Shown: positions 1 through 64,000 of the stretch, piece after piece | Layout of the letters: each line of letters opens with the position of its first letter | Position numbering within the stretch: position 1 is the first letter of the stretch | Assembly (NCBI RefSeq): GCF_048403405.1 | Contig: NZ_CP183129.1 | Length of the DNA: 64,000 bases | Strand: one strand, 5' to 3' | Origin: Escherichia coli | GTDB taxonomy: Bacteria; Pseudomonadota; Gammaproteobacteria; Enterobacterales; Enterobacteriaceae | Notes under the pieces: model-generated | The model's database searches: none | What the model was told of the DNA's origin: nothing | What the model saw: only the letters and a program-made list of their open reading frames with translations | Position numbers and translations under genes: made by a program

Positions 1-1
1 G

Positions 2-244
2 GGGATTTCGGCGCTTCCTGGTCTGGCAATGCCCCATGCACCCTATTCTTCGATTATTGGTATCCCGCTGGTGGAACCGGTTATACGTCGGACATTGGGG
101 ATTATTCGCCGCAAAGATGCCGTGCTTTCTCCGGCAGCTGAACGCTTTTTTGCCTTGCTGATTAATTTGTGGACTGACGATAAAGACAATTTGTGGACCA
201 ATATCGTCGAACGCCAGAGACATGCGTTACAGGAGATAGGTTAA
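2..244 (+). CDS. ybhD: 3' end of a LysR-family transcriptional regulator (ybhD-like), truncated by the window start
   Basis: In-frame ORF running off the 5' edge and ending at 244; convergent with pgl as in the K-12 ybhD-pgl arrangement; identity inferred from synteny plus a LysR-like C-terminus, not from a strong motif. Confidence 0.5.
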   Translation, partial: GISALPGLAMPHAPYSSIIGIPLVEPVIRRTLGIIRRKDAVLSPAAERFFALLINLWTDDKDNLWTNIVERQRHALQEIG

Positions 245-248
245 TACA

Positions 249-272
249 CCGGCGCAGAAGAGACTGCGCCGG
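249..272. terminator. Bidirectional stem-loop between convergent ybhD and pgl
   Basis: Perfect 9-bp inverted repeat ccggcgcag / ctgcgccgg with a 6-nt loop, sitting between two convergent stop codons. Confidence 0.5.
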
Positions 273-284
273 GTAAATCAGCGG

Positions 285-1316
<1,032 letters not shown>

Positions 1317-1434
1317 CTAAAATTAGTCGCTTTTGGCGGTGAATGCTGAATTAAAACGCAGAATTTTGTCCGATAGTGGTATCGGTGTACCATTCGCGCA
1401 GAAGAAAATTCTTAACCTTAATCTGGAATACGCC

Positions 1435-2253
1435 ATGACCACACGCGTGATTGCTCTCGACTTAGACGGCACCTTATTGACCCCGAAAAAGACCTTGCTT
1501 CCATCATCGATAGAAGCCCTGGCCCGCGCTCGCGAAGCAGGCTATCAATTAATCATCGTCACAGGTCGCCATCACGTCGCTATTCATCCTTTTTATCAGG
1601 CGCTGGCGCTGGATACACCTGCTATTTGCTGTAATGGCACCTATTTGTATGATTATCATGCAAAAACCGTGCTGGAAGCGGACCCAATGCCCGTTAATAA
1701 AGCCCTGCAACTCATTGAGATGCTGAATGAACACCACATTCACGGTCTGATGTATGTCGATGATGCAATGGTCTATGAGCACCCGACCGGGCATGTCATT
1801 CGCACGTCTAACTGGGCGCAAACCCTGCCGCCGGAACAGCGTCCGACTTTCACACAAGTCGCTTCTCTGGCTGAAACGGCGCAACAAGTTAACGCCGTAT
1901 GGAAGTTCGCCCTGACGCACGATGACCTGCCTCAATTGCAGCATTTTGGTAAGCATGTCGAACATGAACTGGGACTGGAGTGCGAATGGTCCTGGCACGA
2001 TCAGGTTGATATTGCACGCGGCGGCAACAGCAAAGGTAAACGTTTGACGAAATGGGTTGAGGCACAAGGTTGGTCGATGGAAAACGTCGTGGCATTCGGC
2101 GATAACTTTAATGATATCAGTATGCTGGAAGCCGTTGGTACAGGCGTGGCGATGGGCAACGCCGATGACGCGGTAAAAGCGCGCGCCAACATTGTGATTG
2201 GTGATAACACCACCGACAGCATTGCCCAGTTCATTTATAGCCACCTGATTTAA
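1435..2253 (+). CDS. ybhA: HAD-family sugar phosphatase (Cof-type), YbhA
   Basis: ORF opens at 1333 but the start is set at the ATG at 1435 (MTTRVIALDLDGTLL, HAD motif I DxDGT) to give the 272 aa expected for YbhA. Confidence 0.88.
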   Translation: MTTRVIALDLDGTLLTPKKTLLPSSIEALARAREAGYQLIIVTGRHHVAIHPFYQALALDTPAICCNGTYLYDYHAKTVLEADPMPVNKALQLIEMLNEHHIHGLMYVDDAMVYEHPTGHVIRTSNWAQTLPPEQRPTFTQVASLAETAQQVNAVWKFALTHDDLPQLQHFGKHVEHELGLECEWSWHDQVDIARGGNSKGKRLTKWVEAQGWSMENVVAFGDNFNDISMLEAVGTGVAMGNADDAVKARANIVIGDNTTDSIAQFIYSHLI

Positions 2254-3312
2254 TCAGGCGGTTATCGACACACTTTTAATTTGCGCGTACAGCCACAAGC
2301 CTGGTTTGATCGCCAGTTCATCCCTGGCCCACGGGCTGATACGCGCCCACAGCGTTTTACCGCCGACTTCCAGCTCCACTTCCACCTGGCCGTTGTCGTC
2401 ATAACTATTAACAACTTTTGCCCGCAATACGTTACGAATGCTGGTTTGCTGCGGCGGTTGTAAAACCAGCGAGACATCGGTAGCCTGAATGCGGATGCGT
2501 AGCGCAGCTTGCAGCGGTTCGTCCAGCTTATTGACCCACAAATGCTGATCGCCCAGCGCCAGCGCGGTCATCGCGTAATGCGGATGATGCTCAAGCACCG
2601 TCACTTTCAGAATGCTACTTTGTTGCTCTTTCGGCAGCCACGGATTCATCACGCTACTGCCCCACACTTCCTCCAGCACGCCAAAGGCTTTCACCTGACC
2701 GTTTTCCAGTACCATCACTCTGTCTGCCAGATGGAGGATCTCATCCAGCGAATGGCTGACATACAACATCGGAATGTTGATTTCCCGTGTCAGCCGTTGC
2801 AGATAAGGCAACAGTTCGCGTTTACGCGGAATATCCAGTGACGCCAGCGGTTCATCCAGCAACAGCAATTCCGGTGCTGTCAGCAAAGCCCGACCAATCG
2901 CCACGCGCTGTTTTTCGCCTCCGGACAGGCTGCCTGGTAAACGGTCAAGCAACGGTTCAATGCCTAAAAGCGCCACCAGCTTATCGAACTGATCGACCAT
3001 ACTTTTCGACATGCCGTAGCGCAGATTGCCACGCACTTTGTAATGCGGGAACAGCCGCGCATCCTGAAAAACATAGCCAACGCGACGCTTTTCTGGCGTC
3101 AGGCAGATACCTTTTTCGGCATCATTTAGTACCCGCCCATTGAGGACAATCCGCCCTTTTTGCGGGCGCGTCAGTCCACTGATGGCGTTAATCAGCGAAG
3201 TTTTTCCGGCACCGGAGACGCCAAAGATAGCAGTGATGCCATTGGCGGGCAGCGTTTCATTAATGGTCAGGCAATGGTTGCCCAACGTCTGGGAAAAATT
3301 CAGTTCCAGCAT
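2254..3312 (-). CDS. modC: Molybdate ABC transporter ATP-binding protein
   Basis: 352 aa; Walker [12 protein letters not shown] signature LSGGEKQR, C-terminal TOBE domain; synteny with modB and modA. Confidence 0.95.
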
Positions 3313-3314
3313 GA

Positions 3315-4004
3315 TTAGCGCCCCGCCCGTTCACGGCTGATTCTGGCCAGCCATTCTGAAATCAACAGGGAGATCATCGCCAGTGCAATAGAAATAATGC
3401 ACAGTCTCGCCGCGCCACTTTCCCCGCCGGGGGTCTGGATCAGGGTATACATGGCAGAAGGAATGGTTCGCGTTTCACCAGGAATGTTCGACACAAAGGT
3501 GATGGTTGCACCAAACTCACCGAGAGAACGAGCAAAAGCCAGTACCGTACCAACAATAATGCCCGGTAAGGTCAGCGGTAACGTGATAGTAAAGAAAACG
3601 CGCCAGCGCCCGGCACCCAGTGTTCTTGCGGCCTGTTCCAGTTTGATATCAACACCTTCCAGCGCCAGACGAATTGCCCGCACCATCAGCGGAAACGACA
3701 TGACGGCGGCAGCGAGAACCGCGCCGCGCCAGCTAAAGGCGAAGGTAATGCCAAACCAGTCATACAGACGTTCACCGATAAATCCGCGCCGTCCCATCGA
3801 AACTAATAATAAGTAACCGACGACCACGGGCGGTAACACCAGCGGTAGATGCAGTACGCTGTCGAGCAGAGCTTTGCCCGGAAACGTGCAACGCACCAGT
3901 AACCAGGCAAAAAAGATCCCAAACGGCAGGCTAAACAGCACAGCCAGGGAAGAAACTTTCAGGCTTAGTAAAACCGCCTGCCATTCTGGATCGGTCAGTA
4001 TCAT
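3315..4004 (-). CDS. modB: Molybdate ABC transporter permease
   Basis: 229-aa polytopic membrane ORF between modA and modC; recognised as ModB. Confidence 0.95.
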
Positions 4005-4777
4005 TACTTGGTTGTAAATCCGTAACGTTTAAAGATTTCCGCAGCCTGCGGCCCCTTCAGATAATCATAAAATGCTTTCACTGTCGCATTGTTATGCCCT
4101 TCCACAACAGCAACCGGATATTCCACTTTTTTATGTGAATCTTCCGGGAAGGTGGCAACCACTTTTACCCCTTTGCTGGCAACTGCGTCAGAACCGTAAA
4201 CAATGCCCAACGGCGCTTCATTGCGTTCGACCAACGCCAGCGCGCCACGAACATCTTCCGCCGGAGCCAGTTTCGGGGAGAGCGTATCCCATGCGCCCAG
4301 TTTTTGCAGTGCTTCTTTTGCATAAATGCCAGCGGGAACATGTTCCGGATCGCCAACCGCCAGGCGACCGCCATTCAGCAGTGAAGTCCAATTGGTTTTG
4401 CTGTCGATGGTGAAATCTTTCTGCTCGCTGGCTTTCGGTGCTACAACGACCAGGCTATTGCCGAGCAGTGTCTGACGTGTAGCTGTATCGATCGCTTTTT
4501 TATCAACCGCATAATCCATCCATTTCTGATCGGCAGAAATAAACAGATCCGCAGGCGCACCCGCTTCAATCTGACGGGCCAAAGTAGATGACGAAGCGAA
4601 AGAAGAAACCACATCCACGCCTTTCTCTTTTTTATACTGCGTAGCAATGTCCTGCATTGCGTTAGTCAGTGATGCGGCGGCGAACACCGTGATTTTCCCT
4701 TCATCTGCCAGTGCATTGCCAGCAACAGCGAAAGAGAGTGCCGCCCCGGCAAACAAGTTCAACCATTTACGAGCCAT
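4004..4777 (-). CDS. modA: Molybdate-binding periplasmic protein
   Basis: 257 aa with N-terminal signal peptide (MARKWLNLFAGAALSFAVAGNALA); recognised as ModA. Confidence 0.95.
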   Translation of the reverse strand: MARKWLNLFAGAALSFAVAGNALADEGKITVFAAASLTNAMQDIATQYKKEKGVDVVSSFASSSTLARQIEAGAPADLFISADQKWMDYAVDKKAIDTATRQTLLGNSLVVVAPKASEQKDFTIDSKTNWTSLLNGGRLAVGDPEHVPAGIYAKEALQKLGAWDTLSPKLAPAEDVRGALALVERNEAPLGIVYGSDAVASKGVKVVATFPEDSHKKVEYPVAVVEGHNNATVKAFYDYLKGPQAAEIFKRYGFTTK

Positions 4778-4796
4778 TGGTAACCCCTTAATGTAA

Positions 4797-4820
4797 CGTT
4801 ATGTAGGCGTCAATATAACG
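4797..4820 (-). promoter_or_regulatory. Candidate ModE operator in the modA promoter
   Basis: Imperfect palindrome cgttatgtaggcgtcaatataacg about 20-40 bp upstream of the modA start; resembles the TA-rich ModE operator dyad as I recall it. Confidence 0.5.
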
Positions 4821-4942
4821 GCTAACTCAGAATTTTCCCAGCAGTTATTGCTAACCTTTGTGAGGTAGATGAGAAAAAATATCGGCAGGAAAAGCAGGAA
4901 GTTGAGCAAAAGAAATGCCCGGCTAAGCGGGCATTCAGGGAA

Positions 4943-5110
<168 letters not shown>

Positions 5111-5220
5111 TCATGAGACTATTCTAACCGCTAAGCACAGAAAAGCACTCCCCTTTTGTGCGGTCAGCTTTGCGTGGCGTTCGTTTTCCGTCACAATAAG
5201 ACTTTTGCCAGGACATTGTT

Positions 5221-6009
5221 ATGCAGGCCGAAATCCTTCTCACCCTTAAGCTCCAACAAAAATTATTCGCCGACCCGCGCCGCATTTCGCTACTAAAACA
5301 CATTGCGCTTTCCGGTTCCATTAGCCAGGGAGCGAAAGATGCCGGTATCAGCTATAAAAGCGCCTGGGATGCCATTAACGAGATGAATCAGTTAAGTGAG
5401 CATATTCTGGTCGAGCGCGCAACAGGCGGTAAAGGTGGCGGCGGCGCAGTACTGACCCGCTATGGTCAGCGACTGATTCAGCTCTATGACTTACTGGCGC
5501 AAATCCAGCAAAAAGCCTTTGATGTGTTAAGTGACGATGACGCCCTGCCGCTGAACAGCCTGCTGGCCGCGATCTCACGTTTTTCACTGCAAACCAGCGC
5601 CCGTAACCAGTGGTTCGGTACCATCACCGCCCGCGATCATGATGACGTTCAACAGCATGTTGATGTCTTACTGGCTGACGGAAAAACACGCCTGAAAGTC
5701 GCAATTACCGCACAAAGCGGCGCGCGTCTGGGGCTGGATGAAGGCAAAGAAGTGTTGATATTACTAAAAGCGCCGTGGGTAGGCATTACTCAGGACGAAG
5801 CGGTCGCACAAAACGCCGACAACCAATTACCGGGTATTATTAGTCATATTGAGCGCGGCGCAGAGCAGTGCGAAGTATTAATGGCGCTACCCGACGGGCA
5901 AACACTGTGCGCCACAGTGCCGGTAAATGAAGCGACTTCTCTTCAGCAAGGACAGAATGTCACGGCCTACTTTAATGCCGACAGCGTGATTATCGCCACG
6001 CTATGCTAA
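5221..6009 (+). CDS. modE: Molybdate-responsive transcriptional regulator ModE
   Basis: 262 aa; N-terminal HTH and tandem C-terminal Mop domains; recognised as ModE; divergent from modABC. Confidence 0.95.
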   Translation: MQAEILLTLKLQQKLFADPRRISLLKHIALSGSISQGAKDAGISYKSAWDAINEMNQLSEHILVERATGGKGGGGAVLTRYGQRLIQLYDLLAQIQQKAFDVLSDDDALPLNSLLAAISRFSLQTSARNQWFGTITARDHDDVQQHVDVLLADGKTRLKVAITAQSGARLGLDEGKEVLILLKAPWVGITQDEAVAQNADNQLPGIISHIERGAEQCEVLMALPDGQTLCATVPVNEATSLQQGQNVTAYFNADSVIIATLC

Positions 6010-6076
6010 GCGTGTTGACAATTTGTTATGAAACACGTATCCCTGTCAGTAATCGCTGCACAAAATGGGATATAAA

Positions 6077-7549
6077 ATGTCATCGTTGCAAATTTTGCAA
6101 GGCACGTTTCGTCTTAGCGACACAAAAACGCTGCAATTGCCTCAGCTAACGTTAAACGCGGGTGATAGTTGGGCGTTTGTCGGTTCGAATGGAAGCGGGA
6201 AATCGGCCCTGGCCCGCGCGCTGGCGGGGGAACTTCCGCTTTTGAAAGGTGAACGGCAAAGCCAGTTTTCCCACATCACTCGTCTCTCCTTCGAGCAATT
6301 GCAAAAGCTCGTCAGCGACGAATGGCAGCGGAATAACACCGATATGCTCGGCCCTGGCGAAGATGACACCGGGCGTACCACGGCTGAAATCATTCAGGAT
6401 GAAGTAAAGGATGCACCGCGTTGTATGCAACTGGCGCAGCAGTTCGGTATTACCGCCCTCCTCGACCGACGCTTTAAATACCTTTCCACTGGCGAGACGC
6501 GAAAAACCCTGCTGTGTCAGGCGCTGATGTCGGAGCCTGACTTGTTGATTCTTGATGAGCCGTTCGATGGCCTGGATGTTGCCTCACGTCAGCAGCTGGC
6601 TGAGCTACTCGCCTCGTTACATCAGTCCGGTATTACTCTGGTACTGGTGCTCAATCGCTTCGATGAGATCCCGGAATTTGTCCAGTTTGCTGGCGTGCTG
6701 GCGGATTGTACGTTAGCGGAAACGGGCGCTAAAGAGGAACTGCTCCAGCAAGCACTCGTCGCGCAACTGGCGCATAGCGAACAGCTTGAAGGTGTACAAC
6801 TGCCGGAGCCGGATGAACCTTCAGCACGTCACGCCTTACCCGCCAACGAACCGCGCATTGTGCTGAACAATGGCGTGGTTTCTTATAACGATCGTCCCAT
6901 TCTTAATAACCTTAGCTGGCAGGTGAATCCAGGCGAGCACTGGCAAATTGTCGGGCCAAATGGCGCGGGAAAATCAACATTATTAAGCCTGATTACTGGC
7001 GATCATCCGCAAGGTTACAGCAACGATTTAACGCTTTTCGGACGACGTCGCGGCAGCGGCGAAACCATCTGGGATATCAAAAAGCATATCGGTTACGTCA
7101 GCAGTAGTTTGCATCTGGATTACCGGGTCAGCACTACCGTGCGTAATGTGATCCTTTCTGGCTATTTTGATTCGATTGGCATTTATCAGGCCGTTTCGGA
7201 TCGCCAGCAAAAACTGGTGCAGCAGTGGCTGGATATTCTCGGCATTGATAAACGCACGGCTGACGCTCCTTTCCATAGTCTTTCCTGGGGACAGCAGCGT
7301 CTGGCGCTGATTGTCCGCGCACTGGTGAAACATCCGACGTTGCTTATTCTCGATGAACCACTACAGGGGCTTGATCCACTCAATCGCCAGCTTATCCGCC
7401 GTTTTGTTGATGTGCTGATTAGCGAAGGTGAAACGCAATTGTTGTTTGTTTCGCACCACGCTGAAGATGCGCCTGCCTGTATTACCCATCGTCTTGAGTT
7501 CGTGCCGGACGGTGACTTTTATCGCTATGCGCTGACAAAAATAAACTGA
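6077..7549 (+). CDS. modF: ABC-type ATPase ModF (two ATP-binding cassettes)
   Basis: Start set at the ATG at 6077 (MSSLQILQG..., 490 aa); two Walker A motifs (GSNGSGKS, GPNGAGKS). Confidence 0.9.
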   Translation: MSSLQILQGTFRLSDTKTLQLPQLTLNAGDSWAFVGSNGSGKSALARALAGELPLLKGERQSQFSHITRLSFEQLQKLVSDEWQRNNTDMLGPGEDDTGRTTAEIIQDEVKDAPRCMQLAQQFGITALLDRRFKYLSTGETRKTLLCQALMSEPDLLILDEPFDGLDVASRQQLAELLASLHQSGITLVLVLNRFDEIPEFVQFAGVLADCTLAETGAKEELLQQALVAQLAHSEQLEGVQLPEPDEPSARHALPANEPRIVLNNGVVSYNDRPILNNLSWQVNPGEHWQIVGPNGAGKSTLLSLITGDHPQGYSNDLTLFGRRRGSGETIWDIKKHIGYVSSSLHLDYRVSTTVRNVILSGYFDSIGIYQAVSDRQQKLVQQWLDILGIDKRTADAPFHSLSWGQQRLALIVRALVKHPTLLILDEPLQGLDPLNRQLIRRFVDVLISEGETQLLFVSHHAEDAPACITHRLEFVPDGDFYRYALTKIN

Positions 7550-7716
7550 GTCGGTAATGCTGACTGTACCGGAGGCGGCCTAAGCGCCCTCTCCGGCCTA
7601 CTGTTCGACGCATCCAGGCATGAAACCGCGTCTTTTTTTCAGATAAAAAGCGCAATCATTCATAAAGCCGCTGTTTTATAATCACTTAATCGCGCATAAA
7701 AAACGGCTAAATTCCT

Positions 7717-7732
7717 GTGTAAACGATTCCAC
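7717..7732 (+). promoter_or_regulatory. gal external operator OE (GalR/GalS site)
   Basis: Exact match to the OE sequence as I recall it, GTGTAAACGATTCCAC, upstream of the gal promoters. Confidence 0.8.
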
Positions 7733-7790
7733 TAATTTATTCCATGTCACACTTTTCGCATCTTTGTTATGCTATGGTTATTTCATACCA
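7731..7790 (+). promoter_or_regulatory. gal promoter region: CRP site and overlapping P2/P1 -10 elements
   Basis: actaatttattccatgtcaca (CRP site, read on the opposite strand) followed by tttgttatgctatggttatttcatacca, the classical gal extended -10 region. Confidence 0.7.
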
Positions 7791-7810
7791 TAAGCCTAAT
7801 GGAGCGAATT

Positions 7811-8827
7811 ATGAGAGTTCTGGTTACCGGTGGTAGCGGTTACATTGGAAGTCATACCTGTGTGCAATTACTGCAAAACGGTCATGATGTCATCATTCTT
7901 GATAACCTCTGTAACAGTAAGCGCAGCGTACTGCCCGTTATCGAGCGTTTAGGCGGCAAACATCCAACGTTTGTTGAAGGCGATATCCGTAACGAAGCGT
8001 TGATGACCGAGATCCTGCACGATCACGCTATCGACACTGTGATCCACTTCGCCGGGCTGAAAGCCGTTGGCGAATCGGTACAAAAACCGCTGGAATATTA
8101 CGACAACAATGTTAACGGCACTCTGCGCCTGATTAGCGCCATGCGCGCCGCGAACGTCAAAAACTTTATTTTTAGCTCCTCCGCCACCGTTTATGGCGAT
8201 CAGCCCAAAATTCCATACGTTGAAAGCTTCCCGACCGGCACACCGCAAAGCCCTTACGGCAAAAGCAAGCTGATGGTGGAACAGATCCTCACCGATCTGC
8301 AAAAAGCCCAGCCGGACTGGAGCATTGCCCTGCTGCGCTACTTCAACCCGGTTGGCGCGCATCCGTCGGGCGATATGGGCGAAGATCCGCAAGGCATTCC
8401 GAATAACCTGATGCCATACATCGCCCAGGTTGCTGTAGGCCGTCGCGACTCGCTGGCGATTTTTGGTAACGATTATCCGACCGAAGACGGTACTGGCGTA
8501 CGCGATTACATCCACGTAATGGATCTGGCCGACGGTCACGTCGTGGCGATGGAAAAACTGGCGAACAAGCCAGGCGTACACATCTACAACCTCGGCGCTG
8601 GCGTAGGCAGCAGCGTGCTGGACGTGGTTAATGCCTTCAGCAAAGCTTGCGGCAAACCGGTTAATTATCATTTTGCACCGCGTCGCGAGGGCGACCTTCC
8701 GGCCTACTGGGCGGACGCCAGCAAAGCCGACCGTGAACTGAACTGGCGCGTGACGCGCACACTCGATGAAATGGCGCAGGACACCTGGCACTGGCAGTCA
8801 CGCCATCCACAGGGATATCCCGATTAA
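7811..8827 (+). CDS. galE: UDP-glucose 4-epimerase
   Basis: Start at ATG 7811 (MRVLVTGGSGYIGSH, Rossmann GxxGxxG), 338 aa; recognised as GalE. Confidence 0.97.
   Translation: MRVLVTGGSGYIGSHTCVQLLQNGHDVIILDNLCNSKRSVLPVIERLGGKHPTFVEGDIRNEALMTEILHDHAIDTVIHFAGLKAVGESVQKPLEYYDNNVNGTLRLISAMRAANVKNFIFSSSATVYGDQPKIPYVESFPTGTPQSPYGKSKLMVEQILTDLQKAQPDWSIALLRYFNPVGAHPSGDMGEDPQGIPNNLMPYIAQVAVGRRDSLAIFGNDYPTEDGTGVRDYIHVMDLADGHVVAMEKLANKPGVHIYNLGAGVGSSVLDVVNAFSKACGKPVNYHFAPRREGDLPAYWADASKADRELNWRVTRTLDEMAQDTWHWQSRHPQGYPD
7830..7845 (+). promoter_or_regulatory. gal internal operator OI
   Basis: Exact match to the OI sequence as I recall it, GTGGTAGCGGTTACAT, inside the 5' end of galE. Confidence 0.8.
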
Positions 8828-8836
8828 GGAACGACC

Positions 8837-9883
8837 ATGACGCAATTTAATCCCGTTGATCATCCACATCGCCGCTACAACCCGCTCACCGGGCAATGGA
8901 TTCTGGTTTCACCGCACCGCGCTAAGCGCCCCTGGCAGGGGGCGCAGGAAACGCCAGCCAAACAGGTGTTACCTGCGCACGATCCAGATTGCTTCCTCTG
9001 CGCAGGTAATGTGCGGGTGACAGGCGATAAAAACCCCGATTACACCGGGACTTACGTTTTCACTAATGACTTTGCGGCCTTGATGTCTGACACGCCAGAT
9101 GCGCCAGAAAGCAACGATCCGCTGATGCGTTGCCAGAGCGCGCGCGGTACCAGCCGGGTGATCTGCTTTTCACCGGATCACAGTAAAACGTTGCCAGAAC
9201 TCAGCGTTGCGGCATTGACGGAAATCGTCAAAACCTGGCAGGAGCAAACCGCAGAACTGGGGAAAACATACCCATGGGTGCAGGTCTTTGAAAACAAAGG
9301 TGCGGCGATGGGCTGCTCTAACCCGCATCCGCACGGACAGATTTGGGCAAATAGCTTCCTGCCTAACGAAGCTGAGCGTGAAGACCGCCTGCAAAAAGAA
9401 TATTTTGCCGAACAGAAATCACCAATGCTGGTGGATTATGTTCAGCGCGAGCTGGCAGACGGTAGCCGTACCGTTGTCGAAACCGAACACTGGTTAGCCG
9501 TTGTGCCTTACTGGGCTGCCTGGCCGTTCGAAACGCTACTGCTGCCCAAAGCCCACGTTTTGCGGATCACCGATTTGACCGACGCCCAGCGCAGCGATTT
9601 GGCGCTGGCGTTGAAAAAGCTGACCAGTCGTTATGACAACCTCTTCCAGTGCTCCTTCCCCTACTCTATGGGCTGGCACGGCGCGCCATTTAATGGCGAA
9701 GAGAATCAACACTGGCAGCTGCACGCGCACTTTTATCCGCCTCTGTTGCGCTCCGCCACCGTACGTAAATTTATGGTTGGTTATGAGATGCTGGCAGAGA
9801 CCCAGCGAGACCTGACCGCAGAACAGGCAGCAGAGCGTTTGCGCGCAGTCAGCGATATCCATTTTCGCGAATCCGGAGTGTAA
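8837..9883 (+). CDS. galT: Galactose-1-phosphate uridylyltransferase
   Basis: 348 aa; active-site HPHGQ motif present; recognised as GalT. Confidence 0.97.
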
Positions 9884-9886
9884 GAA

Positions 9887-11035
9887 ATGAGTCTGAAAGA
9901 AAAAACACAATCTCTGTTTGCCAACGCATTTGGCTACCCTGCCACTCACACCATTCAGGCGCCTGGCCGCGTGAATTTGATTGGTGAACACACCGACTAC
10001 AACGACGGTTTCGTTCTGCCCTGCGCGATTGATTATCAAACCGTGATCAGTTGTGCACCACGCGATGACCGTAAAGTTCGCGTGATGGCAGCCGATTATG
10101 AAAATCAGCTCGACGAGTTTTCCCTCGATGCGCCCATTGTCGCGCATGAAAGCTATCAATGGGCTAACTACGTTCGTGGCGTGGTGAAACATCTGCAACT
10201 GCGTAACAACAGCTTCGGCGGCGTGGACATGGTGATCAGCGGCAATGTGCCGCAGGGTGCCGGGTTAAGTTCTTCCGCTTCACTGGAAGTCGCGGTCGGA
10301 ACCGTATTGCAGCAGCTTTATCATTTGCCGCTGGACGGCGCACAAATCGCGCTTAACGGTCAGGAAGCAGAAAACCAGTTTGTTGGCTGTAACTGCGGGA
10401 TCATGGATCAGCTAATTTCCGCACTCGGCAAGAAAGATCATGCCTTGCTGATTGACTGCCGCTCACTGGGGACTAAAGCAGTTTCCATGCCGAAAGGTGT
10501 GGCTGTCGTCATCATTAACAGTAACTTCAAACGTACCCTGGTTGGCAGCGAATACAACACCCGTCGTGAACAGTGCGAAACTGGTGCGCGTTTCTTCCAG
10601 CAGCCAGCGCTGCGCGATGTCACCATTGAAGAGTTCAACGCTGTTGCGCATGAACTGGACCCAATCGTGGCGAAACGCGTGCGTCATATCCTGACTGAAA
10701 ACGCCCGCACCGTTGAAGCTGCCAGCGCGCTGGAGCAAGGCGACCTGAAACGTATGGGCGAGTTGATGGCGGAGTCTCATGCCTCTATGCGCGATGATTT
10801 CGAAATCACCGTGCCGCAAATTGACACTCTGGTAGAAATCGTCAAAGCTGTGATTGGTGACAAAGGTGGCGTACGCATGACCGGCGGCGGATTTGGCGGC
10901 TGTATCGTCGCGCTGATCCCGGAAGAGCTGGTGCCTGCCGTACAGCAAGCTGTCGCTGAACAATATGAAGCAAAAACAGGTATTAAAGAGACTTTTTACG
11001 TTTGTAAACCATCACAAGGAGCAGGACAGTGCTGA
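9887..11035 (+). CDS. galK: Galactokinase
   Basis: 382 aa; GHMP kinase motifs ([11 protein letters not shown], GGGFGGC); recognised as GalK. Confidence 0.97.
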
Positions 11036-12069
11036 ACGAAACTCCCGCACTGGCACCCGATGGTCAGCCGTACCGACTGTTAACTTTGCGTAACAACGCA
11101 GGGATGGTAGTCACGCTGATGGACTGGGGTGCGACTTTACTTTCAGCCCGTATTCCGCTTTCCGATGGCAGCGTCCGCGAGGCGCTGCTCGGCTGTGCCA
11201 GCCCGGAATGCTATCAGGATCAGGCCGCGTTTCTGGGGGCCTCTATTGGTCGTTATGCCAACCGTATCGCCAATAGCCGTTATACCTTTGACGGTGAAAC
11301 CGTGACGCTTTCGCCAAGTCAGGGCGTTAACCAGCTGCACGGCGGCCCGGAAGGGTTCGACAAACGTCGCTGGCAGATTGTGAACCAGAACGATCGTCAG
11401 GTACTGTTTGCCCTGAGTTCAGATGATGGCGATCAGGGCTTCCCGGGTAATCTCGGTGCGACGGTGCAATATCGTCTGACCGACGATAACCGTATCTCCA
11501 TTACTTATCGCGCCACAGTTGATAAACCTTGCCCGGTGAATATGACTAATCACGTCTATTTCAATCTTGACGGCGAGCAGTCTGACGTGCGCAATCACAA
11601 GTTGCAGATTCTGGCGGACGAATATCTGCCGGTTGATGAAGGCGGCATTCCGCTCGACGGCCTGAAATCTGTCGCCGGAACGTCTTTTGATTTCCGCAGC
11701 GCCAAAATCATCGCCAGTGAGTTTCTTGCCGACGACGATCAGCGCAAAGTGAAAGGTTACGATCACGCATTCTTGTTACAGGCCAAAGGCGATGGCAAGA
11801 AAGTGGCGGCGCATGTCTGGTCAGCAGATGAAAAATTGCAGCTGAAGGTCTACACCACCGCTCCGGCTCTGCAATTCTACTCCGGCAACTTCCTCGGCGG
11901 CACACCGTCGCGGGGAACCGAACCTTACGCCGACTGGCATGGACTGGCTCTGGAAAGCGAATTTCTGCCGGACAGCCCGAACCACCCTGAATGGCCGCAA
12001 CCAGACTGCTTCCTGCGTCCTGGCGAAGAGTATTCCAGCCTGACGGAATATCAGTTTATTGCTCAGTAA
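11029..12069 (+). CDS. galM: Aldose 1-epimerase (galactose mutarotase)
   Basis: 346 aa; overlaps the galK 3' end by 7 nt; recognised as GalM. Confidence 0.95.
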
Positions 12070-12271
12070 TGTTAAGCCCTCGTCATGAGGGCTTTATCCT
12101 CATATTGTTCAAATCACCAGCAAACACCGACATATTTGCAACTCAATATTCACAACAACCTTACACTGCGACACTATTTTCGCTATGGTTATGCGTAAGC
12201 ATTGCTGTTGCTTCGTCACGGCAATATAATGAGAATTATTATCATTAAAAGATGATTTGAGGAGTAAGTAT

Positions 12272-13024
12272 ATGGCTGTAACTAAGCTGGTTCTGGTTCG
12301 TCATGGCGAAAGTCAGTGGAACAAAGAAAACCGTTTCACCGGTTGGTACGACGTGGATCTGTCTGAGAAAGGCGTAAGCGAAGCAAAAGCAGCAGGTAAG
12401 CTGCTGAAAGAGGAAGGTTACAGCTTTGACTTTGCTTACACCTCTGTGCTGAAACGCGCTATTCATACCCTGTGGAATGTGCTGGACGAACTGGATCAGG
12501 CATGGCTGCCCGTTGAGAAATCCTGGAAACTGAACGAACGTCACTACGGTGCGTTGCAGGGTCTGAACAAAGCGGAAACTGCTGAAAAGTATGGCGACGA
12601 GCAGGTGAAACAGTGGCGTCGTGGTTTTGCAGTGACTCCGCCGGAACTGACTAAAGATGATGAGCGTTATCCGGGTCACGATCCACGTTACGCGAAGCTG
12701 AGCGAGAAAGAACTGCCACTGACGGAAAGCCTGGCGCTGACCATTGACCGCGTGATCCCTTACTGGAATGAAACTATTCTACCGCGTATGAAGAGCGGTG
12801 AGCGCGTAATCATCGCTGCACACGGTAACTCGTTACGTGCGCTGGTGAAATATCTTGATAACATGAGCGAAGAAGAGATTCTTGAGCTGAATATCCCGAC
12901 CGGCGTGCCGCTGGTTTATGAGTTTGACGAGAACTTCAAACCGCTGAAACGCTATTATCTGGGTAATGCTGACGAGATCGCGGCGAAAGCAGCAGCCGTT
13001 GCGAACCAGGGTAAAGCGAAGTAA
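12272..13024 (+). CDS. gpmA: 2,3-bisphosphoglycerate-dependent phosphoglycerate mutase
   Basis: Start at ATG 12272 ([17 protein letters not shown], catalytic RHGE motif), 250 aa. Confidence 0.95.
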
Positions 13025-13049
13025 ACGTCATTCGTTTAAAAATGAGAAA

Positions 13050-13076
13050 GTCGACTGCAAGTGAGTCGGCTTTTTT
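13050..13076 (+). terminator. Rho-independent terminator of gpmA
   Basis: Stem gtcgact / agtcggc (one G-U pair), 7-nt loop, followed by TTTTTTGTTT. Confidence 0.65.
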
Positions 13077-13105
13077 GTTTGTCGTTGCTAACAATGGAGC
13101 ACATT

Positions 13106-13180
13106 GCCTGATGCGACGCTGCGCGTCTTGTCAGGGCTACGGTGATTCATCGGATACGCCACTCTGACGGCGCATCCGAC
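13106..13180. repeat. REP-type palindromic elements between gpmA and aroG
   Basis: gcctgatgcgacgctgcgcgtcttgtcagggctac matches the REP consensus seen again at 48.5 kb; a second imperfect palindrome cggatacgcc...ggcgcatccg follows. Confidence 0.6.
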
Positions 13181-13189
13181 AATTAAATC

Positions 13190-14242
13190 TTACCCGCGAC
13201 GCGCTTTTACTGCATTCGCCAGTTGACGTAATAGAGCATCGGTATCTTCCCAGCCGATGCAGGCATCAGTGATGCTCTTACCGTAGGCCAGCGGCTCCCC
13301 GCTCTCGAGGCTCTGATTGCCTTCCACCAAATGGCTTTCCACCATCACGCCAATAATGGCCTTTTCGCCACCGGCAATCTGCTGGCAAACGTCAGCACAA
13401 ACATCCATCTGCTTTTTGAATTGTTTTGACGAGTTAGCATGGCTGAAATCGATCATCACCTGTGCTGGCAGGCCTGATTTGTTCAGCCCTTCTTTCACTT
13501 CAGCAACGTGCTTCGCGCTGTAGTTAGGCTCTTTACCACCGCGCAGAATGATATGGCAATCGCCGTTACCGCTGGTATTCACAATCGCCGAATGCCCCCA
13601 TTTCGTTACGGACAGGAAGCAGTGCGGCGCACCGGCGGCATTAATGGCATCGATAGCCACTTTAATCGTACCGTCGGTGCCATTTTTGAAGCCGACCGGA
13701 CAAGAAAGACCAGACGCCAGTTCGCGGTGCACCTGCGATTCCGTAGTACGTGCGCCAATTGCGCCCCAGCTCATCAGGTCAGCGAGATATTGTGGGGTGA
13801 TCATATCGAGGAATTCACCCGCCGCTGGCAGACCGCTGTCGTTAATATCAAGCAGCAATTTACGGGCGATTCGCAAACCGTCGTTGATCTGGAAGCTGTT
13901 ATCCATATGTGGATCGTTAATCAGCCCTTTCCAGCCCACCGTGGTACGCGGCTTTTCAAAATAGACGCGCATCACGATTTCCAGCTCATCTTGCAGCTCT
14001 TCACGCAGCGCCAGCAAGCGAGTGGCATACTCTTTAGCCGCGACAGGATCATGAATTGAGCACGGGCCAATCACCACCAACAGGCGATCATCATTGCCTT
14101 TCAGGATCTTATGGATCGCTTTTCGGGCATGGGCAACCGTATTCGCGGCATTTTCAGTAGCGGGGAATTTTTCCAGCAATGCGACAGGAGGAAGTAACTC
14201 TTTGATTTCTTTGATGCGTAAATCGTCGTTCTGATAATTCAT
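13190..14242 (-). CDS. aroG: Phe-sensitive DAHP synthase
   Basis: 350 aa, MNYQNDDLRIKEIKELLPP...; recognised as AroG. Confidence 0.95.
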   Translation of the reverse strand: MNYQNDDLRIKEIKELLPPVALLEKFPATENAANTVAHARKAIHKILKGNDDRLLVVIGPCSIHDPVAAKEYATRLLALREELQDELEIVMRVYFEKPRTTVGWKGLINDPHMDNSFQINDGLRIARKLLLDINDSGLPAAGEFLDMITPQYLADLMSWGAIGARTTESQVHRELASGLSCPVGFKNGTDGTIKVAIDAINAAGAPHCFLSVTKWGHSAIVNTSGNGDCHIILRGGKEPNYSAKHVAEVKEGLNKSGLPAQVMIDFSHANSSKQFKKQMDVCADVCQQIAGGEKAIIGVMVESHLVEGNQSLESGEPLAYGKSITDACIGWEDTDALLRQLANAVKARRG

Positions 14243-14312
14243 GTCTGTTCCAGTGTTGCCATACTTATCTTAGTGAATGCAATACTTCCAATCTATATCT
14301 TCCGTCAGAATG

Positions 14313-14330
14313 TGTAAACGGGGTTTTACA
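14313..14330 (-). promoter_or_regulatory. TyrR box upstream of aroG
   Basis: Perfect TGTAAA-N6-TTTACA (tgtaaacggggttttaca) about 70 bp upstream of the aroG start. Confidence 0.6.
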
Positions 14331-14557
14331 CTATGAACGGATTAATCCTGGAATTAGCAAGAAAAACGCCAGATTGTCGCGAAAAACGAGATCTCTCCTA
14401 CAATTTCTAACTGTAACTCCTTTGTTTGTTAATTATTTCAAGATTCTCTGCTGCGTTTCATAACCTGGCTGAAATCTTAAACCAATGCCTTATATTCACC
14501 TGCAAATGCACTGTTGGAAGAGGTTATCCGACATAACGACCATAACAGGAGCATCCT

Positions 14558-14938
14558 ATGAAAATGACAAAACTGGCCACACTATTTCTGACTGCCACTC
14601 TAAGCCTTGCCAGCGGTTCCGCACTGGCTGCCGATAGCGGAGCGCAAACTAATAACGGCCAGGCAAACGCCGCAGCTGATGCGGGCCAGGTAGCCCCTGA
14701 CGCCCGTGAAAATGTCGCGCCAAATAACGTCGACAATAACGGGGTAAATACCGGTTCTGGCGGCACAATGCTGCATTCGGATGGTTCTTCAATGAACAAT
14801 GACGGCATGACCAAAGATGAAGAGCACAAGAACACCATGTGCAAAGATGGTCGCTGCCCGGATATCAATAAAAAAGTCCAAACCGGTGATGGCATCAACA
14901 ATGATGTCGATACCAAAACCGACGGTACCACGCAGTAA
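14558..14938 (+). CDS. ybgS: Secreted low-complexity protein YbgS
   Basis: 126 aa with signal peptide and an N/G/D-rich sequence; recognised as YbgS by sequence and synteny. Confidence 0.85.
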
Positions 14939-15051
14939 CCCTGCGAAATAGCCAATAATGGGAGAGCGGAGTCTCTCCCTTTTAATTTTTCCCTTCTAAA
15001 AGCAGTATGATGTCATAAAGTTAAGTGAGAATAATTAAGGGATGACTCGTC

Positions 15052-15993
15052 ATGGCGCACTCACACTCACACACTTCCTCACACCTGCCAGAAGATAATA
15101 ATGCTCGTCGCTTGTTGTATGCTTTCGGCGTGACTGCCGGGTTTATGCTCGTAGAAGTCATTGGTGGTTTTCTTTCCGGTTCTCTGGCATTGCTGGCCGA
15201 TGCGGGTCATATGTTGACCGATACTGCCGCCCTGCTTTTCGCCCTACTCGCAGTGCAATTTTCCCGTCGTCCTCCCACCATTCGCCACACTTTCGGTTGG
15301 CTAAGATTGACCACGCTCGCGGCGTTTGTGAATGCCATCGCCCTGGTGGTGATTACTATTTTGATTGTCTGGGAGGCGATAGAACGCTTCCGCACTCCGC
15401 GTCCGGTCGAGGGCGGCATGATGATGGCAATTGCCGTGGCTGGGCTGCTGGCAAATATACTTTCTTTCTGGTTACTTCATCACGGCAGCGAAGAGAAAAA
15501 CCTCAACGTGCGAGCAGCGGCACTGCATGTGCTCGGGGACCTGCTGGGTTCGGTTGGGGCTATTATTGCCGCGTTGATTATTATCTGGACCGGCTGGACA
15601 CCTGCTGACCCCATTCTCTCAATACTGGTGTCGCTTCTGGTTCTGCGTAGCGCGTGGCGACTGTTGAAAGATAGCGTGAATGAATTACTTGAAGGTGCAC
15701 CGGTATCGCTGGATATCGCCGAACTGAAGCGTCGTATGTGCCGGGAAATCCCGGAAGTCCGCAATGTGCACCATGTACATGTATGGATGGTAGGCGAGAA
15801 GCCGGTGATGACGCTGCATGTGCAGGTGATCCCGCCACACGATCACGATGCCTTGTTAGATCAGATCCAACACTACCTGATGGATCACTATCAGATTGAA
15901 CACGCCACTATTCAGATGGAATATCAACCTTGTCATGGGCCAGACTGCCACCTGAATGAAGGGGTGTCTGGCCATTCACATCATCACCATTAA
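15052..15993 (+). CDS. zitB: Zn(II) efflux transporter, cation diffusion facilitator family
   Basis: 313 aa; His-rich N and C termini ([11 protein letters not shown]..., ...GHSHHHH) and CDF transmembrane core. Confidence 0.93.
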
Positions 15994-16709
15994 TGGGACA
16001 GCGCGCGTGAACCTCTTTCGCGTGCGCTGTTGATCCACATCCGGCTGCCGTTGAGGGCAATAAAGGTCAGGATGATGTACTCCAGAGACATGGCGTAAAC
16101 GCCCTGAAGTGCAAAAATAACGACGCTAATCACGTTAATAATCACCCACAACAGCCAGTTTTCCACATACTTACGCGTCATCAGAATCATTGCCACGATA
16201 GATAACACCATCATGCAGGAATCCCAGAACGGGAAAGCGTCCGGCTGTAGTTCAGGCATCGCAACCTGTAATCCTAATGCTTGCATGATCATGACTGCCA
16301 CGCGGGTCAAAAATGCAAACACCGGATTGATAAATACCGTCATCAGACCAATCGAAACAACGCAAACCGCCAACCAGCTTAGCGCCTTCGGCAATGGCAA
16401 CCAGCGAATTTTCAACTCCGCCTCGTTCTGACTGGTTTGTCGCGACCACGCATACCAGCCGTAAATATTCGCGGCAAAGAAAAACACCTGTAATAGCAGG
16501 CTGGCATACAGCTGAATCTGAAAGAAAATAATGCCAAACAATGTGACGTTGATCAGGCCAAAGAAGTAGTTGCTGATCTTCTCCAGACTGGCAAGGCCAA
16601 TACACAGCAACCCGGCGATCGTGCCTACCGCTTCGATCCATGAGAGATCATAACCGCCTGCTCCTATTGGTATATGTACCAGGATATTCTGCACACTAAA
16701 AAAATCCAT
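15990..16709 (-). CDS. pnuC: Nicotinamide riboside transporter
   Basis: 239-aa membrane protein; recognised as PnuC; convergent with and overlapping the zitB 3' end. Confidence 0.93.
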
Positions 16710-16746
16710 CTTTCCCCCAAAGCGTAACGTTACGCCTTATTATTCG

Positions 16747-17790
16747 TTATCCACGTAGTGTAGCCGCAAAATCCAGCATACGATTGAGCGGCACCAGCGC
16801 CCTCTCTCGCAGCCTTTCCTCAACATGAACCTCGTGATTGCTTCCTTCCTGTTCTAATGCCTCTGCGATGGCCTGAAGGCCATTCATGGCCATCCACGGA
16901 CAATGCGCGCAGCTGCGGCAGGTTGCACCCTCACCAGCGGTTGGTGCTTCCAGTAACTCTTTATCTGGCACCGCCTGCTGCATTTTGTAGAAAATACCCC
17001 GATCGGTTGCCACAATAAGCCTCTGATGTGGCAATGTTTTCGCAGCAGCGATCAGTTGACTGGTGGAACCGACCGCATCCGCCATCTCTACAATAGCTTG
17101 TGGTGATTCTGGATGCACCAGTATGGCAGCATCCGGGTATTCTTCTTGCAAGCGGGTTAACGCCTGAGTCTTAAATTCATCATGCACAATGCAGGCACCC
17201 TGCCAGCATAAAATGTCTGCGCCCGTCTGTTTTTGCACGTAACGCCCCAGATGTTTGTCGGGTGCCCAGATGATTTTTTCACCCAAACTATCCAGATGAT
17301 CAATAAGTTCGACGGCAATGCTTGAAGTTACCACCCAATCTGCCCGCGCTTTTACCGCAGCAGAAGTGTTGGCGTAGACGACGACAGTATGATCGGGATG
17401 GGCATCGCAAAATGCGTTAAATTCTTCAACAGGGCAGCCGAGATCCAGTGAACATTCAGCCTGAAGTGTCGGCATCAGAATTGTTTTTTCCGGACTGAGA
17501 ATTTTGGCGGTTTCTCCCATAAATCTCACCCCAGCGACTAACAACGTAGAAGCGGGATGCTTTGCACCGAAGCGCGCCATTTCCAGAGAATCAGAAATAC
17601 AGCCACCGGTTTCTTCTGCCAGTTGTTGAATTTCGGGATCGGTATAGTAATGGGCAACCATCACCGCATTACGTTCTTTTAGCAGACGTTTTATCTTCTC
17701 GCGGTAATACGCTTTTTCATCAATGCTTAACGGCGTCGGCTTCGGGGGGAAAGGATAAATCGCCGTGTCTGGATCAAACATCACGCTCAT
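16747..17790 (-). CDS. nadA: Quinolinate synthase A
   Basis: Start set at [18 protein letters not shown] (347 aa) rather than the first ATG of the ORF; recognised as NadA. Confidence 0.93.
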
Positions 17791-17861
17791 CTTACCATCT
17801 CGTTTCACAGGCTTAACGTTAAAACCGACTTAAGCGTGATATTCGCTATTATCGGCGTAAT

Positions 17862-17881
17862 TTGTTTTATATGCTAAACAA
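17862..17881 (-). promoter_or_regulatory. Candidate NadR operator upstream of nadA
   Basis: Inverted repeat ttgttt-N8-aaacaa (ttgttttatatgctaaacaa) about 80 bp upstream of nadA, resembling the NadR TGTTTA...TAAACA dyad. Confidence 0.45.
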
Positions 17882-18035
17882 GATAGTCGAATGGTGGGGA
17901 AAAGTCACTCGAATTACGTATGAGATGACGAATGCCACACTTTGCGTCTTATTCCTCCGACGTAGAGTTGTTTACGCAGCAAGCGCGGAGTATGTCATCA
18001 GGGTTAAGCATTGAAATTGAGAGATGCCTGAATAG

Positions 18036-18064
18036 CAAAAAAGCGCCTTTAGGGCGCTTTTTTA
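18036..18064 (-). terminator. Terminator of the Lys/Val tRNA operon
   Basis: aaaaaagcgcc-ttta-gggcgctttttt hairpin flanked by T/A runs on both strands. Confidence 0.65.
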
Positions 18065-18066
18065 CA

Positions 18067-18083
18067 TTGGTGGGTCGTGCAGG
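18067..18083 (-). pseudogene. 17-nt remnant of a tRNA-Lys 3' end
   Basis: tggtgggtcgtgcagga is identical to the 3' terminal 17 nt (read as reverse complement) of the intact tRNA-Lys copies, then diverges; it abuts the operon terminator. Confidence 0.5.
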
Positions 18084-18165
18084 ATGACTCGCTTCGCTCG
18101 CCCTACGGGCCGTTGCTGGCGCAACGTTATCCTTCACGCTTAACATCTGAGTTTGATGTTAAAAT

Positions 18166-18241
18166 TGGTGGGTCGTGCAGGATTCGAACCTGCGACCAAT
18201 TGATTAAAAGTCAACTGCTCTACCAACTGAGCTAACGACCC
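18166..18241 (-). tRNA. tRNA-Lys (anticodon UUU)
   Basis: 76-nt match to E. coli tRNA-Lys read on the minus strand (GGGTCGTTAGCTCAGTTGGTAGAGC...CACCA); encoded CCA. Confidence 0.95.
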
Positions 18242-18244
18242 GAG

Positions 18245-18320
18245 TGGTGGGTGATGACGGGATCGAACCGCCGACCCCCTCCTTGTAAGGGAGGTGCTCT
18301 CCCAGCTGAGCTAATCACCC
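18245..18320 (-). tRNA. tRNA-Val (anticodon UAC)
   Basis: 76-nt match to E. coli tRNA-Val (GGGTGATTAGCTCAGCTGGGAGAGC...); 3-nt spacer from the neighbouring tRNA-Lys. Confidence 0.95.
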
Positions 18321-18371
18321 GATACTGCGCTGGATACTACAAACTACTTCCACCGAACCCACCGTAATTAG

Positions 18372-18447
18372 TGGTGGGTCGTGCAGGATTCGAACCTGCG
18401 ACCAATTGATTAAAAGTCAACTGCTCTACCAACTGAGCTAACGACCC
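18372..18447 (-). tRNA. tRNA-Lys (anticodon UUU)
   Basis: Identical copy of the tRNA-Lys sequence. Confidence 0.95.
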
Positions 18448-18449
18448 GG

Positions 18450-18525
18450 TGGTGGGTGATGACGGGATCGAACCGCCGACCCCCTCCTTGTAAGGGAGGT
18501 GCTCTCCCAGCTGAGCTAATCACCC
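18450..18525 (-). tRNA. tRNA-Val (anticodon UAC)
   Basis: Identical copy of the tRNA-Val sequence; 2-nt spacer. Confidence 0.95.
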
Positions 18526-18560
18526 GATACTACGCTGGATACTACAACTAACTAGGTTAG

Positions 18561-18636
18561 TGGTGGGTCGTGCAGGATTCGAACCTGCGACCAATTGATT
18601 AAAAGTCAACTGCTCTACCAACTGAGCTAACGACCC
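18561..18636 (-). tRNA. lysT: tRNA-Lys (anticodon UUU)
   Basis: Promoter-proximal copy of tRNA-Lys in the array. Confidence 0.95.
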
Positions 18637-18800
18637 ACTTTTTCGTTGCTTTCGGTTTGTTTGATATCCCGTGGCAACGGCGGCATATATTACTGATTTC
18701 AGACTTGAGTGCAACAAAAATTTCGATGTAGATCACTCAACTGCTTATGATTCGCACGACACGACCAGAAATAATGCGACTTCTGGTCGTGTGTTATGCA

Positions 18801-19592
18801 TTACATCGCGTTCAGACGTTTTTGTGCCTGTTTAGCGCCATCAGTACCAGGGTATTTACTGATAACCTGCTGGTATACGGCTTTCGCTTTTGCGGTGTCA
18901 CCTTTGTCCTGCATGATGACACCGACTTTAAACATCGCATCTGCAGCCTTTGGCGACTTCGGATAGTTTTTTACTACCGAAGCAAAATAGTACGCCGCAT
19001 CATCTTTTTTACCCTTGTTGTAGTTTAACTGACCCAGCCAATAATTGGCGTTTGGCAGGTAAGTTGAATCAGGGTAATTTTTGATGAAATTCTGAAATGC
19101 CACCATTGCGTCATCCTGGCGGGATTTATCCTGCACCAGCGCAATTGCTGCATTGTAATCCGTGTTTGCATCGCCGCTTTTCACCGGCGCGCCAGCATTC
19201 GCAGTACCAGCATCAGCTGTCGGCGTCGTTGATGCCGCCGCACCGCTTTGATCACCGCTGGTTGATTGCGCCGCTGCACCACCGCTGCTGAGGCTATCGA
19301 TCTGCAACAGGATCTGCTTTTGCCGCTCCACGACCTGATTCAGTTGATACTGATTTTCCTGAATCTGACCACGCAGGGAATCAATATCGGATTGATTATC
19401 AGAGAGTTGTTGCTGGAGTTGGGTTAAAAGCTGGCTGTGAGCATTTGAAATACGCTCAAGTTGAGTGACGCGGTCTTCGACCGAGCCTGAGCCGACACTA
19501 CTGATTGGTGCCTGAGCAAAAGCGGCCCAGGGGGCCGCTATACCAACCAGTAACGACAGACTCAATAGTTGATGTCTGAAGTTACTGCTCAT
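18801..19592 (-). CDS. cpoB: Cell division coordinator CpoB (YbgF)
   Basis: 263 aa; signal peptide, coiled-coil and C-terminal TPR repeats; last gene of the tol-pal cluster. Confidence 0.93.
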   Translation of the reverse strand: MSSNFRHQLLSLSLLVGIAAPWAAFAQAPISSVGSGSVEDRVTQLERISNAHSQLLTQLQQQLSDNQSDIDSLRGQIQENQYQLNQVVERQKQILLQIDSLSSGGAAAQSTSGDQSGAAASTTPTADAGTANAGAPVKSGDANTDYNAAIALVQDKSRQDDAMVAFQNFIKNYPDSTYLPNANYWLGQLNYNKGKKDDAAYYFASVVKNYPKSPKAADAMFKVGVIMQDKGDTAKAKAVYQQVISKYPGTDGAKQAQKRLNAM

Positions 19593-19601
19593 GCAATTCT
19601 C

Positions 19602-20147
<546 letters not shown>

Positions 20148-20157
20148 TTAATTATTA

Positions 20158-21450
20158 TCACAGATACGGCGACCAGGCAGGGAATTTGACCTGTCCATCA
20201 GTTGCCGGAAGACGCGCTTTGAAACGCCCATCTGTAGAAACCAAATTCAGCACGGATCCCATCCCCTGAGAAGAGCTGTAGATTACCATAGTGCCGTTAG
20301 GTGCCAGACTTGGCGTTTCATCCAGGAACGTGGACGACAGAACTTGTACGCCTCCCGTTGCCAGATCTTGTTTGGCAATGTGCTGCTGCCCACCATTGGA
20401 GCTGACCATTACCATAAATTTACCGTCGCTGCTGACATCCGCATCCTGGTTCTGCGAACCTTCCCAGGTAATACGTTGTGGCGCACCGCCGTTGATATTC
20501 ACTTTATAAACCTGTGGACGACCGGCCTGGTCAGAAGTAAATGCCAGGTTCTGGCTGTCCGGGAACCAGGTCGGTTCGGTATTGTTACTGCGACCATCCG
20601 TCACCTGGCGGATCTGACCAGAAGCCAAATCCATTACGTACAGGTTCAGACTACCGGTTTTCGACAAGGCGAATGCCAGTTTGCTGCCGTCTGGCGAGAA
20701 TGCAGGTGCACCGTTGTGACGCGGGAATGAAGCCACCTGACGTACAGCGCCATTTGCCAGCGTTTGGATGACCAGCGCGGAACGACCGCTTTCGAAGGTC
20801 ACATAAGCCAGTTTAGAACCGTCTGGTGACCACGCCGGAGACATCAGCGGCTGCGGTGAACGGTGAACGACAAACTGGTTGTAACCGTCATAGTCAGATA
20901 CGCGCAGTTCATACGGGAACTGACCGCCGTTGGTCTGAACAACGTAGGCAATACGGGTACGGAACGCACCTTTAATGCCGGTCAGTTTTTCAAACACTTC
21001 ATCACTGGCGGTATGACCAGCATAACGCAGCCACTGCTTGTTCACTTTGTACGAGTTCTGAGCAAGTACAGTACCCGGTGCGCCGCCAGTGTCAACAAGT
21101 TGATAAGCAACATTGTAAGAACCATCCGGATTCGGAGTGACCTGACCGACAACTACAGCGTCAATGCCCAGTGCGGACCATGCAGCTGGTTGTACTTCCT
21201 GCGCACTACCCGGCTGCTGTGGCAGACGAGCGCGATCTAACGGATTAAATTTACCGCTGTTACGCAAGTCAGCAGCAACGATGCCGCCAATATCTTCAGG
21301 TGCCGCACCAGGACCCGCCCACTGGAAAGGAACAACACCAATAGGACGACCGGAATCTACACCGCTGTCGATCACAATGCGGACTTCAGCATGCAGAACT
21401 GATGCCCACAGTATGAGAAAACCAAATGCTACTCGTAATGCCTGCTTCAT
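20158..21450 (-). CDS. tolB: Tol-Pal system periplasmic protein TolB
   Basis: About 430 aa beta-propeller protein; recognised as TolB. Confidence 0.95.
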
Positions 21451-21582
21451 CATATCTCCCTTATCTGGACCGATGGCCCACGATAATTTAGCAGAATGTT
21501 AACAAACTAAAATACACAAAACTACCAGAACCCCGTGGCAACCGGTGCCTGATGTTGACCGTCGGAACAGTCAACATCGCGA

Positions 21583-22848
21583 TTACGGTTTGAAGTCCAA
21601 TGGCGCGTTTTTGAACACTTCATATACTGCCTGGCTTGGTGGTTTCGGGATCTTCGCAAGTTTAGCTGCTGCCAACGCAGCCTGACAAAGTGCGGGATCG
21701 CCACCTTCAGGTTTGATATCCAGTAACATACCATCGGGTGCCAGTTTTATGCGCAGCGTACAGGTTTTGCCTGCATAGGACGATGCGTCATAGAACTTAC
21801 TTTCGATAGCAGATTTAATCTGCCCGGCATAGTTATTGATATCGGCCCCTGATGCGCCATTGTTTTTAGTATTACCACTCCCGGCTGGCGAAGCATTGTT
21901 CCCTTTCGCCCCTCCCCCCGTTTTCGGTGCATTCTTACCAGAGCTTAGCTCACCGAAAATATCATCTGCCTCTGCGGCAGCTTTTGCTGCAGCGGCTTTT
22001 TCAGCTGCTGCTTTTGCAGCTGCCGCTTTTTTGTCTGCGGCGGCTTTTTCTGCCGCTGCTTTCTTATCAGCTGCTGCCTTTTCAGCAGCCGCTTTTTCTG
22101 CTGCTTTTTTGTCGGCTGCAGCTTTCTCTGCTGCCGCTTTCTTATCAGCTGCAGCCTTTTCAGCAGCCGCTTTCTTCTCAGCTTCTGCTTTGGCTTTTTC
22201 AGCAGCTTCAGTTGCCGCTTTCTTTCTTGCTTCAGCTGCAGCTGCTTCTGCCGCTTCCGCTTTCTTCTTCAGTGCCGCCGCGGCTGCCTCGACTTTTTTC
22301 TGCGCTTCGGCTGCGGCTTTGGCGGCTTCTGCTTCTGCTTTTTTCTTCGCGTCTGCAGCCGCTTTCTTCGCAGCTTCTTCCGCAGCTTTAGCATCCGCTT
22401 CGGCCTTCGCTTTAGCATCTGCCGCCGCTTTCGCTGCCGCTTCTTCCGCTTGCTTCTGCTTTAACTCGGCCTGTTTTGCGGCTTCTTCAGCCTGCTTTTT
22501 CTGTTCCTGAGCAGCTAACCGCTCTTTCTCAAGTTGCTTCAGGCGTTCCTGTTCAGCCGCTTGTTTCTCACGCAGTTCTTCAGCAGCCTGCTGTTCCTTC
22601 ATCTTGCGCTGCTCATCAGAACGCTTCGCGCTTGATTCCTGGCTTTGCATGCGTTTGTACTGCTCAACTACCGCACCTGAATCAACCATGACAGCGTCGA
22701 TGGATGAACCACCGCCGCCTCCGGCTGAAGCTTCTATATTCTCATCGAACGAACTCCAGATCAGCGCCGCAAATAAGATGACATGCAGCACTGCTGAAAT
22801 AATTATCGCCCGCTTGAGCTTGTCGTTTTGTTCGGTTGCCTTTGACAC
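21583..22848 (-). CDS. tolA: Tol-Pal system protein TolA
   Basis: 421 aa; N-terminal TM anchor, long Ala/Lys/Glu-rich helical domain II, C-terminal domain III. Confidence 0.93.
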   Translation of the reverse strand: MSKATEQNDKLKRAIIISAVLHVILFAALIWSSFDENIEASAGGGGGSSIDAVMVDSGAVVEQYKRMQSQESSAKRSDEQRKMKEQQAAEELREKQAAEQERLKQLEKERLAAQEQKKQAEEAAKQAELKQKQAEEAAAKAAADAKAKAEADAKAAEEAAKKAAADAKKKAEAEAAKAAAEAQKKVEAAAAALKKKAEAAEAAAAEARKKAATEAAEKAKAEAEKKAAAEKAAADKKAAAEKAAADKKAAEKAAAEKAAADKKAAAEKAAADKKAAAAKAAAEKAAAAKAAAEADDIFGELSSGKNAPKTGGGAKGNNASPAGSGNTKNNGASGADINNYAGQIKSAIESKFYDASSYAGKTCTLRIKLAPDGMLLDIKPEGGDPALCQAALAAAKLAKIPKPPSQAVYEVFKNAPLDFKP

Positions 22849-22912
22849 TCTCGGTTTCCAAAAACTGTTCGCCTGTTACCCGCTCTCTTTCAAGCAAGGG
22901 AAACGCAGATGT

Positions 22913-23341
22913 TTAGATAGGCTGCGTCATTAAACCAACCGATTTCACACCCGCACTATGTAACAAGTTCAGTGCTTTAATTATTTCATCGTAAGGCACA
23001 TCTTTTGCGCCACCGATCAGAAAGACCGTTTTCGGGTTGGCCTTGAAACGGCTGGACACTTCCGCCACCACCTGCTCTGGTGGCAAACGCTCCAGGCGAT
23101 CTTTCTCAACCACCACGGTGTACTGACCAATACCAGACACTTCAACAATCACTGGCGGATTATCGTTACTGCTAACCGCCTGTGATTCAGTAGCGTCTGG
23201 CAGATCGACCTCCACGCTCTGGGTGATGATGGGCGCTGTCGCCATAAAGATCAGCAACAGCACCAGCAGTACGTCCAGCAACGGTACAATGTTGATTTCG
23301 GACTTGAGATCGCGACGACCTCGTCCACGCGCTCTGGCCAT
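22913..23341 (-). CDS. tolR: Tol-Pal system protein TolR
   Basis: 142 aa, ExbD/TolR family. Confidence 0.95.
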   Translation of the reverse strand: MARARGRGRRDLKSEINIVPLLDVLLVLLLIFMATAPIITQSVEVDLPDATESQAVSSNDNPPVIVEVSGIGQYTVVVEKDRLERLPPEQVVAEVSSRFKANPKTVFLIGGAKDVPYDEIIKALNLLHSAGVKSVGLMTQPI

Positions 23342-23344
23342 GGC

Positions 23345-24438
<1,094 letters not shown>

Positions 24439-24587
24439 TTTACATCCCGGTAATGCAACAAAAGTTAGAGCTTTTAAACGCTGCTACTATACGCGCGCGA
24501 TTGAGGTTTGGGAATGAGGGCAAGTTAAGGGAGCGTAAAAATTTATGGGCCTGGAGCGGCCCATAATTTTTTAAAGAGAATTCTGAT

Positions 24588-24881
24588 TTAAAAGAAGAAG
24601 AAAATCAGCCCGACAATGAGAACAATATCAGCAAGCAATGGGCAAAAAATCCCTTGCCAAAGAACCGTCTGCGGACGAAAGCCCACGCCGTGAATCACAC
24701 CAGCACAGACGGCCCACATCAGCAATAAACCATGCCAGATTTCCAGTTCACTGGTCTTCGCGGCGAAACGTGATGGGTCCCAAAACATACATCCGGCTAA
24801 CAGAAGCGCCATCACGAAGGAAAGCGCCCGCAGGGGGCGCTTGTCCATTACCGCATACAAGGTTGCGATAATCTTACTCAT
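24588..24881 (-). CDS. ybgE: Small membrane protein YbgE (cyd operon)
   Basis: 97 aa hydrophobic ORF downstream of cydX. Confidence 0.85.
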   Translation of the reverse strand: MSKIIATLYAVMDKRPLRALSFVMALLLAGCMFWDPSRFAAKTSELEIWHGLLLMWAVCAGVIHGVGFRPQTVLWQGIFCPLLADIVLIVGLIFFFF

Positions 24882-24994
24882 CAGATGTCTTCTTGACCGG
24901 CTTTGCCTGATTCGACGTGCTCAAGCGCCAGCGCGGTGATTACCCCAAACGAACAGGCAAGAAGCGTTCCCAGAATCCATGCGAAATACCACAT
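24881..24994 (-). CDS. cydX: Cytochrome bd-I accessory subunit CydX (37 aa)
   Basis: Hand-translated MWYFAWILGTLLACSFGVITALALEHVESGKAGQEDI; its stop overlaps the ybgE start; below the ORF-track cut-off. Confidence 0.85.
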   Translation of the reverse strand: MWYFAWILGTLLACSFGVITALALEHVESGKAGQEDI

Positions 24995-25008
24995 TTTTAG
25001 CTCCTTAC

Positions 25009-26148
25009 TTAGTACAGAGAGTGGGTGTTACGTTCAATATCTTCTTTGGTGATACGACCGAACATTTTCCAGTAACACCAGGCGGTGTAGAGCAGAATGA
25101 TCGGTACCAGAACCACCGCAACCCAGGTCATGACGTTAAGCGTCAGCTGGCTGGAAGTTGCATCCCACATTGTCAGACTTGCGTTCATCATGGTGCTGGA
25201 CGGCATCACAAACGGGAACATTGCGATACCGGCTGTCAGGATGATGCAGGCCAGCGTCAGGGAGGAGAACACAAACGCCCACGCGGCTTTATCCATACGT
25301 GCAGTCAGGATGGTCAGCAGCGGCAGAACCACACCCAGTGCCGGAATAGCCCACAGAATTGGCGTGTTGTTGAAGTTAACCAGCCATGCGCCAGCTTCAC
25401 GAACCACTTCTTTATTCAGTGGGTTAGAGGCTGCGTAATGGTCCATTGTCGATTTCACGACATAACCATCGATACCGTACATCACCCATACGCCAGCCAG
25501 TGCGAAACAGACCAGTGTCACCAGTGCCGCCACCTGAGCCGTTGCACGGGTACGCAGGTGCAGTTCGCCCACGGTACGCATTTGCAGATAGGTTGCGCCC
25601 TGAGTAATGATCATCCCTACGCTCACCACGCCTGCCAGCAGGCCGAACGGGTTAAGCAGCTGGAAGAAGTTACCGGTGTAGTACAGACGCAGATATTCAT
25701 CAACGTTGAACGGTACGCCCTGCAACAGGTTACCGAACGCTACACCAATCACCAGCGGCGGAACGAAGCTACCAATGAAGATGCCCCAGTCCCACATGTT
25801 ACGCCAGCGGGTTTCTTCAATCTTGGAGCGGTAGTCAAAACCGACCGGACGGAAGAACAAAGACGCCAGCACGAGGATCATCGCCACATAGAATCCGGAG
25901 AACGCAGCGGCATAGACCATCGGCCAGGCAGCAAACAGAGCGCCGCCCGCGGTGATAAGCCAAACCTGGTTACCGTCCCAGTGTGGTGCGATGGAGTTAA
26001 TCATAATTCGACGCTCGGTGTCGTTACGACCGAGGAAACGGGTGAGCATGCCCACCCCCATGTCGAAACCGTCAGTGACTGCAAAACCAATCAGCAGAAC
26101 GCCAACCAGCAGCCACCAGATAAAACGCAATACTTCATAATCGATCAT
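25009..26148 (-). CDS. cydB: Cytochrome bd-I ubiquinol oxidase subunit II
   Basis: 379 aa; recognised as CydB. Confidence 0.96.
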   Translation of the reverse strand: MIDYEVLRFIWWLLVGVLLIGFAVTDGFDMGVGMLTRFLGRNDTERRIMINSIAPHWDGNQVWLITAGGALFAAWPMVYAAAFSGFYVAMILVLASLFFRPVGFDYRSKIEETRWRNMWDWGIFIGSFVPPLVIGVAFGNLLQGVPFNVDEYLRLYYTGNFFQLLNPFGLLAGVVSVGMIITQGATYLQMRTVGELHLRTRATAQVAALVTLVCFALAGVWVMYGIDGYVVKSTMDHYAASNPLNKEVVREAGAWLVNFNNTPILWAIPALGVVLPLLTILTARMDKAAWAFVFSSLTLACIILTAGIAMFPFVMPSSTMMNASLTMWDATSSQLTLNVMTWVAVVLVPIILLYTAWCYWKMFGRITKEDIERNTHSLY

Positions 26149-26163
26149 TTGACGACTCCTGTC

Positions 26164-27732
26164 TTAGCGTGCCGGCTGAGTAGTCGTGGAAGACTGCTCA
26201 AAGTGATAGCGACCGGTTTTCAGGCTGCTTGGGCCGAGGCGTGCAAACTTGAACATTAAGAACAATTCTGCCACCAGGAACAGGGTATACAGGCCGCAAA
26301 TCAGCACCATTGAGAAGATGAGATCGCCTGCGGTCAGTGACGAGTTCGCCACAGCTGTCGGCAGCACTTCACCGATAGCCCACGGTTGGCGGCCATATTC
26401 AGCCACGAACCAGCCCGCTTCTACAGCAATCCACGGCAGCGGAATACCATACAGCGCGGCGCGCAGCAGCCATTTTTTCTCGCCAATGCGGTTGCGGATG
26501 ACACTCCAGAAAGAGAGCGCGATGATTGCCAGCAGCAGGAAGCCACACGCCACCATGATACGGAACGCGAAGTACAGCGGCGCTACACGCGGAATGGAGT
26601 CTTTGGTTGCCTGTTGAATCTGCGCTTCAGTCGCATCAGCCACGTTTGGCGTATAGCGTTTCAGCAGCAGACCGTAACCGAGGTCTTTCTTCATGCTATT
26701 GAACTGGTCACGAACCGCCTGGTCGGTAGAACCAGAACGCAGTTGTTCGAGCAGAGAGTACGCCTTCATCCCGTTACGAATGCGTTCTTCATGCTGCACC
26801 ATCAGTTCTTTCAGGCCGATAACTGGAGTATCCACGGAACGCGTTGCAATGATGCCCAGCGCGTAAGGGATCTGGATCGCAAATTTGTTCGTCTCCTCTT
26901 CCTGATCAGGAATGCCGAACAGAGTAAAGGCAGCAGGCGCAGGTTGCGTTTCCCACTCGGCTTCAATAGCAGCCAGTTTGGTTTTCTGCACGTCGCCCAT
27001 TTCGTAACCAGATTCATCACCCAGAACAATAACAGACAGAACGGCAGCCATACCGAAGCTGGCAGCGATAGCAAAGGAGCGTTTAGCGAAGGCGAAGTCA
27101 CGACCTTTCAGCATATACCATGCGCTGATACCGAGGATGAACATCGCGCCAGTCACATAACCAGACGCTACAGTGTGAACGAATTTCACCTGAGCAACCG
27201 GGTTAAGCACCAGCTCGGAGAAGCTCACCATCTCCATACGCATAGTTTCAAAGTTGAAATCGGACGCGATTGGGTTTTGCATCCAGCCGTTCGCAACCAG
27301 AATCCACAGTGCGGACAGGTTTGAACCGAGCGCCACCAGCCAGGTGACACACATATGCTGAACTTTACCCAGACGATCCCAACCGAAGAAGAACAGACCT
27401 ACAAAGGTGGATTCGAGGAAGAAGGCCATCAGACCTTCGATTGCCAGCGGCGCACCGAAGATATCCCCTACATAGTGGGAATAGTAAGACCAGTTAGTCC
27501 CGAACTGGAACTCCATAGTCAGACCGGTAGCCACACCCAGAGCGAAGTTGATACCAAACAACTTGCCCCAGAACTTGGTCATATCTTTATAAATCTGTTT
27601 GCCGGAAAGGACGTAGACCGTTTCCATAATGGCCAGCAGGAACGCCATACCGAGCGTCAGTGGCACAAAAAGGAAGTGGTACATCGCGGTCAAGGCAAAC
27701 TGTAAGCGCGACAGTTCGACTATATCTAACAT
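26164..27732 (-). CDS. cydA: Cytochrome bd-I ubiquinol oxidase subunit I
   Basis: Start at the second Met ([20 protein letters not shown]..., 522 aa); recognised as CydA. Confidence 0.96.
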
Positions 27733-28069
27733 CATGACTCCTTGCTCATCGCATGAAGACTCCGAGAGTGAACCCCGTTAGAAAGGGTCACACGCATGCC
27801 CCAATACAAAATTATTTGCTCGCCTCTATCGTTGCCATTTCATCAAAAGAGGAAAAGACAATGATAAAAAAGTTACAAATATGTTAATGAATAAACCAAA
27901 TTGATCCCGTAATTATATTACGCCGCAAAATCCTTACAATAAACAGGTTTTTATTGAGCAAATTTGCATTTTTCGACAGTGATCAATTTATAGCGAAATT
28001 GTCACGATCTCACCAATTTGATCTACGACAATTTATCGTGTTTTGCAGATTTTTTTCAAGAATTAAAAA

Positions 28070-28083
28070 TTGATTTATATCAA
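28070..28083 (-). promoter_or_regulatory. Candidate FNR site in the cydA upstream region
   Basis: Perfect TTGAT-N4-ATCAA (ttgatttatatcaa) about 340 bp upstream of cydA; a weaker half-site match ttgatctacgacaa lies at 28018-28031. Confidence 0.55.
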
Positions 28084-28537
28084 AACCAACCAAATATGTT
28101 AATTATGTATAAACCATAGATCATTGGTGATTTTATTGTTAATTTATTGTGAAATATTTATGCAACACAATTATTACAATGAAAAGGTATAGATAAAAAA
28201 CCAGTGTTTTATTTAACAGAACCGCCTTATCCACTTTTTATAATACCAATTGATTAGATTAGCCAATTTGTTGCTATTTTACATAACATATTTTTATCAA
28301 AGTTAATTGATTGTTGCGTTTATGAGCACCGGCCGTAAGCCCGTTATGTTATTGTTTCATTAGTAATAATCACTTAAATGTATCGATGAAACAGGTATGA
28401 CTTAGCGGGAGTGATTGTTTCTGAGTGAACAGAGACCACTTTCGCCTGATAAATGAAAAATGAGCGATTTTTGCAAGTTAGTTTTTCTATAGCCGAGTAC
28501 GCTCAGCGCCTCGCTTGATTACAATGAGGTTGCTGCT

Positions 28538-29482
28538 ATGAGTCCTGATAATATCAGTTCTGCTGTCAATCGCTTCTCAGGTTGGCCATCTAATGATCCT
28601 CTAAAAACAGATAAAGAATCAATGACATCACCCATGACTGTGCAGGTAATAAAGATGATTGCCGCCATCCTTGACCCACATCGGATAGTCGTTGGAATCG
28701 ATACACTTTATACAACGCAGCGCGAAACATTTACCTCAGAGAGTCAACAGCTCATTGAATCAGCATTGCAAACACTTCATGTGATGAATTTAAATAACCT
28801 GGAAACAAATCTCGATGAGGAAGGTCACTATCTGGCTTTTGGATATAACGTTGACACTCCTGACAGAATAACCGTTTCTGCTTATAATGAAAAAAAGCCT
28901 GGCTGCTATGGCCAATGTCTTTTAATACAGGATGACGAAACAGACTTATTTAACCTGATAAAAGTTAAAATTTTTGAAGCCAGGCATAATTATGTCGCTC
29001 AATTGATGAGCGATCCGGAATTTATGTTCAAATTTAGTTATAGCGCTCAACAAAATAGATTAGAACCTCATCTTCTGGTTCCCACTTATTTCCCTCTAAA
29101 AACAAACGAACCGGTTACGCAAGAGGATGTACTGTTACTTTATCGTTTCTTTAAAATGGATGGTGATTTTAATATATTAACATCAGATGAATACATGAGT
29201 ATCATGACACCTCTGATGAAGTGTGAGCGCAGCATCCACGACCACAACAGGTATGTGACGGGCAAAGATACCCTTCTTCTGGACTATCCTCCTTCTGGTA
29301 ACCAGATATATTTCCATATTTTTCCTGACGAATCAGCAACACTAGTCCTTTATTTTTCAAACAATGACATTGAATGTTTCGTCTTTGAAAGAGATATTCC
29401 GAGCCAGTATCGCTTTTTCAAAATGTTTACCAATCTGGCACTGGTTATTGATCAGTTAACCGATGCCAATCAAATACTTTAA
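28538..29482 (+). CDS. Hypothetical protein, 314 aa, no recognisable domain; in an AT-rich block
   Basis: Long ORF in a visibly AT-rich region; polar Ser/Pro/Asn-rich N-terminus (MSPDNISSAVNRFSGWPSNDP), no signal peptide or TM segment seen; plausible purine-rich RBS-like stretch upstream (aatgaggttgctgctATG). Confidence 0.6.
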   Translation: MSPDNISSAVNRFSGWPSNDPLKTDKESMTSPMTVQVIKMIAAILDPHRIVVGIDTLYTTQRETFTSESQQLIESALQTLHVMNLNNLETNLDEEGHYLAFGYNVDTPDRITVSAYNEKKPGCYGQCLLIQDDETDLFNLIKVKIFEARHNYVAQLMSDPEFMFKFSYSAQQNRLEPHLLVPTYFPLKTNEPVTQEDVLLLYRFFKMDGDFNILTSDEYMSIMTPLMKCERSIHDHNRYVTGKDTLLLDYPPSGNQIYFHIFPDESATLVLYFSNNDIECFVFERDIPSQYRFFKMFTNLALVIDQLTDANQIL

Positions 29483-29562
29483 TTTTTATATATTCCCTGT
29501 GGCAAATATTGCTAAACAATGCCCGGGGATTAATTTTTATTACTCACGGAAAGATTTAAATA

Positions 29563-29985
29563 ATGATCCCATCTCAAATCTCTTTCAACACCCTTCCTGT
29601 CAATGCAACATACGCTTCAGAGACAACAGTTGACACACAAAAATTCTCTGACATCCTCTACTCAGCGGGGTGTTCCCTAAAGGATCTGGCTTATTTGAGC
29701 AGATGTCTGGCATCAATACATCCGACTATCGCCAAAAACATTTATGAAACAGAAAATCTCAGCGATCAAAAATTACTACATATTGATTGCCGTAGTACAA
29801 ATGAAATCAAGATAAATATCTTTTTTGGTCAACAACGAGAAGGATTAATTGAAATTAGTTCTGACACAGTCATTTTTTCGATACTGTCTTCATTGATTGA
29901 CTCCACCATTTCTAAATTTCAACACCAAAACCCCGTTAACGGTTCTGTAAATCCTGACCTATTGTATGAGGATTATACTGATTAA
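29563..29985 (+). CDS. Hypothetical protein, 140 aa, acidic, no recognisable domain
   Basis: ORF 80 bp downstream of the 314-aa ORF on the same strand; by my count about 17 Asp+Glu against about 9 Lys+Arg; same AT-rich context. Confidence 0.5.
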   Translation: MIPSQISFNTLPVNATYASETTVDTQKFSDILYSAGCSLKDLAYLSRCLASIHPTIAKNIYETENLSDQKLLHIDCRSTNEIKINIFFGQQREGLIEISSDTVIFSILSSLIDSTISKFQHQNPVNGSVNPDLLYEDYTD

Positions 29986-30532
29986 ATCCCTCCTGTCGCG
30001 AAAAATGGCCTGCGTTATTGCCAGACGTAATAAAACTTTTGATTAACGTTTCTCGTACTGGTAGCACCTTCATGTACTTTTCTTTTTTACGAAAAATCAA
30101 AAGAGCTAACAAAGGTCATAATTCGCATGAATCATTAATTATTTGTTATTTTCAACATTATTTTTACATTAAGCAGAGATGAATTGCAGTGAAATTCGAC
30201 TTAACTTTTATGAAATGCATTTACTCATGGCTAAAGCCACGTCACAAAAATGCAAATTAGAAGTAGATCACAAATATCTCAATACATCAAATCAAGTTAA
30301 TTTTAAAAATTTAATATTCATGACATTAGTTGACATAACACACTGAATTATAATGAGAATTTGAAAACACACTTTAAACAATCATTTCCCGAAAGACATT
30401 TTGAAAATAGATCAATTGCAACATTACGGTCAGATAAAGACACTCCTGTGATATTAAACCTGTGCCGTTATGAACGGCCATAAATACGACGTGTGTAACT
30501 TATTTTACTCTCTGTCTTACAAAGGATTACCC

Positions 30533-30982
30533 ATGAAGAAAGCAACACTTGTGATTGGCGTTATTGGCGCGGACTGCCATGCAGTAGGCAATAAAGTTCT
30601 GGACCGCGTTTTTAGCAACCATGGCTTCAGAGTCATTAATCTGGGCGTAATGGTCAGCCAGGACGAATATATTGATGCTGCCATTGAAACTGGTGCTGAC
30701 GCGATTGTCGTCTCCTCTATCTATGGGCATGGCGATATCGATTGTCTGGGCATGCGCGAACGCTGCATTGAGCGTGGGCTGGGTAACATCCTGCTCTATG
30801 TGGGCGGTAACCTGGTGGTCGGAAAACATGACTTCGCTGACGTGGAAACCAAGTTCAAAGAGATGGGATTTGATCGCGTCTTTGCCCCAAGTCATGACTT
30901 AGAAGATGTTTGTCAGCTGATGGCCCACGATATCAACCAACGTCATGACGTTGATACTCGCATTCTTGAAGAGGCAATCTGA
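30533..30982 (+). CDS. mamA: Glutamate mutase sigma (S) subunit, B12-binding component
   Basis: Start set at [21 protein letters not shown] (good RBS aaaggattacccATG); carries the cobalamin His-ligand motif DxHxxG (DCHAVG); close resemblance to clostridial GlmS/MutS as I recall them. Confidence 0.9.
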
Positions 30983-32370
30983 TGCAAATCGTCTCTGTCG
31001 ATATTGGATCGACGTGGACCAAAGCAGCCCTCTTCGCCCGGGAGGGGGACGCGTTAACGTTGGTTAACCACGTACTGACCCCAACCACCACCCATCATCT
31101 GGCGAAGGGTTTTTTCTCCAGCCTGAACCTGGTGTTAAACGTAGATAATGCCCTCCCCCTGTTTAACAACGGTGAGGTTGCATTGAAGTATTCCTCCTCT
31201 GCCAAAGGTGGGCTGGCGGTTGCCGCAATGGGGTTGGTGCCATCTATCACCCTGGAAACCGCGAAAGTAACCGCTCACTCTGCGGGGGCTAAAATTGCGC
31301 AATATTACGCCTACAAGCTGAACCGCCGTGATATCCAGGCACTGGAAGAAACGCAGCCCGATATTCTCTTGTTCACCGGCGGCACCGACGGCGGAGAAGA
31401 AAGCTACGGCCTGAATAACGCCCGTGTGCTGGCAGAATCCAAACTCGACTGCGCCATTATTTATGCCGGAAACCGGGATATTCAGGACGAGGTGCAGGAG
31501 ATCCTAGGGCATAAAGACCTGACCATCGTCGACAACGTTCTGCCCGATCTTGACCATCCGAACCCTTTAGCTGCACGCCAGGCTATCTGCGACATATTCC
31601 TTAAACGCATCGTTAAAGGGAAAGGGCTGGATGTCATTGTTGATAAAACAGGCGAAGAACCAATGCCGACACCATGGACGGTCTTTGAACTGGTTAAGGC
31701 AATCAGTAACGTCGATCACAGCTGGAAAGAGTTCATGCTTATCGACATGGGCGGCGCAACCACCGATGTCTATTCAGCCTGTGCCAACACGCTCTCGCCC
31801 GACACCGTTTTACACGGCGTACCGGAACCCTTCGTGAAACGGACGGTGGAAGGCGATCTGGGAATGCGCGTCTCGGCAATGGTGGTTGGTGAAAGTGCGA
31901 AAGAGTTAGTCAATGTGAATTTTGCTCAGCAACCCGCACAGCTGGACGCTTTTTATCATTACCTCCGTCATCTAGTCGCTCATCCCGACTACTTACCCGC
32001 GAATGTAGAAGAAAAATATTTCGATACCGTCCTGGCCGGACTGTGTGTGGGTTATGCCACCGAAAGACATGCGGGCACCAAAAAAGAGGTCTGCACCTGC
32101 GTCGGCAATGTCGATTTACAGATGGGACGTGACCTGACAACCGTGCGTAAAGTCGTCGGATCCGGCGGATGGCTCTCGCGTGCCAGTCAGTTCGATATGC
32201 ATCACTGGTTGAAATACCGCGAGTTAAACGACGACGGTAAACGCATTCTCTTACCGACCGAATTTGAATATTACCGCGATTCCCGGGGGCTATTACCACT
32301 GCTGGCAAACGTCGCCAGAGTCGATCCGCTGGCCGCCGCGCGCACCAGTATTCAATGCTTAACCCTATAA
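30982..32370 (+). CDS. glmL: Glutamate mutase-associated L component (MutL/GlmL-like, putative reactivating chaperone)
   Basis: 462-aa ORF whose ATG overlaps the S-subunit stop (ATGA); sits between S and E as in clostridial mutS-mutL-mutE; N-terminus [18 protein letters not shown] is an ASKHA-type phosphate-1 motif. Confidence 0.75.
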   Translation: MQIVSVDIGSTWTKAALFAREGDALTLVNHVLTPTTTHHLAKGFFSSLNLVLNVDNALPLFNNGEVALKYSSSAKGGLAVAAMGLVPSITLETAKVTAHSAGAKIAQYYAYKLNRRDIQALEETQPDILLFTGGTDGGEESYGLNNARVLAESKLDCAIIYAGNRDIQDEVQEILGHKDLTIVDNVLPDLDHPNPLAARQAICDIFLKRIVKGKGLDVIVDKTGEEPMPTPWTVFELVKAISNVDHSWKEFMLIDMGGATTDVYSACANTLSPDTVLHGVPEPFVKRTVEGDLGMRVSAMVVGESAKELVNVNFAQQPAQLDAFYHYLRHLVAHPDYLPANVEEKYFDTVLAGLCVGYATERHAGTKKEVCTCVGNVDLQMGRDLTTVRKVVGSGGWLSRASQFDMHHWLKYRELNDDGKRILLPTEFEYYRDSRGLLPLLANVARVDPLAAARTSIQCLTL

Positions 32371-32388
32371 CAATTAAGGCTGCAATCA

Positions 32389-33834
32389 ATGGAACTTCGA
32401 AATAAGAAATTAACCCATGACGAATTCATGACCGAGCGGCAACAGGTACTGAAAACCTGGGAAACCGGCAAGGATGTTGAAAACTTTGAAGATGGCGTTA
32501 AATACCAACAAACCATTCCTGAGCATAAACGCTTCTCTCTTGTGCTGTTGAAAGCAGACAAGGAAGGTAAAACCCTTAGCCAACCGCGCGCAGGTGTGGC
32601 GCTGATGGACGAACACATCGAACTACTGAAAACACTACAAGAAGAGTGCGATCTGCTGCCGAGCACTATCGATGCATATACCCGTCTGAATCGGTACGAA
32701 GAAGCGGCTGTAGGGATTAAAAAATCCATCGAAGCCGGAACCTCTAAACTGAACGGTTTACCGGTCGTTAACCACGGCGTCGCAGCTTGCCGTCGCCTCA
32801 CCGAAACTTTGCAAAAACCGCTACAGATCCGCCACGGCACGCCAGATGCGCGTCTGCTGGCTGAAATCTCGATGTCCAGCGGCTTTACCAGTTATGAAGG
32901 CGGCGGCATTTCCTACAATATTCCGTATGCCAAGCGCGTAACGCTGGAAAAATCGATCCGCGACTGGCAGTACTGCGACCGTTTAATGGGGATGTATGAA
33001 GAACACGGGATCCGCATCAACCGCGAACCGTTTGGCCCACTAACGGGTACGCTGATCCCGCCGTTTATCTCGCACTCTATCGCGATAATCGAAGGCTTGC
33101 TGGCGCTGGAACAGGGTGTGAAATCTATCACCGTTGGTTATGGACAGGTCGGCAGCCTGACGCAGGATGTTGCGGCGATCCAGTCTCTGCGTGAACTTGC
33201 ACACGAATATTTTCAGAGCTATGGCTATACCGACTATGAATTAAGTACCGTGTTTCACCAGTGGATGGGCGGCTTTCCGGAAGACGAATCGAAAGCGTTC
33301 GCTATTATCTCCTGGGGCGCAGCCGTCGCGGGGATGTCTGGTGCCACCAAAGTCATCACCAAAAGTCCGCACGAAGCCTGGGGTATCCCGACTGCCGCTG
33401 CCAACATTCAGGGGCTGAAAGCCTCCCGCCAGATGCTCAACATGGTCAACGAGCAGAAATTCCCGCCGTGCCCTGCGGTTGAACTGGAAATTGAACTGAT
33501 TAAGAGCGAGGTTCGCGCGGTACTGAATAAAGTGTTCGAACTGGGTAATGGTGATATTGCGCGCGGTACGGTGCTGGCATTTGAAGCGGGCGTACTGGAT
33601 GTGCCGTTTGCGCCAGCCGCCTGCAACGCGGGCAAAATTCTTCCGGTCCGTGACAACACCGGCGCGATACGCGTACTGGAAGCCGGAGCCGTTCCATTGC
33701 CAAAAGATATTCTCGACCTCCACCACGATTACGTTGCGGAACGCGCACGCTTTGAAGGACGCCAACCGACATTCCAGATGGTTGTAGATGACATCAATGC
33801 TGTATCCCACAGTAAATTAATAGGAAGACCATAA
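32389..33834 (+). CDS. glmE: Glutamate mutase epsilon (E) catalytic subunit
   Basis: 481 aa; MELRNKKLTHDEF..., QPRAGVALMDEHIELL, LPSTIDAYTR, NGLPVVNHGV and GGGISYNIPYAK closely parallel clostridial GlmE/MutE as I recall it. Confidence 0.9.
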   Translation: MELRNKKLTHDEFMTERQQVLKTWETGKDVENFEDGVKYQQTIPEHKRFSLVLLKADKEGKTLSQPRAGVALMDEHIELLKTLQEECDLLPSTIDAYTRLNRYEEAAVGIKKSIEAGTSKLNGLPVVNHGVAACRRLTETLQKPLQIRHGTPDARLLAEISMSSGFTSYEGGGISYNIPYAKRVTLEKSIRDWQYCDRLMGMYEEHGIRINREPFGPLTGTLIPPFISHSIAIIEGLLALEQGVKSITVGYGQVGSLTQDVAAIQSLRELAHEYFQSYGYTDYELSTVFHQWMGGFPEDESKAFAIISWGAAVAGMSGATKVITKSPHEAWGIPTAAANIQGLKASRQMLNMVNEQKFPPCPAVELEIELIKSEVRAVLNKVFELGNGDIARGTVLAFEAGVLDVPFAPAACNAGKILPVRDNTGAIRVLEAGAVPLPKDILDLHHDYVAERARFEGRQPTFQMVVDDINAVSHSKLIGRP

Positions 33835-35075
33835 TGAAAATAAAACAGGCTCTGTTCACCGCTGGCTACTCCTCATTCTATTTCGATGACCAGCAGGCGA
33901 TAAAAAACGGAGCGGGTCACGACGGTTTTTTTTATACCGGGGAGCCGGTAACACAGGGGTTTAACGCCGTTCGTCAGGCCGGGGAGTGCGTATCGGTACA
34001 GTTGATTCTGGAAAACGGCGCGGTCGCCGTAGGTGACTGTGCTGCCGTACAGTATTCCGGGGCAGGTGGTCGCGATCCACTGTTCCTCGCAGAGCACTTT
34101 ATTCCGTTCCTCAACGACCATATCAAGCCATTACTGGTAGGCCGCGATGTGGATGCTTTCCTGCCGAATGCCCGTTTCTTCGACAAATTGCGTATTGACG
34201 GCAACTTGCTGCATACCGCCGTGCGCTACGGATTATCACAGGCGCTGCTTGATGCTACCGCGCTGGCAACCGGCCGTCTGAAAACTGAAGTGGTCTGTGA
34301 TGAATGGCAGTTGCCACGCGTGGCGGAATCCATTCCATTATTTGGTCAGAGCGGCGACGATCGATATATCGCCGTCGATAAGATGATCCTTAAGGGCATC
34401 GACGTGCTGCCCCATGCGCTGATTAATAACGTCGAAGAGAAGCTGGGCTTTAAAGGTGAAAAACTGCGCGAATATGTCCGCTGGCTGTCGGATCGTATTC
34501 TGAGCAAGCGCACCAGCGCACGCTACCACCCTACCCTGCACATCGATGTATACGGCACTATCGGTCTGATCTTCGATATGGATCCGCTTCGCTGTGCGCA
34601 ATACATCGCCAGCCTGGAAAAAGAAGCGCAAGGCCTGCCGCTCTACATTGAAGGGCCGGTCGATGCTGGTAACAAGCCCGATCAAATTCGCCTGCTGACC
34701 GCGATTACCAAAGAGCTGACACGCCTCGGTTCCGGCGTGAAAATTGTGGCCGATGAATGGTGTAACACCTACCAGGATATTGTTGATTTCACAGATGCCG
34801 CCAGTTGCCACATGGTGCAAATCAAAACCCCGGATCTGGGCAGTATTCACAACATCGTCGATGCGGTTCTTTACTGCAACAGCCACAGCATGGAAGCGTA
34901 CCAGGGCGGCACCTGCAATGAAACTGATGTCAGTGCCCGCACCTGTGTCCACGTCGCCCTTGCCGCTCGCCCTATGCGTATGCTGGTAAAGCCAGGGATG
35001 GGCTTTGACGAAGGCCTCGATATCGTCTTCAACGAAATGAATCGTACTATCGCGCTGTTGCAGGCTAAGGATTAA
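33834..35075 (+). CDS. mal: 3-Methylaspartate ammonia-lyase (enolase superfamily)
   Basis: 413 aa; ATG overlaps the glmE stop; DCAAVQYSGAGGRDPLF, QSGDDRY, LPHALINNVEEKLG, HMVQIKTPDLG and GGTCNET match MAL as I recall it. Confidence 0.93.
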   Translation: MKIKQALFTAGYSSFYFDDQQAIKNGAGHDGFFYTGEPVTQGFNAVRQAGECVSVQLILENGAVAVGDCAAVQYSGAGGRDPLFLAEHFIPFLNDHIKPLLVGRDVDAFLPNARFFDKLRIDGNLLHTAVRYGLSQALLDATALATGRLKTEVVCDEWQLPRVAESIPLFGQSGDDRYIAVDKMILKGIDVLPHALINNVEEKLGFKGEKLREYVRWLSDRILSKRTSARYHPTLHIDVYGTIGLIFDMDPLRCAQYIASLEKEAQGLPLYIEGPVDAGNKPDQIRLLTAITKELTRLGSGVKIVADEWCNTYQDIVDFTDAASCHMVQIKTPDLGSIHNIVDAVLYCNSHSMEAYQGGTCNETDVSARTCVHVALAARPMRMLVKPGMGFDEGLDIVFNEMNRTIALLQAKD

Positions 35076-35078
35076 CAA

Positions 35079-36449
35079 ATGGCTCGTTCTTTTAAAGTCT
35101 TATCGCCAACGGCAATCCTCGGGTATGGATTCCCGGAAGAGAGCTTCCGTAAAGCGATGGCAGAATCGCCCGATCTGATCGCCGTTGATGCAGGCTCTTC
35201 CGATCCTGGCCCCCACTACCTCGGGGCGGGCAAACCGTTTACCGATCGCGCAGGGGTCAAGCGCGATCTGCGCTATATGATCACCGCAGGCGTGCAAAAT
35301 AATATACCGGTGGTGATCGGAACGGCTGGCGGTTCTGGTGCCGCACCACACCTGGAGTGGTGCCGAGAAATAATTCATGAGATTGCCCAGGAAGAGCACC
35401 TCTCGTTCTCAATGGCGCTGATCCCGGCAGACGTTGACAAAGCCATCGTCCACCAGGCGCTGGATAACGGCAAAATCACGGCGCTGGAGTTTGTCCCGCC
35501 GTTAACCCACGACGCGATTGACGAAAGTACGTATATCGTTGCGCAAATGGGCATCGAACCCTTCCAGCGGGCGCTGAAAGAAGGCGCGCAAGTGGTGCTG
35601 GGCGGGCGCGCTTACGACCCGGCCTGCTTTGCTGCGCTTCCGATCATGCAAGGCTTTGATGAAGGTCTGGCGCTGCATTGTGGGAAAATCCTTGAATGCG
35701 CGGCAATCGCCGCAACGCCCGGCTCAGGCTCTGACTGTGCGATGGGCATCATTGATGACAACGGCTTTACGCTGAAGACATTTAATCCGAAGCGTAAATT
35801 TACCGAAACGTCAGCGGCTGCACACACACTGTATGAGAAATCCGATCCCTACTTCCTGCCTGGACCTGGCGGCGTGTTGAACCTGAAAGGCTGCACATTT
35901 AAAGCGGTCAATGACAGCGAAGTGTACGTCAGCGGTTCTAAGCATGAAGAAACGCCGTATGCCCTGAAACTGGAAGGTGCGCGACGAGTGGGCTTCCGCT
36001 GTCTGACCATCGCAGGAACGCGCGACCCGATCATGATCGCCGGGATCGATAAAATCATCGATGAAGTCAAAACCAGCGTTTCGCGTAACCTGTCGCTCGA
36101 CGATGACAGCATTCGCATCAATTTCCACCTGTACGGCAAAAACGGGGTGATGGGAGACCATGAACCGATGCAAACTGCCGGGCATGAGCTGGGGATTGTC
36201 CTTGATGTAGTTGCACCGACCCAGGAAATTGCCAACAGCGTTTGCTCGCTGGTGCGCTCTACCATGCTGCACTACGGCTATGAAAACCGCATCGCTACCG
36301 CAGGTAATCTGGCGTTCCCGTTCTCCCCTTCTGATATCCAGGGCGGGCCGGTATACGAATTTTCCATATATCACCTGATTGAAGCCAACGACGCTCTGCG
36401 TTTTGATTTCCATATTGAACAGGTGACGCCAGAAGGAGTTCAGGCATGA
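35079..36449 (+). CDS. Uncharacterised protein, probably DUF1446 / AtuA-like family
   Basis: 456-aa ORF starting 4 nt after the MAL stop; family assignment is from memory of AtuA-like N-terminal features and is not verified. Confidence 0.5.
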   Translation: MARSFKVLSPTAILGYGFPEESFRKAMAESPDLIAVDAGSSDPGPHYLGAGKPFTDRAGVKRDLRYMITAGVQNNIPVVIGTAGGSGAAPHLEWCREIIHEIAQEEHLSFSMALIPADVDKAIVHQALDNGKITALEFVPPLTHDAIDESTYIVAQMGIEPFQRALKEGAQVVLGGRAYDPACFAALPIMQGFDEGLALHCGKILECAAIAATPGSGSDCAMGIIDDNGFTLKTFNPKRKFTETSAAAHTLYEKSDPYFLPGPGGVLNLKGCTFKAVNDSEVYVSGSKHEETPYALKLEGARRVGFRCLTIAGTRDPIMIAGIDKIIDEVKTSVSRNLSLDDDSIRINFHLYGKNGVMGDHEPMQTAGHELGIVLDVVAPTQEIANSVCSLVRSTMLHYGYENRIATAGNLAFPFSPSDIQGGPVYEFSIYHLIEANDALRFDFHIEQVTPEGVQA

Positions 36450-36763
36450 AACAGTCAATTGTCTCACTGGCGCAAGTCATTCGTTCGAAAAATGCCGGAC
36501 CTTACGAACTGGTTTTAGATATTTTATTTAAAACCAAAGAAAACTATGAGCGTGTCAAATCATCAGGGCAATTAACCCCAGAACTGATCGCGCGCTTATA
36601 TCATGTTGAACCTGACTTTATTCATCGTATTGTCTGGTTTGATCCTTCTAACGCAGTAAAAATCGTCATGCCACGAGATATTATCTCCGGGAATGTAGGT
36701 GACAATGATGTCTATGGTGCACAGCAACATGCACCTTTATTAAATATGAGTTTCGATTTGTAA
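36446..36763 (+). CDS. Small uncharacterised protein, possibly DUF4387, coupled to the upstream ORF
   Basis: 105-aa ORF whose ATG overlaps the upstream stop (ATGA); family name is a tentative recollection. Confidence 0.45.
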   Translation: MKQSIVSLAQVIRSKNAGPYELVLDILFKTKENYERVKSSGQLTPELIARLYHVEPDFIHRIVWFDPSNAVKIVMPRDIISGNVGDNDVYGAQQHAPLLNMSFDL

Positions 36764-36846
36764 AAATCCGAATACTTTTAGCCAACTGACATCCCGTCAC
36801 TTATTGCAGTTCAACACTTCAGCTATTTGTAAGGTTGTAATAGCAG

Positions 36847-36878
36847 GTAGATGCCTGAATCTCTATTCGGGCATCTAC
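36847..36878 (+). terminator. Intra-operon stem-loop (possible partial terminator or attenuator)
   Basis: 9-bp perfect stem gtagatgcc / ggcatctac with a 14-nt loop, followed by a U-rich but interrupted tract (ttctcctgattctgattt); lies between the small coupled ORF and the transporter. Confidence 0.4.
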
Positions 36879-36923
36879 TTCTCCTGATTCTGATTTATCG
36901 CCGTGCACCTGATGGAGGAAAAA

Positions 36924-38204
36924 ATGAAGAAAATAAGTTTAACCACGATGATTCTTTTGGCGCTGGTACTTGGAATGATTATCGGCGTAGTGCTCAATAA
37001 CACTGCTTCACCGGAAACCGAAAAACTCTATGCGCAAGAAATATCGATATTCACGACGATTTTCTTACGACTGATAAAAATGATTATCGCTCCGTTAGTG
37101 GTCTCTACCCTGGTGGTAGGTATAGCTAAAATGGGCGATGCCAAAGCCCTTGGTCGTATTTTTTCTAAAACACTCTTTTTATTTATTTGCGCCTCATTGC
37201 TGTCAATTGCCTTAGGCTTGATAACAGTAAATTTCTTCATGCCAGGCACAGGAATTAATTTTGTTGCACACGGAGCCGAAACCACCGGAGTGGTCGCGTC
37301 AGAACCCTTTACGCTAAAAGTATTTATTTCGCATGCTTTCCCCACCAGCATTGTCGATGCCATGGCGCACAATGAAATTTTGCAAATCGTGGTGTTCTCA
37401 ATTTTCCTCGGCTGTAGCCTGACGGCGATTGGCGAGAAAGGCAGCGCCATCGTTCACGCCTTAGATTCGCTGGCACATGCCATGTTAAAGCTCACTGGCT
37501 ACGTCATGCTCTTCGCTCCCCTGACCGTATTCGCTGCTATTTCAGCATTGATTGCTGAACGAGGACTGGCAGTTATGGTGAGCGCCGGGATCTTTATGGG
37601 TGAATTTTATTTCACCATGTTATTACTTTGGGTGCTGCTTATCGGTCTGGCCATCGTTTATGTTGGCCCCTGCATCAGACGCCTGACCCGCGCCCTTTCG
37701 GAACCCGCCCTGCTGGCATTTACCACATCCAGTTCTGAAGCGGCTTTTCCGGGAACGCTTGAAAAACTGGAGCAATTTGGCGTTTCCCCCAAAATTGCCA
37801 GCTTTGTCTTACCCATTGGCTACTCATTTAATCTTGTTGGATCAATGGCCTACTGCTCCTTCGCCACAGTTTTCATCGCCCAGGCCTGCAATATCCATTT
37901 ATCCATCGGTGAGCAAATCACCATGCTGTTGATCCTGATGTTGACCTCGAAAGGAATGGCTGGCGTACCACGCGCCTCAATGGTGGTTATCGCCGCCACG
38001 CTCAACCAGTTCAATATTCCGGAAGCGGGGCTGATCTTGCTGATGGGCGTTGATCCGTTCCTTGATATGGGGCGTTCCGCGACAAACGTCATGAGCAACG
38101 CAATGGGCGCTGCGATGGTGAGTCGGTGGGAAGGCGAACATTTCGGCGAGGGTTGTCGGGGTAAAGCATTAAAACCCAATGAATCGAACGTTGCTCTGCC
38201 CTGA
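36924..38204 (+). CDS. Dicarboxylate/amino acid:cation symporter (DAACS family; GltP/DctA-like)
   Basis: Start at MKKISLTTMILL with RBS ggagg 5 nt upstream; about 426-aa polytopic protein; LRLIKMIIAPLV and surrounding TM pattern typical of DctA/GltP family carriers. Confidence 0.8.
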   Translation: MKKISLTTMILLALVLGMIIGVVLNNTASPETEKLYAQEISIFTTIFLRLIKMIIAPLVVSTLVVGIAKMGDAKALGRIFSKTLFLFICASLLSIALGLITVNFFMPGTGINFVAHGAETTGVVASEPFTLKVFISHAFPTSIVDAMAHNEILQIVVFSIFLGCSLTAIGEKGSAIVHALDSLAHAMLKLTGYVMLFAPLTVFAAISALIAERGLAVMVSAGIFMGEFYFTMLLLWVLLIGLAIVYVGPCIRRLTRALSEPALLAFTTSSSEAAFPGTLEKLEQFGVSPKIASFVLPIGYSFNLVGSMAYCSFATVFIAQACNIHLSIGEQITMLLILMLTSKGMAGVPRASMVVIAATLNQFNIPEAGLILLMGVDPFLDMGRSATNVMSNAMGAAMVSRWEGEHFGEGCRGKALKPNESNVALP

Positions 38205-38311
38205 GGGGGATCTTAAGCAATCAGAAGCCAATGACTACGCATTTTTATAAGCCGGATCATGAAGTTAGACGGCAATTAAGTAAAACTAACGTTTAAGGTG
38301 AAAAGTGAAAT

Positions 38312-39964
38312 ATGTCCAAACCATTTATCTGGCAAGAACCGTTTCTACAAAATAAAGACGGTACAGAATATACATTAATTAGCGATCAACATATTACAGT
38401 AACGGAATTAGACGGCGAAGAAGTAATAAAAATCGCTCCTGAAGCATTAACGCTGCTTGCCCGGCAGGCATTTTATGAAGCCTCTTTTTTCTTACGTTCC
38501 GCTCATTTGCAACAGGTCGCCAGCATTCTTAACGATCCGCAGGCCAGTAGTAATGATAAATACGTTGCGTTGCAGTTATTACGTAATGCTGAAGTCTCAG
38601 CAAAAGGGGTATTACCCAACTGTCAGGATACCGGCACCGCAACTATTGTTGCCAGTAAAGGGCAACAGATATGGACGGGAGGTAACGACGCTGAAGCCTT
38701 AAGCAAAGGCATTTACAGTACTTTCCAGGAAAATAACCTGCGCTTTTCACAAAATGCGCCGCTGGATATGTACACCGAAGTCAATACGCAAACCAATCTC
38801 CCGGCGCAGATTGATATCAGCGCTGTCGCTGGTGATGAGTACCATTTTCTCTGTATTAATAAAGGGGGCGGCTCTGCCAATAAAGCCGCGCTTTATCAGG
38901 AAACCAAATCCTTATTGCAACCAGAAAAACTGACCGCATTTTTAATCGAAAAAATGAAATCGCTGGGCACCGCTGCCTGCCCGCCTTACCACATCGCCTT
39001 TGTCGTCGGAGGGCTTTCAGCCGATCAAACCTTAAAAGTTGCCAAGCTGGCCTCAACGAAATATTACGACAATTTGCCCACCAGCGGAAACGAGCAAGGA
39101 CAAGCATTCCGTGATATTGAGCTGGAAAAAGTATTGCTCGAGGCCAGTCAGCAATTTGGTATTGGTGCGCAATTTGGAGGTAAATATTTCGCTCATGATA
39201 TTCGCGTCATTCGTCTGCCGCGTCACGGTGGCTCCTGCCCGATAGCTATGGCGCTCTCCTGTTCTGCCGATCGCAATATCAAAGCAAAAATTAACAAGCA
39301 CGGTATCTGGCTGGAAAAACTCGAACACAATCCGGGGCAATATATTCCAGCCTCACTGCGGGAAGAAAATCACGCGCAACATGTACAACTGGATCTAAAC
39401 CGTCCGTTGCGTGACGTGATGCAGGATCTCGCCAGATTACCGGTAGGCACCCGCGTGTCGTTAAGTGGTCCCATCGTAGTGGCACGCGATATCGCCCACG
39501 CCAAAATAAAAGCGCGGCTGGATAACGCCGAACCGATGCCGGATTACCTGAAGCATCATATTGTCTATTACGCTGGCCCGGCGAAAACACCGGAGAACAT
39601 GGCCTGCGGTTCACTGGGTCCAACCACGGGCGGTCGAATGGACGGTTATGTCGATACCTTCCAGGCGGCTGGCGGCAGTCTGGTGATGTTATCGAAAGGT
39701 AACCGCAGCCAGCAGGTCACCGATGCCTGTCACAAACATGGTGGCTTCAATCTGGGTAGTATTGGCGGTGCAGCTGCGTTACTGGCGCAAGAATATGTCA
39801 AAAGTCTGCGTTGCCTGGAATACCCGGAGCTGGGTATGGAAGCGGTGTGGATGATGGAAGTGGAAAATCTGCCCGCATTCATCCTGGTAGATGATAAAGG
39901 CAATAATTTCTTTAGTCAGTTTGAGCAGCAACACCGCTGCGCCAGTTGCCCTGCGGGACATTAA
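38312..39964 (+). CDS. fumD: Class I fumarate hydratase-type hydratase, probable mesaconase (FumD-like)
   Basis: 550 aa, same size class as FumA/FumB; N-terminal [22 protein letters not shown]... and [10 protein letters not shown] ([4Fe-4S] hydro-lyase signature region) recognised. Confidence 0.85.
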
Positions 39965-39973
39965 GGAAAATGA

Positions 39974-40576
39974 ATGGAAGCGCGAATTTCAACTGAACGG
40001 CATGTGCAGCGCCAGCAGAAATTGAAGGAACAGGTCGATACGCGCGTCGCGGCGGCGATAGAGAAAAAAGGGATTTTGATTGTTTTCACCGGCAATGGCA
40101 AAGGGAAATCCACTGCCGCGTTTGGTACTGTGACGCGCGCGGTGGGTCATGGCAAAACGGTGGGGGTTGCGCAGTACATCAAGGGGCAATGGGACAACGG
40201 CGAATACAACCTTCTCCAGCCGCTGGGGGTTGAGTTTCATATTATGGGAACCGGTTTTACCTGGGAGACACAGAACCGGCAAGCGGATATCGACGCGGCG
40301 AAAGAGGTCTGGTCGGAAAGCAAACGGATGCTGGCTGACAAGCGTTACGACTTAGTGGTGCTTGATGAGCTGACCTATATGCTGGCTTACCATTATCTGG
40401 ACACCGAAGAAGTGATCGCTTCTCTGCAAAACCGCCCGGCACAACAAAGTGTCATTGTCACCGGACGCGGTTGCCACAGTCAGATATTAAAAATGGCGGA
40501 TACGGTCAGCGAAATCCGCCCCGTCAAACATGCTTTTGATAACGGCATTCAGGCGCAGCCGGGTATCGACTGGTAA
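39974..40576 (+). CDS. Cob(I)yrinic acid a,c-diamide / cob(I)alamin adenosyltransferase (CobA/BtuR family)
   Basis: 200 aa; P-loop GNGKGKST; near-colinear with E. coli BtuR as I recall it (IIVFTGNGKGKTTAAFG...GFTWETQNR...VVLDELTYM...VKHAFD). Confidence 0.88.
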   Translation: MEARISTERHVQRQQKLKEQVDTRVAAAIEKKGILIVFTGNGKGKSTAAFGTVTRAVGHGKTVGVAQYIKGQWDNGEYNLLQPLGVEFHIMGTGFTWETQNRQADIDAAKEVWSESKRMLADKRYDLVVLDELTYMLAYHYLDTEEVIASLQNRPAQQSVIVTGRGCHSQILKMADTVSEIRPVKHAFDNGIQAQPGIDW

Positions 40577-40579
40577 TAA

Positions 40580-40606
40580 CTGCGCCTGGCATCCCGCCAG
40601 GCGCAG
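40580..40606. terminator. Bidirectional terminator between the adenosyltransferase gene and the convergent LysR gene
   Basis: Perfect 11-bp inverted repeat ctgcgcctggc / gccaggcgcag with a 5-nt loop, flanked by A/T; abuts both stop codons. Confidence 0.7.
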
Positions 40607-40609
40607 GTT

Positions 40610-41515
40610 TTACATCTCCTGCGGTACGACCGATTTCGCCAGCAACCATTCACGAAATTGCTGCAAGTGCGGCGAGTCAGACTTCTCTTCCTGCCACGTC
40701 ATAATAAAACGATTACCGGTACGAATAGGCACATCACAGGGAATCACCATATCGCCACTATCCAAATCATGTTGAATAGCGAACCGTGGTAACAGCGCCA
40801 CGCCGAGATTAGAGCGCACGGCGGCAATCAGCATTGAAAGCAAATCGAAACGTGGTCCGTTATTGACCAGCGGACTGCTAACGCCAGATAAAGCAAACCA
40901 CTCTTCCCAGCCAGTAATACGGGTGCTTTGATGCAGAAGTGGTAACTCAGTAAGCAGTTCTGCCACTGACAGTTTTTGATCGGACATTGCAAGCAAACTG
41001 CCGCTGCATACCGGCAAAATCTCCTCATCAAAGAGATATTCTACTTCCGCCCAGGGCGCGCAAAAATTTTCGCGCATAATGACAGCATCGTACTCCCGAT
41101 TAAGAAAATCGCCGTTATTAGCTAAAGAATGAATATTAACAATAATATCGGGATGTAACTTTGTGAATTCATGTAAATTTGGGATTAACCAGTGGGTACT
41201 AAAAGTAGGATTAACGGCAAGTTCAATAACCTGAACCGTAGGCTGCCAGGTCATAATGGTATTGGTATCGCGTTCCAGCTTATTTAATGTTTCTTTTACT
41301 ATCCCCAGGTAATACTTCCCTGCATCATTAAGAAAAATACGTTTTTTAGAGTGTGAAAATAACGGAGTATGTAAAAATTCCTCCAGCGCACTCACTTGTC
41401 TGAATACAGCACTTTGGGTTAACGCTAACTCCTCTGCCGCTCTGGTATAACTTTCATGACGTGCGACGACCTCAAAAGTCACCAGCAGCTCCGTTTTAGG
41501 TATTTTTCCTCGCAT
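40610..41515 (-). CDS. LysR-type transcriptional regulator
   Basis: 301 aa; N-terminal HTH (ESYTRAAEELALTQSAVFRQVSALEE) and LysR substrate-binding domain. Confidence 0.88.
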   Translation of the reverse strand: MRGKIPKTELLVTFEVVARHESYTRAAEELALTQSAVFRQVSALEEFLHTPLFSHSKKRIFLNDAGKYYLGIVKETLNKLERDTNTIMTWQPTVQVIELAVNPTFSTHWLIPNLHEFTKLHPDIIVNIHSLANNGDFLNREYDAVIMRENFCAPWAEVEYLFDEEILPVCSGSLLAMSDQKLSVAELLTELPLLHQSTRITGWEEWFALSGVSSPLVNNGPRFDLLSMLIAAVRSNLGVALLPRFAIQHDLDSGDMVIPCDVPIRTGNRFIMTWQEEKSDSPHLQQFREWLLAKSVVPQEM

Positions 41516-41554
41516 AATGCCGTCCCTTAAAAATAGTTTAAACCATCAAAAATA

Positions 41555-41576
41555 CATTACTTATTACGAAGTAATG
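41555..41576 (-). promoter_or_regulatory. Dyad-symmetric site upstream of the LysR gene (candidate autoregulatory operator)
   Basis: Perfect inverted repeat cattactt-attacg-aagtaatg centred about 50 bp upstream of the LysR start codon, in AT-rich DNA. Confidence 0.4.
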
Positions 41577-42080
41577 GTAACCAAAGCAGCAATAAATAAT
41601 TTATAAGAATCATGATTGACATTTATAACCCAGTAAGCCTGGCGTGACAAATATCTTAATCAGATAATAATAATCCGAAAAGCACAGCGCCTTTCGAATT
41701 ATCCGGAATCACATTAAGTGAAAATTATTAAATTGATATCATTTATCATATCTGTGGATATTATGATAAACAATCAACAAAGATTTTATTTTTGATTTAT
41801 AGCATATCCCTCTAAGAATTTTTGCGATGCTGCAATATCCGGGTAAAGACCCGATCCTGGCTGACAAATGGCACGACTTGACGATAAGCGGTGAACATCG
41901 CTTTTGTTGATTTACTTAACGCTACGGTCAAACGCTGGGAAGCCAGTGCATCAGGTAACGATTCGAAATTCGCCGTCGTTCTTATTCGTGGCTTGCGGTC
42001 GGTTGCGGCAATCCACAGTGGCTGTGGTCATGCAGTCAAGCCAGCGGTCAGATTTCGACCGTGGTTAACATTTAAGGCAT

Positions 42081-42179
42081 AAAAAAGGCCATCATACGAT
42101 GGCCAACCATGTCGAAACCGACAGCCCTTCGCCATTCCTGTAGAGGGAAGCGGCGAGGGCTATTTCTTATTACAGATAT
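42081..42179 (-). ncRNA. sdhX: Probable SdhX (RybD)-type sRNA from the sucD 3' UTR, with intrinsic terminator
   Basis: Directly downstream of the sucD stop; ends in hairpin ggccatcgtatgatggcc followed by a T run (read on the minus strand); K-12 has an sRNA at this position; the 5' boundary is undefined because it is a processing product. Confidence 0.55.
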
Positions 42180-43049
42180 TTATTTCAGAACAGTTTTCAG
42201 TGCTTCACCGATATCCGCCAGGCTGCGAACGGTTTTCACGCCTGCGGCTTCCAGAGCAGCGAATTTCTCATCCGCAGTCCCTTTTCCACCGGCAATGATC
42301 GCACCCGCGTGGCCCATACGTTTGCCTTTCGGCGCAGTCACACCAGCGATGTAACCCACAACAGGCTTGGTAACGTGCTCTTTGATGTACGCAGCCGCTT
42401 CTTCTTCAGCGCTACCGCCGATCTCACCGATCATCACGATCGCTTCGGTCTGCGGATCTTTTTCGAACATTTCGAGGATGTCGATAAAGTTAGAGCCAGG
42501 GATCGGGTCGCCGCCGATACCAACACAGGTCGACTGACCGAAACCGTAATCCGTGGTCTGTTTCACCGCTTCATAGGTCAGTGTACCGGAACGGGAAACG
42601 ATACCCACTTTACCCGGTTTGTGAATGTGACCAGGCTGGATACCGATTTTGCATTCACCCGGAGTGATAACGCCTGGGCAGTTCGGGCCGATCATGCGAA
42701 CGCCCGCTTCATCCAGTTTCACCTTCACGGTCAGCATATCCAGCGTCGGGATGCCTTCAGTGATGGTGATAATCAGTTTGATGCCTGCATCAATAGCTTC
42801 CAGAATGGAGTCTTTGCAGAACGGTGCTGGTACGTAGATAACAGAAGCGGTAGCGCCAGTAGCAGCAACAGCTTCACGCACGGTGTTGAACACCGGCAGG
42901 CCGAGGTGGGTGGTGCCGCCTTTACCTGGGGTTACGCCGCCAACCATTTTAGTGCCGTATGCAATGGCCTGTTCTGAGTGGAAAGTCCCCTGGCTACCGG
43001 TAAAGCCCTGGCAGATAACCTTGGTGTTTTTATCAATTAAAATGGACAT
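42180..43049 (-). CDS. sucD: Succinyl-CoA synthetase alpha subunit
   Basis: 289 aa, [24 protein letters not shown]...; recognised as SucD. Confidence 0.97.
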
Positions 43050-44215
43050 TATTTCCCCTCCACTGCGGCAACAACCTGCTGAGCTGCATCCGTCAGACCT
43101 TTTGCTGCAATAATATTCAGGCCGCTGTCAGCCAGTTTCTTCGCGCCGAGTTCGGCGTTGTTACCTTCCAGACGTACCACGACCGGTACGTTAACACCCA
43201 CTTCCGCTACCGCGCCGATGATACCGTCAGCGATCAGGTCGCAACGAACGATACCGCCGAAGATGTTAACCAGAACGGCTTTCACTTTGTCGTCAGAGAG
43301 GATGATTTTGAACGCTTCGGTTACACGTTCTTTGGTTGCGCCGCCGCCAACGTCAAGGAAGTTAGCTGGTTCGCCGCCGTGCAGTTTAACGATGTCCATC
43401 GTACCCATCGCCAGACCTGCGCCGTTAACCATACAACCGATGTTACCGTCCAGCGCAACGTAGTTCAGTTCCCACTGTGCAGCCTGTGCTTCACGTGGAT
43501 CTTCCTGCGACTGGTCACGCATTTCGCGCAGATCAGGCTGGCGGAACAGTGCGTTGCCATCAGCGCCCAGTTTGCCGTCGAGGCAAATCAGATCGCCCTG
43601 TTTGGTGATGACCAGCGGGTTGATTTCGATCAGCGCCAGGTCGCGCTCCAGGAAAATGGTCGCCAGGCCCATGAAGATTTTGGTGAACTGCTGAACCAGT
43701 TTACCTTCCAGACCCAGTTTGAACGCCAGCTCGCGTCCCTGATACGGCATCGGGCCAGTCAGCGGATCAAGCGCAACTTTGTGGATCAGGTGCGGAGTTT
43801 CTTCCGCCACTTTTTCGATTTCCACGCCGCCTTCGGTGGAGGCCATAAAGACCACACGACGGGAACTACGGTCAACAACGGCACCGAGATACAGCTCTTT
43901 AGCGATATCGGTCGCTGCTTCAACCAGAATCTGGTTAACCGGTTGGCCATTGGCATCTGTTTGATACGTTACCAGACGCTTGCCCAGCCAGTTTTCTGCA
44001 AAAGCACGGATGTCTTCTTTGCTGTTTACAACTTTCACACCGCCCGCTTTACCGCGGCCACCAGCGTGAACCTGACATTTCACTACCCACGGACCGGCAC
44101 CGATTTTTGAAGCGGCTTCTTCTGCTTCGCGCGGAGTAGTACAGGCATAACCCACCGGTGCTGGTAAGCCATAGCGGGCAAAAAGTTGTTTTGCCTGATA
44201 TTCATGTAAGTTCAT
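43049..44215 (-). CDS. sucC: Succinyl-CoA synthetase beta subunit
   Basis: 388 aa, [18 protein letters not shown]...; 1-nt overlap with sucD. Confidence 0.97.
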
Positions 44216-44255
44216 GTGTTCTGTCCATCCTTCAGTAATCGTTATCTTTTAAACC

Positions 44256-44286
44256 GTAGACCGACACCCTATCCACGTCGGTCTAC
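44256..44286 (-). other. Intercistronic stem-loop in the sucB-sucC spacer
   Basis: Perfect 10-bp inverted repeat gtagaccgac / gtcggtctac with an 11-nt loop, inside the 93-bp sucB-sucC spacer. Confidence 0.5.
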
Positions 44287-44308
44287 AGTGCAGGTGAAGC
44301 TTAAACTA

Positions 44309-45526
44309 CTACACGTCCAGCAGCAGACGCGTCGGATCTTCCAGCAACTCTTTGATCGTTACCAGGAAGCCCACGGATTCGCGACCATCGATCAGACGGT
44401 GATCGTAGGACAGCGCCAGGTACATCATCGGCAGGATCTCAACCTGACCATTCACCGCCATCGGACGATCTTTGATAGCGTGCATACCCAGAATTGCGCT
44501 CTGCGGCGGGTTGATGATCGGCGTAGACATCAGGGAACCGAACACACCACCGTTGGTGATGGTGAAGTTACCACCGGTCAGATCTTCAACCGTCAGCTTG
44601 CCGTCACGGCCTTTAACTGCCAGCTCTTTGATTTTCTTCTCGATGTCTGCCATGCCTAGGGTATCGACATCACGCAGTACCGGCGTCACCAGGCCGCGCG
44701 GCGTAGAAACCGCCATGCTGACGTCGAAATAGTTGTGGTAAACCACATCATCGCCGTCGATAGACGCGTTCACTTCCGGGTAACGTTTCAGGGCTTCAAC
44801 CACCGCTTTCACGTAGAAGGACATAAAGCCCAGACGAATACCGTGACGTTTTTCAAACGCTTCACCGTACTGCTTACGCAGATCCATAATCGGCTTCATG
44901 TTGACTTCGTTGAACGTGGTCAGCATAGCGGTGGAGTTTTTCGCTTCCAGCAGACGCTCTGCCACACGCTTACGCAGGCGAGTCATCGGGACACGTTTTT
45001 CGCTACGTGCAGCCAGAGCCGGTTGCGCCGCCGGAGCAGCCGCTGCCGGAGCAGACTCTTTCGCCGGGGCTTTCGCCAGATGTTTTTCCACATCTTCACG
45101 AGTCAGACGACCACCCACACCGGTGCCTTTAATGGCGCTGGCGTCGAGGTTGTGTTCAGCCAGCAGGCGACGGATCGCCGGGCTTAACGCATCGTTGTTT
45201 TGCTCTTCCAGAGACGCCTGCTGGCGTTGCGCCGGAGTGGACGCTTTCTCTTCAGATTTGGCGCTGGTTTCTTTACCGGCGCTGTTGCCTTCACGCAGGC
45301 GACCAAGGATCTGACGAGACGTTACCGTTGTACCTTCATCTTCCAGAACCGCATCCAGAATGCCGTCTGCTGATGCCGGTACTTCCAGTACCACTTTGTC
45401 AGTTTCGATTTCTACCAGCACTTCATCACGTACGACTGCGTCGCCGGGTTTTTTATGCCAGGTTGCGACGGTGGCATCGGCTACGGATTCAGGCAGGTCA
45501 GGGACCAGAATATCTACGCTACTCAT
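44309..45526 (-). CDS. sucB: Dihydrolipoyllysine-residue succinyltransferase (E2o)
   Basis: 405 aa; lipoyl domain, Ala/Pro-rich linker, catalytic domain; recognised as SucB. Confidence 0.97.
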
Positions 45527-45540
45527 TGTGTATCCTTTAT

Positions 45541-48342
45541 TTATTCGACGTTCAGCGCGTCATTAACCAGATCTTGTTGCTGTTTCTGGTGAACGGACAT
45601 ATACCCTACCGCCGGAGAGGCGGAGGCCGGGCGGCCTGCATAACGCAGAGAAGCCCCAAACGGAATCACTTCACGGAAATGATGCTGGCTGCAGTACCAT
45701 GCGCCCTGGTTGAGCGGCTCTTCCTGGCACCAGACAAAATCCTTGACGTGAGCAAACTGCTGCAACACTTCCTGCATCGCTTTATGCGGGAACGGGTAGA
45801 GTTGCTCGATACGCACAATGGCGACATCGTGTTGATTGTTCTTACGGCGTTGTTCCAACAGGTCGTAATAAACCTTACCAGAACACATCACTACGCGCTT
45901 CACACCCTTCGGATCAAGCTCGTCGATTTCACCAATGGCAGGCAGGAAGGTGCCGTTCGCCAGTTCTTCGAGGCTGGAAACCGCCAGCGGATGACGCAGC
46001 AGGGATTTCGGCGACATCACGACCAGCGGACGACGCATCCCGCGCAGCGCCTGACGACGCAGCATGTGGTAAACCTGTGCCGGGGTAGACGGTACGCACA
46101 CCTGCATGTTTTGCTCAGCACAAAGTTGCAGATAACGTTCCAGACGCGCGGAGGAGTGCTCCGGCCCCTGCCCTTCGTAACCGTGCGGCAGCAACATCAC
46201 CAGACCACACATCCGGCCCCATTTCTGTTCGCCAGAGGAGATGAACTGGTCGATAACCACCTGAGCACCGTTAGCGAAGTCACCGAACTGTGCTTCCCAG
46301 ATAGTCAGAGTGCGTGGTTCTGCGGTGGCATAACCGTATTCAAACGCCAGCACGGCTTCTTCTGACAGTACGGAGTCCCAGACACGAAACGCGCCCTGAC
46401 CGTTATGGATGTGTTGCAGCGGCGTGTAAGTGGAACCGTTAGACTGGTTGTGGATCACCGCGTGGCGGTGGAAGAAGGTACCGCGACCGGAGTCTTCACC
46501 CGACAGGCGAACCGGAATGCCTTCGTCAACCAGCGTGGCGTAAGCGAGGTTTTCCGCGCCGCCCCAGTCGAACAGTTTCTCACCAGCTGCCATCGCCTGG
46601 CGATCGCCATAAATCTTGGCAACGCGAGACTGCATTTCAACTGCTTCCGGCACCGTGCTGATGCGTTTAGCCAGTTCCTGCAGGCGCTTCATCTCAACTT
46701 TGTTCGGGTACTCTTCGTCCCATTCGTGGTTGAGGTACGGCGACCAGGTGAAAGAGTGCATGTTCATCGGACGCCACTCTGCCACTACGCAATCGCCAGC
46801 ATCCAGCGCATCGCGGTACAGGTTAACCATCTCGGTGGCATCTTCGAGCGTCGCCACTTTTTCTTGCTCCAGCTTGTCAGCGTAGATTTTGCGCGGCGTC
46901 GGATGTTTTTTGATTTTCTGATACATCAGCGGCTGGGTTGCGCTCGGCTCGTCGGCTTCGTTGTGGCCATGACGGCGGTAGCACACCAGGTCGATGAAGA
47001 CATCACGTTTAAAGGTGTTACGGAAATCGAGCGCCAGACGGGTCACAAAGGCAACGGCTTCCGGATCATCCGCGTTAACGTGGAAAATCGGTGCCTGAAC
47101 CATCTTACCGATATCAGTACAGTACGGCGTCGAACGGGCATCCAGCGGGTTAGAGGTGGTGAAGCCAACCTGGTTGTTGATAACGATACGTACCGTACCG
47201 CCAACTTCATAGCCACGCGCTTTCGACATGTTCAGGGTTTCCTGAACCACGCCCTGCCCGGTCACTGCGGCGTCACCGTGGATGGTAATTGGCAGCACTT
47301 TGTTGCTGCTCGGCTCATCAAGTCTGTCCAGACGGGCACGAACAGAACCGATAACGACCGGGCTTACAATCTCAAGGTGAGACGGGTTAAACGCCAGCGC
47401 CAGGTGTACCAGGCCGCCATCGGTCTGGAAGTCAGACGAGAAGCCCATGTGGTATTTCACGTCACCCGTGCCGAGGTGTTCTTTATGTTTACCGGCAAAC
47501 TCGTCGAACAAGTCTTGCGGTTTTTTACCCAGCACGTTCACCAGCACGTTCAGACGACCACGGTGCGCCATCCCAAGAACCACTTCGCGGGTGCCGCTGT
47601 TGCCAGCGTGGCGGATCATCTCTTTAAGCATCGGGATTAACGCGTCACCGCCTTCCAGCGAGAAGCGTTTTGCACCAGGGAATTTTGCACCGAGGTAACG
47701 TTCAAGGCCTTCAGCGGCGGTCAGTTCGCTTAAGAAGCGTTTTTTCTCTTCGCTATTGAAAGTCGCGCGACCAGACTCGATACGCTGTTGGATCCAGCGT
47801 TTTTCTTCGGTGCTGGTAATATGCATATACTCGGCGCCAATCGGGCCGCAGTAGGTTTGCTTGAGTGCTTCCAGCAGTTCGCCGAGTTTCATGGTTTCTT
47901 TGCCGCTGGCAAATGAACCGACGTTGAAGGTCTCCTGGAAGTCTGCTTCGGTCAGATCGTGGAAAGACGGATCCAGATCGGCCACTTTATCTTGCTGCCA
48001 CAGTCCCAGCGGATCGAGATTCGCATGCTGGTGACCACGGAAGCGGTATGCGTTAATGAGCTGCAGGACTTTAACCTGCTTCACATTGGTGTCAGGGTCG
48101 GAGATCGTTGAAGAGTAACGTGAAGCGTCTTTCGCCAGGCGGCGGAAATATTCACGCGTTTGAGAGTGGAATTGATCCGGTTTGACTCCCGTACCAGGTA
48201 ACTGCTGGAACGTCGAACGCCAGTTAGCGTCAACCGAGTCAGGATCGGTTAAGAAGTCTTCATAGAGCTGTTCTATCCAGCTCTGGTTTGCGCCAGAGAG
48301 GTAAGAAGAGTCCAACCAGGCTTTCAAAGCGCTGTTCTGCAT
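45541..48342 (-). CDS. sucA: 2-Oxoglutarate dehydrogenase E1 component
   Basis: 933 aa, [30 protein letters not shown]...; recognised as SucA. Confidence 0.97.
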
Positions 48343-48503
48343 CGTGATCCCTTAAGCATCTTTTTTATGCTTACTTCGCCGTGGATACTACCACGCACAG
48401 TGATGTGCGTGCCGGGGTTCACTTGCGAGCTCTTGTCTACGTAGTGGCTCGCGAAGGAACCTTTAAAAACTGTCTTAGTGTCAGGGGCAGTTTTTAAAGA
48501 TTT

Positions 48504-48690
48504 CCTGCATTTCTTTTGTAGGCCGGATAAGGCATTCACGCCGCATCCGGCGCTGTTTGCCTGATGCGACGCTTGCGCGTCTTATCAGGCCTACGATTTC
48601 TGCATTTCTTTTGTAGGCCGGATAAGGCGTTCACGCCGCATCCGGCACTGGTTGCCTGATGCGACGCTTGTGCGTCTTATCAGGCCTGGG
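48504..48690. repeat. Two tandem BIME-type units (paired REP palindromes) in the sdhB-sucA spacer
   Basis: About 93-bp unit ...tttgtaggccggataaggcRttcacgccgcatccggcRctgKttgcctgatgcgacgcttgYgcgtcttatcaggcc... occurs twice in direct tandem with 4 substitutions; each unit holds two inverted REP sequences. Confidence 0.8.
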
Positions 48691-48691
48691 T

Positions 48692-49408
48692 TTACGCATT
48701 ACGCTGCAACAACATCGACTTGATATGGCCGATGGCGCGCGTCGGGTTCAGCCCCTTCGGACATACACTGACGCAGTTCATGATGCTGTGACAGCGGAAT
48801 ACACTGAATGCATCGCTCAAACCGTCGAGGCGGCTGTCAGTCTCGGTATCACGGCTATCGATCAGGAAACGATATGCCGCTAACAAGCCTGCCGGGCCGA
48901 TAAACTTATCGGGATTCCACCAGAAAGACGGACAAGAGGTTGAACAACATGCGCAGAGAATACATTCATACAACCCGTCGAGTTTTTCGCGCTGCTCTGG
49001 CATCTGTAAATGCTCGCGAGCTGGCGGATTTTGTCCATTATTCAACAGGTAAGGCTTAATTTTCTCATATTGCGCATAGAATTGTCCCATGTCTACCACC
49101 AAATCGCGGATCACCGGTAAACCTGGCAGCGGGCGAATCACAATCTTCTTGCCTGGCTGGTTGAGTGCCGAAATCGGGGTAATACAGGCCAGACCATTCT
49201 TGCCGTTCATGTTCAGACCGTCGGAACCGCACACACCTTCACGGCAGGAGCGGCGGAACGACAGGCTGGGATCTTTCTCTTTCAGCTGGATAAGCGCATC
49301 CAGCAGCATCATGTCACGACCTTCTTCCGCTTCCAGGGTGTAATCCTGCATACGCGGAGCATCATCAACATCCGGGTTATAGCGATAAATTGAAAACTCG
49401 AGTCTCAT
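48692..49408 (-). CDS. sdhB: Succinate dehydrogenase iron-sulfur subunit
   Basis: 238 aa; Cys clusters for the three Fe-S centres; recognised as SdhB. Confidence 0.97.
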   Translation of the reverse strand: MRLEFSIYRYNPDVDDAPRMQDYTLEAEEGRDMMLLDALIQLKEKDPSLSFRRSCREGVCGSDGLNMNGKNGLACITPISALNQPGKKIVIRPLPGLPVIRDLVVDMGQFYAQYEKIKPYLLNNGQNPPAREHLQMPEQREKLDGLYECILCACCSTSCPSFWWNPDKFIGPAGLLAAYRFLIDSRDTETDSRLDGLSDAFSVFRCHSIMNCVSVCPKGLNPTRAIGHIKSMLLQRNA

Positions 49409-49423
49409 TTTCCTGTCTCCGCA

Positions 49424-51190
49424 TTAGTAAGTACGAATCTTCGGCGGGAATGCCGGGCGCAGTTTCGGTTCCATGTTGACGCTTCGGCGCGTCATGGATT
49501 CCGACTCAGGCAGATACAGGGAGTGGCACAGCCAGTTTTCATCATCACGATCCGGGAAGTCGAAGCGGCTATGCGCGCCACGGCTTTCGGTACGGAAGTT
49601 GGCAGAAACAGCCGTTGCATACGCCGTTTCCATCAGGTTATCCAGTTCCAGGCACTCAACACGCTGGGTGTTGAACTCGCTGGAAGTGTCATCCAGACGG
49701 GCATTTTTCAGACGCTCACGGATCACTTTCAACTGCTCAAGCCCTTTCGCCATCGCATCACCTTCACGGAAGACCGAGAAGTTATGCTGCATACATTCTT
49801 GCAGTGCTTTACGGATCGCCACCGGATCTTCACCGTTACGGTTGTTGTTCCAGCGGTTCAGGCGATCCAGAGACGCTTCTACATCAGACTCGCTGGCATC
49901 GCGCAGTGCGCCCTGCTCGGCTATAGACTCTTGCAGATGCAGACCCGCTGCGCGACCAAAGACCACCAGGTCCAGCAGCGAGTTGCCGCCCAGACGGTTA
50001 GCGCCGTGTACCGATACACAAGCGATTTCACCAACGGCAAACAGCCCCGGAACAACCACATCTTCGCCTTTCTCGTTCACCGTCAGCGCCTGACCGGTCA
50101 CTTTGGTCGGAATACCGCCCATCATGTAGTGACAGGTTGGGATAACCGGAATCGGCTCTTTCACCGGATCAACGTGAGCGAAGGTACGGGAAAGCTCCAG
50201 GATACCCGGCAGACGGGATTCAAGAACTTCTTTACCCAGGTGGTCGAGTTTCAGTTTCGCGTGTGGCCCCCACGGACCATCACAGCCGCGACCTTCACGG
50301 ATTTCGATCATGATGGAACGCGCCACCACATCACGGCCCGCCAGGTCTTTGGCGTTCGGCGCATAACGCTCCATAAAGCGTTCGCCATGTTTGTTCAGCA
50401 GATAACCGCCTTCACCACGGCAACCTTCGGTGACCAGTACGCCCGCACCGGCAATACCGGTCGGGTGGAACTGCCACATTTCCATATCCTGCACCGGTAC
50501 GCCTGCACGGATAGCCATGCCGACACCGTCGCCAGTGTTAATGTGGGCGTTGGTAGTGGACTGATAAATACGCCCTGCCCCGCCAGTCGCCAGCACGGTA
50601 GCGCGGGCTTTGAAATAAACCACTTCACCAGTTTCGATGCACAGTGCGGTACAACCGACCACCGCGCCATCCTGGTTTTTCACCAGATCCAGCGCATACC
50701 ACTCGGAGAAAATGGTGGTGTGGTTTTTCAGGTTCTGCTGATAAAGGGTGTGCAACAGTGCGTGACCGGTACGGTCAGCTGCCGCCGCAGTGCGTGCCGC
50801 CTGCTCGCCGCCGAAGTTTTTCGACTGGCCGCCAAACGGACGTTGATAGATACGACCATCATCAAGGCGCGAGAACGGCAGGCCCATGTGTTCGAGCTCC
50901 AGAATCGCTTCCGGCCCGGTTTTACACATATATTCAATCGCGTCCTGGTCACCGATATAGTCCGACCCTTTTACGGTATCGTACATATGCCATTCCCAGT
51001 TATCTTCATGGGTATTACCCAGCGCAACGGTAATGCCGCCTTGCGCAGAAACGGTATGGGAACGGGTCGGGAAGACTTTAGAGAGCAGCGCACAGGTCTG
51101 ACCGCTCTGGGAAATTTGCAGCGCCGCGCGCATACCTGCGCCGCCGGCACCAATCACAACTGCATCAAATTCTCTGACTGGCAATTTCAT
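49424..51190 (-). CDS. sdhA: Succinate dehydrogenase flavoprotein subunit
   Basis: Start set at [24 protein letters not shown] (588 aa, FAD-binding GxGxxG). Confidence 0.97.
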
Positions 51191-51537
51191 CACACACCCC
51201 ACACCACAACGAATCCATAAATCACGTAAACCACCAGTGCAACGACAATCACCAGTTGCAGCATCAGGCGCAAAGCCAGCGGTTTAACGTAGTCGGTCAA
51301 CACCTGCCACATGCCGATCCAGGCATGGATCAAGATAGAAAACAGCGCCAGCAGGGTGAACACTTTGGTGAACGCAGAGGCGAAGAAACCAATCCAGACT
51401 TCATATGTCAGCTCGCCACTGGTAGCGAAAAAACCGACCATATAAATGATGTAGAGCGTCAGGACGATAGCGGTAGCGCGAACGAGGATGAAATCATGTA
51501 CGCCATTGCGTCCTAATGCGGAGGCGTTGCTTACCAT
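51190..51537 (-). CDS. sdhD: Succinate dehydrogenase membrane anchor subunit
   Basis: 115 aa hydrophobic ORF; recognised as SdhD. Confidence 0.95.
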
Positions 51538-51920
51538 ACGAGGACTCCTGCGAGAAGTGAAAGCACGACAGTAATAACAAAGGAGATTTTGGCGGAGCGT
51601 TTACCCGCTTCGAATGTTTCTTCCAGATAGCCAAAATCCATCATCATGTGGCGAATACCTACGACGACGTGATACGCCAGAGCGGTAAGGATGCCCCACA
51701 TGATAAATTTGACGAAGAAGCTGCCCATAATCGCAGAAGCTTGCTCGAAACCTTCAGGGGAAGAGAGGCTGGTACCCAGAAGCCACAGCAGGATGCCCAC
51801 TGCAACAAAGGTGATCACACCGGAAACGCGATGGAGAATGGACGCTATCGCCGTGACGGGGAACCGGATGGTCTGTAGGTCCAGATTAACAGGTCTTTGT
51901 TTTTTCACATTTCTTATCAT
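51531..51920 (-). CDS. sdhC: Succinate dehydrogenase cytochrome b556 subunit
   Basis: Start set at [15 protein letters not shown] (129 aa); overlaps the sdhD start region. Confidence 0.93.
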
Positions 51921-52628
51921 GAATAACGCCCACATGCTGTTCTTATTATTCCCTGGGGACTACGGGCACAGAGGTTAACTTTCTGTTACCTGGAGACGTC
52001 GGGATTTCCTTCCTCCGGTCTGCTTGCGGGTCAGACAGCGTCCTTTCTATAACTGCGCGTCATGCAAAACACTGCTTCCAGATGCGAAAACGACACGTTA
52101 CAACGCTGGGTGGCTCGGGATTGCAGGGTGTTCCGGAGACCTGGCGGCAGTATAGGCTGTTCACAAAATCATTACAATTAACCTACATATAGTTTGTCGG
52201 GTTTTATCCTGAACAGTGATCCAGGTCACGATAACAACATTTATTTAATTTTTAATCATCTAATTTGACAATCATTCAACAAAGTTGTTACAAACATTAC
52301 CAGGAAAAGCATATAATGCGTAAAAGTTATGAAGTCGGTATTTCACCTAAGATTAACTTATGTAACAGTGTGGAAGTATTGACCAATTCATTCGGGACAG
52401 TTATTAGTGGTAGACAAGTTTAATAATTCGGATTGCTAAGTACTTGATTCGCCATTTATTCGTCATCAATGGATCCTTTACCTGCAAGCGCCCAGAGCTC
52501 TGTACCCAGGTTTTCCCCTCTTTCACAGAGCGGCGAGCCAAATAACAAACGGGTAAAGCCAGGTTGATGTGCGAAGGCAAATTTAAGTTCCGGCAGTCTT
52601 ACGCAATAAGGCGCTAAGGAGACCTTAA
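51921..52628. promoter_or_regulatory. Divergent gltA / sdhCDAB-sucABCD control region
   Basis: 708-bp non-coding spacer between the divergent gltA and sdhC starts, AT-rich in its centre; individual sites not mapped here. Confidence 0.6.
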
Positions 52629-53912
52629 ATGGCTGATACAAAAGCAAAACTCACCCTCAACGGGGACACAGCTGTTGAACTGGATGTGCTGAAAGGCACG
52701 CTGGGTCAAGATGTTATTGATATCCGTACTCTCGGTTCAAAAGGTGTGTTCACCTTTGACCCTGGCTTCACTTCAACCGCATCCTGCGAATCTAAAATTA
52801 CTTTTATTGATGGTGATGAAGGTATTTTGCTGCACCGCGGTTTCCCGATCGATCAGCTGGCGACCGATTCTAACTACCTGGAAGTTTGTTACATCCTGCT
52901 GAATGGTGAAAAACCGACTCAGGAACAGTATGACGAATTTAAAACTACGGTGACCCGTCATACCATGATCCACGAGCAGATTACCCGTCTGTTCCATGCT
53001 TTCCGTCGCGACTCGCATCCAATGGCAGTCATGTGTGGTATTACCGGCGCGCTGGCGGCGTTCTATCACGACTCGCTGGATGTTAACAATCCTCGTCATC
53101 GTGAAATTGCCGCGTTCCGCCTGCTGTCGAAAATGCCGACTATGGCCGCGATGTGTTACAAGTATTCCATTGGTCAGCCATTTGTTTACCCGCGCAACGA
53201 TCTCTCCTATGCCGGTAACTTCCTGAATATGATGTTCTCCACGCCGTGCGAACCGTATGAAGTTAATCCGATTCTGGAACGTGCTATGGACCGTATTTTG
53301 ATCCTGCACGCTGACCATGAACAGAACGCCTCCACCTCCACCGTGCGTACCGCTGGCTCTTCGGGGGCGAACCCGTTTGCCTGTATCGCAGCAGGTATTG
53401 CTTCACTGTGGGGACCTGCGCACGGTGGTGCTAACGAAGCGGCGCTGAAAATGCTGGAAGAAATCAGCTCCGTTAAACACATTCCGGAATTTGTTCGTCG
53501 TGCGAAAGACAAAAATGACTCTTTCCGCCTGATGGGCTTCGGGCACCGCGTGTACAAAAATTACGACCCGCGCGCCACCGTAATGCGTGAAACCTGCCAT
53601 GAAGTGCTGAAAGAGCTGGGTACCAAAGATGACCTGCTGGAAGTGGCTATGGAGCTGGAAAACATCGCGCTGAACGACCCGTACTTTATCGAGAAGAAAC
53701 TCTATCCGAACGTCGATTTCTACTCTGGTATCATCCTGAAAGCGATGGGTATTCCGTCTTCTATGTTCACCGTGATCTTCGCTATGGCACGCACCGTTGG
53801 CTGGATCGCCCACTGGAGCGAAATGCACAGTGACGGTATGAAGATTGCCCGTCCGCGTCAACTGTATACAGGATATGAAAAACGCGACTTTAAAAGCGAC
53901 ATCAAGCGTTAA
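52629..53912 (+). CDS. gltA: Citrate synthase (type II)
   Basis: 427 aa, [36 protein letters not shown]...; recognised as GltA. Confidence 0.97.
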
Positions 53913-53941
53913 TGGTTGATTGCTAAGCCGTTTACTTTCCG

Positions 53942-53972
53942 GACCCGCCTTTAATAGAGCGGGTTCTTTTTT
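53942..53972 (+). terminator. Rho-independent terminator of gltA
   Basis: Stem gacccgc / gcgggtt with loop ctttaataga, followed by CTTTTTTAT. Confidence 0.7.
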
Positions 53973-54301
53973 ATATGGCTGAACATAATAAATTGTAAAA
54001 ATTAAACCAGATGCAAATACCCATTAATAAGGTGAAAAAATGTGACAAGTCACATACTGAGCAGAATGATAAGTTTATTTTTATACTTTCATGCCGGTAG
54101 CATTGTTAACCCAATGAAAATTATGCATATCCATCCCACCCCATCTTTCATCTCATTAAACAATAAATTTATGCACTCAATTATTCCATTCTTTATATAA
54201 CAAGCTTTTTAATATTGTTAAATAAAACCAAATACATTCAACTGTCAGTTAATATATTCTTGCCTCGCAACACTCTATCTCATTATTTAAAGGACTCAGC
54301 T

Positions 54302-54868
54302 ATGTTTAAAGGACAAAAAACATTGGCCGCACTGGCCGTATCTCTGCTGTTCACTGCACCTGTTTATGCGGCTGATGAAGGATCCGGTGAAATTCACTTT
54401 AAAGGTGAAGTTATTGAAGCACCGTGTGAAATACATCAGGATGATATTGATAAAGAAGTTGAACTCGGTCAGGTGACCACCAGCCACATTAATCAGTCGC
54501 ATCACAGCGATGCCGTTGCTGTCGACCTGCGCTTAGTCAACTGCGATCTGGAAAACTCCAACAACGGTTCCGGCGGCAAGATTTCTAAAGTTGCAGTCAC
54601 CTTTGACAGCTCAGCGAAAACCACCGGCGCAGATCCGATTCTCAACAACACCAGCACGGGTGAAGCGACCGGTGTCGGCGTGCGTTTAATGAATAAAGAT
54701 CAAAGCAATATCGTTTTAGGCACCGCTACTCCAGATATCGACCTGGCACCAACCTCCAGCGAACAAACGTTAAATTTCTTTGCGTGGATGGAACAAATTG
54801 ATCAGGCTACGCCCGTAACACCAGGCGCAGTTACGGCGAATGCGACCTACGTACTGGATTATAAATAA
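54302..54868 (+). CDS. ybgD: Fimbrial major subunit (type 1 / Sfm-like), YbgD
   Basis: Start set at MFKGQKTLAALAVSLLFTAPVYA (signal peptide; RBS aaaggactcagctATG), 188 aa; fimbrial subunit fold inferred from similarity to FimA-like proteins. Confidence 0.88.
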   Translation: MFKGQKTLAALAVSLLFTAPVYAADEGSGEIHFKGEVIEAPCEIHQDDIDKEVELGQVTTSHINQSHHSDAVAVDLRLVNCDLENSNNGSGGKISKVAVTFDSSAKTTGADPILNNTSTGEATGVGVRLMNKDQSNIVLGTATPDIDLAPTSSEQTLNFFAWMEQIDQATPVTPGAVTANATYVLDYK

Positions 54869-54918
54869 GTATCACTTTGGCGGCGTCATCGCCGCCTTTC
54901 TTCAAATATTTATCAGGT

Positions 54919-57378
54919 ATGGACACCGTGAATATTTATCGACTCTCTTTTATATCCTGTCTGGTCATGGCGATGCCTTGCGCATTGGCGGTCGAATTCA
55001 ATCTGAATGTTCTCGATAAATCAATGCGCGACCGCATTGATATTTCATTATTAAAGGAAAAAGGAGTCATTGCTCCCGGTGAATATTTTGTTAGCGTTGC
55101 GGTGAATAACAACCAAATCAGTAATGGGCAAAAAATCAACTGGCAAAAAAAGGGGGACAAAACCATTCCATGCATCAATGATTCACTGGTCGATAAATTT
55201 GGTTTAAAACCAGATATCCGTCAGTCCTTGCCACAGATAGATCGGTGTATTGATTTCAGTTCCCGACCTGAAATGCTCTTCAATTTCGATCAAGCCAATC
55301 AGCAACTGAATATCACTATTCCACAAGCCTGGCTGGCGTGGCACTCAGATAACTGGACTCCCCCCTCAACATGGAAAGAAGGTGTCGCCGGCGTCCTGAT
55401 GGACTACAACCTGTTTGCTAGCAGCTACCGCCCACAGGATGGTAGCAACAGCACTAACCTGAACGCCTATGGAACAGCCGGAATTAACGCGGGAGCATGG
55501 CGTTTACGCAGTGATTACCAATTGAATCAGACCGATAGCGATGATAACCATGAACAGTCAGGCGAAATATCACGCACCTATCTTTTTCGTCCATTACCGC
55601 AATTAGGTTCAAAATTAACCCTTGGTGAAACGGATTTCAGTTCCAATATTTTCGACGGCTTTTCTTATACCGGCGCGGCACTGGCAAGTGACGATCGGAT
55701 GTTACCGTGGGAGCTACGCGGCTACGCCCCACAAATCAGCGGCATTGCACAAACCAACGCCACCGTCACCGTGAGTCACTCAGGGCGAGTTATTTACCAG
55801 AAAAAAGTCCCACCAGGTCCGTTTATCATTGATGACCTTAATCAGTCCGTCCAGGGTACGTTGGATGTCAAAGTGACGGAAGAAGATGGTCGGGTGAACA
55901 ATTTCCAGGTTTCGGCAGCATCGACTCCCTTCCTGACTCGCCAGGGACAGGTTCGCTATAAATTGGCCGCGGGTCAGCCACGGCCCTCCATGTCACATCA
56001 AACTGAAAATGAAACCTTTTTTAGCAATGAAGTTTCCTGGGGGATGCTGTCAAATACCTCGCTGTACGGCGGCCTGCTGATTTCGGGTGACGACTACCAT
56101 TCTGCCGCAATGGGTATCGGGCAAAATATGCTCTGGCTTGGTGCATTGTCGTTTGATGTCACCTGGGCCAGTAGTCAGTTTGATACTCAGCAGGACGAGC
56201 GGGGCTTAAGTTACCGCTTTAATTACAGCAAACAAGTGGATGCCACTAACAGCACGATTTCGCTCGCCGCTTATCGCTTCTCAGATCGTCATTTTCACAG
56301 CTACGCCAACTATCTGGATCACAAATACAACGACAACGATGCGCAGGACGAAAAACAGACGATCAGCTTATCCGTGGGGCAACCGATTACCCCACTGAAC
56401 TTCAATCTGTACGCCAACCTGCTGCATCAAACCTGGTGGAATGCAGACGCCTCCACGACCGCCAACATCACGGCGGGTTTTAATGTTGATATTGGTAACT
56501 GGAGAGATATCTCGATCTCGACGTCATTCAATACAACCCATTACGAAGATAAAGATCGCGACAATCAGATTTACCTGTCGATTTCGCTCCCCTTCGGTAA
56601 CGGGGGGCGGGTCGGTTATGACATGCAAAACAGTAATCACAGCACCACGCACCGCATGTCGTGGAATGATACGTTAGATGAACGTAATAGCTGGGGCATG
56701 TCTACCGGACTGCAATCCGACCGTCCGGATAATGGAGCCCAGGTGAGCGGTAACTATCAGCACCTGAGTTCAGCGGGTGAGTGGGATATTTCTGGTACCT
56801 ATGCCGCCAATGATTACAGTTCCGTCAGCAGCAGCTGGAGCGGTTCTTTCACGGCAACTCAATATGGTGCAGCGTTCCATCGTCGCAGCTCCACCAATGA
56901 ACCACGTCTGATGGTCAGTACCGATGGCGTGGCAGATATTCCGGTTCAGGGCAATCTCGACTACACCAACCATTTTGGCATTGCGGTGGTGCCGTTGATT
57001 TCCAGTTATCAGCCTTCCACCGTGTCGGTGAACATGAATGATTTACCCGACGGCGTAACAGTGGCAGATAACGTTATCAAAGAAACGTGGATTGAAGGCG
57101 CGATAGGTTACAAATCGCTGGCTTCCCGTTCCGGTAAAGACGTTAACGTCATCATTCGCAACGCCAGCGGTCAGTTCCCTCCCCTCGGTGCGGATATCCG
57201 CCAGGATGATAGCGGCATTAGCGTGGGGATGGTTGGCGAGGAAGGACATGCCTGGTTAAGTGGAGTCGCTGAAAATCAACAATTTACCGTGGTCTGGGGT
57301 GATAGCCAGCGTTGCTCGATCCATCTTCCTGAACATATGGAAGACACCGCAAATCGCCTGATTTTACCTTGTCATTAA
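54919..57378 (+). CDS. ybgQ: Fimbrial outer-membrane usher, YbgQ
   Basis: About 819-aa ORF with typical usher N-terminus; start ambiguous (ATG 54919 or GTG 54928; the ORF opens at 54877). Confidence 0.85.
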   Translation: MDTVNIYRLSFISCLVMAMPCALAVEFNLNVLDKSMRDRIDISLLKEKGVIAPGEYFVSVAVNNNQISNGQKINWQKKGDKTIPCINDSLVDKFGLKPDIRQSLPQIDRCIDFSSRPEMLFNFDQANQQLNITIPQAWLAWHSDNWTPPSTWKEGVAGVLMDYNLFASSYRPQDGSNSTNLNAYGTAGINAGAWRLRSDYQLNQTDSDDNHEQSGEISRTYLFRPLPQLGSKLTLGETDFSSNIFDGFSYTGAALASDDRMLPWELRGYAPQISGIAQTNATVTVSHSGRVIYQKKVPPGPFIIDDLNQSVQGTLDVKVTEEDGRVNNFQVSAASTPFLTRQGQVRYKLAAGQPRPSMSHQTENETFFSNEVSWGMLSNTSLYGGLLISGDDYHSAAMGIGQNMLWLGALSFDVTWASSQFDTQQDERGLSYRFNYSKQVDATNSTISLAAYRFSDRHFHSYANYLDHKYNDNDAQDEKQTISLSVGQPITPLNFNLYANLLHQTWWNADASTTANITAGFNVDIGNWRDISISTSFNTTHYEDKDRDNQIYLSISLPFGNGGRVGYDMQNSNHSTTHRMSWNDTLDERNSWGMSTGLQSDRPDNGAQVSGNYQHLSSAGEWDISGTYAANDYSSVSSSWSGSFTATQYGAAFHRRSSTNEPRLMVSTDGVADIPVQGNLDYTNHFGIAVVPLISSYQPSTVSVNMNDLPDGVTVADNVIKETWIEGAIGYKSLASRSGKDVNVIIRNASGQFPPLGADIRQDDSGISVGMVGEEGHAWLSGVAENQQFTVVWGDSQRCSIHLPEHMEDTANRLILPCH

Positions 57379-57393
57379 TTAAGGAAATGAAAA

Positions 57394-58125
57394 ATGACAT
57401 TTATGAAAGGACTTCCCCTTTTGTTGTTGATTGCCAGTCTGTGCAGCTACGCTGCGCTACAACCCGATCGCACTCGCATTGTGTTTAACGCTAATGATAA
57501 AGCCACCAGCCTACGAGTGGATAATCGTAGCGATAAACTCCCCTACCTCGCTTATTCCTGGCTCGAAAATGAAAAAGGGGAGAAAAGCGACGATCTTCTG
57601 GTCGCCCTGCCACCGATACAACGTCTGGAACCGAAAGCAACAACGCAGGTGCGGATAGTCAAGCAAGCCTCGACCGCGAAATTACCGGGCGATCGCGAAA
57701 CGCTATTTTTCTACAATATGCGTGAAATTCCTCCCTCCCCAGAAAAAAACAGCGGCCATGCCGTTCTGCAGGTCGCCATCCAGAGTCGTATCAAGGTGTT
57801 CTGGAGACCGTCCGCGTTACGCAAGAAAGCAGGAGAAAAAGTCGAGCTACAGTTACAAGTCAGCCAGCAGGGCAATCAACTTAACTTAAAAAACCCGACC
57901 GGCTATTACCTGACAATCGCCTACTTGGGACGAAATGAGCAAGCTGTTCTCCCGGGCTTCAAAACCGTGATGGTTGCGCCTTTTAGTACAGTAATTACAA
58001 ACACCGGAAGTTATAGCGGCAGTCAGTTTTATCTCGGTTATATGGATGATTACGGCGCGTTACGCATGACGACGCTCAATTGCAACGGACATTGCCGTTT
58101 ACAAGCAGTGGAGGCGAAGAAATGA
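57394..58125 (+). CDS. ybgP: Fimbrial periplasmic chaperone (PapD-like), YbgP
   Basis: 243 aa with signal peptide; recognised as a PapD/FimC-family chaperone. Confidence 0.9.
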
Positions 58126-59183
58126 GTACTGGCAAAGGATTGTTGCTCGTCATCTGTCTGTTATTTCTGCCATTGAAGTCTGCGCTAGCGCTGAACTGCT
58201 ATTTTGGTACTTCCGGCGGAACGGTAGAAAAATCGGAAGCGATTCAACCCTTTGCTGTGCCAGGTAATGCCAAACCCGGCGATAAGATCTGGGAATCTGA
58301 CGATATTAAAATTCCCGTCTATTGTGACAACAATACCAACGGCAACTTTGAAAGCGAACATGTCTACGCATGGGTAAACCCCTACCCGGGGGTACAGGAT
58401 CGTTATTATCAACTCGGCGTGACATACAATGGTGTCGATTACGATGCCAGTCTGGGGAAAAGCCGCATCGACACCAACCAGTGTATCGACAGTAAGAACA
58501 TTAACATTTATACCCCTGAGCAGATTATCGCGATGGGCTGGCAGAACAAAATATGCTCGGGTGACCCCGCTAATATTCACATGTCGCGAACCTTTCTTGC
58601 TCGTATGCGGTTATACGTTAAGATTCGCGAAATACCGCCGCATGATTATCAAAGTACGCTTAGCGACTACATCGTCGTGCAATTTGATGGTGCCGGTAGC
58701 GTTAACGAAGACCCTACCGCCCAAAACCTGAAATACCATATTACTGGTCTGGAAAACATTCGTGTACTGGATTGCAGCGTCAATTTTTCTATTTCACCAG
58801 AAACACAGGTGATTGATTTTGGTAAATTTAACCTGCTGGATATTCGCCGCCACACAATGTCGAAAACATTCAGTATTAAGACGACAAAATCACAAAATGA
58901 CCAGTGCACCGACGGATTTAAGGTCAGCTCTTCGTTTTATACCGAAGAAACATTGATTGAAGAGGATAAAGCACTGCTGATTGGTAATGGACTGAAGCTA
59001 CGTTTGCTGGATGAAAATTCTTCACCCTATACTTTCAACAAATACAGCGAATATGCTGATTTCACCAGCGATATGCTGATCTACGAAAAAACCTATACGG
59101 CTGAACTTTCGTCCATTCCCGGCACCCCCATCGAAGCGGGTCCCTTCGATACAGTGGTGCTTTTTAAGATTAACTATAACTAA
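58122..59183 (+). CDS. ybgO: Fimbrial minor subunit / putative tip adhesin, YbgO
   Basis: Start set at [23 protein letters not shown] (353 aa); ATG overlaps the chaperone stop. Confidence 0.85.
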
Positions 59184-59335
59184 TTTATCATGATGCCCTT
59201 TGCAGTCAGTAAAGGGCATCTCTTTCAGAAAATTGCTGATTTTCCCCTTTTCCTTGATTGCTGTTATTTTTTCCTGGCCCGGCTTTCTTTATGCTGTATC
59301 GATACACCAAAGAGAAAATAATGAGGGAGCGAAGG

Positions 59336-60382
59336 ATGCCAGTTTTGCAGTGGGGAATGTTATGTGTGCTCTCACTTCTCCTTTCTATTGGTTTCCTCGC
59401 GGTTCATCTCCCGGCGGCGCTATTACTTGGGCCGATGATCGCCGGGATCATCTTTAGTATGCGCGGAATTACTCTGCAACTTCCCCGCTCCGCTTTTCTC
59501 GCCGCCCAGGCCATTCTTGGCTGCATGATTGCGCAAAACCTCACTGGTTCGATTCTCACCACGCTGGCCGTCAACTGGCCGATCGTGCTTACAATTTTAC
59601 TGGTGACGCTGCTTTCCAGCGCCATTGTTGGGTGGCTACTGGTGCGCTATAGCTCATTACCAGGAAATACTGGTGCCTGGGGTTCTTCTCCTGGCGGCGC
59701 GGCGGCAATGGTCGCTATGGCGCAAGATTACGGCGCAGATATTCGCCTGGTGGCGTTTATGCAATATCTGCGAGTGCTGTTCGTCGCAGGGGCCGCTGTT
59801 CTGGTCACCCGCATGATGCTGGGCGATAACGCTGAAGCGGTTAACCAGCAGATCGTCTGGTTTCCGCCAGTGAGCATTAATCTCCTGCTTACGATTTTGC
59901 TCGCGGTCGTTGCCGGTACAGTGGGATGCCTGCTGCGTCTTCCTTCCGGCACGATGCTCATCCCGATGCTGGCGGGCGCAGTGCTCCAGTCTGGTCAGCT
60001 CATCACCATCGAACTACCGGAATGGCTGCTGGCGATGGCGTATATGGCAATTGGTTGGCGGATTGGTCTTGGTTTCGATAAACAAATATTACTGCGGGCA
60101 TTGCGCCCACTGCCACAAATCCTGCTGTCGATTTTTGCTCTGCTGGCTATTTGTGCGGGTATGGCGTGGGGACTGACCCGATTTATGCACATTGATTTTA
60201 TGACTGCCTACCTCGCCACCAGCCCCGGCGGGCTTGATACCGTGGCGGTCATCGCCGCAGGGAGCAATGCCGATATGGCGCTCATTATGGCGATGCAAAC
60301 CCTGCGCCTGTTCAGTATTTTGCTGACGGGACCTGCCATTGCGCGGTTTATTTCAACCTATGCGCCGAAACGTACGGCCTAG
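59336..60382 (+). CDS. abrB: AbrB-family membrane protein (putative regulator/transporter)
   Basis: Start set at [16 protein letters not shown] (348 aa) rather than the ORF's first ATG; polytopic membrane protein with internal duplication. Confidence 0.85.
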
Positions 60383-61170
60383 TGCTGACAGCCAGGGCAC
60401 CAGTAAAACGGGCGAGATGACAGCGTGGTTTTCTCAATGATGCTGCCACAGCGTTCACACGGTTCGCCATCACGATGAAAAACCTTAAAGCGAAACAACG
60501 CCCCATGATGTTTATTCTCATCCACCTGCCCCCGCGTAGCGTAAGAAAGTCGAGGAATATCCAGTAACGCGTCTGCGAGTGCATCCAGTTGCGCCGCACT
60601 GAGATCTTTCGCTTTACGATTGCCGGTTAACCCCACCTGCCAGAGGATCTCCACCCGCAAATAATTGCCAAGTCCTGCCAGAAACGCCTGATCGAGCAGT
60701 AATCCAGCAAACTGACGGTTACGAAAGCGCGGCGACAATAATCGTTCCTTTACCACCTCTGGCGTCAGATTCGGATCCAGCACATCTGGACCAACGCGTT
60801 GTAAAAACGGATGCGTGGTCAGTTGTTCCGGGGTCAACATCTCAATATCCGAGGCGCTATAAAGCAGAATGGTTTTGTCAGCCGTTTGCAGTTTTACCCG
60901 CAATACTCGCGTGGTCTGCGGCTCTTCGCCGGTTTCAACCACGCGCCAGACGCCGTAAAGCTGATTATGGCTGTAGAGCGTTAAGTCGTTGGAAAAATGA
61001 GTTAACAACGCCTTACCACGCGTTTCCACATGGGTAACGTGTTGACCGATAAGTCGTGATTGATAAGATTTTAACTGCGGGAAGGCAAACCAGACATCAG
61101 TTAGTGGTTTGCCTTTGATCGCCGCCTCCAGGTTATCCGCTGCACGGCGGATCTCCGGGCCTTCAGGCAT
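60379..61170 (-). CDS. nei: Endonuclease VIII (DNA glycosylase / AP lyase)
   Basis: 263 aa; N-terminal MPEGPEIRR (catalytic Pro2/Glu3) and C-terminal zinc finger CxxC...CxxC. Confidence 0.96.
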
Positions 61171-61205
61171 GGTGATATCCTTTTTTCATTCTTTATTAAG
61201 CGGGG

Positions 61206-61940
61206 TTATGCTGCGACAACAATCCCCTTTTCGGCAAATGTAGAGCGTAGTCGGCGGGCGAACGCCAGTGCGTGCTCGCCATCGCCATGCAGGCAGACCG
61301 TTTGCGCCGTGACCGTTGCCCATTCGCCGGTGATGCTTTTGACTCTGCCGTGTTGCACCATCTCCAACGTTTGCTCCAGCGCCTGTTCTTCGTTTTCAAT
61401 CAACGCGCCTGGCTGGCTTCGCGGCACCAGCGAACCGTCTGCCTGATAACCGCGATCGGCAAACACTTCCTCGCGCGTTGTCAGGCCATATTGCTTGCCT
61501 GCACGAATCAGCTCGCTTCCTGCCAGCCCGACGAGAATCAATGCCGGATCGCAAGCGTATACCGCTCTGGCGATGGCGTCTGCCAGTTGTGCCTCTTTCG
61601 CCGCCTGGTTGTATAACATGCCGTGCGGTTTGACATGACACATTACGCCGCCTTGCGCACGGGTAATCGCTGCCAGCGCGCCAATTTGATACAGCGTCTG
61701 GGCGTAAACGGTTTCTGGCGGCAGCTGCATGGCGCTGCGACCAAAATTTTCCCTGTCGGGAAAACTCGGATGAGCGCCAATCGCAACACCATTTTTTATT
61801 GCTTCACGCACGCAAGCCTGCATGGTTTGCGCATCGCCTGCATGAAATCCACAGGCAATATTGGCAGAGGAAACCAGCGTTAATAGCTCTGCATCGCTGG
61901 CATAGCCTTCGCCCAGATCGGCGTTCAGGTCAATTTTCAT
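61206..61940 (-). CDS. pxpA: 5-Oxoprolinase subunit A (LamB/YcsF family), YbgL
   Basis: 244 aa, [12 protein letters not shown]...; recognised as YbgL/PxpA. Confidence 0.93.
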
Positions 61941-62862
61941 TGTGCAGCCGCCACGCTAATTGTTCGAAATAACGTTGCTGATCTTGCCGTGCTTTCAGTG
62001 CTTCTTCCAGTGAACACTGGACAAAATGAATCGGCTGACCGAGCGGAATTTGCGCCAGATGGTACATATCAGCCTCGATGATACAGGCAATACGCGGATA
62101 ACCACCGGTGGTCTGTGCGTCGTTCAGCAACACAATCGGCTGCCCGTTATGCGGCACCTGCACCACGCCCGGTAACAAACCGTGAGATAACAGTTCGCGA
62201 TCGGTGGTACGTTTTAAAATTTGCCCCTGTAAGCGATAGCCCATTCGGTTACTTTGCGAGCTAAGCTGCCAGGGCGAACGCCAGAATGCATCCTGCGAGG
62301 CGCGATCGAACTCATGATATTCCGGCCCCGGCAAGGCGCGAATGCGGTTGCCCCACAGCAGCTGTTTAACGCCCTGCGCTTCCATAAAATCACGCTTCGC
62401 TTTGCCCATCGGGAGTCGGTCACCATCCTTCAGTAAACGGCCTTCCAGCCCGCCAATCCCTACTTTGAGATCGGTGCTGCATGACCCCATTACCGGCGGA
62501 ACATCAATACCACCCGCGACCGCCAGATAACTGCGCATCCCGTGCTGCGGGCGTTTAAGCGTTAAACGCTGGCCTGCTTTCATCGGCAATCGCCAGCCAG
62601 TCCAGACGGCATTATCATCCAGCCGCGCTTCGCAACCTGCCCCCGTCAGGGCAAACCAACCATCAGTTTCGAACTCTACCGTTAACTGACCGAGCGTGAT
62701 CTCCAGCGCGGGGGCATTGGCGTCATTACCCACCAGCAGGTTAGCAATGCGTAACGCAGGCATATCCAGTGCGCCGCAGTGGCTGATACCCGACTGGCGA
62801 AAACCGTGACGACCGCCATCCTGCACAGTGGTATACATGCCCGCACGAATAATCTTCAGCAT
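61930..62862 (-). CDS. pxpC: 5-Oxoprolinase subunit C, YbgK
   Basis: 310 aa; overlaps both neighbours (operon pxpB-pxpC-pxpA). Confidence 0.92.
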
Positions 62863-63512
62863 ACTCCCTCCTTCTGCGGTACAAAGCGCACGCTGTCTCC
62901 CGGACGTAATAAGATGGGTTCGTCACGCGCCGGATCAAACAGGCTGAGTGAGGTATGACCAATCAACTGCCAGCCACCCGGCGTTGCCAGCGGATAAACA
63001 CCAGTCTGCGGCCCGCCGATCCCGACAGAACCTGCCGGAACGAGCAAGCGCGGTTCAGCGCGCCGTGGCGTATGTAGTTGTTCCGGCAAACTCCCGAGAT
63101 ACGGGAAGCCCGGTTGAAAACCTAAAAACCAGACCACGTATTCCACGGAGGAGTGCAATTCAACAACCTGTTTCTCACTCAACCCACAATGCGCCGCGAC
63201 CACCGCCAAATCCGGTCCGCCTGCGCCACCGTAAACCACCGGAATTTCAATAAAACGAGACTCCGGCTCCAGCGCCTCACTCTCCTCCCACCAGCGTTGC
63301 AAACGCTCAATGGCATCCAGCGCCAGCGACTCAGGATTACGTAAAATCACCGTGATATTGTTCATGCCGGGAATGGCTTCAACCACATTCGGCATATCCA
63401 CCAGACGCTGTGCCAGTCGCCAGATCCGTTTCTGGCTAGCCAGCGTCACCGGCGGTTCCAGCTCCAGCACTACCGCCGTTTCACCTATCAGATAACAACG
63501 CGCTCGTTGCAC
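62856..63512 (-). CDS. pxpB: 5-Oxoprolinase subunit B, YbgJ
   Basis: 218 aa; recognised as YbgJ/PxpB. Confidence 0.92.
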
Positions 63513-63534
63513 TTTCGATCCCTCTGATTATTCG

Positions 63535-64000
63535 TTATGCAGGATTAGGAATATCAATAAAGGTCACATCAAGATCGGTATTTTCATTCAGCCACTCGCT
63601 CAATGCGCGAATACCACCGCGTTCAGTGGCATGGTGACCCGCAGCATAAAAATGCAATCCCTGCTCGCGGGCTGAATGAATGGTCTGTTCAGAAACTTCG
63701 CCAGTAATAAAAGCATCCACGCCAAAACGCGCGGCGCTATCGATAAAACTCTGCCCGCCGCCCGTGCACCAGGCGACGCGCTGAACCACCTCAGGTCCGG
63801 TATCGCCACACCATAACGGCTTACGTCCCAGACGCGCTTCAATCCAGGAAGCCAGCTCCAGTCCCGGCACAGGCATGGTCAGCTCGCCCCACGGCACCAA
63901 CGGCTCAATTTCGCCCATGACCGTGATCCCCAGTAACGCCGCCAGCTGTGCGTTATTGCCCAACTCAGGATGTGCGTCAAGCGGCAAATGCCAGCCATAC
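63535..64000 (-). CDS. ybgI: Nif3-family metal-binding protein YbgI, C-terminal part (N-terminus beyond window end)
   Basis: Minus-strand ORF running off the 3' edge of the window; C-terminal sequence recognised as YbgI. Confidence 0.85.
   Translation of the reverse strand, partial: YGWHLPLDAHPELGNNAQLAALLGITVMGEIEPLVPWGELTMPVPGLELASWIEARLGRKPLWCGDTGPEVVQRVAWCTGGGQSFIDSAARFGVDAFITGEVSEQTIHSAREQGLHFYAAGHHATERGGIRALSEWLNENTDLDVTFIDIPNPA

Follow-up and report, generated by a model that had tools for sequence, protein, structure and literature searches.

CmlA and CmlB, very probably the two subunits of a citramalate lyase in the glutamate-fermentation island of Escherichia coli

The genes cmlA and cmlB, found in a window of the E. 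coli chromosome (the whole 64-kb stretch of DNA that was analysed), very probably encode the large and small subunits of a heteromeric (S)-citramalate lyase. The analysis shows that the pair is orthologous to a solved enzyme and has a two-subunit architecture, that its gene context is conserved, that CitDEF-type genes are absent and that the fold is unrelated to those of known C-C lyases. The substrate and products are those reported in PDB names and titles and in one preprint on the Raoultella orthologue, and would apply to the E. coli pair by homology. The function of CmlAB is already known from the work of others, and it has not yet entered RefSeq, Pfam or NCBIfam (June 2026).

The gene pair and its match to a solved enzyme

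The sequence-only reading had placed two open reading frames of 456 and 105 amino acids right after the gene of 3-methylaspartate ammonia-lyase (MAL), and its coordinates were exact (Table 1). It had also described them as translationally fused into the operon. The stop codon TAA of mal (35073-35075) was separated by a 3-nt spacer from the ATG of cmlA (35079-35081), with a Shine-Dalgarno-like AAGGA ahead of it at 35067-35071, and the TGA of cmlA overlapped the ATG of cmlB as ATGA (36446-36449), preceded by GAAGGAG at 36432-36438. This geometry indicated that mal, cmlA and cmlB were translationally coupled, but not literally fused. Pfam analysis confirmed the family proposed in the sequence-only reading for the larger protein, which matched AtuA (PF07287, formerly DUF1446) over residues 63-393 with an E value of 5e-19, and the smaller protein matched DUF4387 (PF14330, E 2.9e-39). 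The identical genes are named “acyclic terpene utilization AtuA family protein” and “DUF4387 domain-containing protein” in RefSeq, and NCBIfam held no model for either of them. In CmlA, an N-terminal α/β domain spanned about 235 residues, and the C-terminal domain was β-rich and ferredoxin-like.

CmlA matched chain A of PDB entries 9ERQ and 9EVF over residues 1-456 with 92.1% identity (36 differences in 456 residues, E 8.8e-292), and CmlB matched chain B with an E value of 5.2e-57. The chains were named “Citramalate lyase, subunit A (cmlA)” and “subunit B (cmlB)” by the depositors, and the entries, released in October 2025, were titled “Citramalate lyase - AMPPNP - citramalate complex” and “Citramalate lyase - ADP - pyruvate complex”. 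Since chains A and B occurred together in the same two entries, CmlA and CmlB form a complex. Chain A was 100% identical to the protein of a Klebsiella michiganensis locus (L007) that contained the same nine-gene cluster as the island in the window, in the same order. The Raoultella/Klebsiella pair, from a different host, had the same subunit lengths as the E. coli pair and shared all of its clade-invariant residues; the differences, 36 in CmlA and about 15 in CmlB, all fell at variable positions. In an alignment of 24 sequences including the window protein, the clade-invariant residues of CmlA were DxGSxDPGP (37-45), GTAGGSG (81-87), R177 and D180, H200-GK-ILEC (200-207) and PGSGSDC (214-220). 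In CmlB, residues R13, S14, K15, N16, G18, D25, K72, R77, D88 and Q93 were at least 90% conserved in both the stand-alone and the fused homologues.

A preprint (2026) reported that the Raoultella cmlAB genes gave pyruvate and acetate from citramalate in vivo, on the basis of plasmid-dependent growth and 13C labelling; an acetyl-CoA auxotroph lost its mesaconate-dependent growth once the cml plasmid was cured, and the 13C data confirmed the flow of carbon. Our full-text literature search returned this preprint, Kronen & Berg 2015 and a paper on AtuA of Thauera, and the primary publication of 9ERQ/9EVF was not found in it. The enzyme was not mentioned in the 2025 methylsuccinate paper from the Berg laboratory or in the Buckel 2021 review. 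The activity predicted for the E. coli pair rests on the names given by the depositors, the ligand content of the structures and the one preprint. The proposal that the pair fills the citramalate-cleaving step was supported by the matches to both chains and by the in vivo data, whereas the description of the activity as undescribed had been overtaken by the structures, available since October 2025. No match to an unrelated characterised enzyme was obtained. This condition for refutation, named in the sequence-only reading, came out in favour of the proposal, as did the two others, on conserved co-occurrence and on a canonical lyase elsewhere.

The nine-gene island and the methylaspartate pathway

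The island lay between cydA and sucD in the order glmS-glmL-glmE-mal-cmlA-cmlB-gltP-fumD-cobO, and all nine genes were intact (Table 1). Outside the island, a collinear strain annotated in RefSeq had only core genes (pgl, mod, gal, tol-pal, cyd, suc, sdh, gltA and pxp).

Table 1. Features of the island and its flank, with positions in the window
Feature	Position	Strand	Assignment	Basis and remarks
glmS	30533-30982	+	glutamate mutase, B12-dependent, pathway step 1	RefSeq of identical locus
glmL/mutL	30982-32370	+	glutamate mutase reactivase	RefSeq of identical locus
glmE	32389-33834	+	glutamate mutase, B12-dependent, step 1	RefSeq of identical locus
mal	33834-35075	+	3-methylaspartate ammonia-lyase, step 2, yields mesaconate	RefSeq
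mal-cmlA translational coupling	35067-35081	+		read directly from the sequence
cmlA	35079-36449	+	very probable citramalate lyase, large subunit	456 aa, ATG start, intact; AtuA/ex-DUF1446
cmlA-cmlB translational coupling	36432-36449	+		read directly from the sequence
cmlB	36446-36763	+	very probable citramalate lyase, small subunit	105 aa, ATG start, intact; DUF4387
gltP	36924-38204	+	dicarboxylate/amino acid:cation symporter, GltP-like	RefSeq
fumD	38312-39964	+	class I fumarase/mesaconase, step 3, mesaconate to (S)-citramalate	RefSeq
cobO	39974-40576	+	cob(I)yrinic acid a,c-diamide adenosyltransferase; adenosylcobalamin for the mutase	RefSeq
LysR-type regulator gene	40610-41515	-	LysR-type regulator	RefSeq; divergent from the operon end; LTTR in Fig 5 of PMC4682846

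In the proposed pathway, glutamate would be converted to 3-methylaspartate by GlmSE, with the help of GlmL and of adenosylcobalamin made by CobO, and MAL would release ammonia to give mesaconate. FumD would then hydrate mesaconate to (S)-citramalate and so supply the substrate of CmlAB, which would split it into pyruvate and acetate in the last step, with neither CoA nor an acyl-carrier protein needed. The FumD protein of E. coli O157:H7 has been characterised as a mesaconase with a kcat/Km of 2e6 M-1 s-1 for mesaconate (PMC4682846). The GltP-like symporter is likely the glutamate uptake protein, and the LysR-type protein is presumed to regulate the island. If CmlAB splits citramalate, the pair supplies the final step that had long been missing from the glutamate-fermentation island of enterobacteria. 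Kronen & Berg had described the island of E. coli O157 in 2015 without a citramalate-cleaving enzyme and had pointed to the DUF1446 gene that follows mal; in their work, none of citrate lyase, isocitrate lyase or methylisocitrate lyase cleaved citramalate (PMC4682846).

The island was present in 1125 of 5426 complete genomes. The gene context was surveyed in 80 genomes from about ten phyla with CmlA identities of at least 56%. The results showed that cmlB followed cmlA directly in all 76 testable loci, those with enough flanking sequence, and that mal was located directly upstream of cmlA in 64 of 71. The glmE gene was found upstream of cmlA in 61 of 68 loci and glmS in 54 of 60, so the co-occurrence with glutamate mutase and MAL was conserved across phyla. 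In Riflebacteria and in an unrelated genome, both annotated with Pfam, the order was GntR-GlmS-MutL-GlmE-MAL-AtuA-DUF4387 with a fumarase gene near, and the GltP-like symporter was conserved only in the loci of Enterobacterales. In non-enteric clusters, the gene after cmlB encoded a conserved P-loop protein.

Several homologues of CmlA are named “3-methylaspartate ammonia-lyase” in NCBI records. This name, together with the position of cmlA next to mal in most loci, would fit a pair that acts as an accessory or second form of MAL or as a helper of glutamate mutase, a reading to which we give almost no credence. Neither MAAL_N, MAAL_C nor an enolase-superfamily domain was found in the pair, whose only Pfam matches were AtuA and DUF4387. 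The true MAL is encoded by the upstream gene, and the MAL name was given “for unknown reason” according to Kronen & Berg (PMC4682846). A dedicated reactivase, GlmL/MutL, is already encoded in the island, and the solved complex contained citramalate or pyruvate. The alternatives proposed in the sequence-only reading, an activity on mesaconate or methylaspartate or an accessory function for the mutase, were not supported.

It is also conceivable that a citramalate lyase CmlAB runs in the reverse direction in vivo or acts on another 2-hydroxy-dicarboxylate (malate, citrate or methylmalate), citramalate being merely the crystallised ligand. The reaction is near equilibrium, and the authors of the 2026 preprint suspected that 20 mM acetate disfavours cleavage. 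In addition, close homologues of the cmlAB pair were located away from any mutase or MAL gene in Accumulibacter, in three Shewanella and in Desulfospira, which indicated that the CmlAB clade is not strictly tied to the methylaspartate pathway. The cmlAB neighbours in Shewanella and Desulfospira were housekeeping genes (HrpA, FadE, RND efflux and a histidine kinase) and were uninformative. This reading is nevertheless very unlikely, since the pair was located between MAL and the class I fumarase/mesaconase, which delivers (S)-citramalate, in about 90% of loci, the carbon of mesaconate reached acetyl-CoA in vivo only with the cml plasmid (2026 preprint), and citrate and malate are each handled by other enzymes in E. 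coli.

The E. coli copy could instead encode a true citramalate lyase and be a silent relic, not expressed naturally and with no physiological role. No anaerobic growth on glutamate was seen, and extracts of E. coli O157 showed neither citramalate lyase nor MAL activity (PMC4682846). Because MAL activity was absent as well, the missing lyase activity simply reflects an island that was not expressed in the cells used. A consensus scan of the island for promoters and terminators showed no enrichment over shuffled sequence, with 7 sigma-70 promoter-like sites against 14.3 expected. All nine genes were intact, however, and cmlA and cmlB were under strong purifying selection, with dN/dS values of 0.04-0.07 against the Klebsiella and Salmonella orthologues. 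Of the 1125 carrier genomes, 1121 retained the locus at 95-100% identity and a coverage of 80% or more, and the presence in it of a dedicated LysR regulator, a transporter and a cobalamin adenosyltransferase is the pattern of a conditionally induced operon. A silent relic is accordingly an unlikely reading.

Comparison with other lyases

The classical citrate/citramalate lyase, CitDEF with its helpers CitC, CitX and CitG (EC 4.1.3.6 / 4.1.3.22; Clostridium tetanomorphum, E. coli citCDEFXG), catalyses the same overall reaction and has the same place at the end of the methylaspartate pathway (PMC4682846). No similarity was found between the sequences of the two systems, and CmlAB has two subunits as opposed to three subunits and three helpers. 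Unlike CitDEF, CmlAB lacks an acyl-carrier subunit, the prosthetic group phosphoribosyl-dephospho-CoA and activation genes, and the structures of its orthologue contain an adenine nucleotide. An activating group recycled on the acetyl unit may be common to both, as an acetyl-thioester in CitDEF and as a putative phosphoryl group in CmlAB. A classical lyase was rejected as a candidate because tblastn searches with the E. coli CitC, CitD, CitE, CitF, CitX and CitG proteins gave no match, either in the window or among 86 related loci, in agreement with the earlier statement that the island contains no citrate or citramalate lyase subunits. The search for a canonical lyase elsewhere returned only E. 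coli citCDEFXG, about 110 kb from the island, and extracts rich in citrate lyase were without citramalate-cleaving activity (PMC4682846).

Enzymes of the isocitrate lyase/PEP mutase and HMG-CoA-lyase types also break a C-C bond beside a carbon that bears a hydroxyl group, and a carboxylic acid or an acyl unit is set free. Cleavage of a free acid without a thioester is chemically feasible, as in the isocitrate lyase family. A TIM-barrel C-C lyase (isocitrate lyase/PEP mutase, HMG-CoA lyase or CitE/HpcH) was rejected because the pair has no (β/α)8-barrel catalytic domain. The fold of CmlA is unrelated to those of known C-C lyases.

The AtuA proteins of acyclic terpene utilisation in Pseudomonas and Thauera (PF07287, usually fused to DUF4387) were homologous over the whole length of CmlA. 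Fused AtuA+DUF4387 proteins of 608-621 residues aligned with CmlA from end to end at 37-40% identity, and CmlB corresponded to their C-terminal DUF4387 part; fused forms elsewhere had 608-735 residues. In the Thauera paper, AtuA was tentatively assigned the conversion of 3-hydroxy-3-isohexenylglutaryl-CoA to acetate and a 3-oxoacyl-CoA, which, like the CmlAB reaction, would be an acetate-releasing cleavage of a tertiary β-hydroxy acid. AtuA differs from CmlAB in being a single polypeptide, in its atu cluster context and in its tentatively assigned CoA-ester substrate. The loop 214-220 (PGSGSDC), R239 and R404 were specific to the CmlA clade and different in the fused forms. To our knowledge, the activity of AtuA itself has never been demonstrated.

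The Pfam domain match, the RefSeq name and the tentative lyase role of AtuA would also fit a cmlAB pair that is AtuA in the strict sense, a lyase of a terpene pathway. This is extremely improbable, as none of the atu genes (geranyl-CoA carboxylase, hydratase, acyl-CoA dehydrogenase and synthetase) was found in the island or the window, and the identity to the fused AtuA type was far below the 92% to the citramalate lyase structure. The E. coli protein is split into chains of 456 and 105 residues instead of a single chain of about 600, with differences in the clade-specific loop and arginines, and the solved orthologue held citramalate or pyruvate and no CoA ester.

The bound nucleotide and meaning for the family

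Binding of an adenine nucleotide by E. coli CmlAB is predicted from the AMPPNP and ADP named in the PDB titles of the orthologue. The conserved glycine-rich loops of CmlA were compatible with nucleotide binding and are no proof of it. The chance that the bound nucleotide takes part in catalysis approaches even, and transient phosphorylation of the C4 carboxylate would be its most likely mechanism. The C4 carboxylate of citramalate would be phosphorylated transiently, so that the departing two-carbon unit would be an acyl-phosphate enolate instead of an unactivated carboxylate dianion. ADP might then take back the phosphoryl group, with free acetate as the net product, or the group might depart in the form of acetyl phosphate. 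More tentatively, and with some doubt on our part, ATP could be a recycled cofactor of CmlAB that acts through C4 phosphorylation to give pyruvate and an acetyl phosphate enolate, perhaps generally in the AtuA/DUF4387 superfamily. Thousands of bacterial and fungal proteins belong to this superfamily, including AtuA of terpene catabolism.

With CmlAB, the gap in citramalate disposal in the glutamate-fermentation island, ten years old since Kronen & Berg 2015, would be closed. The island would then encode every step of a B12-dependent conversion of glutamate to pyruvate, acetate and ammonia, with an enzyme unrelated to the six-gene citrate/citramalate lyase, and it is carried by about a fifth of E. 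coli, including most O157:H7, and by many other enteric pathogens. The labels in RefSeq, Pfam and NCBIfam are still “AtuA family” and “DUF4387”, and some records wrongly give methylaspartate ammonia-lyase, so thousands of genomes could be re-annotated. CmlAB is already in use as a CoA-independent module of synthetic carbon-fixation pathways. For the AtuA/DUF4387 superfamily, it provides the first experimentally anchored function, which supports the old guess that AtuA is an acetate-releasing lyase of terpene catabolism. If the nucleotide mechanism were true superfamily-wide, these proteins would constitute a new lyase class in which a nucleotide assists the removal of acetate from β-hydroxy acids.

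The cmlAB genes and their assignment as a citramalate lyase

The ORFs of cmlA and cmlB lay exactly where the sequence-only reading had placed them. The ATG of cmlA was found three bases beyond the mal stop codon (TAA, 35073-35075), with AAGGA seven bases before it, and the cmlA TGA overlapped the cmlB ATG as ATGA (36446-36449), preceded by GAAGGAG. Owing to this short spacing and overlap and to the AAGGA and GAAGGAG motifs, the two genes are translationally coupled within one operon. The 456-aa protein matched Pfam AtuA (PF07287, formerly DUF1446; E 5e-19) and the 105-aa protein DUF4387 (PF14330; E 2.9e-39), in agreement with the family assignment of that reading. Both genes were under strong purifying selection (dN/dS against Klebsiella, 0.037 for cmlA and 0.073 for cmlB), and the window CmlA kept every invariant position in an alignment of 24 clade sequences.

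In a comparison with PDB sequences, the 456-aa protein matched chain A of 9ERQ/9EVF over its full length (E 8.8e-292). This chain carries the molecule names "Acyclic terpene utilization AtuA family protein" and "Citramalate lyase, subunit A (cmlA)". The 105-aa protein matched chain B (E 5.2e-57), named "DUF4387 domain-containing protein" and "Citramalate lyase, subunit B (cmlB)". Since both chains are present in both structures, CmlA and CmlB form a complex. By its match to this solved orthologue, the E. coli copy in the window is predicted to be a citramalate lyase. The sequence-only inference that placed the pair at the citramalate-cleaving step was correct and non-trivial. The activity was not undescribed, as had been supposed; the citramalate lyase function of CmlAB is already known and was established by others, whose structures were released in October 2025 and who put the enzyme to use in a preprint of January 2026. 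In that preprint, mesaconate-dependent growth of an acetyl-CoA auxotroph was lost after plasmid curing, and 13C labelling traced mesaconate carbon into acetyl-CoA. The databases lag behind in annotation: no citramalate lyase name or model for either subunit was present in RefSeq, Pfam or NCBIfam release 20.

Kronen & Berg (PMC4682846) showed that FumD, the class I fumarase of the island, is an efficient mesaconase, and recorded a DUF1446 gene 3' of mal as one of unknown function. The citramalate-cleaving step that their account left vacant is the one to which the sequence-only reading drew attention. They could not induce the island, observing neither 3-methylaspartate ammonia-lyase (MAL) activity nor anaerobic growth on glutamate, so its physiological use in E. 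coli is putative.

Genomic setting and gene neighbourhood

Features of the window and of the collinear RefSeq record
Feature	Position	Strand	Description
cmlA	35079-36449	same as cmlB	456-aa ORF
cmlB	36446-36763	same as cmlA	105-aa ORF
Island	27736-42179		whole cydA-sucD interval
Hypothetical ORF	28538-29482		314 aa
Hypothetical ORF	29563-29985		140 aa
Hairpin	36846-36879		15 bp, GGUAGAUGCCUGAAU-CUCU-AUUCGGGCAUCUACU, then pyrimidine-rich tail
Stem from simple terminator scan	36844-36857		5 bp
tRNA genes and RtT sRNA	17777-18636		between nadA and cpoB; five Lys, two Val
cydA-sucD interval, strain 4621 (collinear), first part			RefSeq: two hypothetical genes, glmS, glmL, methylaspartate mutase subunit E, methylaspartate ammonia-lyase
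Same, middle			RefSeq: "acyclic terpene utilization AtuA family protein", "DUF4387 domain-containing protein"
Same, end			RefSeq: dicarboxylate/amino acid symporter, class I fumarate hydratase, cobO, LysR regulator

The window is E. coli chromosomal DNA. The 1685-base cmlAB stretch was 100% identical in many complete genomes and was present in 1125/5426 (21%). The collinear RefSeq record contained no genes between cydA and sucD beyond those of the island. This position in E. coli K-12 is presumably that of mngR-mngAB, and the island may take the place of these genes at the same site. Outside the island, the window consisted of core genes (pgl, mod, gal, tol-pal, cyd, suc, sdh, gltA, a fimbrial operon and pxp), and the seven tRNA genes with the RtT sRNA, placed by collinearity with locus L088, were likewise an ordinary core feature. 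The two hypothetical ORFs at the cydA-proximal edge occupied markedly AT-rich DNA (GC 0.36 against about 0.50-0.55 around it). Neither matched an NCBIfam family, the 314-aa protein had no significant Pfam family, and both are named hypothetical in RefSeq; they were probably acquired separately, as cargo. Between cmlB and the transporter gene, a gap of 160 nt contained the 15-bp hairpin, which was missed by a simple terminator scan; the intergenic RNA had a folding energy of -37.8 kcal/mol (z = -3.7 against shuffles). The hairpin could be a partial terminator or stabiliser, so that glmSLE-mal-cmlAB and gltP-fumD-cobO would form separate transcripts.

A scan with one genome per species yielded 80 loci with CmlA relatives (56-92% identity) in Enterobacterales, Rhodocyclales, Alphaproteobacteria, Shewanella, Riflebacteria, Aminicenantes/Acidobacteriota, Spirochaetota, Lentisphaerota, Bacillota, Chloroflexota, Desulfobacterota, Myxococcota and Planctomycetota. 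Neighbours were counted by tblastn with the island proteins of the window. The cmlB gene was directly 3' of cmlA in 76/76 loci with enough flank, and a class I fumarase was present in 29/50. The expected co-occurrence with glutamate mutase and MAL was borne out: MAL was directly upstream of cmlA in 64/71 loci (and no more than 4.2 kb away in two others), GlmE was present in 61/68 and GlmS in 54/60. Precomputed Pfam assignments for two distant examples gave the order GntR-B12-binding-MutL-Met_asp_mut_E-MAAL-AtuA-DUF4387, with a fumarase gene close by.

Close cmlAB pairs (56-68% identity) with neither glutamate mutase nor MAL within 10 kb were found in Accumulibacter (L003, L004, L034), Shewanella (L065, L080, L084) and Desulfospira (L071). 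Their neighbours were uninformative housekeeping genes, such as rpoBC, hrpA, fadE and RND efflux genes; these pairs suggest that citramalate has a different origin in these organisms, or that the enzyme is used biosynthetically (in reverse). A conserved P-loop protein of about 313 aa (Walker A GAEGSGKST; L002:11712-12662, L005:11677-12618) was carried by about 42 non-enterobacterial glm-mal-cmlAB loci, mostly directly after cmlB and in a few elsewhere in the cluster, at 46-100% identity (Riflebacteria, Aminicenantes, Spirochaetes, Rhodocyclales, Clostridia). It was found neither in the window nor in any Enterobacterales locus. It had no significant Pfam family, no NCBIfam match above cut-off and only a weak PDB match to ABC-type ATPases (E 2e-4), and may serve the pathway as an uncharacterised accessory ATPase. 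Several CmlA homologues (e.g. P0002, P0059, P0073) bear the NCBI name "3-methylaspartate ammonia-lyase", yet share no domain with MAL; the name, already remarked on by Kronen & Berg (PMC4682846), is a propagated mis-annotation.

Relation to AtuA and to the classical citrate lyase

Searching the whole of a set of 1.8 billion representative proteins with CmlB revealed 1162 relatives, most of them stand-alone proteins of about 105 aa. Ten long proteins occurred among the best 140 of the 1162; DUF4387 was at or towards the C-terminal end in nine (e.g. 621, 608, 668, 661 and 735 aa) and N-terminal in P0142. Since two long fused proteins aligned end to end with CmlA (37-40% identity), CmlAB is the canonical fused AtuA architecture in split form. 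The reaction tentatively assigned to AtuA and citramalate cleavage are alike in that acetate is released from a β-hydroxy acid whose carbinol carbon is tertiary and a ketone is left behind, so the AtuA assignment and the lyase function are mutually consistent.

Residues conserved in the clade and seven fused forms included R177, D180, H200, K203, E206, C207, H249, Y252, E253 and N410. The PGSGSDC loop (214-220), R239 and R404 set the CmlA clade apart and are candidate residues for recognition of the free dicarboxylate. The high conservation of charged residues in CmlB (R13, K15, D25, K72, R77, D88) suggests that this subunit contributes to a ligand site.

In strain 4621, the six-protein classical citrate lyase system of E. 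coli lay at a distance of about 110 kb. Homologues of these six proteins were found neither in the window nor in any of 86 loci; the sequence-only reading had likewise seen no citrate or citramalate lyase subunit in the island. The CmlAB clade thus stands in place of the CitDEF-type lyase of clostridial clusters, an instance of non-homologous displacement.

Bound nucleotide and a possible cleavage mechanism

Direct cleavage of a free β-hydroxy acid is difficult, for a carboxylate-α-carbanion must be stabilised; the classical citrate/citramalate lyase solves this problem with a thioester on its carrier protein. CmlAB has been shown or reported to be a two-subunit enzyme that converts citramalate to pyruvate and acetate with a bound adenine nucleotide and with no CoA or acyl carrier. 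One structure contained an ATP analogue with substrate and the other ADP with product, and these ligand pairs suggest a transient acyl phosphate. ATP would phosphorylate the C4 carboxylate of citramalate, cleavage of the phosphorylated intermediate would give pyruvate together with acetyl phosphate in its enolate form, and the phosphoryl group would return to ADP or leave as acetyl phosphate. Our confidence in such a cycle falls slightly short of even; alternatively, the nucleotide may have an allosteric or structural role. The preprint of January 2026 gives acetate as the product and makes no mention of ATP. Because it required up-regulation of Acs and listed no pta or ackA deletion for the strain, released acetyl phosphate fits less well than free acetate. 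Net ATP hydrolysis by CmlAB is unlikely, judging from the bioenergetics of a low-yield fermentation. CmlAB truly and elegantly fills a gap that had stood for ten years, and its mechanistic interest lies in the role of the nucleotide and in the wider AtuA family.

Follow-up and report, generated by a model that had tools for sequence, protein, structure and literature searches.

The window, a 64,000-nucleotide stretch of Escherichia coli DNA, holds the methylaspartate-pathway island of this species, situated between cydAB and sucABCD. The island is carried by 1124 of 5426 complete E. coli genomes (about a fifth), among them EDL933 and other O157:H7 strains, and many opportunistic Enterobacterales have it too. 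To our knowledge, no B12-dependent route of glutamate fermentation other than the one encoded here is known from Enterobacterales. The genes are ordered glmS-glmL-glmE-mal-cmlA-cmlB, a 160-bp spacer, a carrier of the SDF/DAACS family and then fumD-cobO, and a LysR regulator gene faces the end of the run (Table 1). All enzymes of the methylaspartate pathway are encoded around the carrier gene.

Table 1. Features of the island, with positions in the window
Feature	Position	Strand	Basis or detail
Six-gene upstream unit	30533-36763	+	NCBIfam, RefSeq annotation of identical locus, PDB
glmS	30533-30982	+	NCBIfam equivalog match above cut-off
glmL	30982-32370	+	NCBIfam equivalog match above cut-off
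glmE	32389-33834	+	NCBIfam equivalog match above cut-off
mal	33834-35075	+	NCBIfam equivalog match above cut-off
AtuA-family/CmlA	35079-36449	+	near-identical to PDB 9erq chain A
DUF4387/CmlB	36446-36763	+	near-identical to PDB 9erq chain B
Intercistronic spacer, 160 bp	36764-36923	+	largest gap in the glmS-to-cobO run
RNA stem-loop	36846-36879	+	5' arm 36846-36860, loop CUCU 36861-36864, 3' arm 36865-36879
Interrupted U-rich tail, UCUCCUGAUUCUGAUUUAUC	36880-36899	+
Shine-Dalgarno GGAGGA of carrier gene	36914-36919	+	4 nt before the ATG; read from sequence
SDF/DAACS carrier, 426 aa	36924-38204	+	Pfam, NCBIfam, motif table
Carrier residues (GltPh equivalents)	V305 codon 37836-37838		A90 (T92), E272 (S279), L304 (M311), V305 (D312), R350 (G357), D381 (D394), R384 (R397), N388 (N401), N392 (D405)
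fumD and cobO, same run as carrier	38312-40576	+
fumD (mesaconase / class I fumarase)	38312-39964	+	NF011921, 1284 bits, above cut-off; RefSeq
cobO	39974-40576	+	RefSeq annotation
Hairpin like a canonical terminator at the end of the run, between cobO and the LysR gene that it faces	40580-40606	+	top match of the terminator scan
LysR regulator gene, convergent to the run	40610-41515	-

The six genes upstream of the spacer are packed tightly, either overlapping or no more than 18 bp apart, which bears out the original prediction of a six-gene unit at this place. The same prediction had put a DAACS-family carrier between the enzyme genes and a hydratase, and the full-length Pfam SDF match and the class I FumD encoded downstream agree with it. 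The AtuA-family and DUF4387 proteins, together with two hypothetical proteins encoded upstream, are without an NCBIfam family assignment. Chains A and B of PDB 9erq were deposited under the name 'Citramalate lyase subunit A/B (cmlA/cmlB)'. Literature searches returned nothing useful on DUF4387, DUF1446 or AtuA, or on transcriptomics of the cluster.

The cluster and its carrier have already been published, and the one oddity of this largely ordinary locus is V305, a conserved residue of the carrier. FumD was characterised by Kronen and Berg (2015, PLoS One 10:e0145098; PMC4682846), who could identify no condition that switches the cluster on and reported it as silent in the laboratory. Fig. 5 of their paper draws this cluster for E. 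coli O157:H7 and its relatives and labels this very gene 'GltP, glutamate transporter', and their cluster likewise has FumD, CobA and LysR neighbours and an optional GlsA. Their name for the carrier came from annotation only; the residues, the spacer and the hairpin are added here. When they wrote, no function had been assigned to the DUF1446 gene, and it was not known what becomes of citramalate (PMC4682846). The carrier holds the same cluster position in about 50 Enterobacterales genomes, and its immediate downstream neighbour is a glutaminase A gene in Citrobacter, Enterobacter, Lelliottia and Buttiauxella.

Residue pattern and predicted substrate of the carrier

The SDF family model (PF00375; TC 2.A.23) matches residues 6-402 of the carrier over model positions 1-387 of 387 (E 3.2e-102). 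Of 45 solved-structure homologues at E<=1e-3, aspartate/glutamate transporters match best (E 1e-68 to 1e-52). The carrier belongs to the same Pfam family as E. coli K-12 GltP (a glutamate/aspartate:H+ symporter, 39% identity) and E. coli DctA (a C4-dicarboxylate:H+ symporter, 37% identity) and scores below the curated cut-offs for both, with 303.4 bits against 638 for GltP (NF008440) and 312.7 and 275.2 bits against 513 and 570 for DctA (NF002461 and NF009587). A motif table of 85 sequences was assembled, and its residue numbering was checked against the AncInt numbering (PMC12668577). The serine-rich motif of HP1 (TTSSSEAAFP), the G-x-A-G-V/I motif of HP2 (SKGMAGVPRAS) and the D-x3-D-x2-R-x3-N motif of TM8 (DPFLDMGRSATN) are all present. 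However, the N-M/L-D-G-T/S motif of TM7 (GltPh N310-D312) reads N303-L304-V305-G306-S307. The change from Asp to Val is invariant in about 55 Enterobacterales orthologues (73-100% identity), whereas the nearest clade, at about 55% identity, retains NLDGS. The fold and the profile match are unaffected by V305, so membership of the SDF family stands. Mutation of the NMD aspartate kills both GltP-type and EAAT-type transport, and in GltPh the D312A mutation abolishes transport. As V305 stands in for a residue that GltPh cannot exchange for Ala, it is uncertain how the island carrier is coupled and even in which direction its net transport runs.

Proton-coupled members of the family (the ExtH clade) carry a signature that consists of A, L, I, V, M or F at position 92, L311, N405 and E279, the last being the putative protonation site (PMC12668577). 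All four are found in the carrier, as A90, L304, N392 and E272. The carrier is assigned to the proton-signature branch and may be proton-coupled. GltP has the same hydrophobic residue type at 92, the same L311, N405 and E279, and the same D394/R397/N401 pocket. The two differ in the TM7 motif (NLVGS in the carrier, NLDGS in GltP), in HP2 (GVPRAS and GVPGVS) and in a DPFLD segment that is DRILD in GltP. DctA shares the HP1 SSSE motif and the GYSFNL context with the carrier but has Ser-Glu rather than Asp-Met at the 394/395 equivalents and GVTGSG rather than GVPRAS in HP2. The best solved-structure match, at E 1e-68, is AncInt, which with ExtInt represents cation-independent exchangers (PMC12668577; PDB 9BGZ). 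AncInt and the carrier both lack part of the canonical cation-site residues and both are linked to amino-acid catabolic genes (PMC12668577), but AncInt has the NMD aspartate and no proton signature, and the island carrier is the reverse.

The equivalents of GltPh D394 and R397, which bind the amino group and the distal carboxylate, are kept in the carrier and lacking in DctA, which favours glutamate, aspartate or 3-methylaspartate over mesaconate as the substrate. With a binding pocket of the amino-acid type, the carrier most likely imports L-glutamate, and possibly aspartate or 3-methylaspartate. It had been proposed beforehand that the carrier takes up glutamate, 3-methylaspartate or a C5-dicarboxylate. 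The amino-dicarboxylate part of this proposal is favoured by the pocket and by the glutaminase neighbour in relatives, while mesaconate or citramalate is, as judged from the residues, the least supported option.

Further D312-less lineages exist nearby in the SDF family. For two such relatives (P0008 and P0028) the gene context is loosely linked to amino-acid and peptide metabolism. In the 55%-identity clade, which includes Chitinophaga, Zymomonas and gammaproteobacterial MAGs, the neighbouring genes are mostly uninformative, and one member adjoins a gene for an Asp/Glu-type racemase.

A conserved stem-loop in the intercistronic spacer

The DUF4387/CmlB reading frame ends at 36763 and the carrier ATG lies at 36924, a start identical to that in RefSeq, so the predicted spacer length of 160 bp is exact. 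The spacer is homologous to those of Citrobacter and Enterobacter (alignment A1, in which a GATGGAG block is conserved). Within E. coli its conservation is 98.6% or more, and it has a single match per genome (median 1, maximum 2; 1123 genomes). Spacers of Citrobacter-like genera share an invariant 28-nt block. Yokenella and Enterobacter ENT03 have 58-nt spacers that consist only of the hairpin, which is strong there too, and a ribosome-binding site and therefore have no room for a promoter, and in Yersinia, Hafnia and Morganella 90-280 nt of A/T-rich sequence separates the hairpin from the ATG. Promoter scans of the + strand of the E. coli spacer gave no sigma-70-like or sigma-54-like site, and by manual inspection the best hexamers match at only 3 of 6 positions. 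LysR-activated promoters are often missed by consensus scans, so an internal promoter may still be present.

The stem-loop begins 82 nt past the cmlB stop codon and ends 44 nt before the carrier ATG. It was folded by RNAfold as 15 contiguous pairs, two of them wobble pairs, closed by a 4-nt loop (-21.8 kcal/mol). A hairpin with a 9-bp stem had been predicted at 36847-36878; it is present, with GTAGATGCC (36847-36855) pairing perfectly with GGCATCTAC (36870-36878), and these arms are part of the longer stem. A 9-bp stem by itself arises in 44 of 1000 dinucleotide-preserving shuffles of the spacer, which makes the element as first described borderline, whereas none of the 1000 shuffles reaches -21.8 kcal/mol (their best hairpins average -3.7, sd 2.7), and the full stem is far beyond chance.

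A hairpin is found at the equivalent position in about 50 orthologous clusters. These hairpins were parsed from minimum-free-energy structures, and the multibranched folds (loci L009, L036, L046-L049 and L054) were read individually. The arm sequences differ completely between genera and the pairing is retained. Among 29 alignable spacers, compensatory changes occur at 12 of 13 aligned pairs and 94.9% of the alignment cells are paired, a covariation result that no shuffle matches (0 of 500). Within E. coli, the polymorphisms G36869A, A36851G and C36861T/C36863T all retain the pairing. The aligned pairs contain 35 G·U against 8 A·C combinations, and this excess indicates that the structure is read on the mRNA (sense) strand. 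The hairpin is a real, selected and structurally conserved RNA element, and a clean covariation-supported example of intra-operon RNA structure.

In one strain an IS1 element is inserted exactly into the hairpin. A small reading frame that starts at an ATG within the hairpin (36851) was considered as a leader peptide and rejected, as it is without a Shine-Dalgarno sequence and its sequence is not conserved in other genera. A scan with Rfam 15 covariance models gave no match at E<=1 on either strand of 27500-42500, and thus no known riboswitch or leader, the B12 riboswitch included, is detectable in that interval.

The stem is followed by the interrupted U-tract that had been foreseen, the tail reading UCUCCUGAUUCUGAU. 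The terminator scan, which demands at least 5 T in 8 after the stem, did not call the hairpin site at 36846-36879. Its tail has a T-score of 1.67 and its d-score is -24.6, as against a d-score of +2.9 for the terminator after cobO, which has 11 pairs (9 of them G-C) and the tail GTTTTAC. Citrobacter tails are without any U, the T-scores in Citrobacter and Enterobacter are about 0.1, and a good U-tract is seen only in some Yersinia, such as Yersinia alsatica with TTTTTTCTAT. Of the features of an intrinsic terminator, the stable GC-containing stem and the short loop are present but a conserved U-tract is not, which sets the hairpin apart from canonical intrinsic terminators. With no U-tract in Citrobacter, termination cannot be what has been conserved in every genus. 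Complete termination would also be counter-productive, since FumD, a required enzyme of the pathway, is encoded downstream. As a selected RNA structure in a co-directional gene run, the hairpin can reasonably be read as a partial terminator or processing site. It probably serves as a leaky terminator or a 3'-end-protecting stem-loop within one operon, a role predicted from sequence.

A proposed transport module with an internal stem-loop, and its alternatives

The locus is proposed to serve the methylaspartate pathway of enterobacteria as its transport module; in this pathway glutamate would be converted by way of 3-methylaspartate, mesaconate and (S)-citramalate to pyruvate and acetate. The carrier, an elevator-type SDF/DAACS protein of the proton-signature branch, would import the pathway substrate L-glutamate. 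A promoter upstream of glmS would give a single run from glmS to cobO by read-through into the carrier gene. The 15-bp stem-loop would form in this mRNA and act as a leaky 3'-end-forming element, through inefficient intrinsic termination, through blocking of 3'-to-5' exonucleases or both, and the glmSLE-mal-cmlAB segment would exceed the distal carrier-fumD-cobO segment in abundance or stability. A leaky element rather than a full stop is suggested by the weak tail, the lack of a promoter-like site on the + strand, the 44 nt left before the ATG and the location of fumD downstream. We give this model as a whole a probability of roughly 0.55.

Comparable elements are leaky intrinsic terminators and the intercistronic stem-loops that set differential mRNA levels, familiar from the REP hairpins between malE and malF and from the puf operon. 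Like them, the island hairpin is stable and GC-containing, occupies the largest gap of a co-directional gene run and precedes a gene for a membrane protein, and its structure is conserved and its sequence is not. It is single-copy, unlike the REP family, and its U-tract is variable across genera.

The hairpin could instead be the true terminator of glmSLE-mal-cmlAB, with carrier-fumD-cobO transcribed as a separate unit from a weak promoter that depends on LysR and lies within or close to the spacer. The Y. alsatica hairpin at the equivalent position is indeed a canonical terminator of 10 pairs, a paralogous carrier in Morganella heads an independent carrier-fumD-cobO unit beside a LysR gene, the A/T-rich stretches of Yersinia, Hafnia and Morganella are consistent with this, and the invariant block of the Citrobacter-like spacers could be a protein-binding site. 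The E. coli spacer, with its short gap and no promoter-like site, the compact spacers of Yokenella and Enterobacter ENT03, the weak E. coli tail and the U-less Citrobacter tails all speak against two units, and this arrangement is considered unlikely. A far less probable proposal is that the inverted repeat works as DNA, either as a palindromic operator or as a REP-like or mobile palindrome. A long, perfect, intergenic palindrome next to a regulated gene would suit this, as would the IS1 insertion. However, operators would keep their sequence, and here the arms diverge between genera with compensatory changes; the G·U excess is strand-specific and is explained only by an RNA fold. Covariation and this asymmetry rule out a DNA operator, and the single-copy spacer, which belongs to no repeat family, rules out a REP or BIME element. 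The element has no Rfam match either.

The remaining alternatives concern the carrier. Lacking the NMD Asp, it may be an ion-uncoupled facilitator or an exchanger of precursor and product, for example with glutamate entering and an acidic product leaving. The invariance of V305 next to a clade that keeps NLDGS, the effect of D312A in GltPh and the other D312-less lineages nearby are all consistent with this, as is the finding that a reconstructed intermediate of the family is a cation-independent exchanger and that putatively uncoupled members often adjoin amino-acid metabolism genes (PMC12668577). The remaining proton-type residues are nevertheless intact, the role of D312 in proton-coupled members is not established, and pyruvate and acetate, with which the pathway ends, make implausible counter-substrates for the carrier pocket, which leaves this reading improbable. 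Uptake of C5-dicarboxylates in the manner of DctA, so that mesaconate or citramalate would feed FumD and CmlAB directly, is still harder to support and rather remote. Both compounds, once imported, could be used by these enzymes, the DctA model gives the marginally higher score (312.7 against 303.4 for GltP), and C4-dicarboxylate transporters and sensors are often promiscuous (PMC4682846). On the other hand, D381 corresponds to the amino-group-binding D394, where all DctA sequences examined have Ser-Glu; identity to GltP is higher than to DctA; and a glutaminase gene adjoins the carrier in relatives.

A broader combination may be entertained, though doubtfully: the carrier could represent a natural D312-less lineage of glutamate-transporter homologues with altered coupling, in which protons would be coupled through E272 alone or the protein would be an uncoupled facilitator or exchanger. 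It would then feed a B12-dependent island for glutamate catabolism, and the conserved hairpin would set its dosage relative to the enzymes. The present analysis does not overturn the current understanding of the island but refines the annotation of a known cluster. The predicted substrate class and the Val in place of Asp lead to concrete hypotheses on transport by the carrier, and the hairpin could explain the dosage of enzymes relative to the transporter.

The stem-loop between cmlB and the carrier gene

The six-gene unit of the methylaspartate-pathway island ends with cmlB, the DUF4387 gene, and its neighbouring genes overlap or are separated by gaps of at most 18 bp. The original prediction placed a 160-bp spacer between cmlB and the gene of the SDF/DAACS symporter (the carrier), containing a hairpin with 9-bp arms (36847-36855 and 36870-36878) and an interrupted U-tract. 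The spacer length and the arms are exact, and the tail, UCUCCUGAUUCUGAU, is U-rich and interrupted. The stem consists of 15 contiguous pairs (36846-36860 with 36865-36879) closed by a CUCU loop, with an RNAfold energy of -21.8 kcal/mol. An equally stable hairpin arose in none of 1000 dinucleotide-preserving spacer shuffles (mean -3.7, sd 2.7), and stems of at least 9 bp occurred in 4.4% of them. The hairpin is real and stronger than had been described. It matches no Rfam family, and a REP-like element was rejected because the hairpin is single-copy.

Features of the island and its flanks in the window
Feature	Position	Strand	Remark
Hypothetical ORF	28538-29482	+	314 aa; between cydA and the cluster, upstream of and co-directional with glmS
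Hypothetical ORF	29563-29985	+	140 aa; as above
glmS	30533-30982	+	followed by glmL, glmE, mal
glmL, glmE, mal		+
AtuA-family gene (cmlA)	35079-36449	+
DUF4387 gene (cmlB)	36446-36763	+
Intercistronic spacer	36764-36923	+	160 bp, widest gap of the run
"dicarboxylate/amino acid:cation symporter" (carrier)	36924-38204	+
Class I fumarate hydratase	38312-39964	+
cobO	39974-40576	+
Strong terminator-like hairpin	40580-40606		after cobO
LysR-family gene			convergent, beyond the 40580-40606 hairpin

Scanning one genome per species recovered about 50 orthologous clusters from Escherichia, Citrobacter, Enterobacter, Lelliottia, Pluralibacter, Buttiauxella, Pseudescherichia, Yokenella, Morganella, Yersinia, Hafnia and Budvicia. 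The order mal-cmlA-cmlB-spacer-carrier is constant in all of them, and every spacer (58 to 359 nt) has a strong GC-containing hairpin 3' of the cmlB stop, with arm sequences that vary from genus to genus. For 29 distinct homologous spacers, from E. coli to Buttiauxella, an unbiased MAFFT alignment gives pairing in 94.9% of the helix cells and compensatory double changes at 12 of the 13 pairs. All five measures of the shuffle control beat 499 or 500 of 500 shuffles, and pairing falls to 13-51% when the 3' partner is shifted by 1-3 columns. The helix holds 35 G·U/U·G cells versus 8 A·C/C·A cells, an excess that is expected only if the + strand folds, so the structure is read on the mRNA strand. 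Conservation of the spacer within E. coli is 98.6% or higher, and none of the variants seen disrupts the structure: G36869A replaces a U·G pair by U-A, A36851G changes A-U to G·U, and C36861T and C36863T both lie in the loop.

E. coli strain 100416 (L086, 3249-4070) is a natural variant without the hairpin and without cmlB; IS1 replaces cmlB and the 5' arm, and the remaining sequence starts at CCTGAATC. The Citrobacter, Enterobacter and Buttiauxella spacers have conserved extras that are absent in E. coli (columns 24-60, 62-88 and 148-154 of A1, the alignment of orthologous spacers). These extras of the non-Escherichia spacers are a second, upstream helix in which 4 of 8 pairs show compensatory changes; a 28-nt block that is invariant, TTATTCATGCGGTTGGTCACAACAGG; and, possibly, an outer helix, GGUUGGU/ACCAGCC, in which the changes are only wobble-compatible. 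Combined, they could make up a structured leader or a site of protein binding.

Likely role of the stem-loop

What is conserved is the stem and not the U-tract. Citrobacter and Enterobacter tails have essentially no U (T-score about 0.1), and U is present in several Yersinia, Hafnia and Morganella tails. A consensus terminator scan made no call at 36846-36879 in E. coli; the same scan called the Y. alsatica site a terminator (10 pairs, TTTTTTCTAT). On a d'Aubenton-Carafa-type scale the E. coli hairpin scores -24.6, and the cobO terminator, also in the window, +2.9. The 58-nt spacers of Yokenella and Enterobacter ENT03 hold just the hairpin and a ribosome-binding site.

Two readings have to be weighed. 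The hairpin could be a full terminator, with the carrier expressed from a weak, LysR-dependent internal promoter. The architectures seen in Yersinia and Morganella speak for this main rival; however, scans of the E. coli spacer found no sigma-70-like site on the + strand, only 44 nt separate the stem from the ATG, and a complete stop would break the pathway because FumD and a B12 adenosyltransferase are encoded downstream. Together with the weak tails, these points argue for an intra-operon stem-loop, and the rival is fairly unlikely for E. coli. The best-supported reading is that the hairpin acts as a leaky terminator, an exonuclease barrier, or both. It would make or shield the 3' end of the enzyme segment while part of transcription runs on. 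This reading fits the proposal of a partial terminator or processing site; the hairpin is a conserved mRNA stem-loop, though no canonical terminator.

Substrate and coupling of the carrier

The carrier belongs to the SDF family as a full-length protein (PF00375, E 3e-102) and has 39% identity to E. coli GltP and 37% to DctA. It scores below the curated NCBIfam cut-offs for both GltP (303 vs 638 bits) and DctA (313 vs 513 bits). Among solved structures the best relative is AncInt (9BGZ), an aspartate exchanger obtained by reconstruction; GltPh and GltTk come next. Residues were mapped through the AncInt alignment, with numbering verified against the AncInt subscripts in Reddy et al. 2025. The carrier retains the substrate ligands D381 (GltPh D394, amino group), R384 (R397, distal carboxylate) and N388 (N401). 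DctA, in contrast to the D394 equivalent D381, has Ser-Glu at 394/395 in all sequences examined, which favours an amino-dicarboxylate. A glutaminase A gene directly 3' of the carrier in Citrobacter, Enterobacter, Lelliottia and Buttiauxella (for example, 11431-12432 of locus L012; NF009020, 420 bits, above cut-off) points the same way. Of the substrates first suggested (glutamate, 3-methylaspartate or a C5-dicarboxylate), the acidic amino acids are retained and the pocket residues disfavour the last; glutamate, aspartate or 3-methylaspartate is probably transported rather than mesaconate or citramalate. In E. coli only 107 bp (38205-38311) separate the carrier from fumD at the position of glutaminase A in the other genera.

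The "proton-coupled" signature of Reddy et al. 2025 is complete in the carrier (A at 92, L at 311, N at 405, E at 279). The hallmark NMDGT/NLDG[ST] motif reads NLVGS, and the equivalent of GltPh D312, a Na3-site ligand, is V305 (codon 37836-37838). This Val-for-Asp substitution is the sole surprising point of the locus. GltPh D312A is non-functional and the equivalent EAAT2 mutants are dead (PMC3302783). Val is kept in all of the approximately 55 Enterobacterales orthologues recovered (73-100% identity), including both Morganella paralogues, and NLDGS is retained in the closest clade outside them (about 55% identity, with Chitinophaga and Zymomonas among its members). Among the 150 nearest 50%-identity representatives, GltPh positions 311-312 are LD in 68, LV in 10, LT in 3, and LC, MI and SV in one each; the several non-Asp states (V, T, C, I) indicate that Asp was lost in several lineages of this branch. 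Putatively uncoupled family members often adjoin amino-acid metabolism genes (Reddy et al. 2025, PMC12668577). An altered coupling or exchange mechanism in the carrier may be considered, but is rather unlikely.

The two Morganella paralogues (L033-L039 and, about 35 kb away, L040-L045) share 78% and 74% identity with the E. coli carrier. One closes the glmSLE-mal-cmlAB unit, and the other heads a separate carrier-fumD-cobO unit adjoining a LysR gene.

The island and its pathway

The window comes from an E. coli chromosome. Many complete genomes match the 2 kb around the stem-loop at 100% identity, and this region is found in 1124 of 5426 complete E. coli genomes; in strain 4621 and O157:H7 EDL933 it sits in an accessory island flanked by cydAB-ybgE and sucABCD. 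A single plasmid is among the 1125 matching records, so within the complete E. coli genomes the island, whole or in part, is plasmid-borne once. A 7.3-kb contig labelled Collinsella sp. MAG (L002, JAIJJM010000101.1) encodes proteins 98-100% identical to those of the island and is most likely a mis-binned E. coli contig. The two hypothetical ORFs upstream of glmS gave no match in an NCBIfam search and are absent from the other genera compared; a weak and split relative of the first was found only in Escherichia sp. MOD1.

Kronen and Berg 2015 (PMC4682846) had already drawn the same Enterobacteriaceae cluster. In their work the carrier bears the label "GltP, glutamate transporter", and the hydratase is characterised as the mesaconase/fumarase FumD. 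They listed the DUF1446 gene as being of unknown function, sought but did not find a citramalate-cleaving enzyme, and found no expression conditions for the cluster. The cluster and its transporter were thus in the literature and in annotation before; the hairpin, ordinary in kind, is newly documented here. RefSeq names the genes at 35079-36763 'acyclic terpene utilization AtuA family protein' and 'DUF4387 domain-containing protein'. In a PDB sequence search their products were near-identical to chains A (E 9e-292) and B (E 5e-57) of 9erq/9evf, whose deposited names are "Citramalate lyase, subunit A (cmlA)" and "subunit B (cmlB)". A 2026 preprint employs such a citramalate lyase ("Cml/cmlAB"); the enzyme came from Raoultella and was provided by the Berg laboratory. 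The identity of CmlA and CmlB fills the step reported missing by Kronen and Berg, and the genome annotation is thus out of date. The carrier is the only pathway component of the island known from sequence alone. With CmlAB, the island encodes the full route from glutamate through 3-methylaspartate, mesaconate and (S)-citramalate to pyruvate and acetate.

Follow-up and report, generated by a model that had tools for sequence, protein, structure and literature searches.

The island between cydA and sdhX/sucD

The gene considered here, fumD, lies in a stretch of 64,000 nucleotides of Escherichia coli DNA (referred to as the window), inside an island that occupies a variable chromosomal site. When the K-12 sucA-ybgC region was compared with the window by blastn, homology ended at position 28108 next to cydA and began again at 42073, toward sucD and 5 nt beyond the sdhX sRNA. 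In K-12, the same site is filled by mngR-mngA-mngB. The features of the island are as follows.

28109..42072: variable island between cydA and sdhX/sucD, 13.96 kb in length (K-12 region aligned to the window with blastn)
28538-29482 (+): hypothetical ORF of low GC content (ORF list/annotation)
29563-29985 (+): second hypothetical ORF of low GC content (ORF list/annotation)
30533..30982 (+): glmS, glutamate (methylaspartate) mutase B12-binding subunit S (start as annotated in RefSeq; 30470 in the program-made ORF list)
30982..32370 (+): glmL (mutL), glutamate mutase accessory/reactivating protein (ORF, RefSeq; role according to the Fig 4 legend of PMC4682846)
32389..33834 (+): glmE, glutamate mutase catalytic subunit E (ORF, RefSeq)
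33834..35075 (+): mal, 3-methylaspartate ammonia-lyase, whose product, mesaconate, is the FumD substrate (ORF, RefSeq)
35079..36449 (+): cmlA, candidate citramalate lyase subunit, 'AtuA family protein' (DUF1446) in RefSeq (orthologue of chain A of PDB 9ERQ/9EVF)
36446..36763 (+): cmlB, candidate citramalate lyase subunit, 'DUF4387 protein' in RefSeq (orthologue of chain B of PDB 9ERQ/9EVF)
36924..38204 (+): dicarboxylate/amino acid:cation symporter of the GltP/DctA type, presumed glutamate importer (start as annotated in RefSeq; GTG 36903 in the program-made ORF list)
38312..39964 (+): fumD, single-chain class I ([4Fe-4S]) fumarate hydratase homologue (ORF, published primers, NCBIfam, Pfam)
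39974..40576 (+): cobO/cobA, cob(I)yrinic acid a,c-diamide adenosyltransferase (TIGR00708, 246.6 bits against a cut-off of 167.75)
40580..40606 (+): strong GC-rich hairpin of 11 pairs, nine of them G-C, between the convergent cobO and LysR genes
40610..41515 (-): LysR-family transcriptional regulator, convergent with the operon (ORF, RefSeq, NCBIfam)

The glmS, glmL, glmE and mal genes are located 3.2-7.8 kb upstream of fumD on the same strand. The first-pass annotation had placed fumD after mal, and fumD is indeed downstream of it; however, three genes (cmlA, cmlB and the transporter gene) intervene. From glmS to cmlB, neighboring genes either overlap or are separated by no more than 18 bp, and cobO starts 9 bp past fumD, as read from the sequence. 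Larger spacers are present only between cmlB and the transporter gene (160 bp) and between the transporter gene and fumD (107 bp). No convincing terminator-like site was found in these two spacers. A promoter scan returned 18 sites versus 22 +/- 5.2 in shuffled sequence, with none convincing in either spacer. This layout fits a single operon running from glmS to cobO. As the promoter scan performed no better than on shuffled sequence, the co-transcription of these genes is something we infer. The hairpin at 40580..40606 likely marks the end of such an operon, and the product of the convergent LysR gene is a candidate regulator of the island genes. A search of 28109-42072 with Rfam at the gathering threshold gave no match to a riboswitch or other RNA element.

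Some of the individual genes deserve a comment. The NCBIfam DctA and GltP matches of the symporter all fall below their cut-offs; in Fig 5 of PMC4682846, this gene is labelled GltP, and the convergent regulator is labelled LTTR. The cobO product makes adenosyl-B12, which is the cofactor form needed by glutamate mutase. For the two ORFs of low GC content, which lie at the island's left edge, there is no match in NCBIfam, PADLOC, PHROGs or Pfam.

The gene neighborhood of fumD is conserved. Among 5426 complete E. coli genomes, the island is found in one piece in 1117, out of 1121 that carry fumD. The order glmS-glmL-glmE-mal-cmlA-cmlB-transporter-fumD is also present in Pseudescherichia vulneris, Citrobacter amalonaticus and a metagenomic contig; in the latter two, fumD is preceded by an additional gene, for glutaminase, an order that matches Fig 5 of PMC4682846. 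Both E. coli and Citrobacter have cobO and the convergent LysR gene after fumD. In Pseudescherichia vulneris, the island occupies the same cydA-sucD site and includes the LysR gene, but lacks cobO and the two low-GC ORFs. A gene of Hafnia that is 70% identical to fumD is located beside glmSLE and cobO.

Identity of fumD and its relation to FumA and FumB

The fumD ORF in the program-made list runs from ATG to stop and encodes 550 aa. Two Pfam domains are present in the same chain, PF05681 (Fumerase, residues 50-325, E 1.7e-74) and PF05683 (Fumerase_C, residues 331-536, E 5.7e-78), so the description of the gene as a full-length class I (Fe-S) fumarase homologue holds, with exact coordinates. 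The closest solved structure in a PDB sequence search is the class I fumarate hydratase of Leishmania major, 5L2R (residues 18-536, E 4e-211).

FumD was named and characterized in E. coli O157:H7 by Kronen and Berg in 2015, under the locus names ECs0757 and ECATCC700728_0849 (PMC4682846). The primers used to clone it are printed in that paper, and their gene-specific parts are ATGTCCAAACCATTTATCTGGC and TTAATGTCCCGCAGGGCA. Each has a single match in the window with 0 mismatches: ATGTCCAAACCATTTATCTGGC at 38312-38333 (+), i.e., the 5' end of the fumD ORF, and TTAATGTCCCGCAGGGCA at 39947-39964 (-), i.e., its 3' end. The encoded protein is identical to that of an O157:H7 chromosomal copy, found in the same gene context, at 543 of 550 positions (98.7%), with 98.5% identity at the nucleotide level. 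The seven substitutions (window residue first) are P76Q, I182V, V243I, N405S, A406G, D411E and V447I; all are conservative, and none affects an active-site position. In NCBIfam, FumD passes the equivalog NF011921 (1284 bits against a cut-off of 1060, aligned over 1-550 of 550), while it fails both the FumA equivalog NF011919 (928.4 < 1105) and the FumB-type subfamily NF011920 (921.8 < 1094). Judged by its sequence, the window gene is fumD, an orthologue of ECs0757. The proposal of the first-pass annotation that this is the O157:H7 FumD orthologue, for which it recommended a comparison with the characterized enzyme, is borne out by the primer matches at both ORF ends, the protein identity, the NF011921 score and the common locus.

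Two other assignments were considered and rejected. L(+)-tartrate dehydratase TtdAB was ruled out: FumD is a single chain, and its scores are below the cut-offs for the alpha (46 < 365) and beta (73 < 264) subunits. The K-12 protein also called FumD (b1675, ydhZ, 69 aa, 'fumarase D' in RefSeq) has only the name in common with the window FumD; the BLASTP E value is 1.1, and the proteins are unrelated. The use of one name for two unrelated E. coli proteins can mislead database look-ups. RefSeq labels the window gene only as 'class I fumarate hydratase', while the evidence supports 'mesaconase/fumarase FumD'.

The gene could in principle have arisen by a recent duplication of fumA or fumB and then entered the island. 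The proteins are of similar length (550 versus 548 aa) and have the same domain order, which fits such an origin. However, the identity of FumD to K-12 FumA is 69% and to FumB 67%, against 90% between FumA and FumB; by these figures, FumD is a separate paralogue of long standing. In a megablast search of the 5426 complete genomes, fumD matched one locus in 1121 of them, always with at least 95% nucleotide identity, and never fumA or fumB. The reciprocal fumA search gave matches in 5425 of the 5426 genomes, with both a median and a maximum of 2 places (fumA and fumB), and no third place in the fumD carriers. Also opposed to recent duplication are the failed FumA and FumB-type cut-offs and the orthologues with the same gene context in other genera. 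In addition, a rough neighbor-joining tree rooted on the Leishmania enzyme, which has no bootstrap values and is qualitative only, places a FumD clade from E. coli, E. fergusonii, Citrobacter, Klebsiella, Salmonella, Buttiauxella and Pseudescherichia outside the FumA/FumB pair. A recent duplication is extremely improbable, being refuted already by the identity figures.

The first-pass annotation had itself named a recent fumA/fumB duplication as an observation that would speak against its reading, and the sequences show the opposite. Its statements that fumD is additional to the core fumA and fumB and that it is the third class I paralogue also agree with these counts, the latter for single-chain class I fumarases. 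In O157:H7, fumD was counted as the fourth fumarase gene (PMC4682846).

Active site and catalytic properties

The catalytic residues of class I fumarases were described for the Leishmania major enzyme (LmFH) in a preprint on class I fumarase catalysis. In LmFH, the cluster ligands are Cys133, Cys252 and Cys346; Asp135 serves as the catalytic acid, together with His334, and Thr467 as the catalytic base, together with Arg421 and Arg471; Thr468, Gln134, Arg173, Gly216 and Lys491 are further catalytic or substrate-contacting residues. These positions were transferred to FumD through the 5L2R alignment, in which residue numbers of the PDB chain and of the native protein differ by 36. The [4Fe-4S] ligands correspond to C104, C223 and C317 of FumD, are identical in FumA and FumB, and are kept in 66-67 of the 67 FumD-clade sequences. 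Gln134, Asp135, Arg173, Gly216 and His334 correspond to Q105, D106, R144, G187 and H305, while Arg421, Thr467, Thr468, Arg471 and Lys491 correspond to R392, T438, T439, R442 and K462. All 13 active-site residues are conserved in FumD and are invariant or nearly so across the 67 clade sequences.

Three further residues differ between the enzymes, the first two of them within active-site motifs. Beside the first cysteine ligand, FumD has P-N103-C-Q-D, whereas FumA, FumB and LmFH have T or S at the position of N103. In the catalytic Thr-Thr-x-Gly-Arg loop, FumD reads T-T-G440-G-R, with A instead of G440 in FumA, FumB and LmFH. The third residue, N480, is Y in all three of these proteins. G440 is invariant among the 67 FumD-clade sequences, which come from a homologue list that favors sequences having words in common with the FumD query. 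N103, G440 and N480 were considered as a signature of mesaconases, and this idea was rejected by gene-context look-ups. A Providencia gene with N103 and G440 has an ABC transporter on one side and a fimbrial operon on the other, with no glm or mal gene within 10 kb. The metagenomic gene P0075, inside a complete glm-mal-cmlAB cluster, has A440 and Y480, and the glm-linked Hafnia gene has G440 but Y480. Hence, linkage to the pathway neither requires G440 and N480 nor follows from them, and none of the residues is decisive when taken singly. The failure of the signature agrees with the 2015 view that mesaconases arose repeatedly and that most class I fumarases can perform the reaction (PMC4682846). 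In total, 17 positions are specific to the FumD clade, including W7, L66, P150, D238, A312, L366, G379, C432, A452, S461, N480 and M514.

The catalytic properties of FumD are known from the O157:H7 protein (PMC4682846). The recombinant enzyme was active only if produced, purified and assayed under anoxic conditions. It hydrated mesaconate with a kcat/Km of 2e6 M-1 s-1 (Km 0.15 mM), fumarate with 7.5e5 M-1 s-1 (Km 0.9 mM) and (S,S)-tartrate with 50 M-1 s-1 (Km 2.6 mM), and its fumarase Vmax was 671 U/mg. FumA and FumB also hydrate mesaconate, with 4% and 19% of their own fumarate efficiency, respectively (PMC4682846), which means that FumD may not be strictly required for this reaction. That the window FumD hydrates mesaconate is supported by the kinetics of this 98.7%-identical protein, from which the window allele differs at 7 residues. 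The suggestion that the physiological substrate is mesaconate rather than fumarate is supported, with a correction as to specificity: mesaconate is favored by only about 2.7-fold in kcat/Km, and the O157:H7 enzyme is promiscuous (PMC4682846).

The proposed methylaspartate pathway and related systems

In the canonical methylaspartate route, the mutase is followed by methylaspartase, mesaconase and citramalate lyase (PMC8473912). The last of these was missing from the 2015 description of the cluster, where the fate of citramalate was called 'still unclear' and the DUF1446 gene encoded a protein of unknown function (PMC4682846). In a PDB sequence search, the AtuA-family protein of the island matches chain A of the crystallized 9ERQ/9EVF over 456/456 residues (E 8.8e-292, 420/456 identical), and the DUF4387 protein matches chain B over residues 1-104 (E 5.2e-57). 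The depositors named these chains 'Citramalate lyase, subunit A (cmlA)' and 'subunit B (cmlB)'. Literature searches by the names DUF1446 and DUF4387 returned nothing past the 2015 paper, so that the link to citramalate lyase came only via the PDB; a search on CmlAB returned only a preprint using the enzyme, and one for later enterobacterial work on the pathway gave nothing relevant. On the basis of the PDB molecule names and the methods of that one preprint, the pair is a candidate citramalate lyase, CmlA/CmlB, a name that the evidence supports over the RefSeq labels. A candidate enzyme is thus at hand for the reaction that follows FumD, for which none was known in 2015, and the question of the fate of citramalate appears to be answered. 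If this assignment is right, the island encodes every canonical methylaspartate step as well as substrate uptake and cofactor adenosylation.

We consider it highly probable that fumD encodes an oxygen-sensitive [4Fe-4S] class I mesaconase that performs the third chemical step of such an island-encoded pathway. In the proposed sequence of events, the GltP-type carrier would import glutamate, and the glutamate mutase GlmS/GlmE would convert it to (2S,3S)-3-methylaspartate. GlmL would keep the mutase active, with adenosyl-B12 supplied by the island's own CobO. Mal would then remove ammonia to give mesaconate (methylfumarate), FumD would add water to form (S)-citramalate, and the two-subunit lyase CmlAB would cleave it to pyruvate and acetate. 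With CmlAB in place, the island would cover the whole way from glutamate uptake to pyruvate and acetate. The use of this pathway in vivo, like the control of its genes by the LysR-type regulator, is presumed.

Two other explanations of the locus have to be weighed against this one. FumD might mainly be a spare fumarase for the TCA cycle or fumarate respiration, with its mesaconase activity reflecting the promiscuity of the whole family. Its high fumarase Vmax and its kcat/Km for fumarate agree with such a role, as does mesaconate hydration by FumA and FumB, a family-wide side activity (PMC4682846), and the island adjoins the sdh-suc TCA operon. The Km of FumD for fumarate is, however, about 6-fold higher than that for mesaconate and exceeds the values of FumB and FumA for fumarate about 4- to 10-fold (PMC4682846), and fumA and/or fumB are already present in all but one of the 5426 genomes, at a median of 2 places. 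The sdh-suc neighborhood is a mere insertion site, which mngRAB fills in K-12. Moreover, fumD always occurs with glm, mal and cml genes (in four enterobacterial genomes from three genera and in one metagenomic contig), never alone, and is followed almost immediately by a B12 adenosyltransferase gene. A spare fumarase is thus very unlikely to be the main role of FumD.

The island as a whole, including fumD, might instead be silent cargo in E. coli, its genes intact but unused, because, to our knowledge, this species does not synthesize B12 de novo and no expression of the cluster has been seen. In the O157:H7 strain, no condition was found in which the cluster was expressed; Mal activity was not detected, the strain did not grow on glutamate, and glutamate had no stimulating effect in any of the conditions used (PMC4682846). 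Nevertheless, this explanation is weakened by the retention of the whole island (14.4 kb) in one piece in 1117/1121 fumD-bearing genomes, by the at least 95% identity of fumD in all 1121 carriers, and by the conservative nature of the seven amino-acid changes relative to the O157:H7 copy at 98.5% nucleotide identity. The presence of its own adenosyltransferase and regulator in the island suggests conditional rather than absent use, and E. coli is able to take up corrinoids in the gut. Silent cargo, although it retains somewhat more probability than a spare fumarase, is also unlikely, and the assignment of FumD to the methylaspartate pathway is preferred.

A further extension of the pathway reading can be formulated only tentatively. 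The clade-specific changes of FumD (twelve of the 17 positions, together with Gly440) might enable flux from glutamate to pyruvate and acetate in a way that FumA and FumB are unable to substitute in vivo, and the island, with CmlAB and the LysR regulator, might constitute a conditional, B12-dependent module for fitness in the gut. We regard this as a doubtful possibility.

The gene itself, its kinetics, the cluster and its distribution were published in 2015 (PMC4682846), and fumD therefore carries little weight as a discovery. The by-products of this analysis are better names for fumD, cmlA and cmlB, and a pathway that now looks complete.

The closest known counterpart of the window protein is FumD of O157:H7 (ECs0757), with the same gene ends, 550-aa length, gene order and cydA-sucD chromosomal site. 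The host here is not O157:H7, and a fumD identical at 100% of nucleotides is found in strain TUM14771 from human feces. FumA and FumB have the fold, domain order, cysteine ligands and catalytic residues in common with FumD, but they are encoded by core genes and prefer fumarate 5- to 25-fold, whereas fumD is an island gene and its O157:H7 product prefers mesaconate (PMC4682846). LmFH (Leishmania major fumarate hydratase 2), from a eukaryote, is extended at its N terminus and has Ala, Ser and Tyr in place of Gly440, Asn103 and Asn480 of FumD, respectively. The same reaction and pathway logic are found in clostridial MesAB, which is composed of two subunits (alpha and beta) and belongs to a different branch of the family, and in the promiscuous class I fumarase/mesaconase of Burkholderia xenovorans (PMC4682846). 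Mesaconases, as Kronen and Berg concluded, arose several times independently (PMC4682846).

The pathway step after FumD

Upstream of fumD, the mesaconase gene of the island's B12-dependent methylaspartate pathway, and separated from it by a transporter gene, lies a pair of genes whose RefSeq names give no enzymatic function.

35079-36763, plus strand: gene pair for an 'AtuA family protein' and a 'DUF4387 protein'

The two proteins match chains of PDB entries 9ERQ/9EVF, which were deposited as the citramalate lyase subunits CmlA/CmlB; the identity between the AtuA family protein and its CmlA chain is 92%. The RefSeq naming of the pair is not up to date. The pathway step past FumD is not found in the 2015 FumD paper (PMC4682846), and the candidate citramalate lyase CmlA/CmlB would represent this missing step. 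The name FumD itself refers to two unrelated proteins: Kronen and Berg used it for the 550-aa island enzyme, while RefSeq applies it in K-12 to the 69-aa YdhZ.

L012:4933-5142 (K-12 stretch): b1675 (YdhZ, 69 aa), RefSeq name 'fumD, fumarase D'

Site, left edge and carriers of the island

28109-42072: fumD island, 13.96 kb, in the cydA-sucD gap
28538-29482, plus strand: ORF of 314 aa, left edge of the island
29563-29985, plus strand: ORF of 140 aa, left edge of the island

The cydA-sucD gap holds mngR-mngA-mngB in K-12 and the island in the window; the island's right border lies 5 nt beyond the sdhX sRNA. Both left-edge ORFs have a GC content of 37-38%, compared with 51% for the window. The E. 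coli island carries them, whereas the Pseudescherichia vulneris version lacks them; no match to them was found in NCBIfam, Pfam, PADLOC or PHROGs. This pair may have been acquired separately from the rest of the island. Among 5426 complete E. coli genomes, one plasmid-borne copy of fumD was detected. In one listed genome, that of strain PEC011, the island and mngA/mngB are apparently both present.

RNA elements and differences from strain TUM14771

18166-18636, minus strand: tRNA array Lys-Val-Lys-Val-Lys (5 genes) with an RtT element
19563-19701, minus strand: CpoB/ybgF thermometer (Rfam), upstream of cpoB
48521-48591 and 48616-48686, plus strand: two adjacent matches to REP-derived naRNA4 (Rfam), sdhB-sucA spacer
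54919-57378, plus strand: ybgQ, fimbrial usher gene, intact

The human faecal strain TUM14771 is otherwise near-identical to the window, but its tRNA array contains seven genes and is about 390 bp longer, which is copy-number variation in a tandem array. Over a 10-kb stretch, only two mismatches were observed (55499 and 55599), both inside ybgQ; the former coincides with the internal stop at codon 194 for which TUM14771 ybgQ, unlike the intact window gene, is annotated as a pseudogene.

A related fumarase in a different cluster

A class I fumarase 70% identical to FumD is encoded on a Hafnia alvei-type contig (L006:1-12254). No AtuA/DUF4387 genes occur in the 21.6-kb stretch read of this contig. 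Its fumarase cluster, adjoined by a type VI secretion locus, is arranged otherwise than the window island: glmE-glmL-glmS on the opposite strand are followed by cobalamin genes (CbiA-type, CobS, CobT-type) and then by LysR-fumarase-cobO.

Follow-up and report, generated by a model that had tools for sequence, protein, structure and literature searches.

A CobA/BtuR-type adenosyltransferase gene at the end of the methylaspartate-pathway gene array on an Escherichia coli island

The stretch of DNA analysed here (the window) comprises 64,000 nucleotides of the Escherichia coli contig NZ_CP183129.1 (assembly GCF_048403405.1), in which an insertion between cydA and sucD houses a cobA-type gene. This gene is the last of nine co-directional genes, glmS-glmL-glmE-mal-cmlA-cmlB-transporter-fumD-cobA, the junctions of which are short or overlapping, and every enzyme gene in the window passed its NCBIfam equivalog cut-off. 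The features of the locus, with positions in the window, are as follows.

30533–30982, + strand: glmS, methylaspartate (glutamate) mutase B12-binding subunit S (PRK02261, 252 bits against a cut-off of 110; coordinates as in RefSeq)
30982–32370, + strand: glmL (mutL), mutase accessory protein with an actin-like ATPase fold, a presumed reactivase
32389–33834, + strand: glmE, mutase catalytic subunit E (TIGR01503, 863.5 bits against a cut-off of 390)
33834–35075, + strand: mal, methylaspartate ammonia-lyase (TIGR01502, 543.9 bits against a cut-off of 286)
35079–36763, + strand: genes for an AtuA/DUF1446 protein (35079–36449) and a DUF4387 protein (36446–36763), a probable two-subunit citramalate lyase, CmlAB (PDB 9erq/9evf)
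36924–38204, + strand: dicarboxylate/amino acid:cation symporter (GltP/DctA-like), presumed to take up glutamate (RefSeq; NCBIfam DctA and GltP matches below cut-off)
38312–39964, + strand: fumD, class I fumarase/mesaconase, directly 5′ of cobA (NF011921, 1284 bits against a cut-off of 1060)
39963–39967, + strand: Shine-Dalgarno sequence AAGGA, overlapping the fumD stop codon (39962–39964) and 6 nt 5′ of the cobA ATG (read from the sequence)
39974–40576, + strand: cobA/cobO paralogue, a CobA/BtuR-type ATP:co(I)rrinoid adenosyltransferase of 200 aa (ORF, NCBIfam, PDB, BtuR identity and RefSeq)
40091–40114, + strand: codons of the P-loop GNGKGKST, residues 40–47 (sequence, and alignment to Salmonella CobA and E. 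coli BtuR)
40256–40264, + strand: codons of F95-T96-W97, equivalent to Phe91/Trp93 of Salmonella CobA at the corrinoid site (alignment of 27 sequences)
40580–40606, no strand assigned: GC-rich hairpin (11 pairs, 9 of them G-C), a probable bidirectional terminator and operon end (terminator scan and fold)
40610–41515, − strand: LysR-family regulator of 301 aa, intact and convergent with cobA (ORF; GcvA-like matches below cut-off)

The initial annotation had placed the gene on an island and beside glutamate mutase, and both placements hold, the second in that the gene belongs to the array of the mutase. Megablast located the gene, hereafter island cobA, in 21% of complete E. coli genomes (1121 of 5426, every match with at least 80% query coverage), and the GC content dips to 34–39% at both edges of the insertion, against 51–55% over glmL to cmlA. 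The array itself is annotated in the same way in the identical sequence NZ_CP028192.1 (RefSeq), where two hypothetical proteins are followed by glmS, glmL, the E subunit of methylaspartate mutase, methylaspartate ammonia-lyase, one AtuA-family and one DUF4387 protein, the dicarboxylate/amino-acid symporter, a fumarate hydratase of class I, cobO, the convergent regulator of LysR type and sucD. Only 9 nt lie between fumD and cobA, and at the other end of cobA the hairpin at 40580–40606 separates it from the convergent LysR gene (fold of −28.3 kcal/mol, z −4.5 against shuffled sequences). A LysR gene adjoins cobA or fumD in other genera too. An Rfam scan of positions 26000–43000 (E ≤ 0.1) returned no B12 riboswitch or other known RNA.

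The cobA reading frame starts with ATG, runs for 200 codons and ends with TAA, with a second TAA immediately 3′ of it. The opposite strand of 39974–40576 is interrupted by many stops; two ORFs on that strand (39989–40282 and 40257–40442) were rejected as chance frames, given that no family or conservation evidence attaches to them and that the conserved frame is that of the + strand. The product passed the family thresholds of NCBIfam PRK05986 (295.6 bits against a cut-off of 185) and TIGR00708 cobA (246.6 bits against 167.75), PF02572 is listed for its orthologues, and RefSeq annotates cobO at identical coordinates. A structure database search matched it to solved Salmonella CobA (1g5r) at E 2.5e-88, with residues 6–200 aligned gapless on residues 2–196, and further to 1g5t, 1g64 and 4hut. 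The near-colinearity with BtuR/CobA noted initially was likewise borne out in BLASTP against BtuR, taken from the E. coli housekeeping copy at the yciK-btuR locus, which gave 132 identities in 196 positions (67%), 0 gaps and E 3e-105; the length difference between the two proteins is solely 4 additional N-terminal residues in the island protein.

The P-loop reported initially is present, and its residues G36 to K41 (Salmonella numbering) are invariant over 27 aligned sequences together with T43, R51, F91, W93, E128, R161, H182 and D195. Island CobA retains N37, K39, K41, T43, R51, F91, W93, E128, R161, H182 and D195 in the same numbering, with its own F95 and W97 standing in columns that are invariant in 27 of 27 sequences. 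The aligned P-loop differs at position 42, where the island clade has Ser and housekeeping copies have Thr. According to the title of Moore et al. 2012, cited in PMC5282855, Phe91 and Trp93 of the Salmonella enzyme serve to close the corrinoid site and to produce four-coordinate cob(II)alamin. The island gene is an intact CobA/BtuR-type adenosyltransferase paralogue and, judging from the retained residues, its product is probably functional as an adenosyltransferase.

Among the upstream genes, glmL and the pair between mal and the symporter were examined more closely. GlmL scored 507 bits against the NCBIfam model ‘methylaspartate mutase accessory protein GlmL’ (cut-off 475) and has an actin-like (ASKHA) ATPase fold, and a structure database search found no sequence relative of it among solved structures. 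The caution with which the initial annotation had treated the L component (30982–32370) as a reactivase was justified; the protein has been called a reactivating chaperone in the literature, citing work on diol dehydratase (PMC4682846), and we keep that role as presumed. A candidate homology between an insert in GlmL and GlmS was rejected at the sequence level (hhalign probability 0.14%). Over its full length (residues 1–456, E 8.8e-292), the AtuA/DUF1446 protein (35079–36449) is essentially identical to the protein that the PDB entries 9erq/9evf name ‘Citramalate lyase, subunit A (cmlA)’. Raoultella ‘cmlAB’ has been employed as a citramalate lyase (bioRxiv 10.64898/2026.01.16.699985), and the DUF4387 protein is likely to be the B subunit. 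Taken together, these two assignments would give the island a complete route from glutamate through methylaspartate, mesaconate and (S)-citramalate to pyruvate and acetate. The CmlAB assignment would thereby close a gap left in 2015, when the fate of citramalate was left open by Kronen and Berg (PMC4682846); the literature searched contained no primary paper on CmlAB and none later than 2015 on glutamate fermentation by enterobacteria.

The initial annotation had also expected two adenosyltransferase copies per strain, and this holds for genomes identical or related to the present one, from which the evidence comes, the window itself stopping short of btuR. A sensitive blastn search found btuR (68% identical, annotated cobO at yciK) in 5422 of 5426 E. 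coli genomes and located 6546 CobA-type places across 5425 records. Each island-bearing record among the matches listed has two places per genome, including the 100%-identical NZ_CP028192.1, and carriers of the island thus retain btuR. E. coli carriers additionally have EutT, encoded in the eut operon. Full-length glmE occurs in exactly as many E. coli genomes as cobA (1121), and ten more have a partial glmE.

The closest relatives of island CobA are not orthologues of BtuR. Its best database relatives form a separate set of 200-aa proteins, 83–87% identical to it, from Citrobacter, Enterobacter, Salmonella and [Enterobacter] lignolyticus. On contigs of Salmonella enterica, Enterobacter cloacae and Citrobacter amalonaticus, the CobA relative lies 9 nt after the gene for a 550-aa fumarase, closing an array of MutL, Met_asp_mut_E, MAAL, AtuA, DUF4387, SDF, (glutaminase), fumarase and the CobA relative, after which a convergent LysR gene follows. 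A GlmE scan with one genome per species gave 80 loci, which were then searched by tblastn within 10 kb. A full CobA-type gene was found within 10 kb of glmE at 20 of the 80 species-level loci, all in Enterobacterales. Seventeen of these 20 encode a member of the 200-aa island clade, 80–86% identical to the window protein, in every case immediately 3′ of fumD and with the operon order unchanged; they comprise 11 Citrobacter loci plus Pluralibacter, Raoultella, Lelliottia, Buttiauxella, K. oxytoca, S. enterica arizonae and S. enterica diarizonae. The 9-nt spacing between fumD and cobA is kept in 16 of the 17, and the fumD-cobA placement is conserved over about 10 genera. Yersinia aldovae and Y. 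rohdei have a 196-aa housekeeping-like copy just 3′ of fumD on the strand opposite to glm, which keeps T42, R165 and D166 and is 69–71% identical to BtuR as against 64–66% to the window protein, and Enterobacter sp. ENT03 carries a third, more distant CobA type (61% identical). Proteins of the island clade are 64–68% identical to E. coli BtuR, to which Salmonella CobA is 89% identical; these identities mark the island clade as an old lineage of its own, bound to the cluster, rather than a recent duplicate of btuR.

The cluster also occurs in versions that lack the gene. Within 10 kb of glmE, no CobA-type gene was found in Morganella, Hafnia or Budvicia, where fumD is absent too, nor at any of about 48 non-Enterobacterales loci (including Sporomusa, Caloramator, Pelosinus, Aminicenantes, Azoarcus and Propionivibrio). 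Within the same distance, Pseudescherichia vulneris, Escherichia sp. ESNIH1 and UBA7338 have the LysR gene directly 3′ of fumD and no cobA. A tblastn search of the 80 loci for a PduO-type gene near glmE, using a Lactobacillus PduO query and run without a positive control, returned no match, which is a weak negative. In Escherichia sp. E1V33, cobA is internally deleted over the equivalent of window positions 39983–40315 (codons 4–114) and the transporter is lost as well, with fumD and the glm genes remaining. A CobA-type adenosyltransferase gene is thus not a general companion of glutamate mutase operons across taxa. The absences and the E1V33 deletion together indicate that cobA is an optional extra carried by one enterobacterial form of the cluster, in which it is physically tied to fumD and not to the mutase genes.

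Where it is present, cobA is under purifying selection. Its dN/dS is 0.04–0.10, compared with 0.02–0.05 when the same pairs are taken for fumD and glmE, as calculated from pairs with finite dS only, dS being saturated in many window-to-genus pairs for both cobA and fumD. These values indicate clear purifying selection, somewhat more relaxed than that on the neighbours (about twice the ratio of fumD and glmE). In addition, 24 alignment columns divide 21 island-clade sequences from housekeeping-type CobA, and these include T42S, the replacement of R165 by A, S, T or N and that of D166 by L, Q or R (Salmonella numbering). In the window protein the equivalent of Arg165 is Ser, and Arg9 is kept as R13. 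Both arginines of Salmonella CobA were reportedly found by Buan and Escalante-Semerena in 2005 to be required for flavodoxin docking and not for catalysis.

Combining the gene order, the comparative data and the family assignment, we favour, with some reservation, the reading that island cobA encodes an active CobA-type enzyme which, as the last cistron of a methylaspartate-pathway operon, would raise the supply of adenosylcobalamin for the mutase. When the operon is on, island CobA would add capacity for adenosylcobalamin formation beyond the low constitutive level of BtuR. The substrate would be cob(II)/cob(III)alamin, whether taken up from outside or recycled, to be converted to adenosylcobalamin: cob(II)alamin would be held in the four-coordinate state by the Phe95/Trp97 pair, reduced flavodoxin or free flavin would provide the electron, and the adenosyl group would then be transferred from the ATP held by the P-loop. 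Newly made GlmS/GlmE may thereby be loaded with coenzyme, and damaged cofactor released by GlmL may be re-adenosylated, resupplying mutase that lacks the adenosyl group. We infer the reaction chemistry from the family, in which FldA or free flavin reduces the adenosyltransferase-bound corrinoid in its four-coordinate state (PMC4083273); the enzymatic activity itself, the co-transcription of the genes, the connection with the mutase and the part played by GlmL are likewise what we infer.

Local supply or regeneration of adenosylcobalamin dedicated to the mutase, as suggested in the initial annotation, finds circumstantial support in the position of cobA in the operon, its co-occurrence with glmE, its placement in about ten genera and the purifying selection acting on it. 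Several observations speak against a dedicated role. The tightest conserved neighbour of cobA is fumD and not glmS, glmL or glmE, and the FumD reaction does not use B12. Many clusters lack cobA, and the gene is partly deleted in E1V33. Moreover, for E. coli O157:H7 ATCC 700728 no condition was found that gave expression of the cluster, and this strain displayed neither methylaspartate ammonia-lyase activity nor glutamate-dependent growth, whether or not hydroxo-, cyano- or adenosylcobalamin was supplied (PMC4682846). On this evidence the initial interpretation is supported in part, and dedicated supply is plausible.

Some of these observations would also suit a gene that does nothing for the mutase. 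Island CobA could be an active or semi-active enzyme that travels as a redundant passenger with the fumD-LysR segment and adds nothing beyond BtuR (and EutT), in line with the many glutamate-mutase clusters that do without cobA, its internal deletion in Escherichia sp. E1V33, the retention of btuR in essentially all carriers, the conserved adjacency to fumD rather than to glmS/L/E, and a dN/dS somewhat above that of the neighbouring genes. A dN/dS of 0.04–0.10 across synonymous-saturated divergences, however, points to long-term functional selection; the catalytic residues are all retained, the 9-nt junction has been conserved in about 10 genera, and the gene is as frequent in E. coli as full-length glmE, so that we regard a mere passenger as unlikely. 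The clade-separating substitutions lead in another direction. With 24 such columns, among them T42S and the changes at R165 and D166, the island clade may have diverged for other partners, as a specialised cofactor-handling protein with, for example, a non-flavodoxin electron donor or a hand-off of adenosylcobalamin to GlmS together with GlmL. Arg165 is said to be a flavodoxin-docking residue and the conserved ATPase GlmL is encoded in the same operon, but the other residue said to act in docking, Arg9, is conserved, and the Yersinia copies keep T42, R165 and D166 despite the same position after fumD. To our knowledge, no CobA-type enzyme delivers its cofactor directly. A precedent for an adenosyltransferase acting as chaperone does exist (PMC8633584). 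We hold such a divergence towards other partners to be distinctly unlikely, and very unlikely in the narrower form in which the clade, having systematically lost Arg165/Asp166, a surface pair said to be required for flavodoxin docking, and exchanged Thr42 of the P-loop for Ser, would have been re-tuned for the mutase, either to another electron donor or to passing adenosylcobalamin directly to GlmS with the aid of GlmL; if this were true, it would be the first CobA-type enzyme acting as a cofactor chaperone.

The islands of other genera raise the further possibility that the gene served cobalamin synthesis. In Salmonella and Citrobacter they extend beyond the LysR gene with a TP_methylase (uroporphyrinogen-III methyltransferase, SUMT) and an AraC regulator with a PocR domain, and SumT is among the cluster members of Kronen and Berg (PMC4682846). 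In such donor lineages, island CobA could have been a cob(I)yrinic acid a,c-diamide adenosyltransferase that boosts B12 synthesis with SUMT and the PocR-like regulator, leaving in E. coli a remnant confined to salvage; the E. coli window would agree with this, with only 665 nt between LysR and sucD and neither SUMT nor a PocR-like regulator there. Salmonella and Citrobacter already possess a housekeeping cobA for de novo synthesis, though, and the island gene sits in a catabolic operon and does not adjoin SUMT. Enterobacter cloacae has cobA without an adjacent SUMT or PocR, and cobA is intact in 1121 E. coli genomes without de novo synthesis. An origin as a booster of synthesis therefore appears highly improbable.

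The gene and its cluster have been described before. Kronen and Berg (PLoS One 2015, 10:e0145098, PMC4682846) reported a cluster glmS-mutL-glmE-mal-DUF1446-gltP-fumD-cobA-LTTR, with frequencies of 14.8% among Enterobacteriaceae, 26.5% within E. coli and 90.6% among strains of O157:H7, and they characterised its FumD, a mesaconase/fumarase. Fig. 5 of that paper labels the symporter as GltP, and its legend names ‘CobA, cob(I)alamin adenosyltransferase’ and ‘LTTR’ (PMC4682846). That CobA, which by our reading would be ECs0756 in O157:H7 Sakai, is the same gene as island cobA and was labelled in that paper, not studied. Given the RefSeq cobO annotation and the CobA label in the 2015 figure, the gene was already known; as the idea is not new either, the value of the present analysis lies mainly in a tidy annotation and in comparative data. 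Its contributions are the clade structure, the conservation of the fumD-cobA junction, the selection data, the distribution over 80 species with its taxonomic limits, and the cases of loss.

If island CobA does provide dedicated adenosylcobalamin supply for the mutase, the methylaspartate cluster would join pdu and eut as the third B12-dependent catabolic operon that enterobacteria equip with an adenosyltransferase of its own, here of the CobA type. This would help to explain how O157:H7 and other gut pathogens could ferment glutamate on scavenged cobalamin, and would also be of practical use where glutamate mutase is expressed in E. coli for the production of mesaconate or C5-diacids.

The nearest known systems are Salmonella CobA and E. 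coli BtuR (1g5r, 1g5t, 1g64 and 4hut), which belong to the same family as island CobA, have the same length and domain order and are 67–69% identical to it with no internal gaps, sharing the P-loop, Phe91/Trp93 and the other invariant residues. Unlike these enzymes, island CobA has 4 extra N-terminal residues and 24 clade-specific substitutions, and unlike btuR at yciK-btuR, its gene sits in a catabolic operon and in only 21% of E. coli genomes. In Salmonella and E. coli, PduO (in the pdu operon, with PduGH) and EutT (in the eut operon, with EutA) are pathway-dedicated adenosyltransferases. Similar to those cases, island cobA lies in the operon of an adenosylcobalamin-dependent enzyme, together with a gene for a reactivase-like ATPase, and the cell has a housekeeping CobA besides. 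Island CobA, however, is of an unrelated family (PF02572), and unlike pdu and eut, the island encodes neither a microcompartment nor a dedicated corrin reductase equivalent to PduS. A more distant parallel is human ATR (MMAB) with MMAA and methylmalonyl-CoA mutase, where, according to PMC8633584 and PMC10356863, the adenosyltransferase, assisted by an NTPase, both provides and repairs the cofactor that a carbon-skeleton mutase uses; human ATR is a PduO-type enzyme and a proven chaperone with a G-protein helper, whereas the island combines a CobA-type enzyme with the actin-fold ATPase GlmL.

The pair of overlapping genes downstream of mal encodes the candidate citramalate lyase of the island, and the following features were assigned at this position and at the cydA-proximal island edge:

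28538-29985: two genes at the cydA-proximal edge (314 and 140 aa, GC 35-39%), hypothetical proteins in RefSeq
35079-36763: AtuA/DUF1446 gene and overlapping DUF4387 gene, candidate CmlAB, from the match of the AtuA/DUF1446 protein to PDB 9erq/9evf

The 456-aa AtuA/DUF1446 protein matched the PDB entries 9erq/9evf, 'Citramalate lyase, subunit A (cmlA)', with an E value of 8.8e-292, suggesting that this protein and the product of the DUF4387 gene probably constitute the citramalate lyase CmlAB. RefSeq still lists the first gene as 'acyclic terpene utilization AtuA family protein'; the second is named 'DUF4387 domain-containing protein' there. The pathway from glutamate to pyruvate and acetate was left incomplete in Kronen & Berg 2015, and it would be complete if the identity of CmlAB holds. 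At the start of the operon, the longest ORF of glmS begins at 30470 (170 aa), of which family models cover only residue 22 onward, and the RefSeq start lies at 30533 (149 aa, MKKATLV...). The upstream extension (30470-30532) is probably not translated.

Comparison of the 3' part of the operon (36500-40576) with the 5' part (30500-36500) suggested that the two may differ in history, as judged from synonymous divergence and GC content. Between E. coli and the other genera, synonymous divergence is saturated in fumD and cobA, whereas it is only about 1.0-1.6 in glmE, mal and cmlA; the transporter-fumD stretch also has a lower GC content (42-49%). With separate histories for its 5' and 3' parts, the operon would be mosaic. 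In Yersinia, the gene order is lysR-fumD-cobA, all opposite in strand to the glm operon (2018-5500 in the Y. aldovae locus, L027; 18-3500 in the Y. rohdei locus, L031), and cobA in both species encodes a housekeeping-like protein of 196 aa with T42, R165 and D166 (Salmonella CobA numbering).

Convergent to cobA lies the regulatory gene:

40610-41515, minus strand: LysR-type regulator, 301 aa, intact

In NZ_CP028192.1, which has a 100% identical cobA, this regulator is annotated as frameshifted (16637-17541 of the island locus, L001). Decay of the regulator in some strains could account in part for the silence of the cluster. Escherichia sp. E1V33, from a cryptic Escherichia lineage, has lost the transporter gene as well as codons 4-114 of cobA (9165-9417 and 11074-11334 of its locus, L009), while retaining glmS-cmlB, fumD and LysR.

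Salmonella, Enterobacter and Citrobacter (L003, L005 and L007 compared) carry a glutaminase gene between the transporter gene and fumD, which is absent from the corresponding interval of the window (38204-38312). In Salmonella and Citrobacter, genes for a uroporphyrinogen-III methyltransferase (TP_methylase) and for an AraC regulator with a PocR domain lie beyond the LysR gene; the window, where the corresponding interval is 41516-42180, contains neither. The island is bordered by sucD in Salmonella as well as in E. coli, and the E. coli island is a reduced version of that in Salmonella, Enterobacter and Citrobacter.

Follow-up and report, generated by a model that had tools for sequence, protein, structure and literature searches.

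The regulator gene and its surroundings

The window, that is, the whole stretch of Escherichia coli DNA that was analysed, is 64 kb long (64,000 nucleotides). It carries a methylaspartate gene cluster, and the following features lie around the regulator gene of this cluster:

40580-40606, both strands: GC-rich hairpin between the stop codons of the convergent genes cobO and lysR, terminator-like in both directions (folding)
40610-41515, minus strand: lysR, encoding a LysR-type transcriptional regulator (LTTR) of 301 aa, GcvA/DsdC/AmpR-like subgroup (ORF and Pfam)
41555-41576, no strand assigned: perfect dyad CATTACTT-N6-AAGTAATG in the predicted 5' leader of lysR (sequence)
41622-41650, minus strand: best sigma70-like promoter predicted for lysR (read from the sequence)
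41669-41703, minus strand: strand-asymmetric 15-bp hairpin with an A/U-rich tail, immediately before the lysR promoter (folding)
41742-41770, no strand assigned: second perfect inverted repeat, TTTATCATA-N11-TATGATAAA (repeat search)

The product of lysR, which RefSeq names "LysR substrate-binding domain-containing protein", has a winged helix-turn-helix domain (HTH_1, PF00126, residues 9-67, E 9.8e-17) and a C-terminal LysR_substrate domain (PF03466, residues 96-293, E 5.8e-28), as expected from the original prediction, which had called the gene a LysR-type regulator. The top NCBIfam model is that of the GcvA subfamily (NF008352/PRK11139); its score of 221.8 bits is below the cutoff of 288, so that the protein is not a GcvA equivalog. 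The models for the choline-sulfate regulator and then DsdC come next. The nearest solved structure is that of GcvA (8y6u), with similarity over the full length (phmmer E 9e-43). The protein is a genuine LTTR, uncharacterised, of a known type. It is also, as had been claimed, the sole recognisable regulator of the island; neither of the hypothetical proteins (314 aa and 140 aa) has a match in Pfam or NCBIfam.

cobO (39974-40576, plus strand) and lysR are convergent, and glmS, the first gene of the operon, begins at 30533; both the layout and the distance of 11 kb between the regulator and the operon start had been described correctly. The divergent placement beside a target operon, which is typical of the family and not obligatory, is therefore not seen for lysR in the window. 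A strong hairpin (stem of 11 bp, 9 GC pairs) separates the two stop codons. It folds with -28.1 kcal/mol (z -6.3) on the plus strand and -27.3 kcal/mol (z -5.1) on the minus strand. The plus-strand tail, GUUUUACAUC, is listed by the terminator scan and the minus-strand tail, UUAUUACC, is not. The stem is excellent on both strands, but the U-tracts are weak, short after cobO (GUUUUA) and poor after lysR (UUAUUA); the hairpin is thus a plausible, putative bidirectional terminator.

The predicted lysR promoter consists of a -35 hexamer TTGTCA (41650-41645), a 17-bp spacer and a -10 hexamer TATAAA (41627-41622). Transcription would start near 41615, giving a leader of about 100 nt. This promoter is conserved in E. 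coli 111 and in the loci L002, L003 and L004; it escaped the consensus scan, which accepts a -10 hexamer only if its position 6 is T. The hairpin just upstream of it is far more stable on the minus strand (-24.3 kcal/mol, z -5.4) than on the plus strand (-12.4 kcal/mol). It is conserved in L002 (-26.7 kcal/mol), where a G.U pair of the window is replaced by C-G in the alignment, and may act as a terminator-like insulator. Further away, the second inverted repeat sits 227-255 bp upstream of lysR and is kept with one change in Escherichia loci. A tblastn search of positions 41516-42072 of the window revealed no remnant of a sumT or pocR-like gene. Esr41 was considered as a possible sRNA upstream of lysR and rejected, as it lies in OI-43, elsewhere in the genome.

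The inverted repeat in front of lysR

The dyad is exactly where and what it had been said to be: it occupies 41555-41576, which is 40-61 nt before the lysR start codon (ATG at 41515). It had been put forward as an autoregulatory or target site. Its two 8-bp arms and 6-bp spacer make an even-length repeat of 22 bp whose arm centres are separated by 14 bp; an LTTR-dimer site has a different geometry (13-15 bp, T-N11-A).

Perfect inverted repeats (arms of 8 bp or more, spacers of 3-15 bp) were counted in dinucleotide shuffles. They occur in 15-19% of the shuffles of the 557-bp or 315-bp region upstream of lysR and in 3% of the shuffles of the first 100 bp, and the 64-kb window contains 25 of them. 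The dyad is therefore real yet only weakly unusual. Its half-sites are found across the window at chance level (62 matches, compared to 48 +/- 7 expected), the 64 kb contain no second dyad even when 3 mismatches are allowed, and no related half-sites occur in the other intergenic regions of the island.

The dyad is found in Escherichia only. At the aligned position, the sequences of Citrobacter, Salmonella, Klebsiella and Enterobacter have no dyad, and the regulators of these four genera are identical at residues 1-41; the dyad is thus not conserved wherever the DNA-binding domain is. It is also absent from an E. coli variant of the island next to rtcB, in which the matched stretch (3' end of cobO, lysR and 18 nt past its start) is 98.4% identical. 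About one quarter of the E. coli genomes with the same lysR lack the dyad-bearing upstream region: this region is present in about 835-848 genomes, lysR in 1127 (with a coverage of 80% or more in 1119) and the glmS promoter region in 1135. E. coli 111, L002 and L004 have kept both arms intact, and the dyads of L003 and L054 have one mismatch and one G.T each. Within Escherichia, the conservation of the dyad is no better than that of its flanks (94% mean column identity). The suggestion that the dyad is an autoregulatory or target site has thus received no comparative support, and nothing related to it was found in the window.

Most likely, the dyad is not the conserved recognition site of the regulator but a lineage-specific palindrome with little or no role. 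That it is a functionless palindrome, arisen by chance or neutrally in AT-rich (27-29% GC), horizontally acquired DNA, stands at about an even chance. The shuffle rates for the whole upstream region and the 25 repeats of the window fit this view, as do its restriction to one lineage, its dispensability in other genomes bearing lysR, and the lack of any recurrence or thermodynamic signal. Perfect symmetry of the arms less than 100 bp from the start codon is more difficult to obtain by chance (the 3% of shuffles mentioned above); the arms are also intact across several Escherichia lineages, but a column identity of 94% is too high for this to be informative.

It is unlikely that the dyad is the regulator's own operator, be it for the repression of lysR or as its primary site. 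Perfect 8-bp arms this close to the lysR start, their rarity in shuffles of the first 100 bp and their preservation in E. coli 111, L002 and L004 would be expected of an operator, and LTTRs are commonly autoregulated. A related regulator, CodR, indeed binds its own promoter (PMC12533582). In Yersinia and Budvicia, the PfumD box (described below) is preceded, at a distance of about 24 bp, by a loosely similar dyad, TTACTTATTAAC-TAATAAG. However, the 8-mer common to the two dyads has a chance probability p of about 0.14 (hand estimate), and the likeness to CTTATTAAC-TAATAAG upstream of Yersinia PfumD was rejected, the spacing being 4 bp off. The dyad is moreover missing in the four genera with the same residues 1-41 and from the rtcB-side variant, is altered in L003 and L054 and conserved like its flanks, and resembles neither a T-N11-A site nor the conserved box of the cluster. 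Finally, it falls at about +40 to +61 relative to the start predicted from the best lysR promoter.

This last position leads to an equally improbable reading, in which the dyad acts in RNA: within the leader of about 100 nt it would form a small hairpin with a U-run (UAUUUUUG) behind it, and serve as a weak attenuator or stability element that holds the regulator level low. The dyad does lie downstream of the best lysR promoter and is followed by a T-run, spacer changes lengthen the stem in L002 (11 pairs) and L004, with a U6 tail in both, and some of the changes in L003 and L054 are compatible with G.U pairing. But the hairpin is weak (-6.2 kcal/mol, z -0.65), the structure of the leader as a whole is ordinary (z -0.11), RNAalifold finds no consensus pairs across the lysR leaders of the Escherichia and Citrobacter types, the leader has no match in Rfam, and the overlapping 21-codon ORF is not conserved. 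This Leu-rich ORF (41557-41622), which ends inside the dyad, was rejected as a leader peptide: its first ATG overlaps the -10 hexamer, and in L002 the in-frame ATG reading, done by hand, stops after 6 codons.

A conserved box at the glmS promoter

The comparison of cluster promoters points to another site, which lies at the other end of the operon:

30389-30418, plus strand: conserved upstream element (CCGAAAGACATTTTGAAAATAGATCAATTG) of the glmS promoter, where the regulator is proposed to bind (cross-genus conservation)
30416-30444, plus strand: predicted glmS promoter (sequence only; hexamers and spacing conserved across genera)

The core of this box is a T-N11-A-type partial dyad, TTGA-N7-TCAA (30401-30415), which abuts the -35 hexamer. 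The promoter has a -35 hexamer TTGCAA (30416-30421), a 17-bp spacer and a weak -10 hexamer GACACT (30439-30444); transcription is predicted to start near 30451, which would leave a leader of about 82 nt. Across genera, the -35 hexamer is TTGCAA, TTGCCT, TTGTAT or TTGCAG and the -10 hexamer GACACT, CACACT, CACATT or CATATT, and the 17-bp spacing is kept.

Four genera initially revealed a block upstream of glmS, cAAGa-N4-yTGA-N7-TCAATTG, with a -10-like (G/C)ACA(C/T)T beyond a 17-bp spacer. It was then predicted, and found, upstream of glmS in Citrobacter koseri, Salmonella, Budvicia and Morganella. In total, this block of about 30 bp is kept in eight genera (Escherichia, Citrobacter, Salmonella, Pseudescherichia, Yersinia, Budvicia, Morganella and Yokenella), while the sequence that flanks it is not conserved. 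In Yersinia, Budvicia, L036 and L047, where fumD-cobO is a unit of its own, the same box precedes fumD; it is also present in the divergent region between lysR and btuC of Yokenella (PbtuC). A 20-bp position weight matrix (PWM) has one strong match in the 64-kb window (score 26.9 at 30399-30418; the runner-up scores 13.9). Across 1.12 Mb of loci, the matches of at least 16 lie at glmS, fumD and btuC promoters, bar one. This stray match is a coding-region site in Morganella psychrotolerans (L044/L045).

The invariant portion of the box is its right half, ATCAATTG, which overlaps the -35 hexamer. The left half varies (TTGA, CTGA, TTAC or TTCA), and the dyad symmetry is therefore good only in Escherichia, Citrobacter, Salmonella and Pseudescherichia. 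The centre of the box falls near -43, whereas that of a classical high-affinity LTTR site is near -65. Upstream of the glmS box, no clear second site was identified. Known factors were also considered: FNR and CRP were rejected because their spacing is TGA-N6-TCA and that of the box is TGA-N7-TCA, which is the LTTR (T-N11-A) spacing; a sigma54 promoter at PfumD was rejected for want of a GG at -24; and IHF and Fur sites are poor matches, judged by eye.

In the E. coli window, no box-like site lies upstream of lysR (best PWM score 4.7), and none stands above the shuffle background upstream of lysR, gltP, fumD or the gene of the 314-aa hypothetical protein. The same is true of the sumT-lysR and pocR-lysR regions of other genera. 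Because Yokenella alone has a box near lysR, the autoregulation that is common in the family is left unexplained.

Gene orders in related clusters

Orthologues of the regulator (57-99% identity) were found in 55 loci, of which 3 are uninformative for linkage, and are nearly always linked to methylaspartate/B12 genes. In 36 loci lysR is convergent, as in E. coli. In Yersinia, lysR-fumD-cobO are transcribed one way and sumT-pduX, then glmSLE-mal...gltP, the opposite way; lysR is thus divergent to sumT-pduX, and glmS comes next on that strand with its own promoter. In Yokenella, lysR is divergent to a btuC-btuD-btuB-btuF-glmSLE-mal operon. The convergent lysR of E. coli is therefore one among several gene orders of the cluster.

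The LTTR is the one regulator that accompanies the cluster in every genus; a PocR/AraC-like gene is limited to some loci of Citrobacter, Salmonella and Klebsiella. LTTR homologues of 44-45% identity in Leeia and Pseudogulbenkiania were rejected as deeper orthologues, as their genomic contexts are unrelated. No cobalamin riboswitch was found near sumT, btuC or lysR in the related loci at the Rfam gathering threshold. The best reading of these data is that lysR encodes a regulator dedicated to the methylaspartate cluster, that is, to B12-dependent glutamate fermentation.

Proposed mode of action

The target of the regulator had been described as unclear, the candidates being the distant mutase promoter, the transporter/hydratase or something outside the island. 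The conserved, recurring box now makes the distant mutase (glmS) promoter the most likely target. The co-occurrence of box and regulator suggests that the two are linked, and the likely target of the regulator is this box rather than the dyad before its own gene.

On balance, we favour the hypothesis that the LTTR is a cluster-dedicated activator which acts in trans at the glmS promoter via the box. From its gene 11 kb away, the regulator would bind the element of about 30 bp with its TTGA-N7-TCAA core. The glmS promoter, with its weak -10 hexamer and the core abutting the -35, would depend on an activator, and, the box being near -43, the bound tetramer could recruit RNA polymerase. The metabolite-bound regulator would then turn on glmS-glmL-glmE-mal-atuA-DUF4387-gltP-fumD-cobO. 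Methylaspartate or mesaconate would be a likelier effector than glutamate, which is always abundant. We infer, in this scheme, that the LTTR rather than another factor acts on the box, that the effect is activation rather than repression, and which effectors are candidates.

It is rather doubtful, although less so than the functional readings of the dyad, that another factor binds the box, for instance a global anaerobic or catabolite regulator, and that the LTTR controls something else. The invariant part of the box overlaps the -35 hexamer and the left half is variable, CRP-like sites are present further upstream of glmS, and a regulator encoded elsewhere could bind the box. However, the spacing of the box is one base too long for FNR/CRP, and no GG/GC pattern of sigma54 promoters is seen. 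The LTTR is the sole regulator linked to the cluster in all genera, the box is confined to cluster promoters in the 1.12 Mb scan (bar the one Morganella psychrotolerans coding site), and the Yokenella box lies inside the divergent region of lysR.

Significance

About 21% of the complete E. coli genomes carry the methylaspartate cluster, as do many other enteric pathogens. The proposed pairing of a defined box with the single conserved regulator would provide a direct, testable handle on when the pathway is used, and the regulator could become a biosensor scaffold for methylaspartate or mesaconate. The dyad in front of lysR would itself matter little.

More speculatively, the regulator and the box might be the on-switch of a normally silent B12-dependent glutamate/mesaconate pathway, sensing a gut- or host-derived C5-dicarboxylate or amino acid. 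It is just as much a long shot that the signal of such a switch would be methylaspartate, mesaconate or a related isomer of itaconate, rather than glutamate. If this were true, it would explain why attempts to induce the cluster in the laboratory have failed. Indeed, none of the conditions tried gave expression of the cluster in E. coli O157:H7 (PMC4682846).

Comparison with known systems

The gene labelled "LTTR" in Figure 5 of Kronen and Berg (2015) is the same gene; in E. coli O157:H7 it is beside CobA and FumD (ECs0757) (PMC4682846). These authors name the LTTR and offer no analysis of its binding site, target or effector, and no paper on the regulator itself was found in the literature.

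GcvA, the activator of glycine cleavage in E. coli, has the same architecture, a winged helix-turn-helix followed by a two-lobed effector domain, and members of the GcvA/DsdC/AmpR subgroup sense amino acids or small amines. Unlike GcvA, the regulator studied here is tied to methylaspartate/B12 genes and not to gcvTHP; GcvA-annotated homologues at 44-45% identity are in unrelated contexts.

CodR, a choline-sensing LTTR of the GcvA type from Pseudomonas aeruginosa, belongs to the same subgroup, reportedly recognizes two 5-bp motifs which are 7 bp apart, and is effector-bound and autoregulated (PMC12533582). It differs from the lysR product in its effector and regulon, and E. coli lysR shows no evident autoregulatory site.

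The LTTRs BenM and CatM, which control catabolic genes, recognize sites of the type ATAC-N7-GTAT. In contrast with classical catabolic LTTRs, E. coli lysR is convergent and 11 kb away rather than divergent from its proposed target, and the glmS site is near -43, abutting the -35 hexamer, rather than near -65. As in promoters of the BenM/CatM type, the glmS box has 4-bp half-sites that are 7 bp apart, with T-N11-A, and a weak promoter adjoins it; and, as for the classical catabolic LTTRs, the system is probably induced by an intermediate of the pathway.

Genomic setting and linkage of the regulator

In this segment of the E. coli chromosome, cydAB lies before 27736 and sucABCD on the minus strand (42180-48342). 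A 14-kb island stands between them in place of mngR-mngA-mngB, and K-12 homology starts again at 42073. The plus-strand island genes are two hypothetical genes, glmS (30533), glmL, glmE, methylaspartate ammonia-lyase (mal), an AtuA-family gene, a DUF4387 gene, a GltP-like symporter, FumD (a class I fumarase) and cobO. They are followed on the minus strand by lysR, which is indeed convergent with cobO at the operon end. The AtuA-family and DUF4387 genes (35079-36763) stand beside mal-glmE in all related loci, across genera. The fate of citramalate is unknown according to Kronen & Berg (PMC4682846), so that this pair readily suggests itself for the missing step.

40610-41515, minus strand: lysR
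40580-40606: 11-bp GC-rich hairpin between the stop codons of cobO and lysR

The 301-aa product of lysR has HTH_1 and LysR_substrate domains, as expected for a LysR-type regulator (LTTR). The two hypothetical proteins (314 and 140 aa; 28538-29985, between cydA and glmS) have no match in Pfam or NCBIfam, so lysR is, as originally predicted, the only recognisable regulator of the island. The Salmonella layout is devoid of both hypothetical genes, the glmS promoter region coming directly after cydA. The bidirectional terminator proposed between cobO and lysR corresponds to a strong hairpin (-28.1 and -27.3 kcal/mol; z about -6 and -5), but a short U-tract on either side makes termination both ways no more than plausible.

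Of 5426 complete E. coli genomes, 1127 carry the gene, O157:H7 included, and it co-occurs with the glmS promoter region (1135 genomes). The regulator is uncharacterised, although its existence has already been noted: Kronen & Berg drew it as "LTTR" (their Fig 5) without analysing the gene, and a literature search returned no other paper on it.

One genome per species was scanned, which gave 56 loci; all but one encode lysR relatives (57-99% identity; L057 is a paralogue at 27%). Island proteins were mapped onto these loci to obtain the gene orders.

Gene orders around lysR relatives (three loci, L002, L035 and L054, are uninformative)
36 loci: convergent, E. coli order (Escherichia, Citrobacter, Salmonella, Klebsiella, Enterobacter, Lelliottia, Pluralibacter, Buttiauxella, Pseudescherichia)
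5 loci: Yersinia order, lysR-fumD-cobO co-directional; the opposite way, sumT-pduX, then glmSLE-mal-atuA-DUF4387-gltP, starting about 450 bp upstream of lysR
2 loci: lysR divergent to btuC-btuD-btuB-btuF-glmSLE-mal (Yokenella and a related Enterobacter-labelled locus)
9 loci: lysR after cobU-cobS-cobC-cobT (Morganella, Budvicia, two MAGs)

The convergent order is not universal, and the methylaspartate/B12 genes are near-constantly linked to lysR in several arrangements. Homologues at 44-45% identity (Leeia, Pseudogulbenkiania) lie in contexts unrelated to the cluster. Together, these observations argue that the orthologous group is a cluster-specific LTTR of Enterobacterales. In each genus it accompanies the cluster, which no other regulator does: a PocR/AraC-like gene is limited to some of the Citrobacter, Salmonella and Klebsiella loci, where it lies upstream of lysR (L012 7923-9595; L010 8758-9645; L021 8913-9617).

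Citrobacter also has sumT (uroporphyrinogen-III methyltransferase) divergent from lysR. No tblastn remnant of sumT or of the PocR/AraC-like gene was found at 41516-42072; E. coli either lost both or never had them. In Escherichia sp. E1V33 (L003), E. whittamii (L004) and the Pseudescherichia group (L032-L034), cobO is missing and lysR is directly convergent with fumD; L003 and L004 are also without the gltP-like transporter.

The inverted repeat upstream of lysR

41555-41576: perfect dyad CATTACTT-N6-AAGTAATG, 40-61 nt from the lysR ATG
41650-41622, minus strand: predicted sigma70 promoter of lysR (TTGTCA, 17 bp, TATAAA), read from the sequence
41669-41703, minus strand: strong 15-bp hairpin with an A/U-rich tail, strand-asymmetric (minus strand -24.3 kcal/mol, plus strand -12.4)
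41742-41770: perfect inverted repeat TTTATCATA-N11-TATGATAAA, within 41704-42072

The dyad has exactly the sequence and place first reported. It is weakly unusual, because 15-19% of dinucleotide-shuffled versions of the lysR upstream region contain a comparable repeat (3% for the first 100 bp) and 25 such repeats exist in the window. It is conserved within Escherichia only: the arms are perfect and the spacer altered in L002 and L004, and one mismatch plus one G.T is found in both L003 and L054. This conservation is uninformative, given a mean column identity of 94% over the whole upstream region of these loci.

The dyad had been put forward as an autoregulatory or target site. That it is the operator of the regulator is unlikely. 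With 8-bp arms and a 6-bp spacer, it departs from the T-N11-A pattern of LTTR sites, and at the aligned position in Citrobacter, Salmonella, Klebsiella and Enterobacter there is no dyad and the sequence is unrelated, although their regulators (83-88% identical overall) have identical residues 1-41. Some 270 of about 1120 lysR-bearing complete E. coli genomes have no dyad-bearing region and another island layout beside rtcB; there, identity to the window is 98.4% over the matched stretch (from the 3' end of cobO through lysR), homology ends 18 bp upstream of the lysR ATG, and no dyad is present. The half-site search suggested together with the dyad came out negative, with counts near chance: CATTACTT occurs 62 times in the window at one mismatch or fewer, against 48 ± 7 expected, its copies in other intergenic regions are isolated, and no second dyad was found with up to 3 mismatches allowed. 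The predicted lysR promoter, a good sigma70 match kept in all Escherichia loci, was missed by the consensus scan only because the latter accepts no -10 without T as its sixth base. The predicted start at about 41615 gives a leader of about 100 nt, in which the dyad would occupy roughly +40 to +61, a position that also speaks against an operator.

A role of the dyad at the RNA level, within this leader, is equally doubtful: the hairpin folds weakly (-6.2 kcal/mol, z -0.65), the full leader is unremarkable, and RNAalifold finds no structure common to it and Citrobacter-type leaders. A leader peptide (a 21-codon ORF ending in the dyad) was ruled out since it is not conserved. Judged from these comparisons, the dyad is most likely neutral.

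The second E. coli layout is seen in E. coli AR_0372 (L067, 3957-4545) and further E. coli matches (H85-H89), with the lysR coding sequence kept and a completely different upstream region, past which lie an rtcB-family gene and mngB. The hairpin at 41669-41703, which immediately precedes the predicted lysR promoter and is kept in L002, looks like a terminator insulating lysR from upstream transcription. Between it and the SdhX-type terminator of sucD (42087-42104), about 370 bp of island-specific, non-coding-looking sequence (41704-42072) are conserved among Escherichia loci and contain an extended -10-like TGcTATAAA (about 41798-41806, minus strand). This region could encode an sRNA of about 125 nt; it has no Rfam match, and Esr41 was rejected as its identity.

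A conserved box at the glmS promoter

30389-30418, plus strand: glmS box, CCGAAAGACATTTTGAAAATAGATCAATTG
30416-30421, plus strand: predicted -35, TTGCAA
30439-30444, plus strand: predicted -10, GACACT

The glmS upstream regions of Escherichia, Pseudescherichia, Yersinia and Yokenella, aligned first, have in common one sharply bounded block, cAAGa-N4-yTGA-N7-TCAATTG, followed after 17 bp by a -10-like (G/C)ACA(C/T)T. With a predicted start at about 30451, the box is centred at about -43. The block was predicted, then found, in four of four further genera whose glmS contexts were fetched (Citrobacter koseri, Salmonella, Morganella, Budvicia). A weight matrix (PWM) built from the glmS-upstream sites detects more copies in front of fumD in those cases where it forms its own unit with cobO (Yersinia, Budvicia and loci L036 and L047), and one in the Yokenella lysR-btuC divergent region. 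The window has a single strong match, which scores 26.9 against 13.9 for the next best. In 1.12 Mb of related loci, matches scoring at least 16 fall at these promoters only, bar one coding-region site in Morganella psychrotolerans (L044/L045). The only moderate off-target matches in the window (AGTTGACTTTTAATCAATTG) come from three tandem genes (18197-18621) taken by eye for tRNA-Lys.

The original prediction left the target of the regulator unclear. The box, conserved across genera and recurring at fumD and btuC promoters, is a candidate site that the regulator probably binds, and the dyad is probably unimportant. The regulator would act in trans at the weak glmS promoter, as an effector-dependent activator bound to a box that abuts the -35. 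The left half-site varies from genus to genus, the glmS promoter shows no clear second, RBS-type site and, Yokenella excepted, no site near lysR explains autoregulation.

CRP-like sites occur further upstream of the glmS promoter, in the window (about 30280-30300), in loci L050 and L049 and in Yersinia. The Yokenella site (TGTGATTGAAATCACA) is perfect, Yersinia has TATGA-N6-TCACA and the E. coli site (TTAGAAGTAGATCACA) is weaker, which suggests catabolite control of glmS on top of the box.

Effector and comparison with known regulators

The closest named relatives of the regulator (GcvA, DsdC) respond to amino acids, and in O157:H7 the cluster was not induced by glutamate, whether cobalamins were present or not (Kronen & Berg, PMC4682846). 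Methylaspartate or mesaconate may therefore be guessed as a more plausible effector than glutamate. The conserved box gives a concrete handle on when enteric bacteria use this silent pathway.

The lysR product is a genuine LTTR and belongs to the GcvA/DsdC/AmpR subgroup, yet it is no GcvA equivalog: the nearest solved structure is that of GcvA (8y6u), but its GcvA-subfamily score (221.8 bits) is under the cutoff of 288. The box core, TGA-N7-TCA, fits T-N11-A and exceeds by one base the spacing of FNR and CRP sites; both factors were rejected here. CodR, a GcvA-type LTTR, is reported with two 5-bp motifs 7 bp apart (PMC12533582), and the two halves of the glmS box core are likewise separated by 7 bp.
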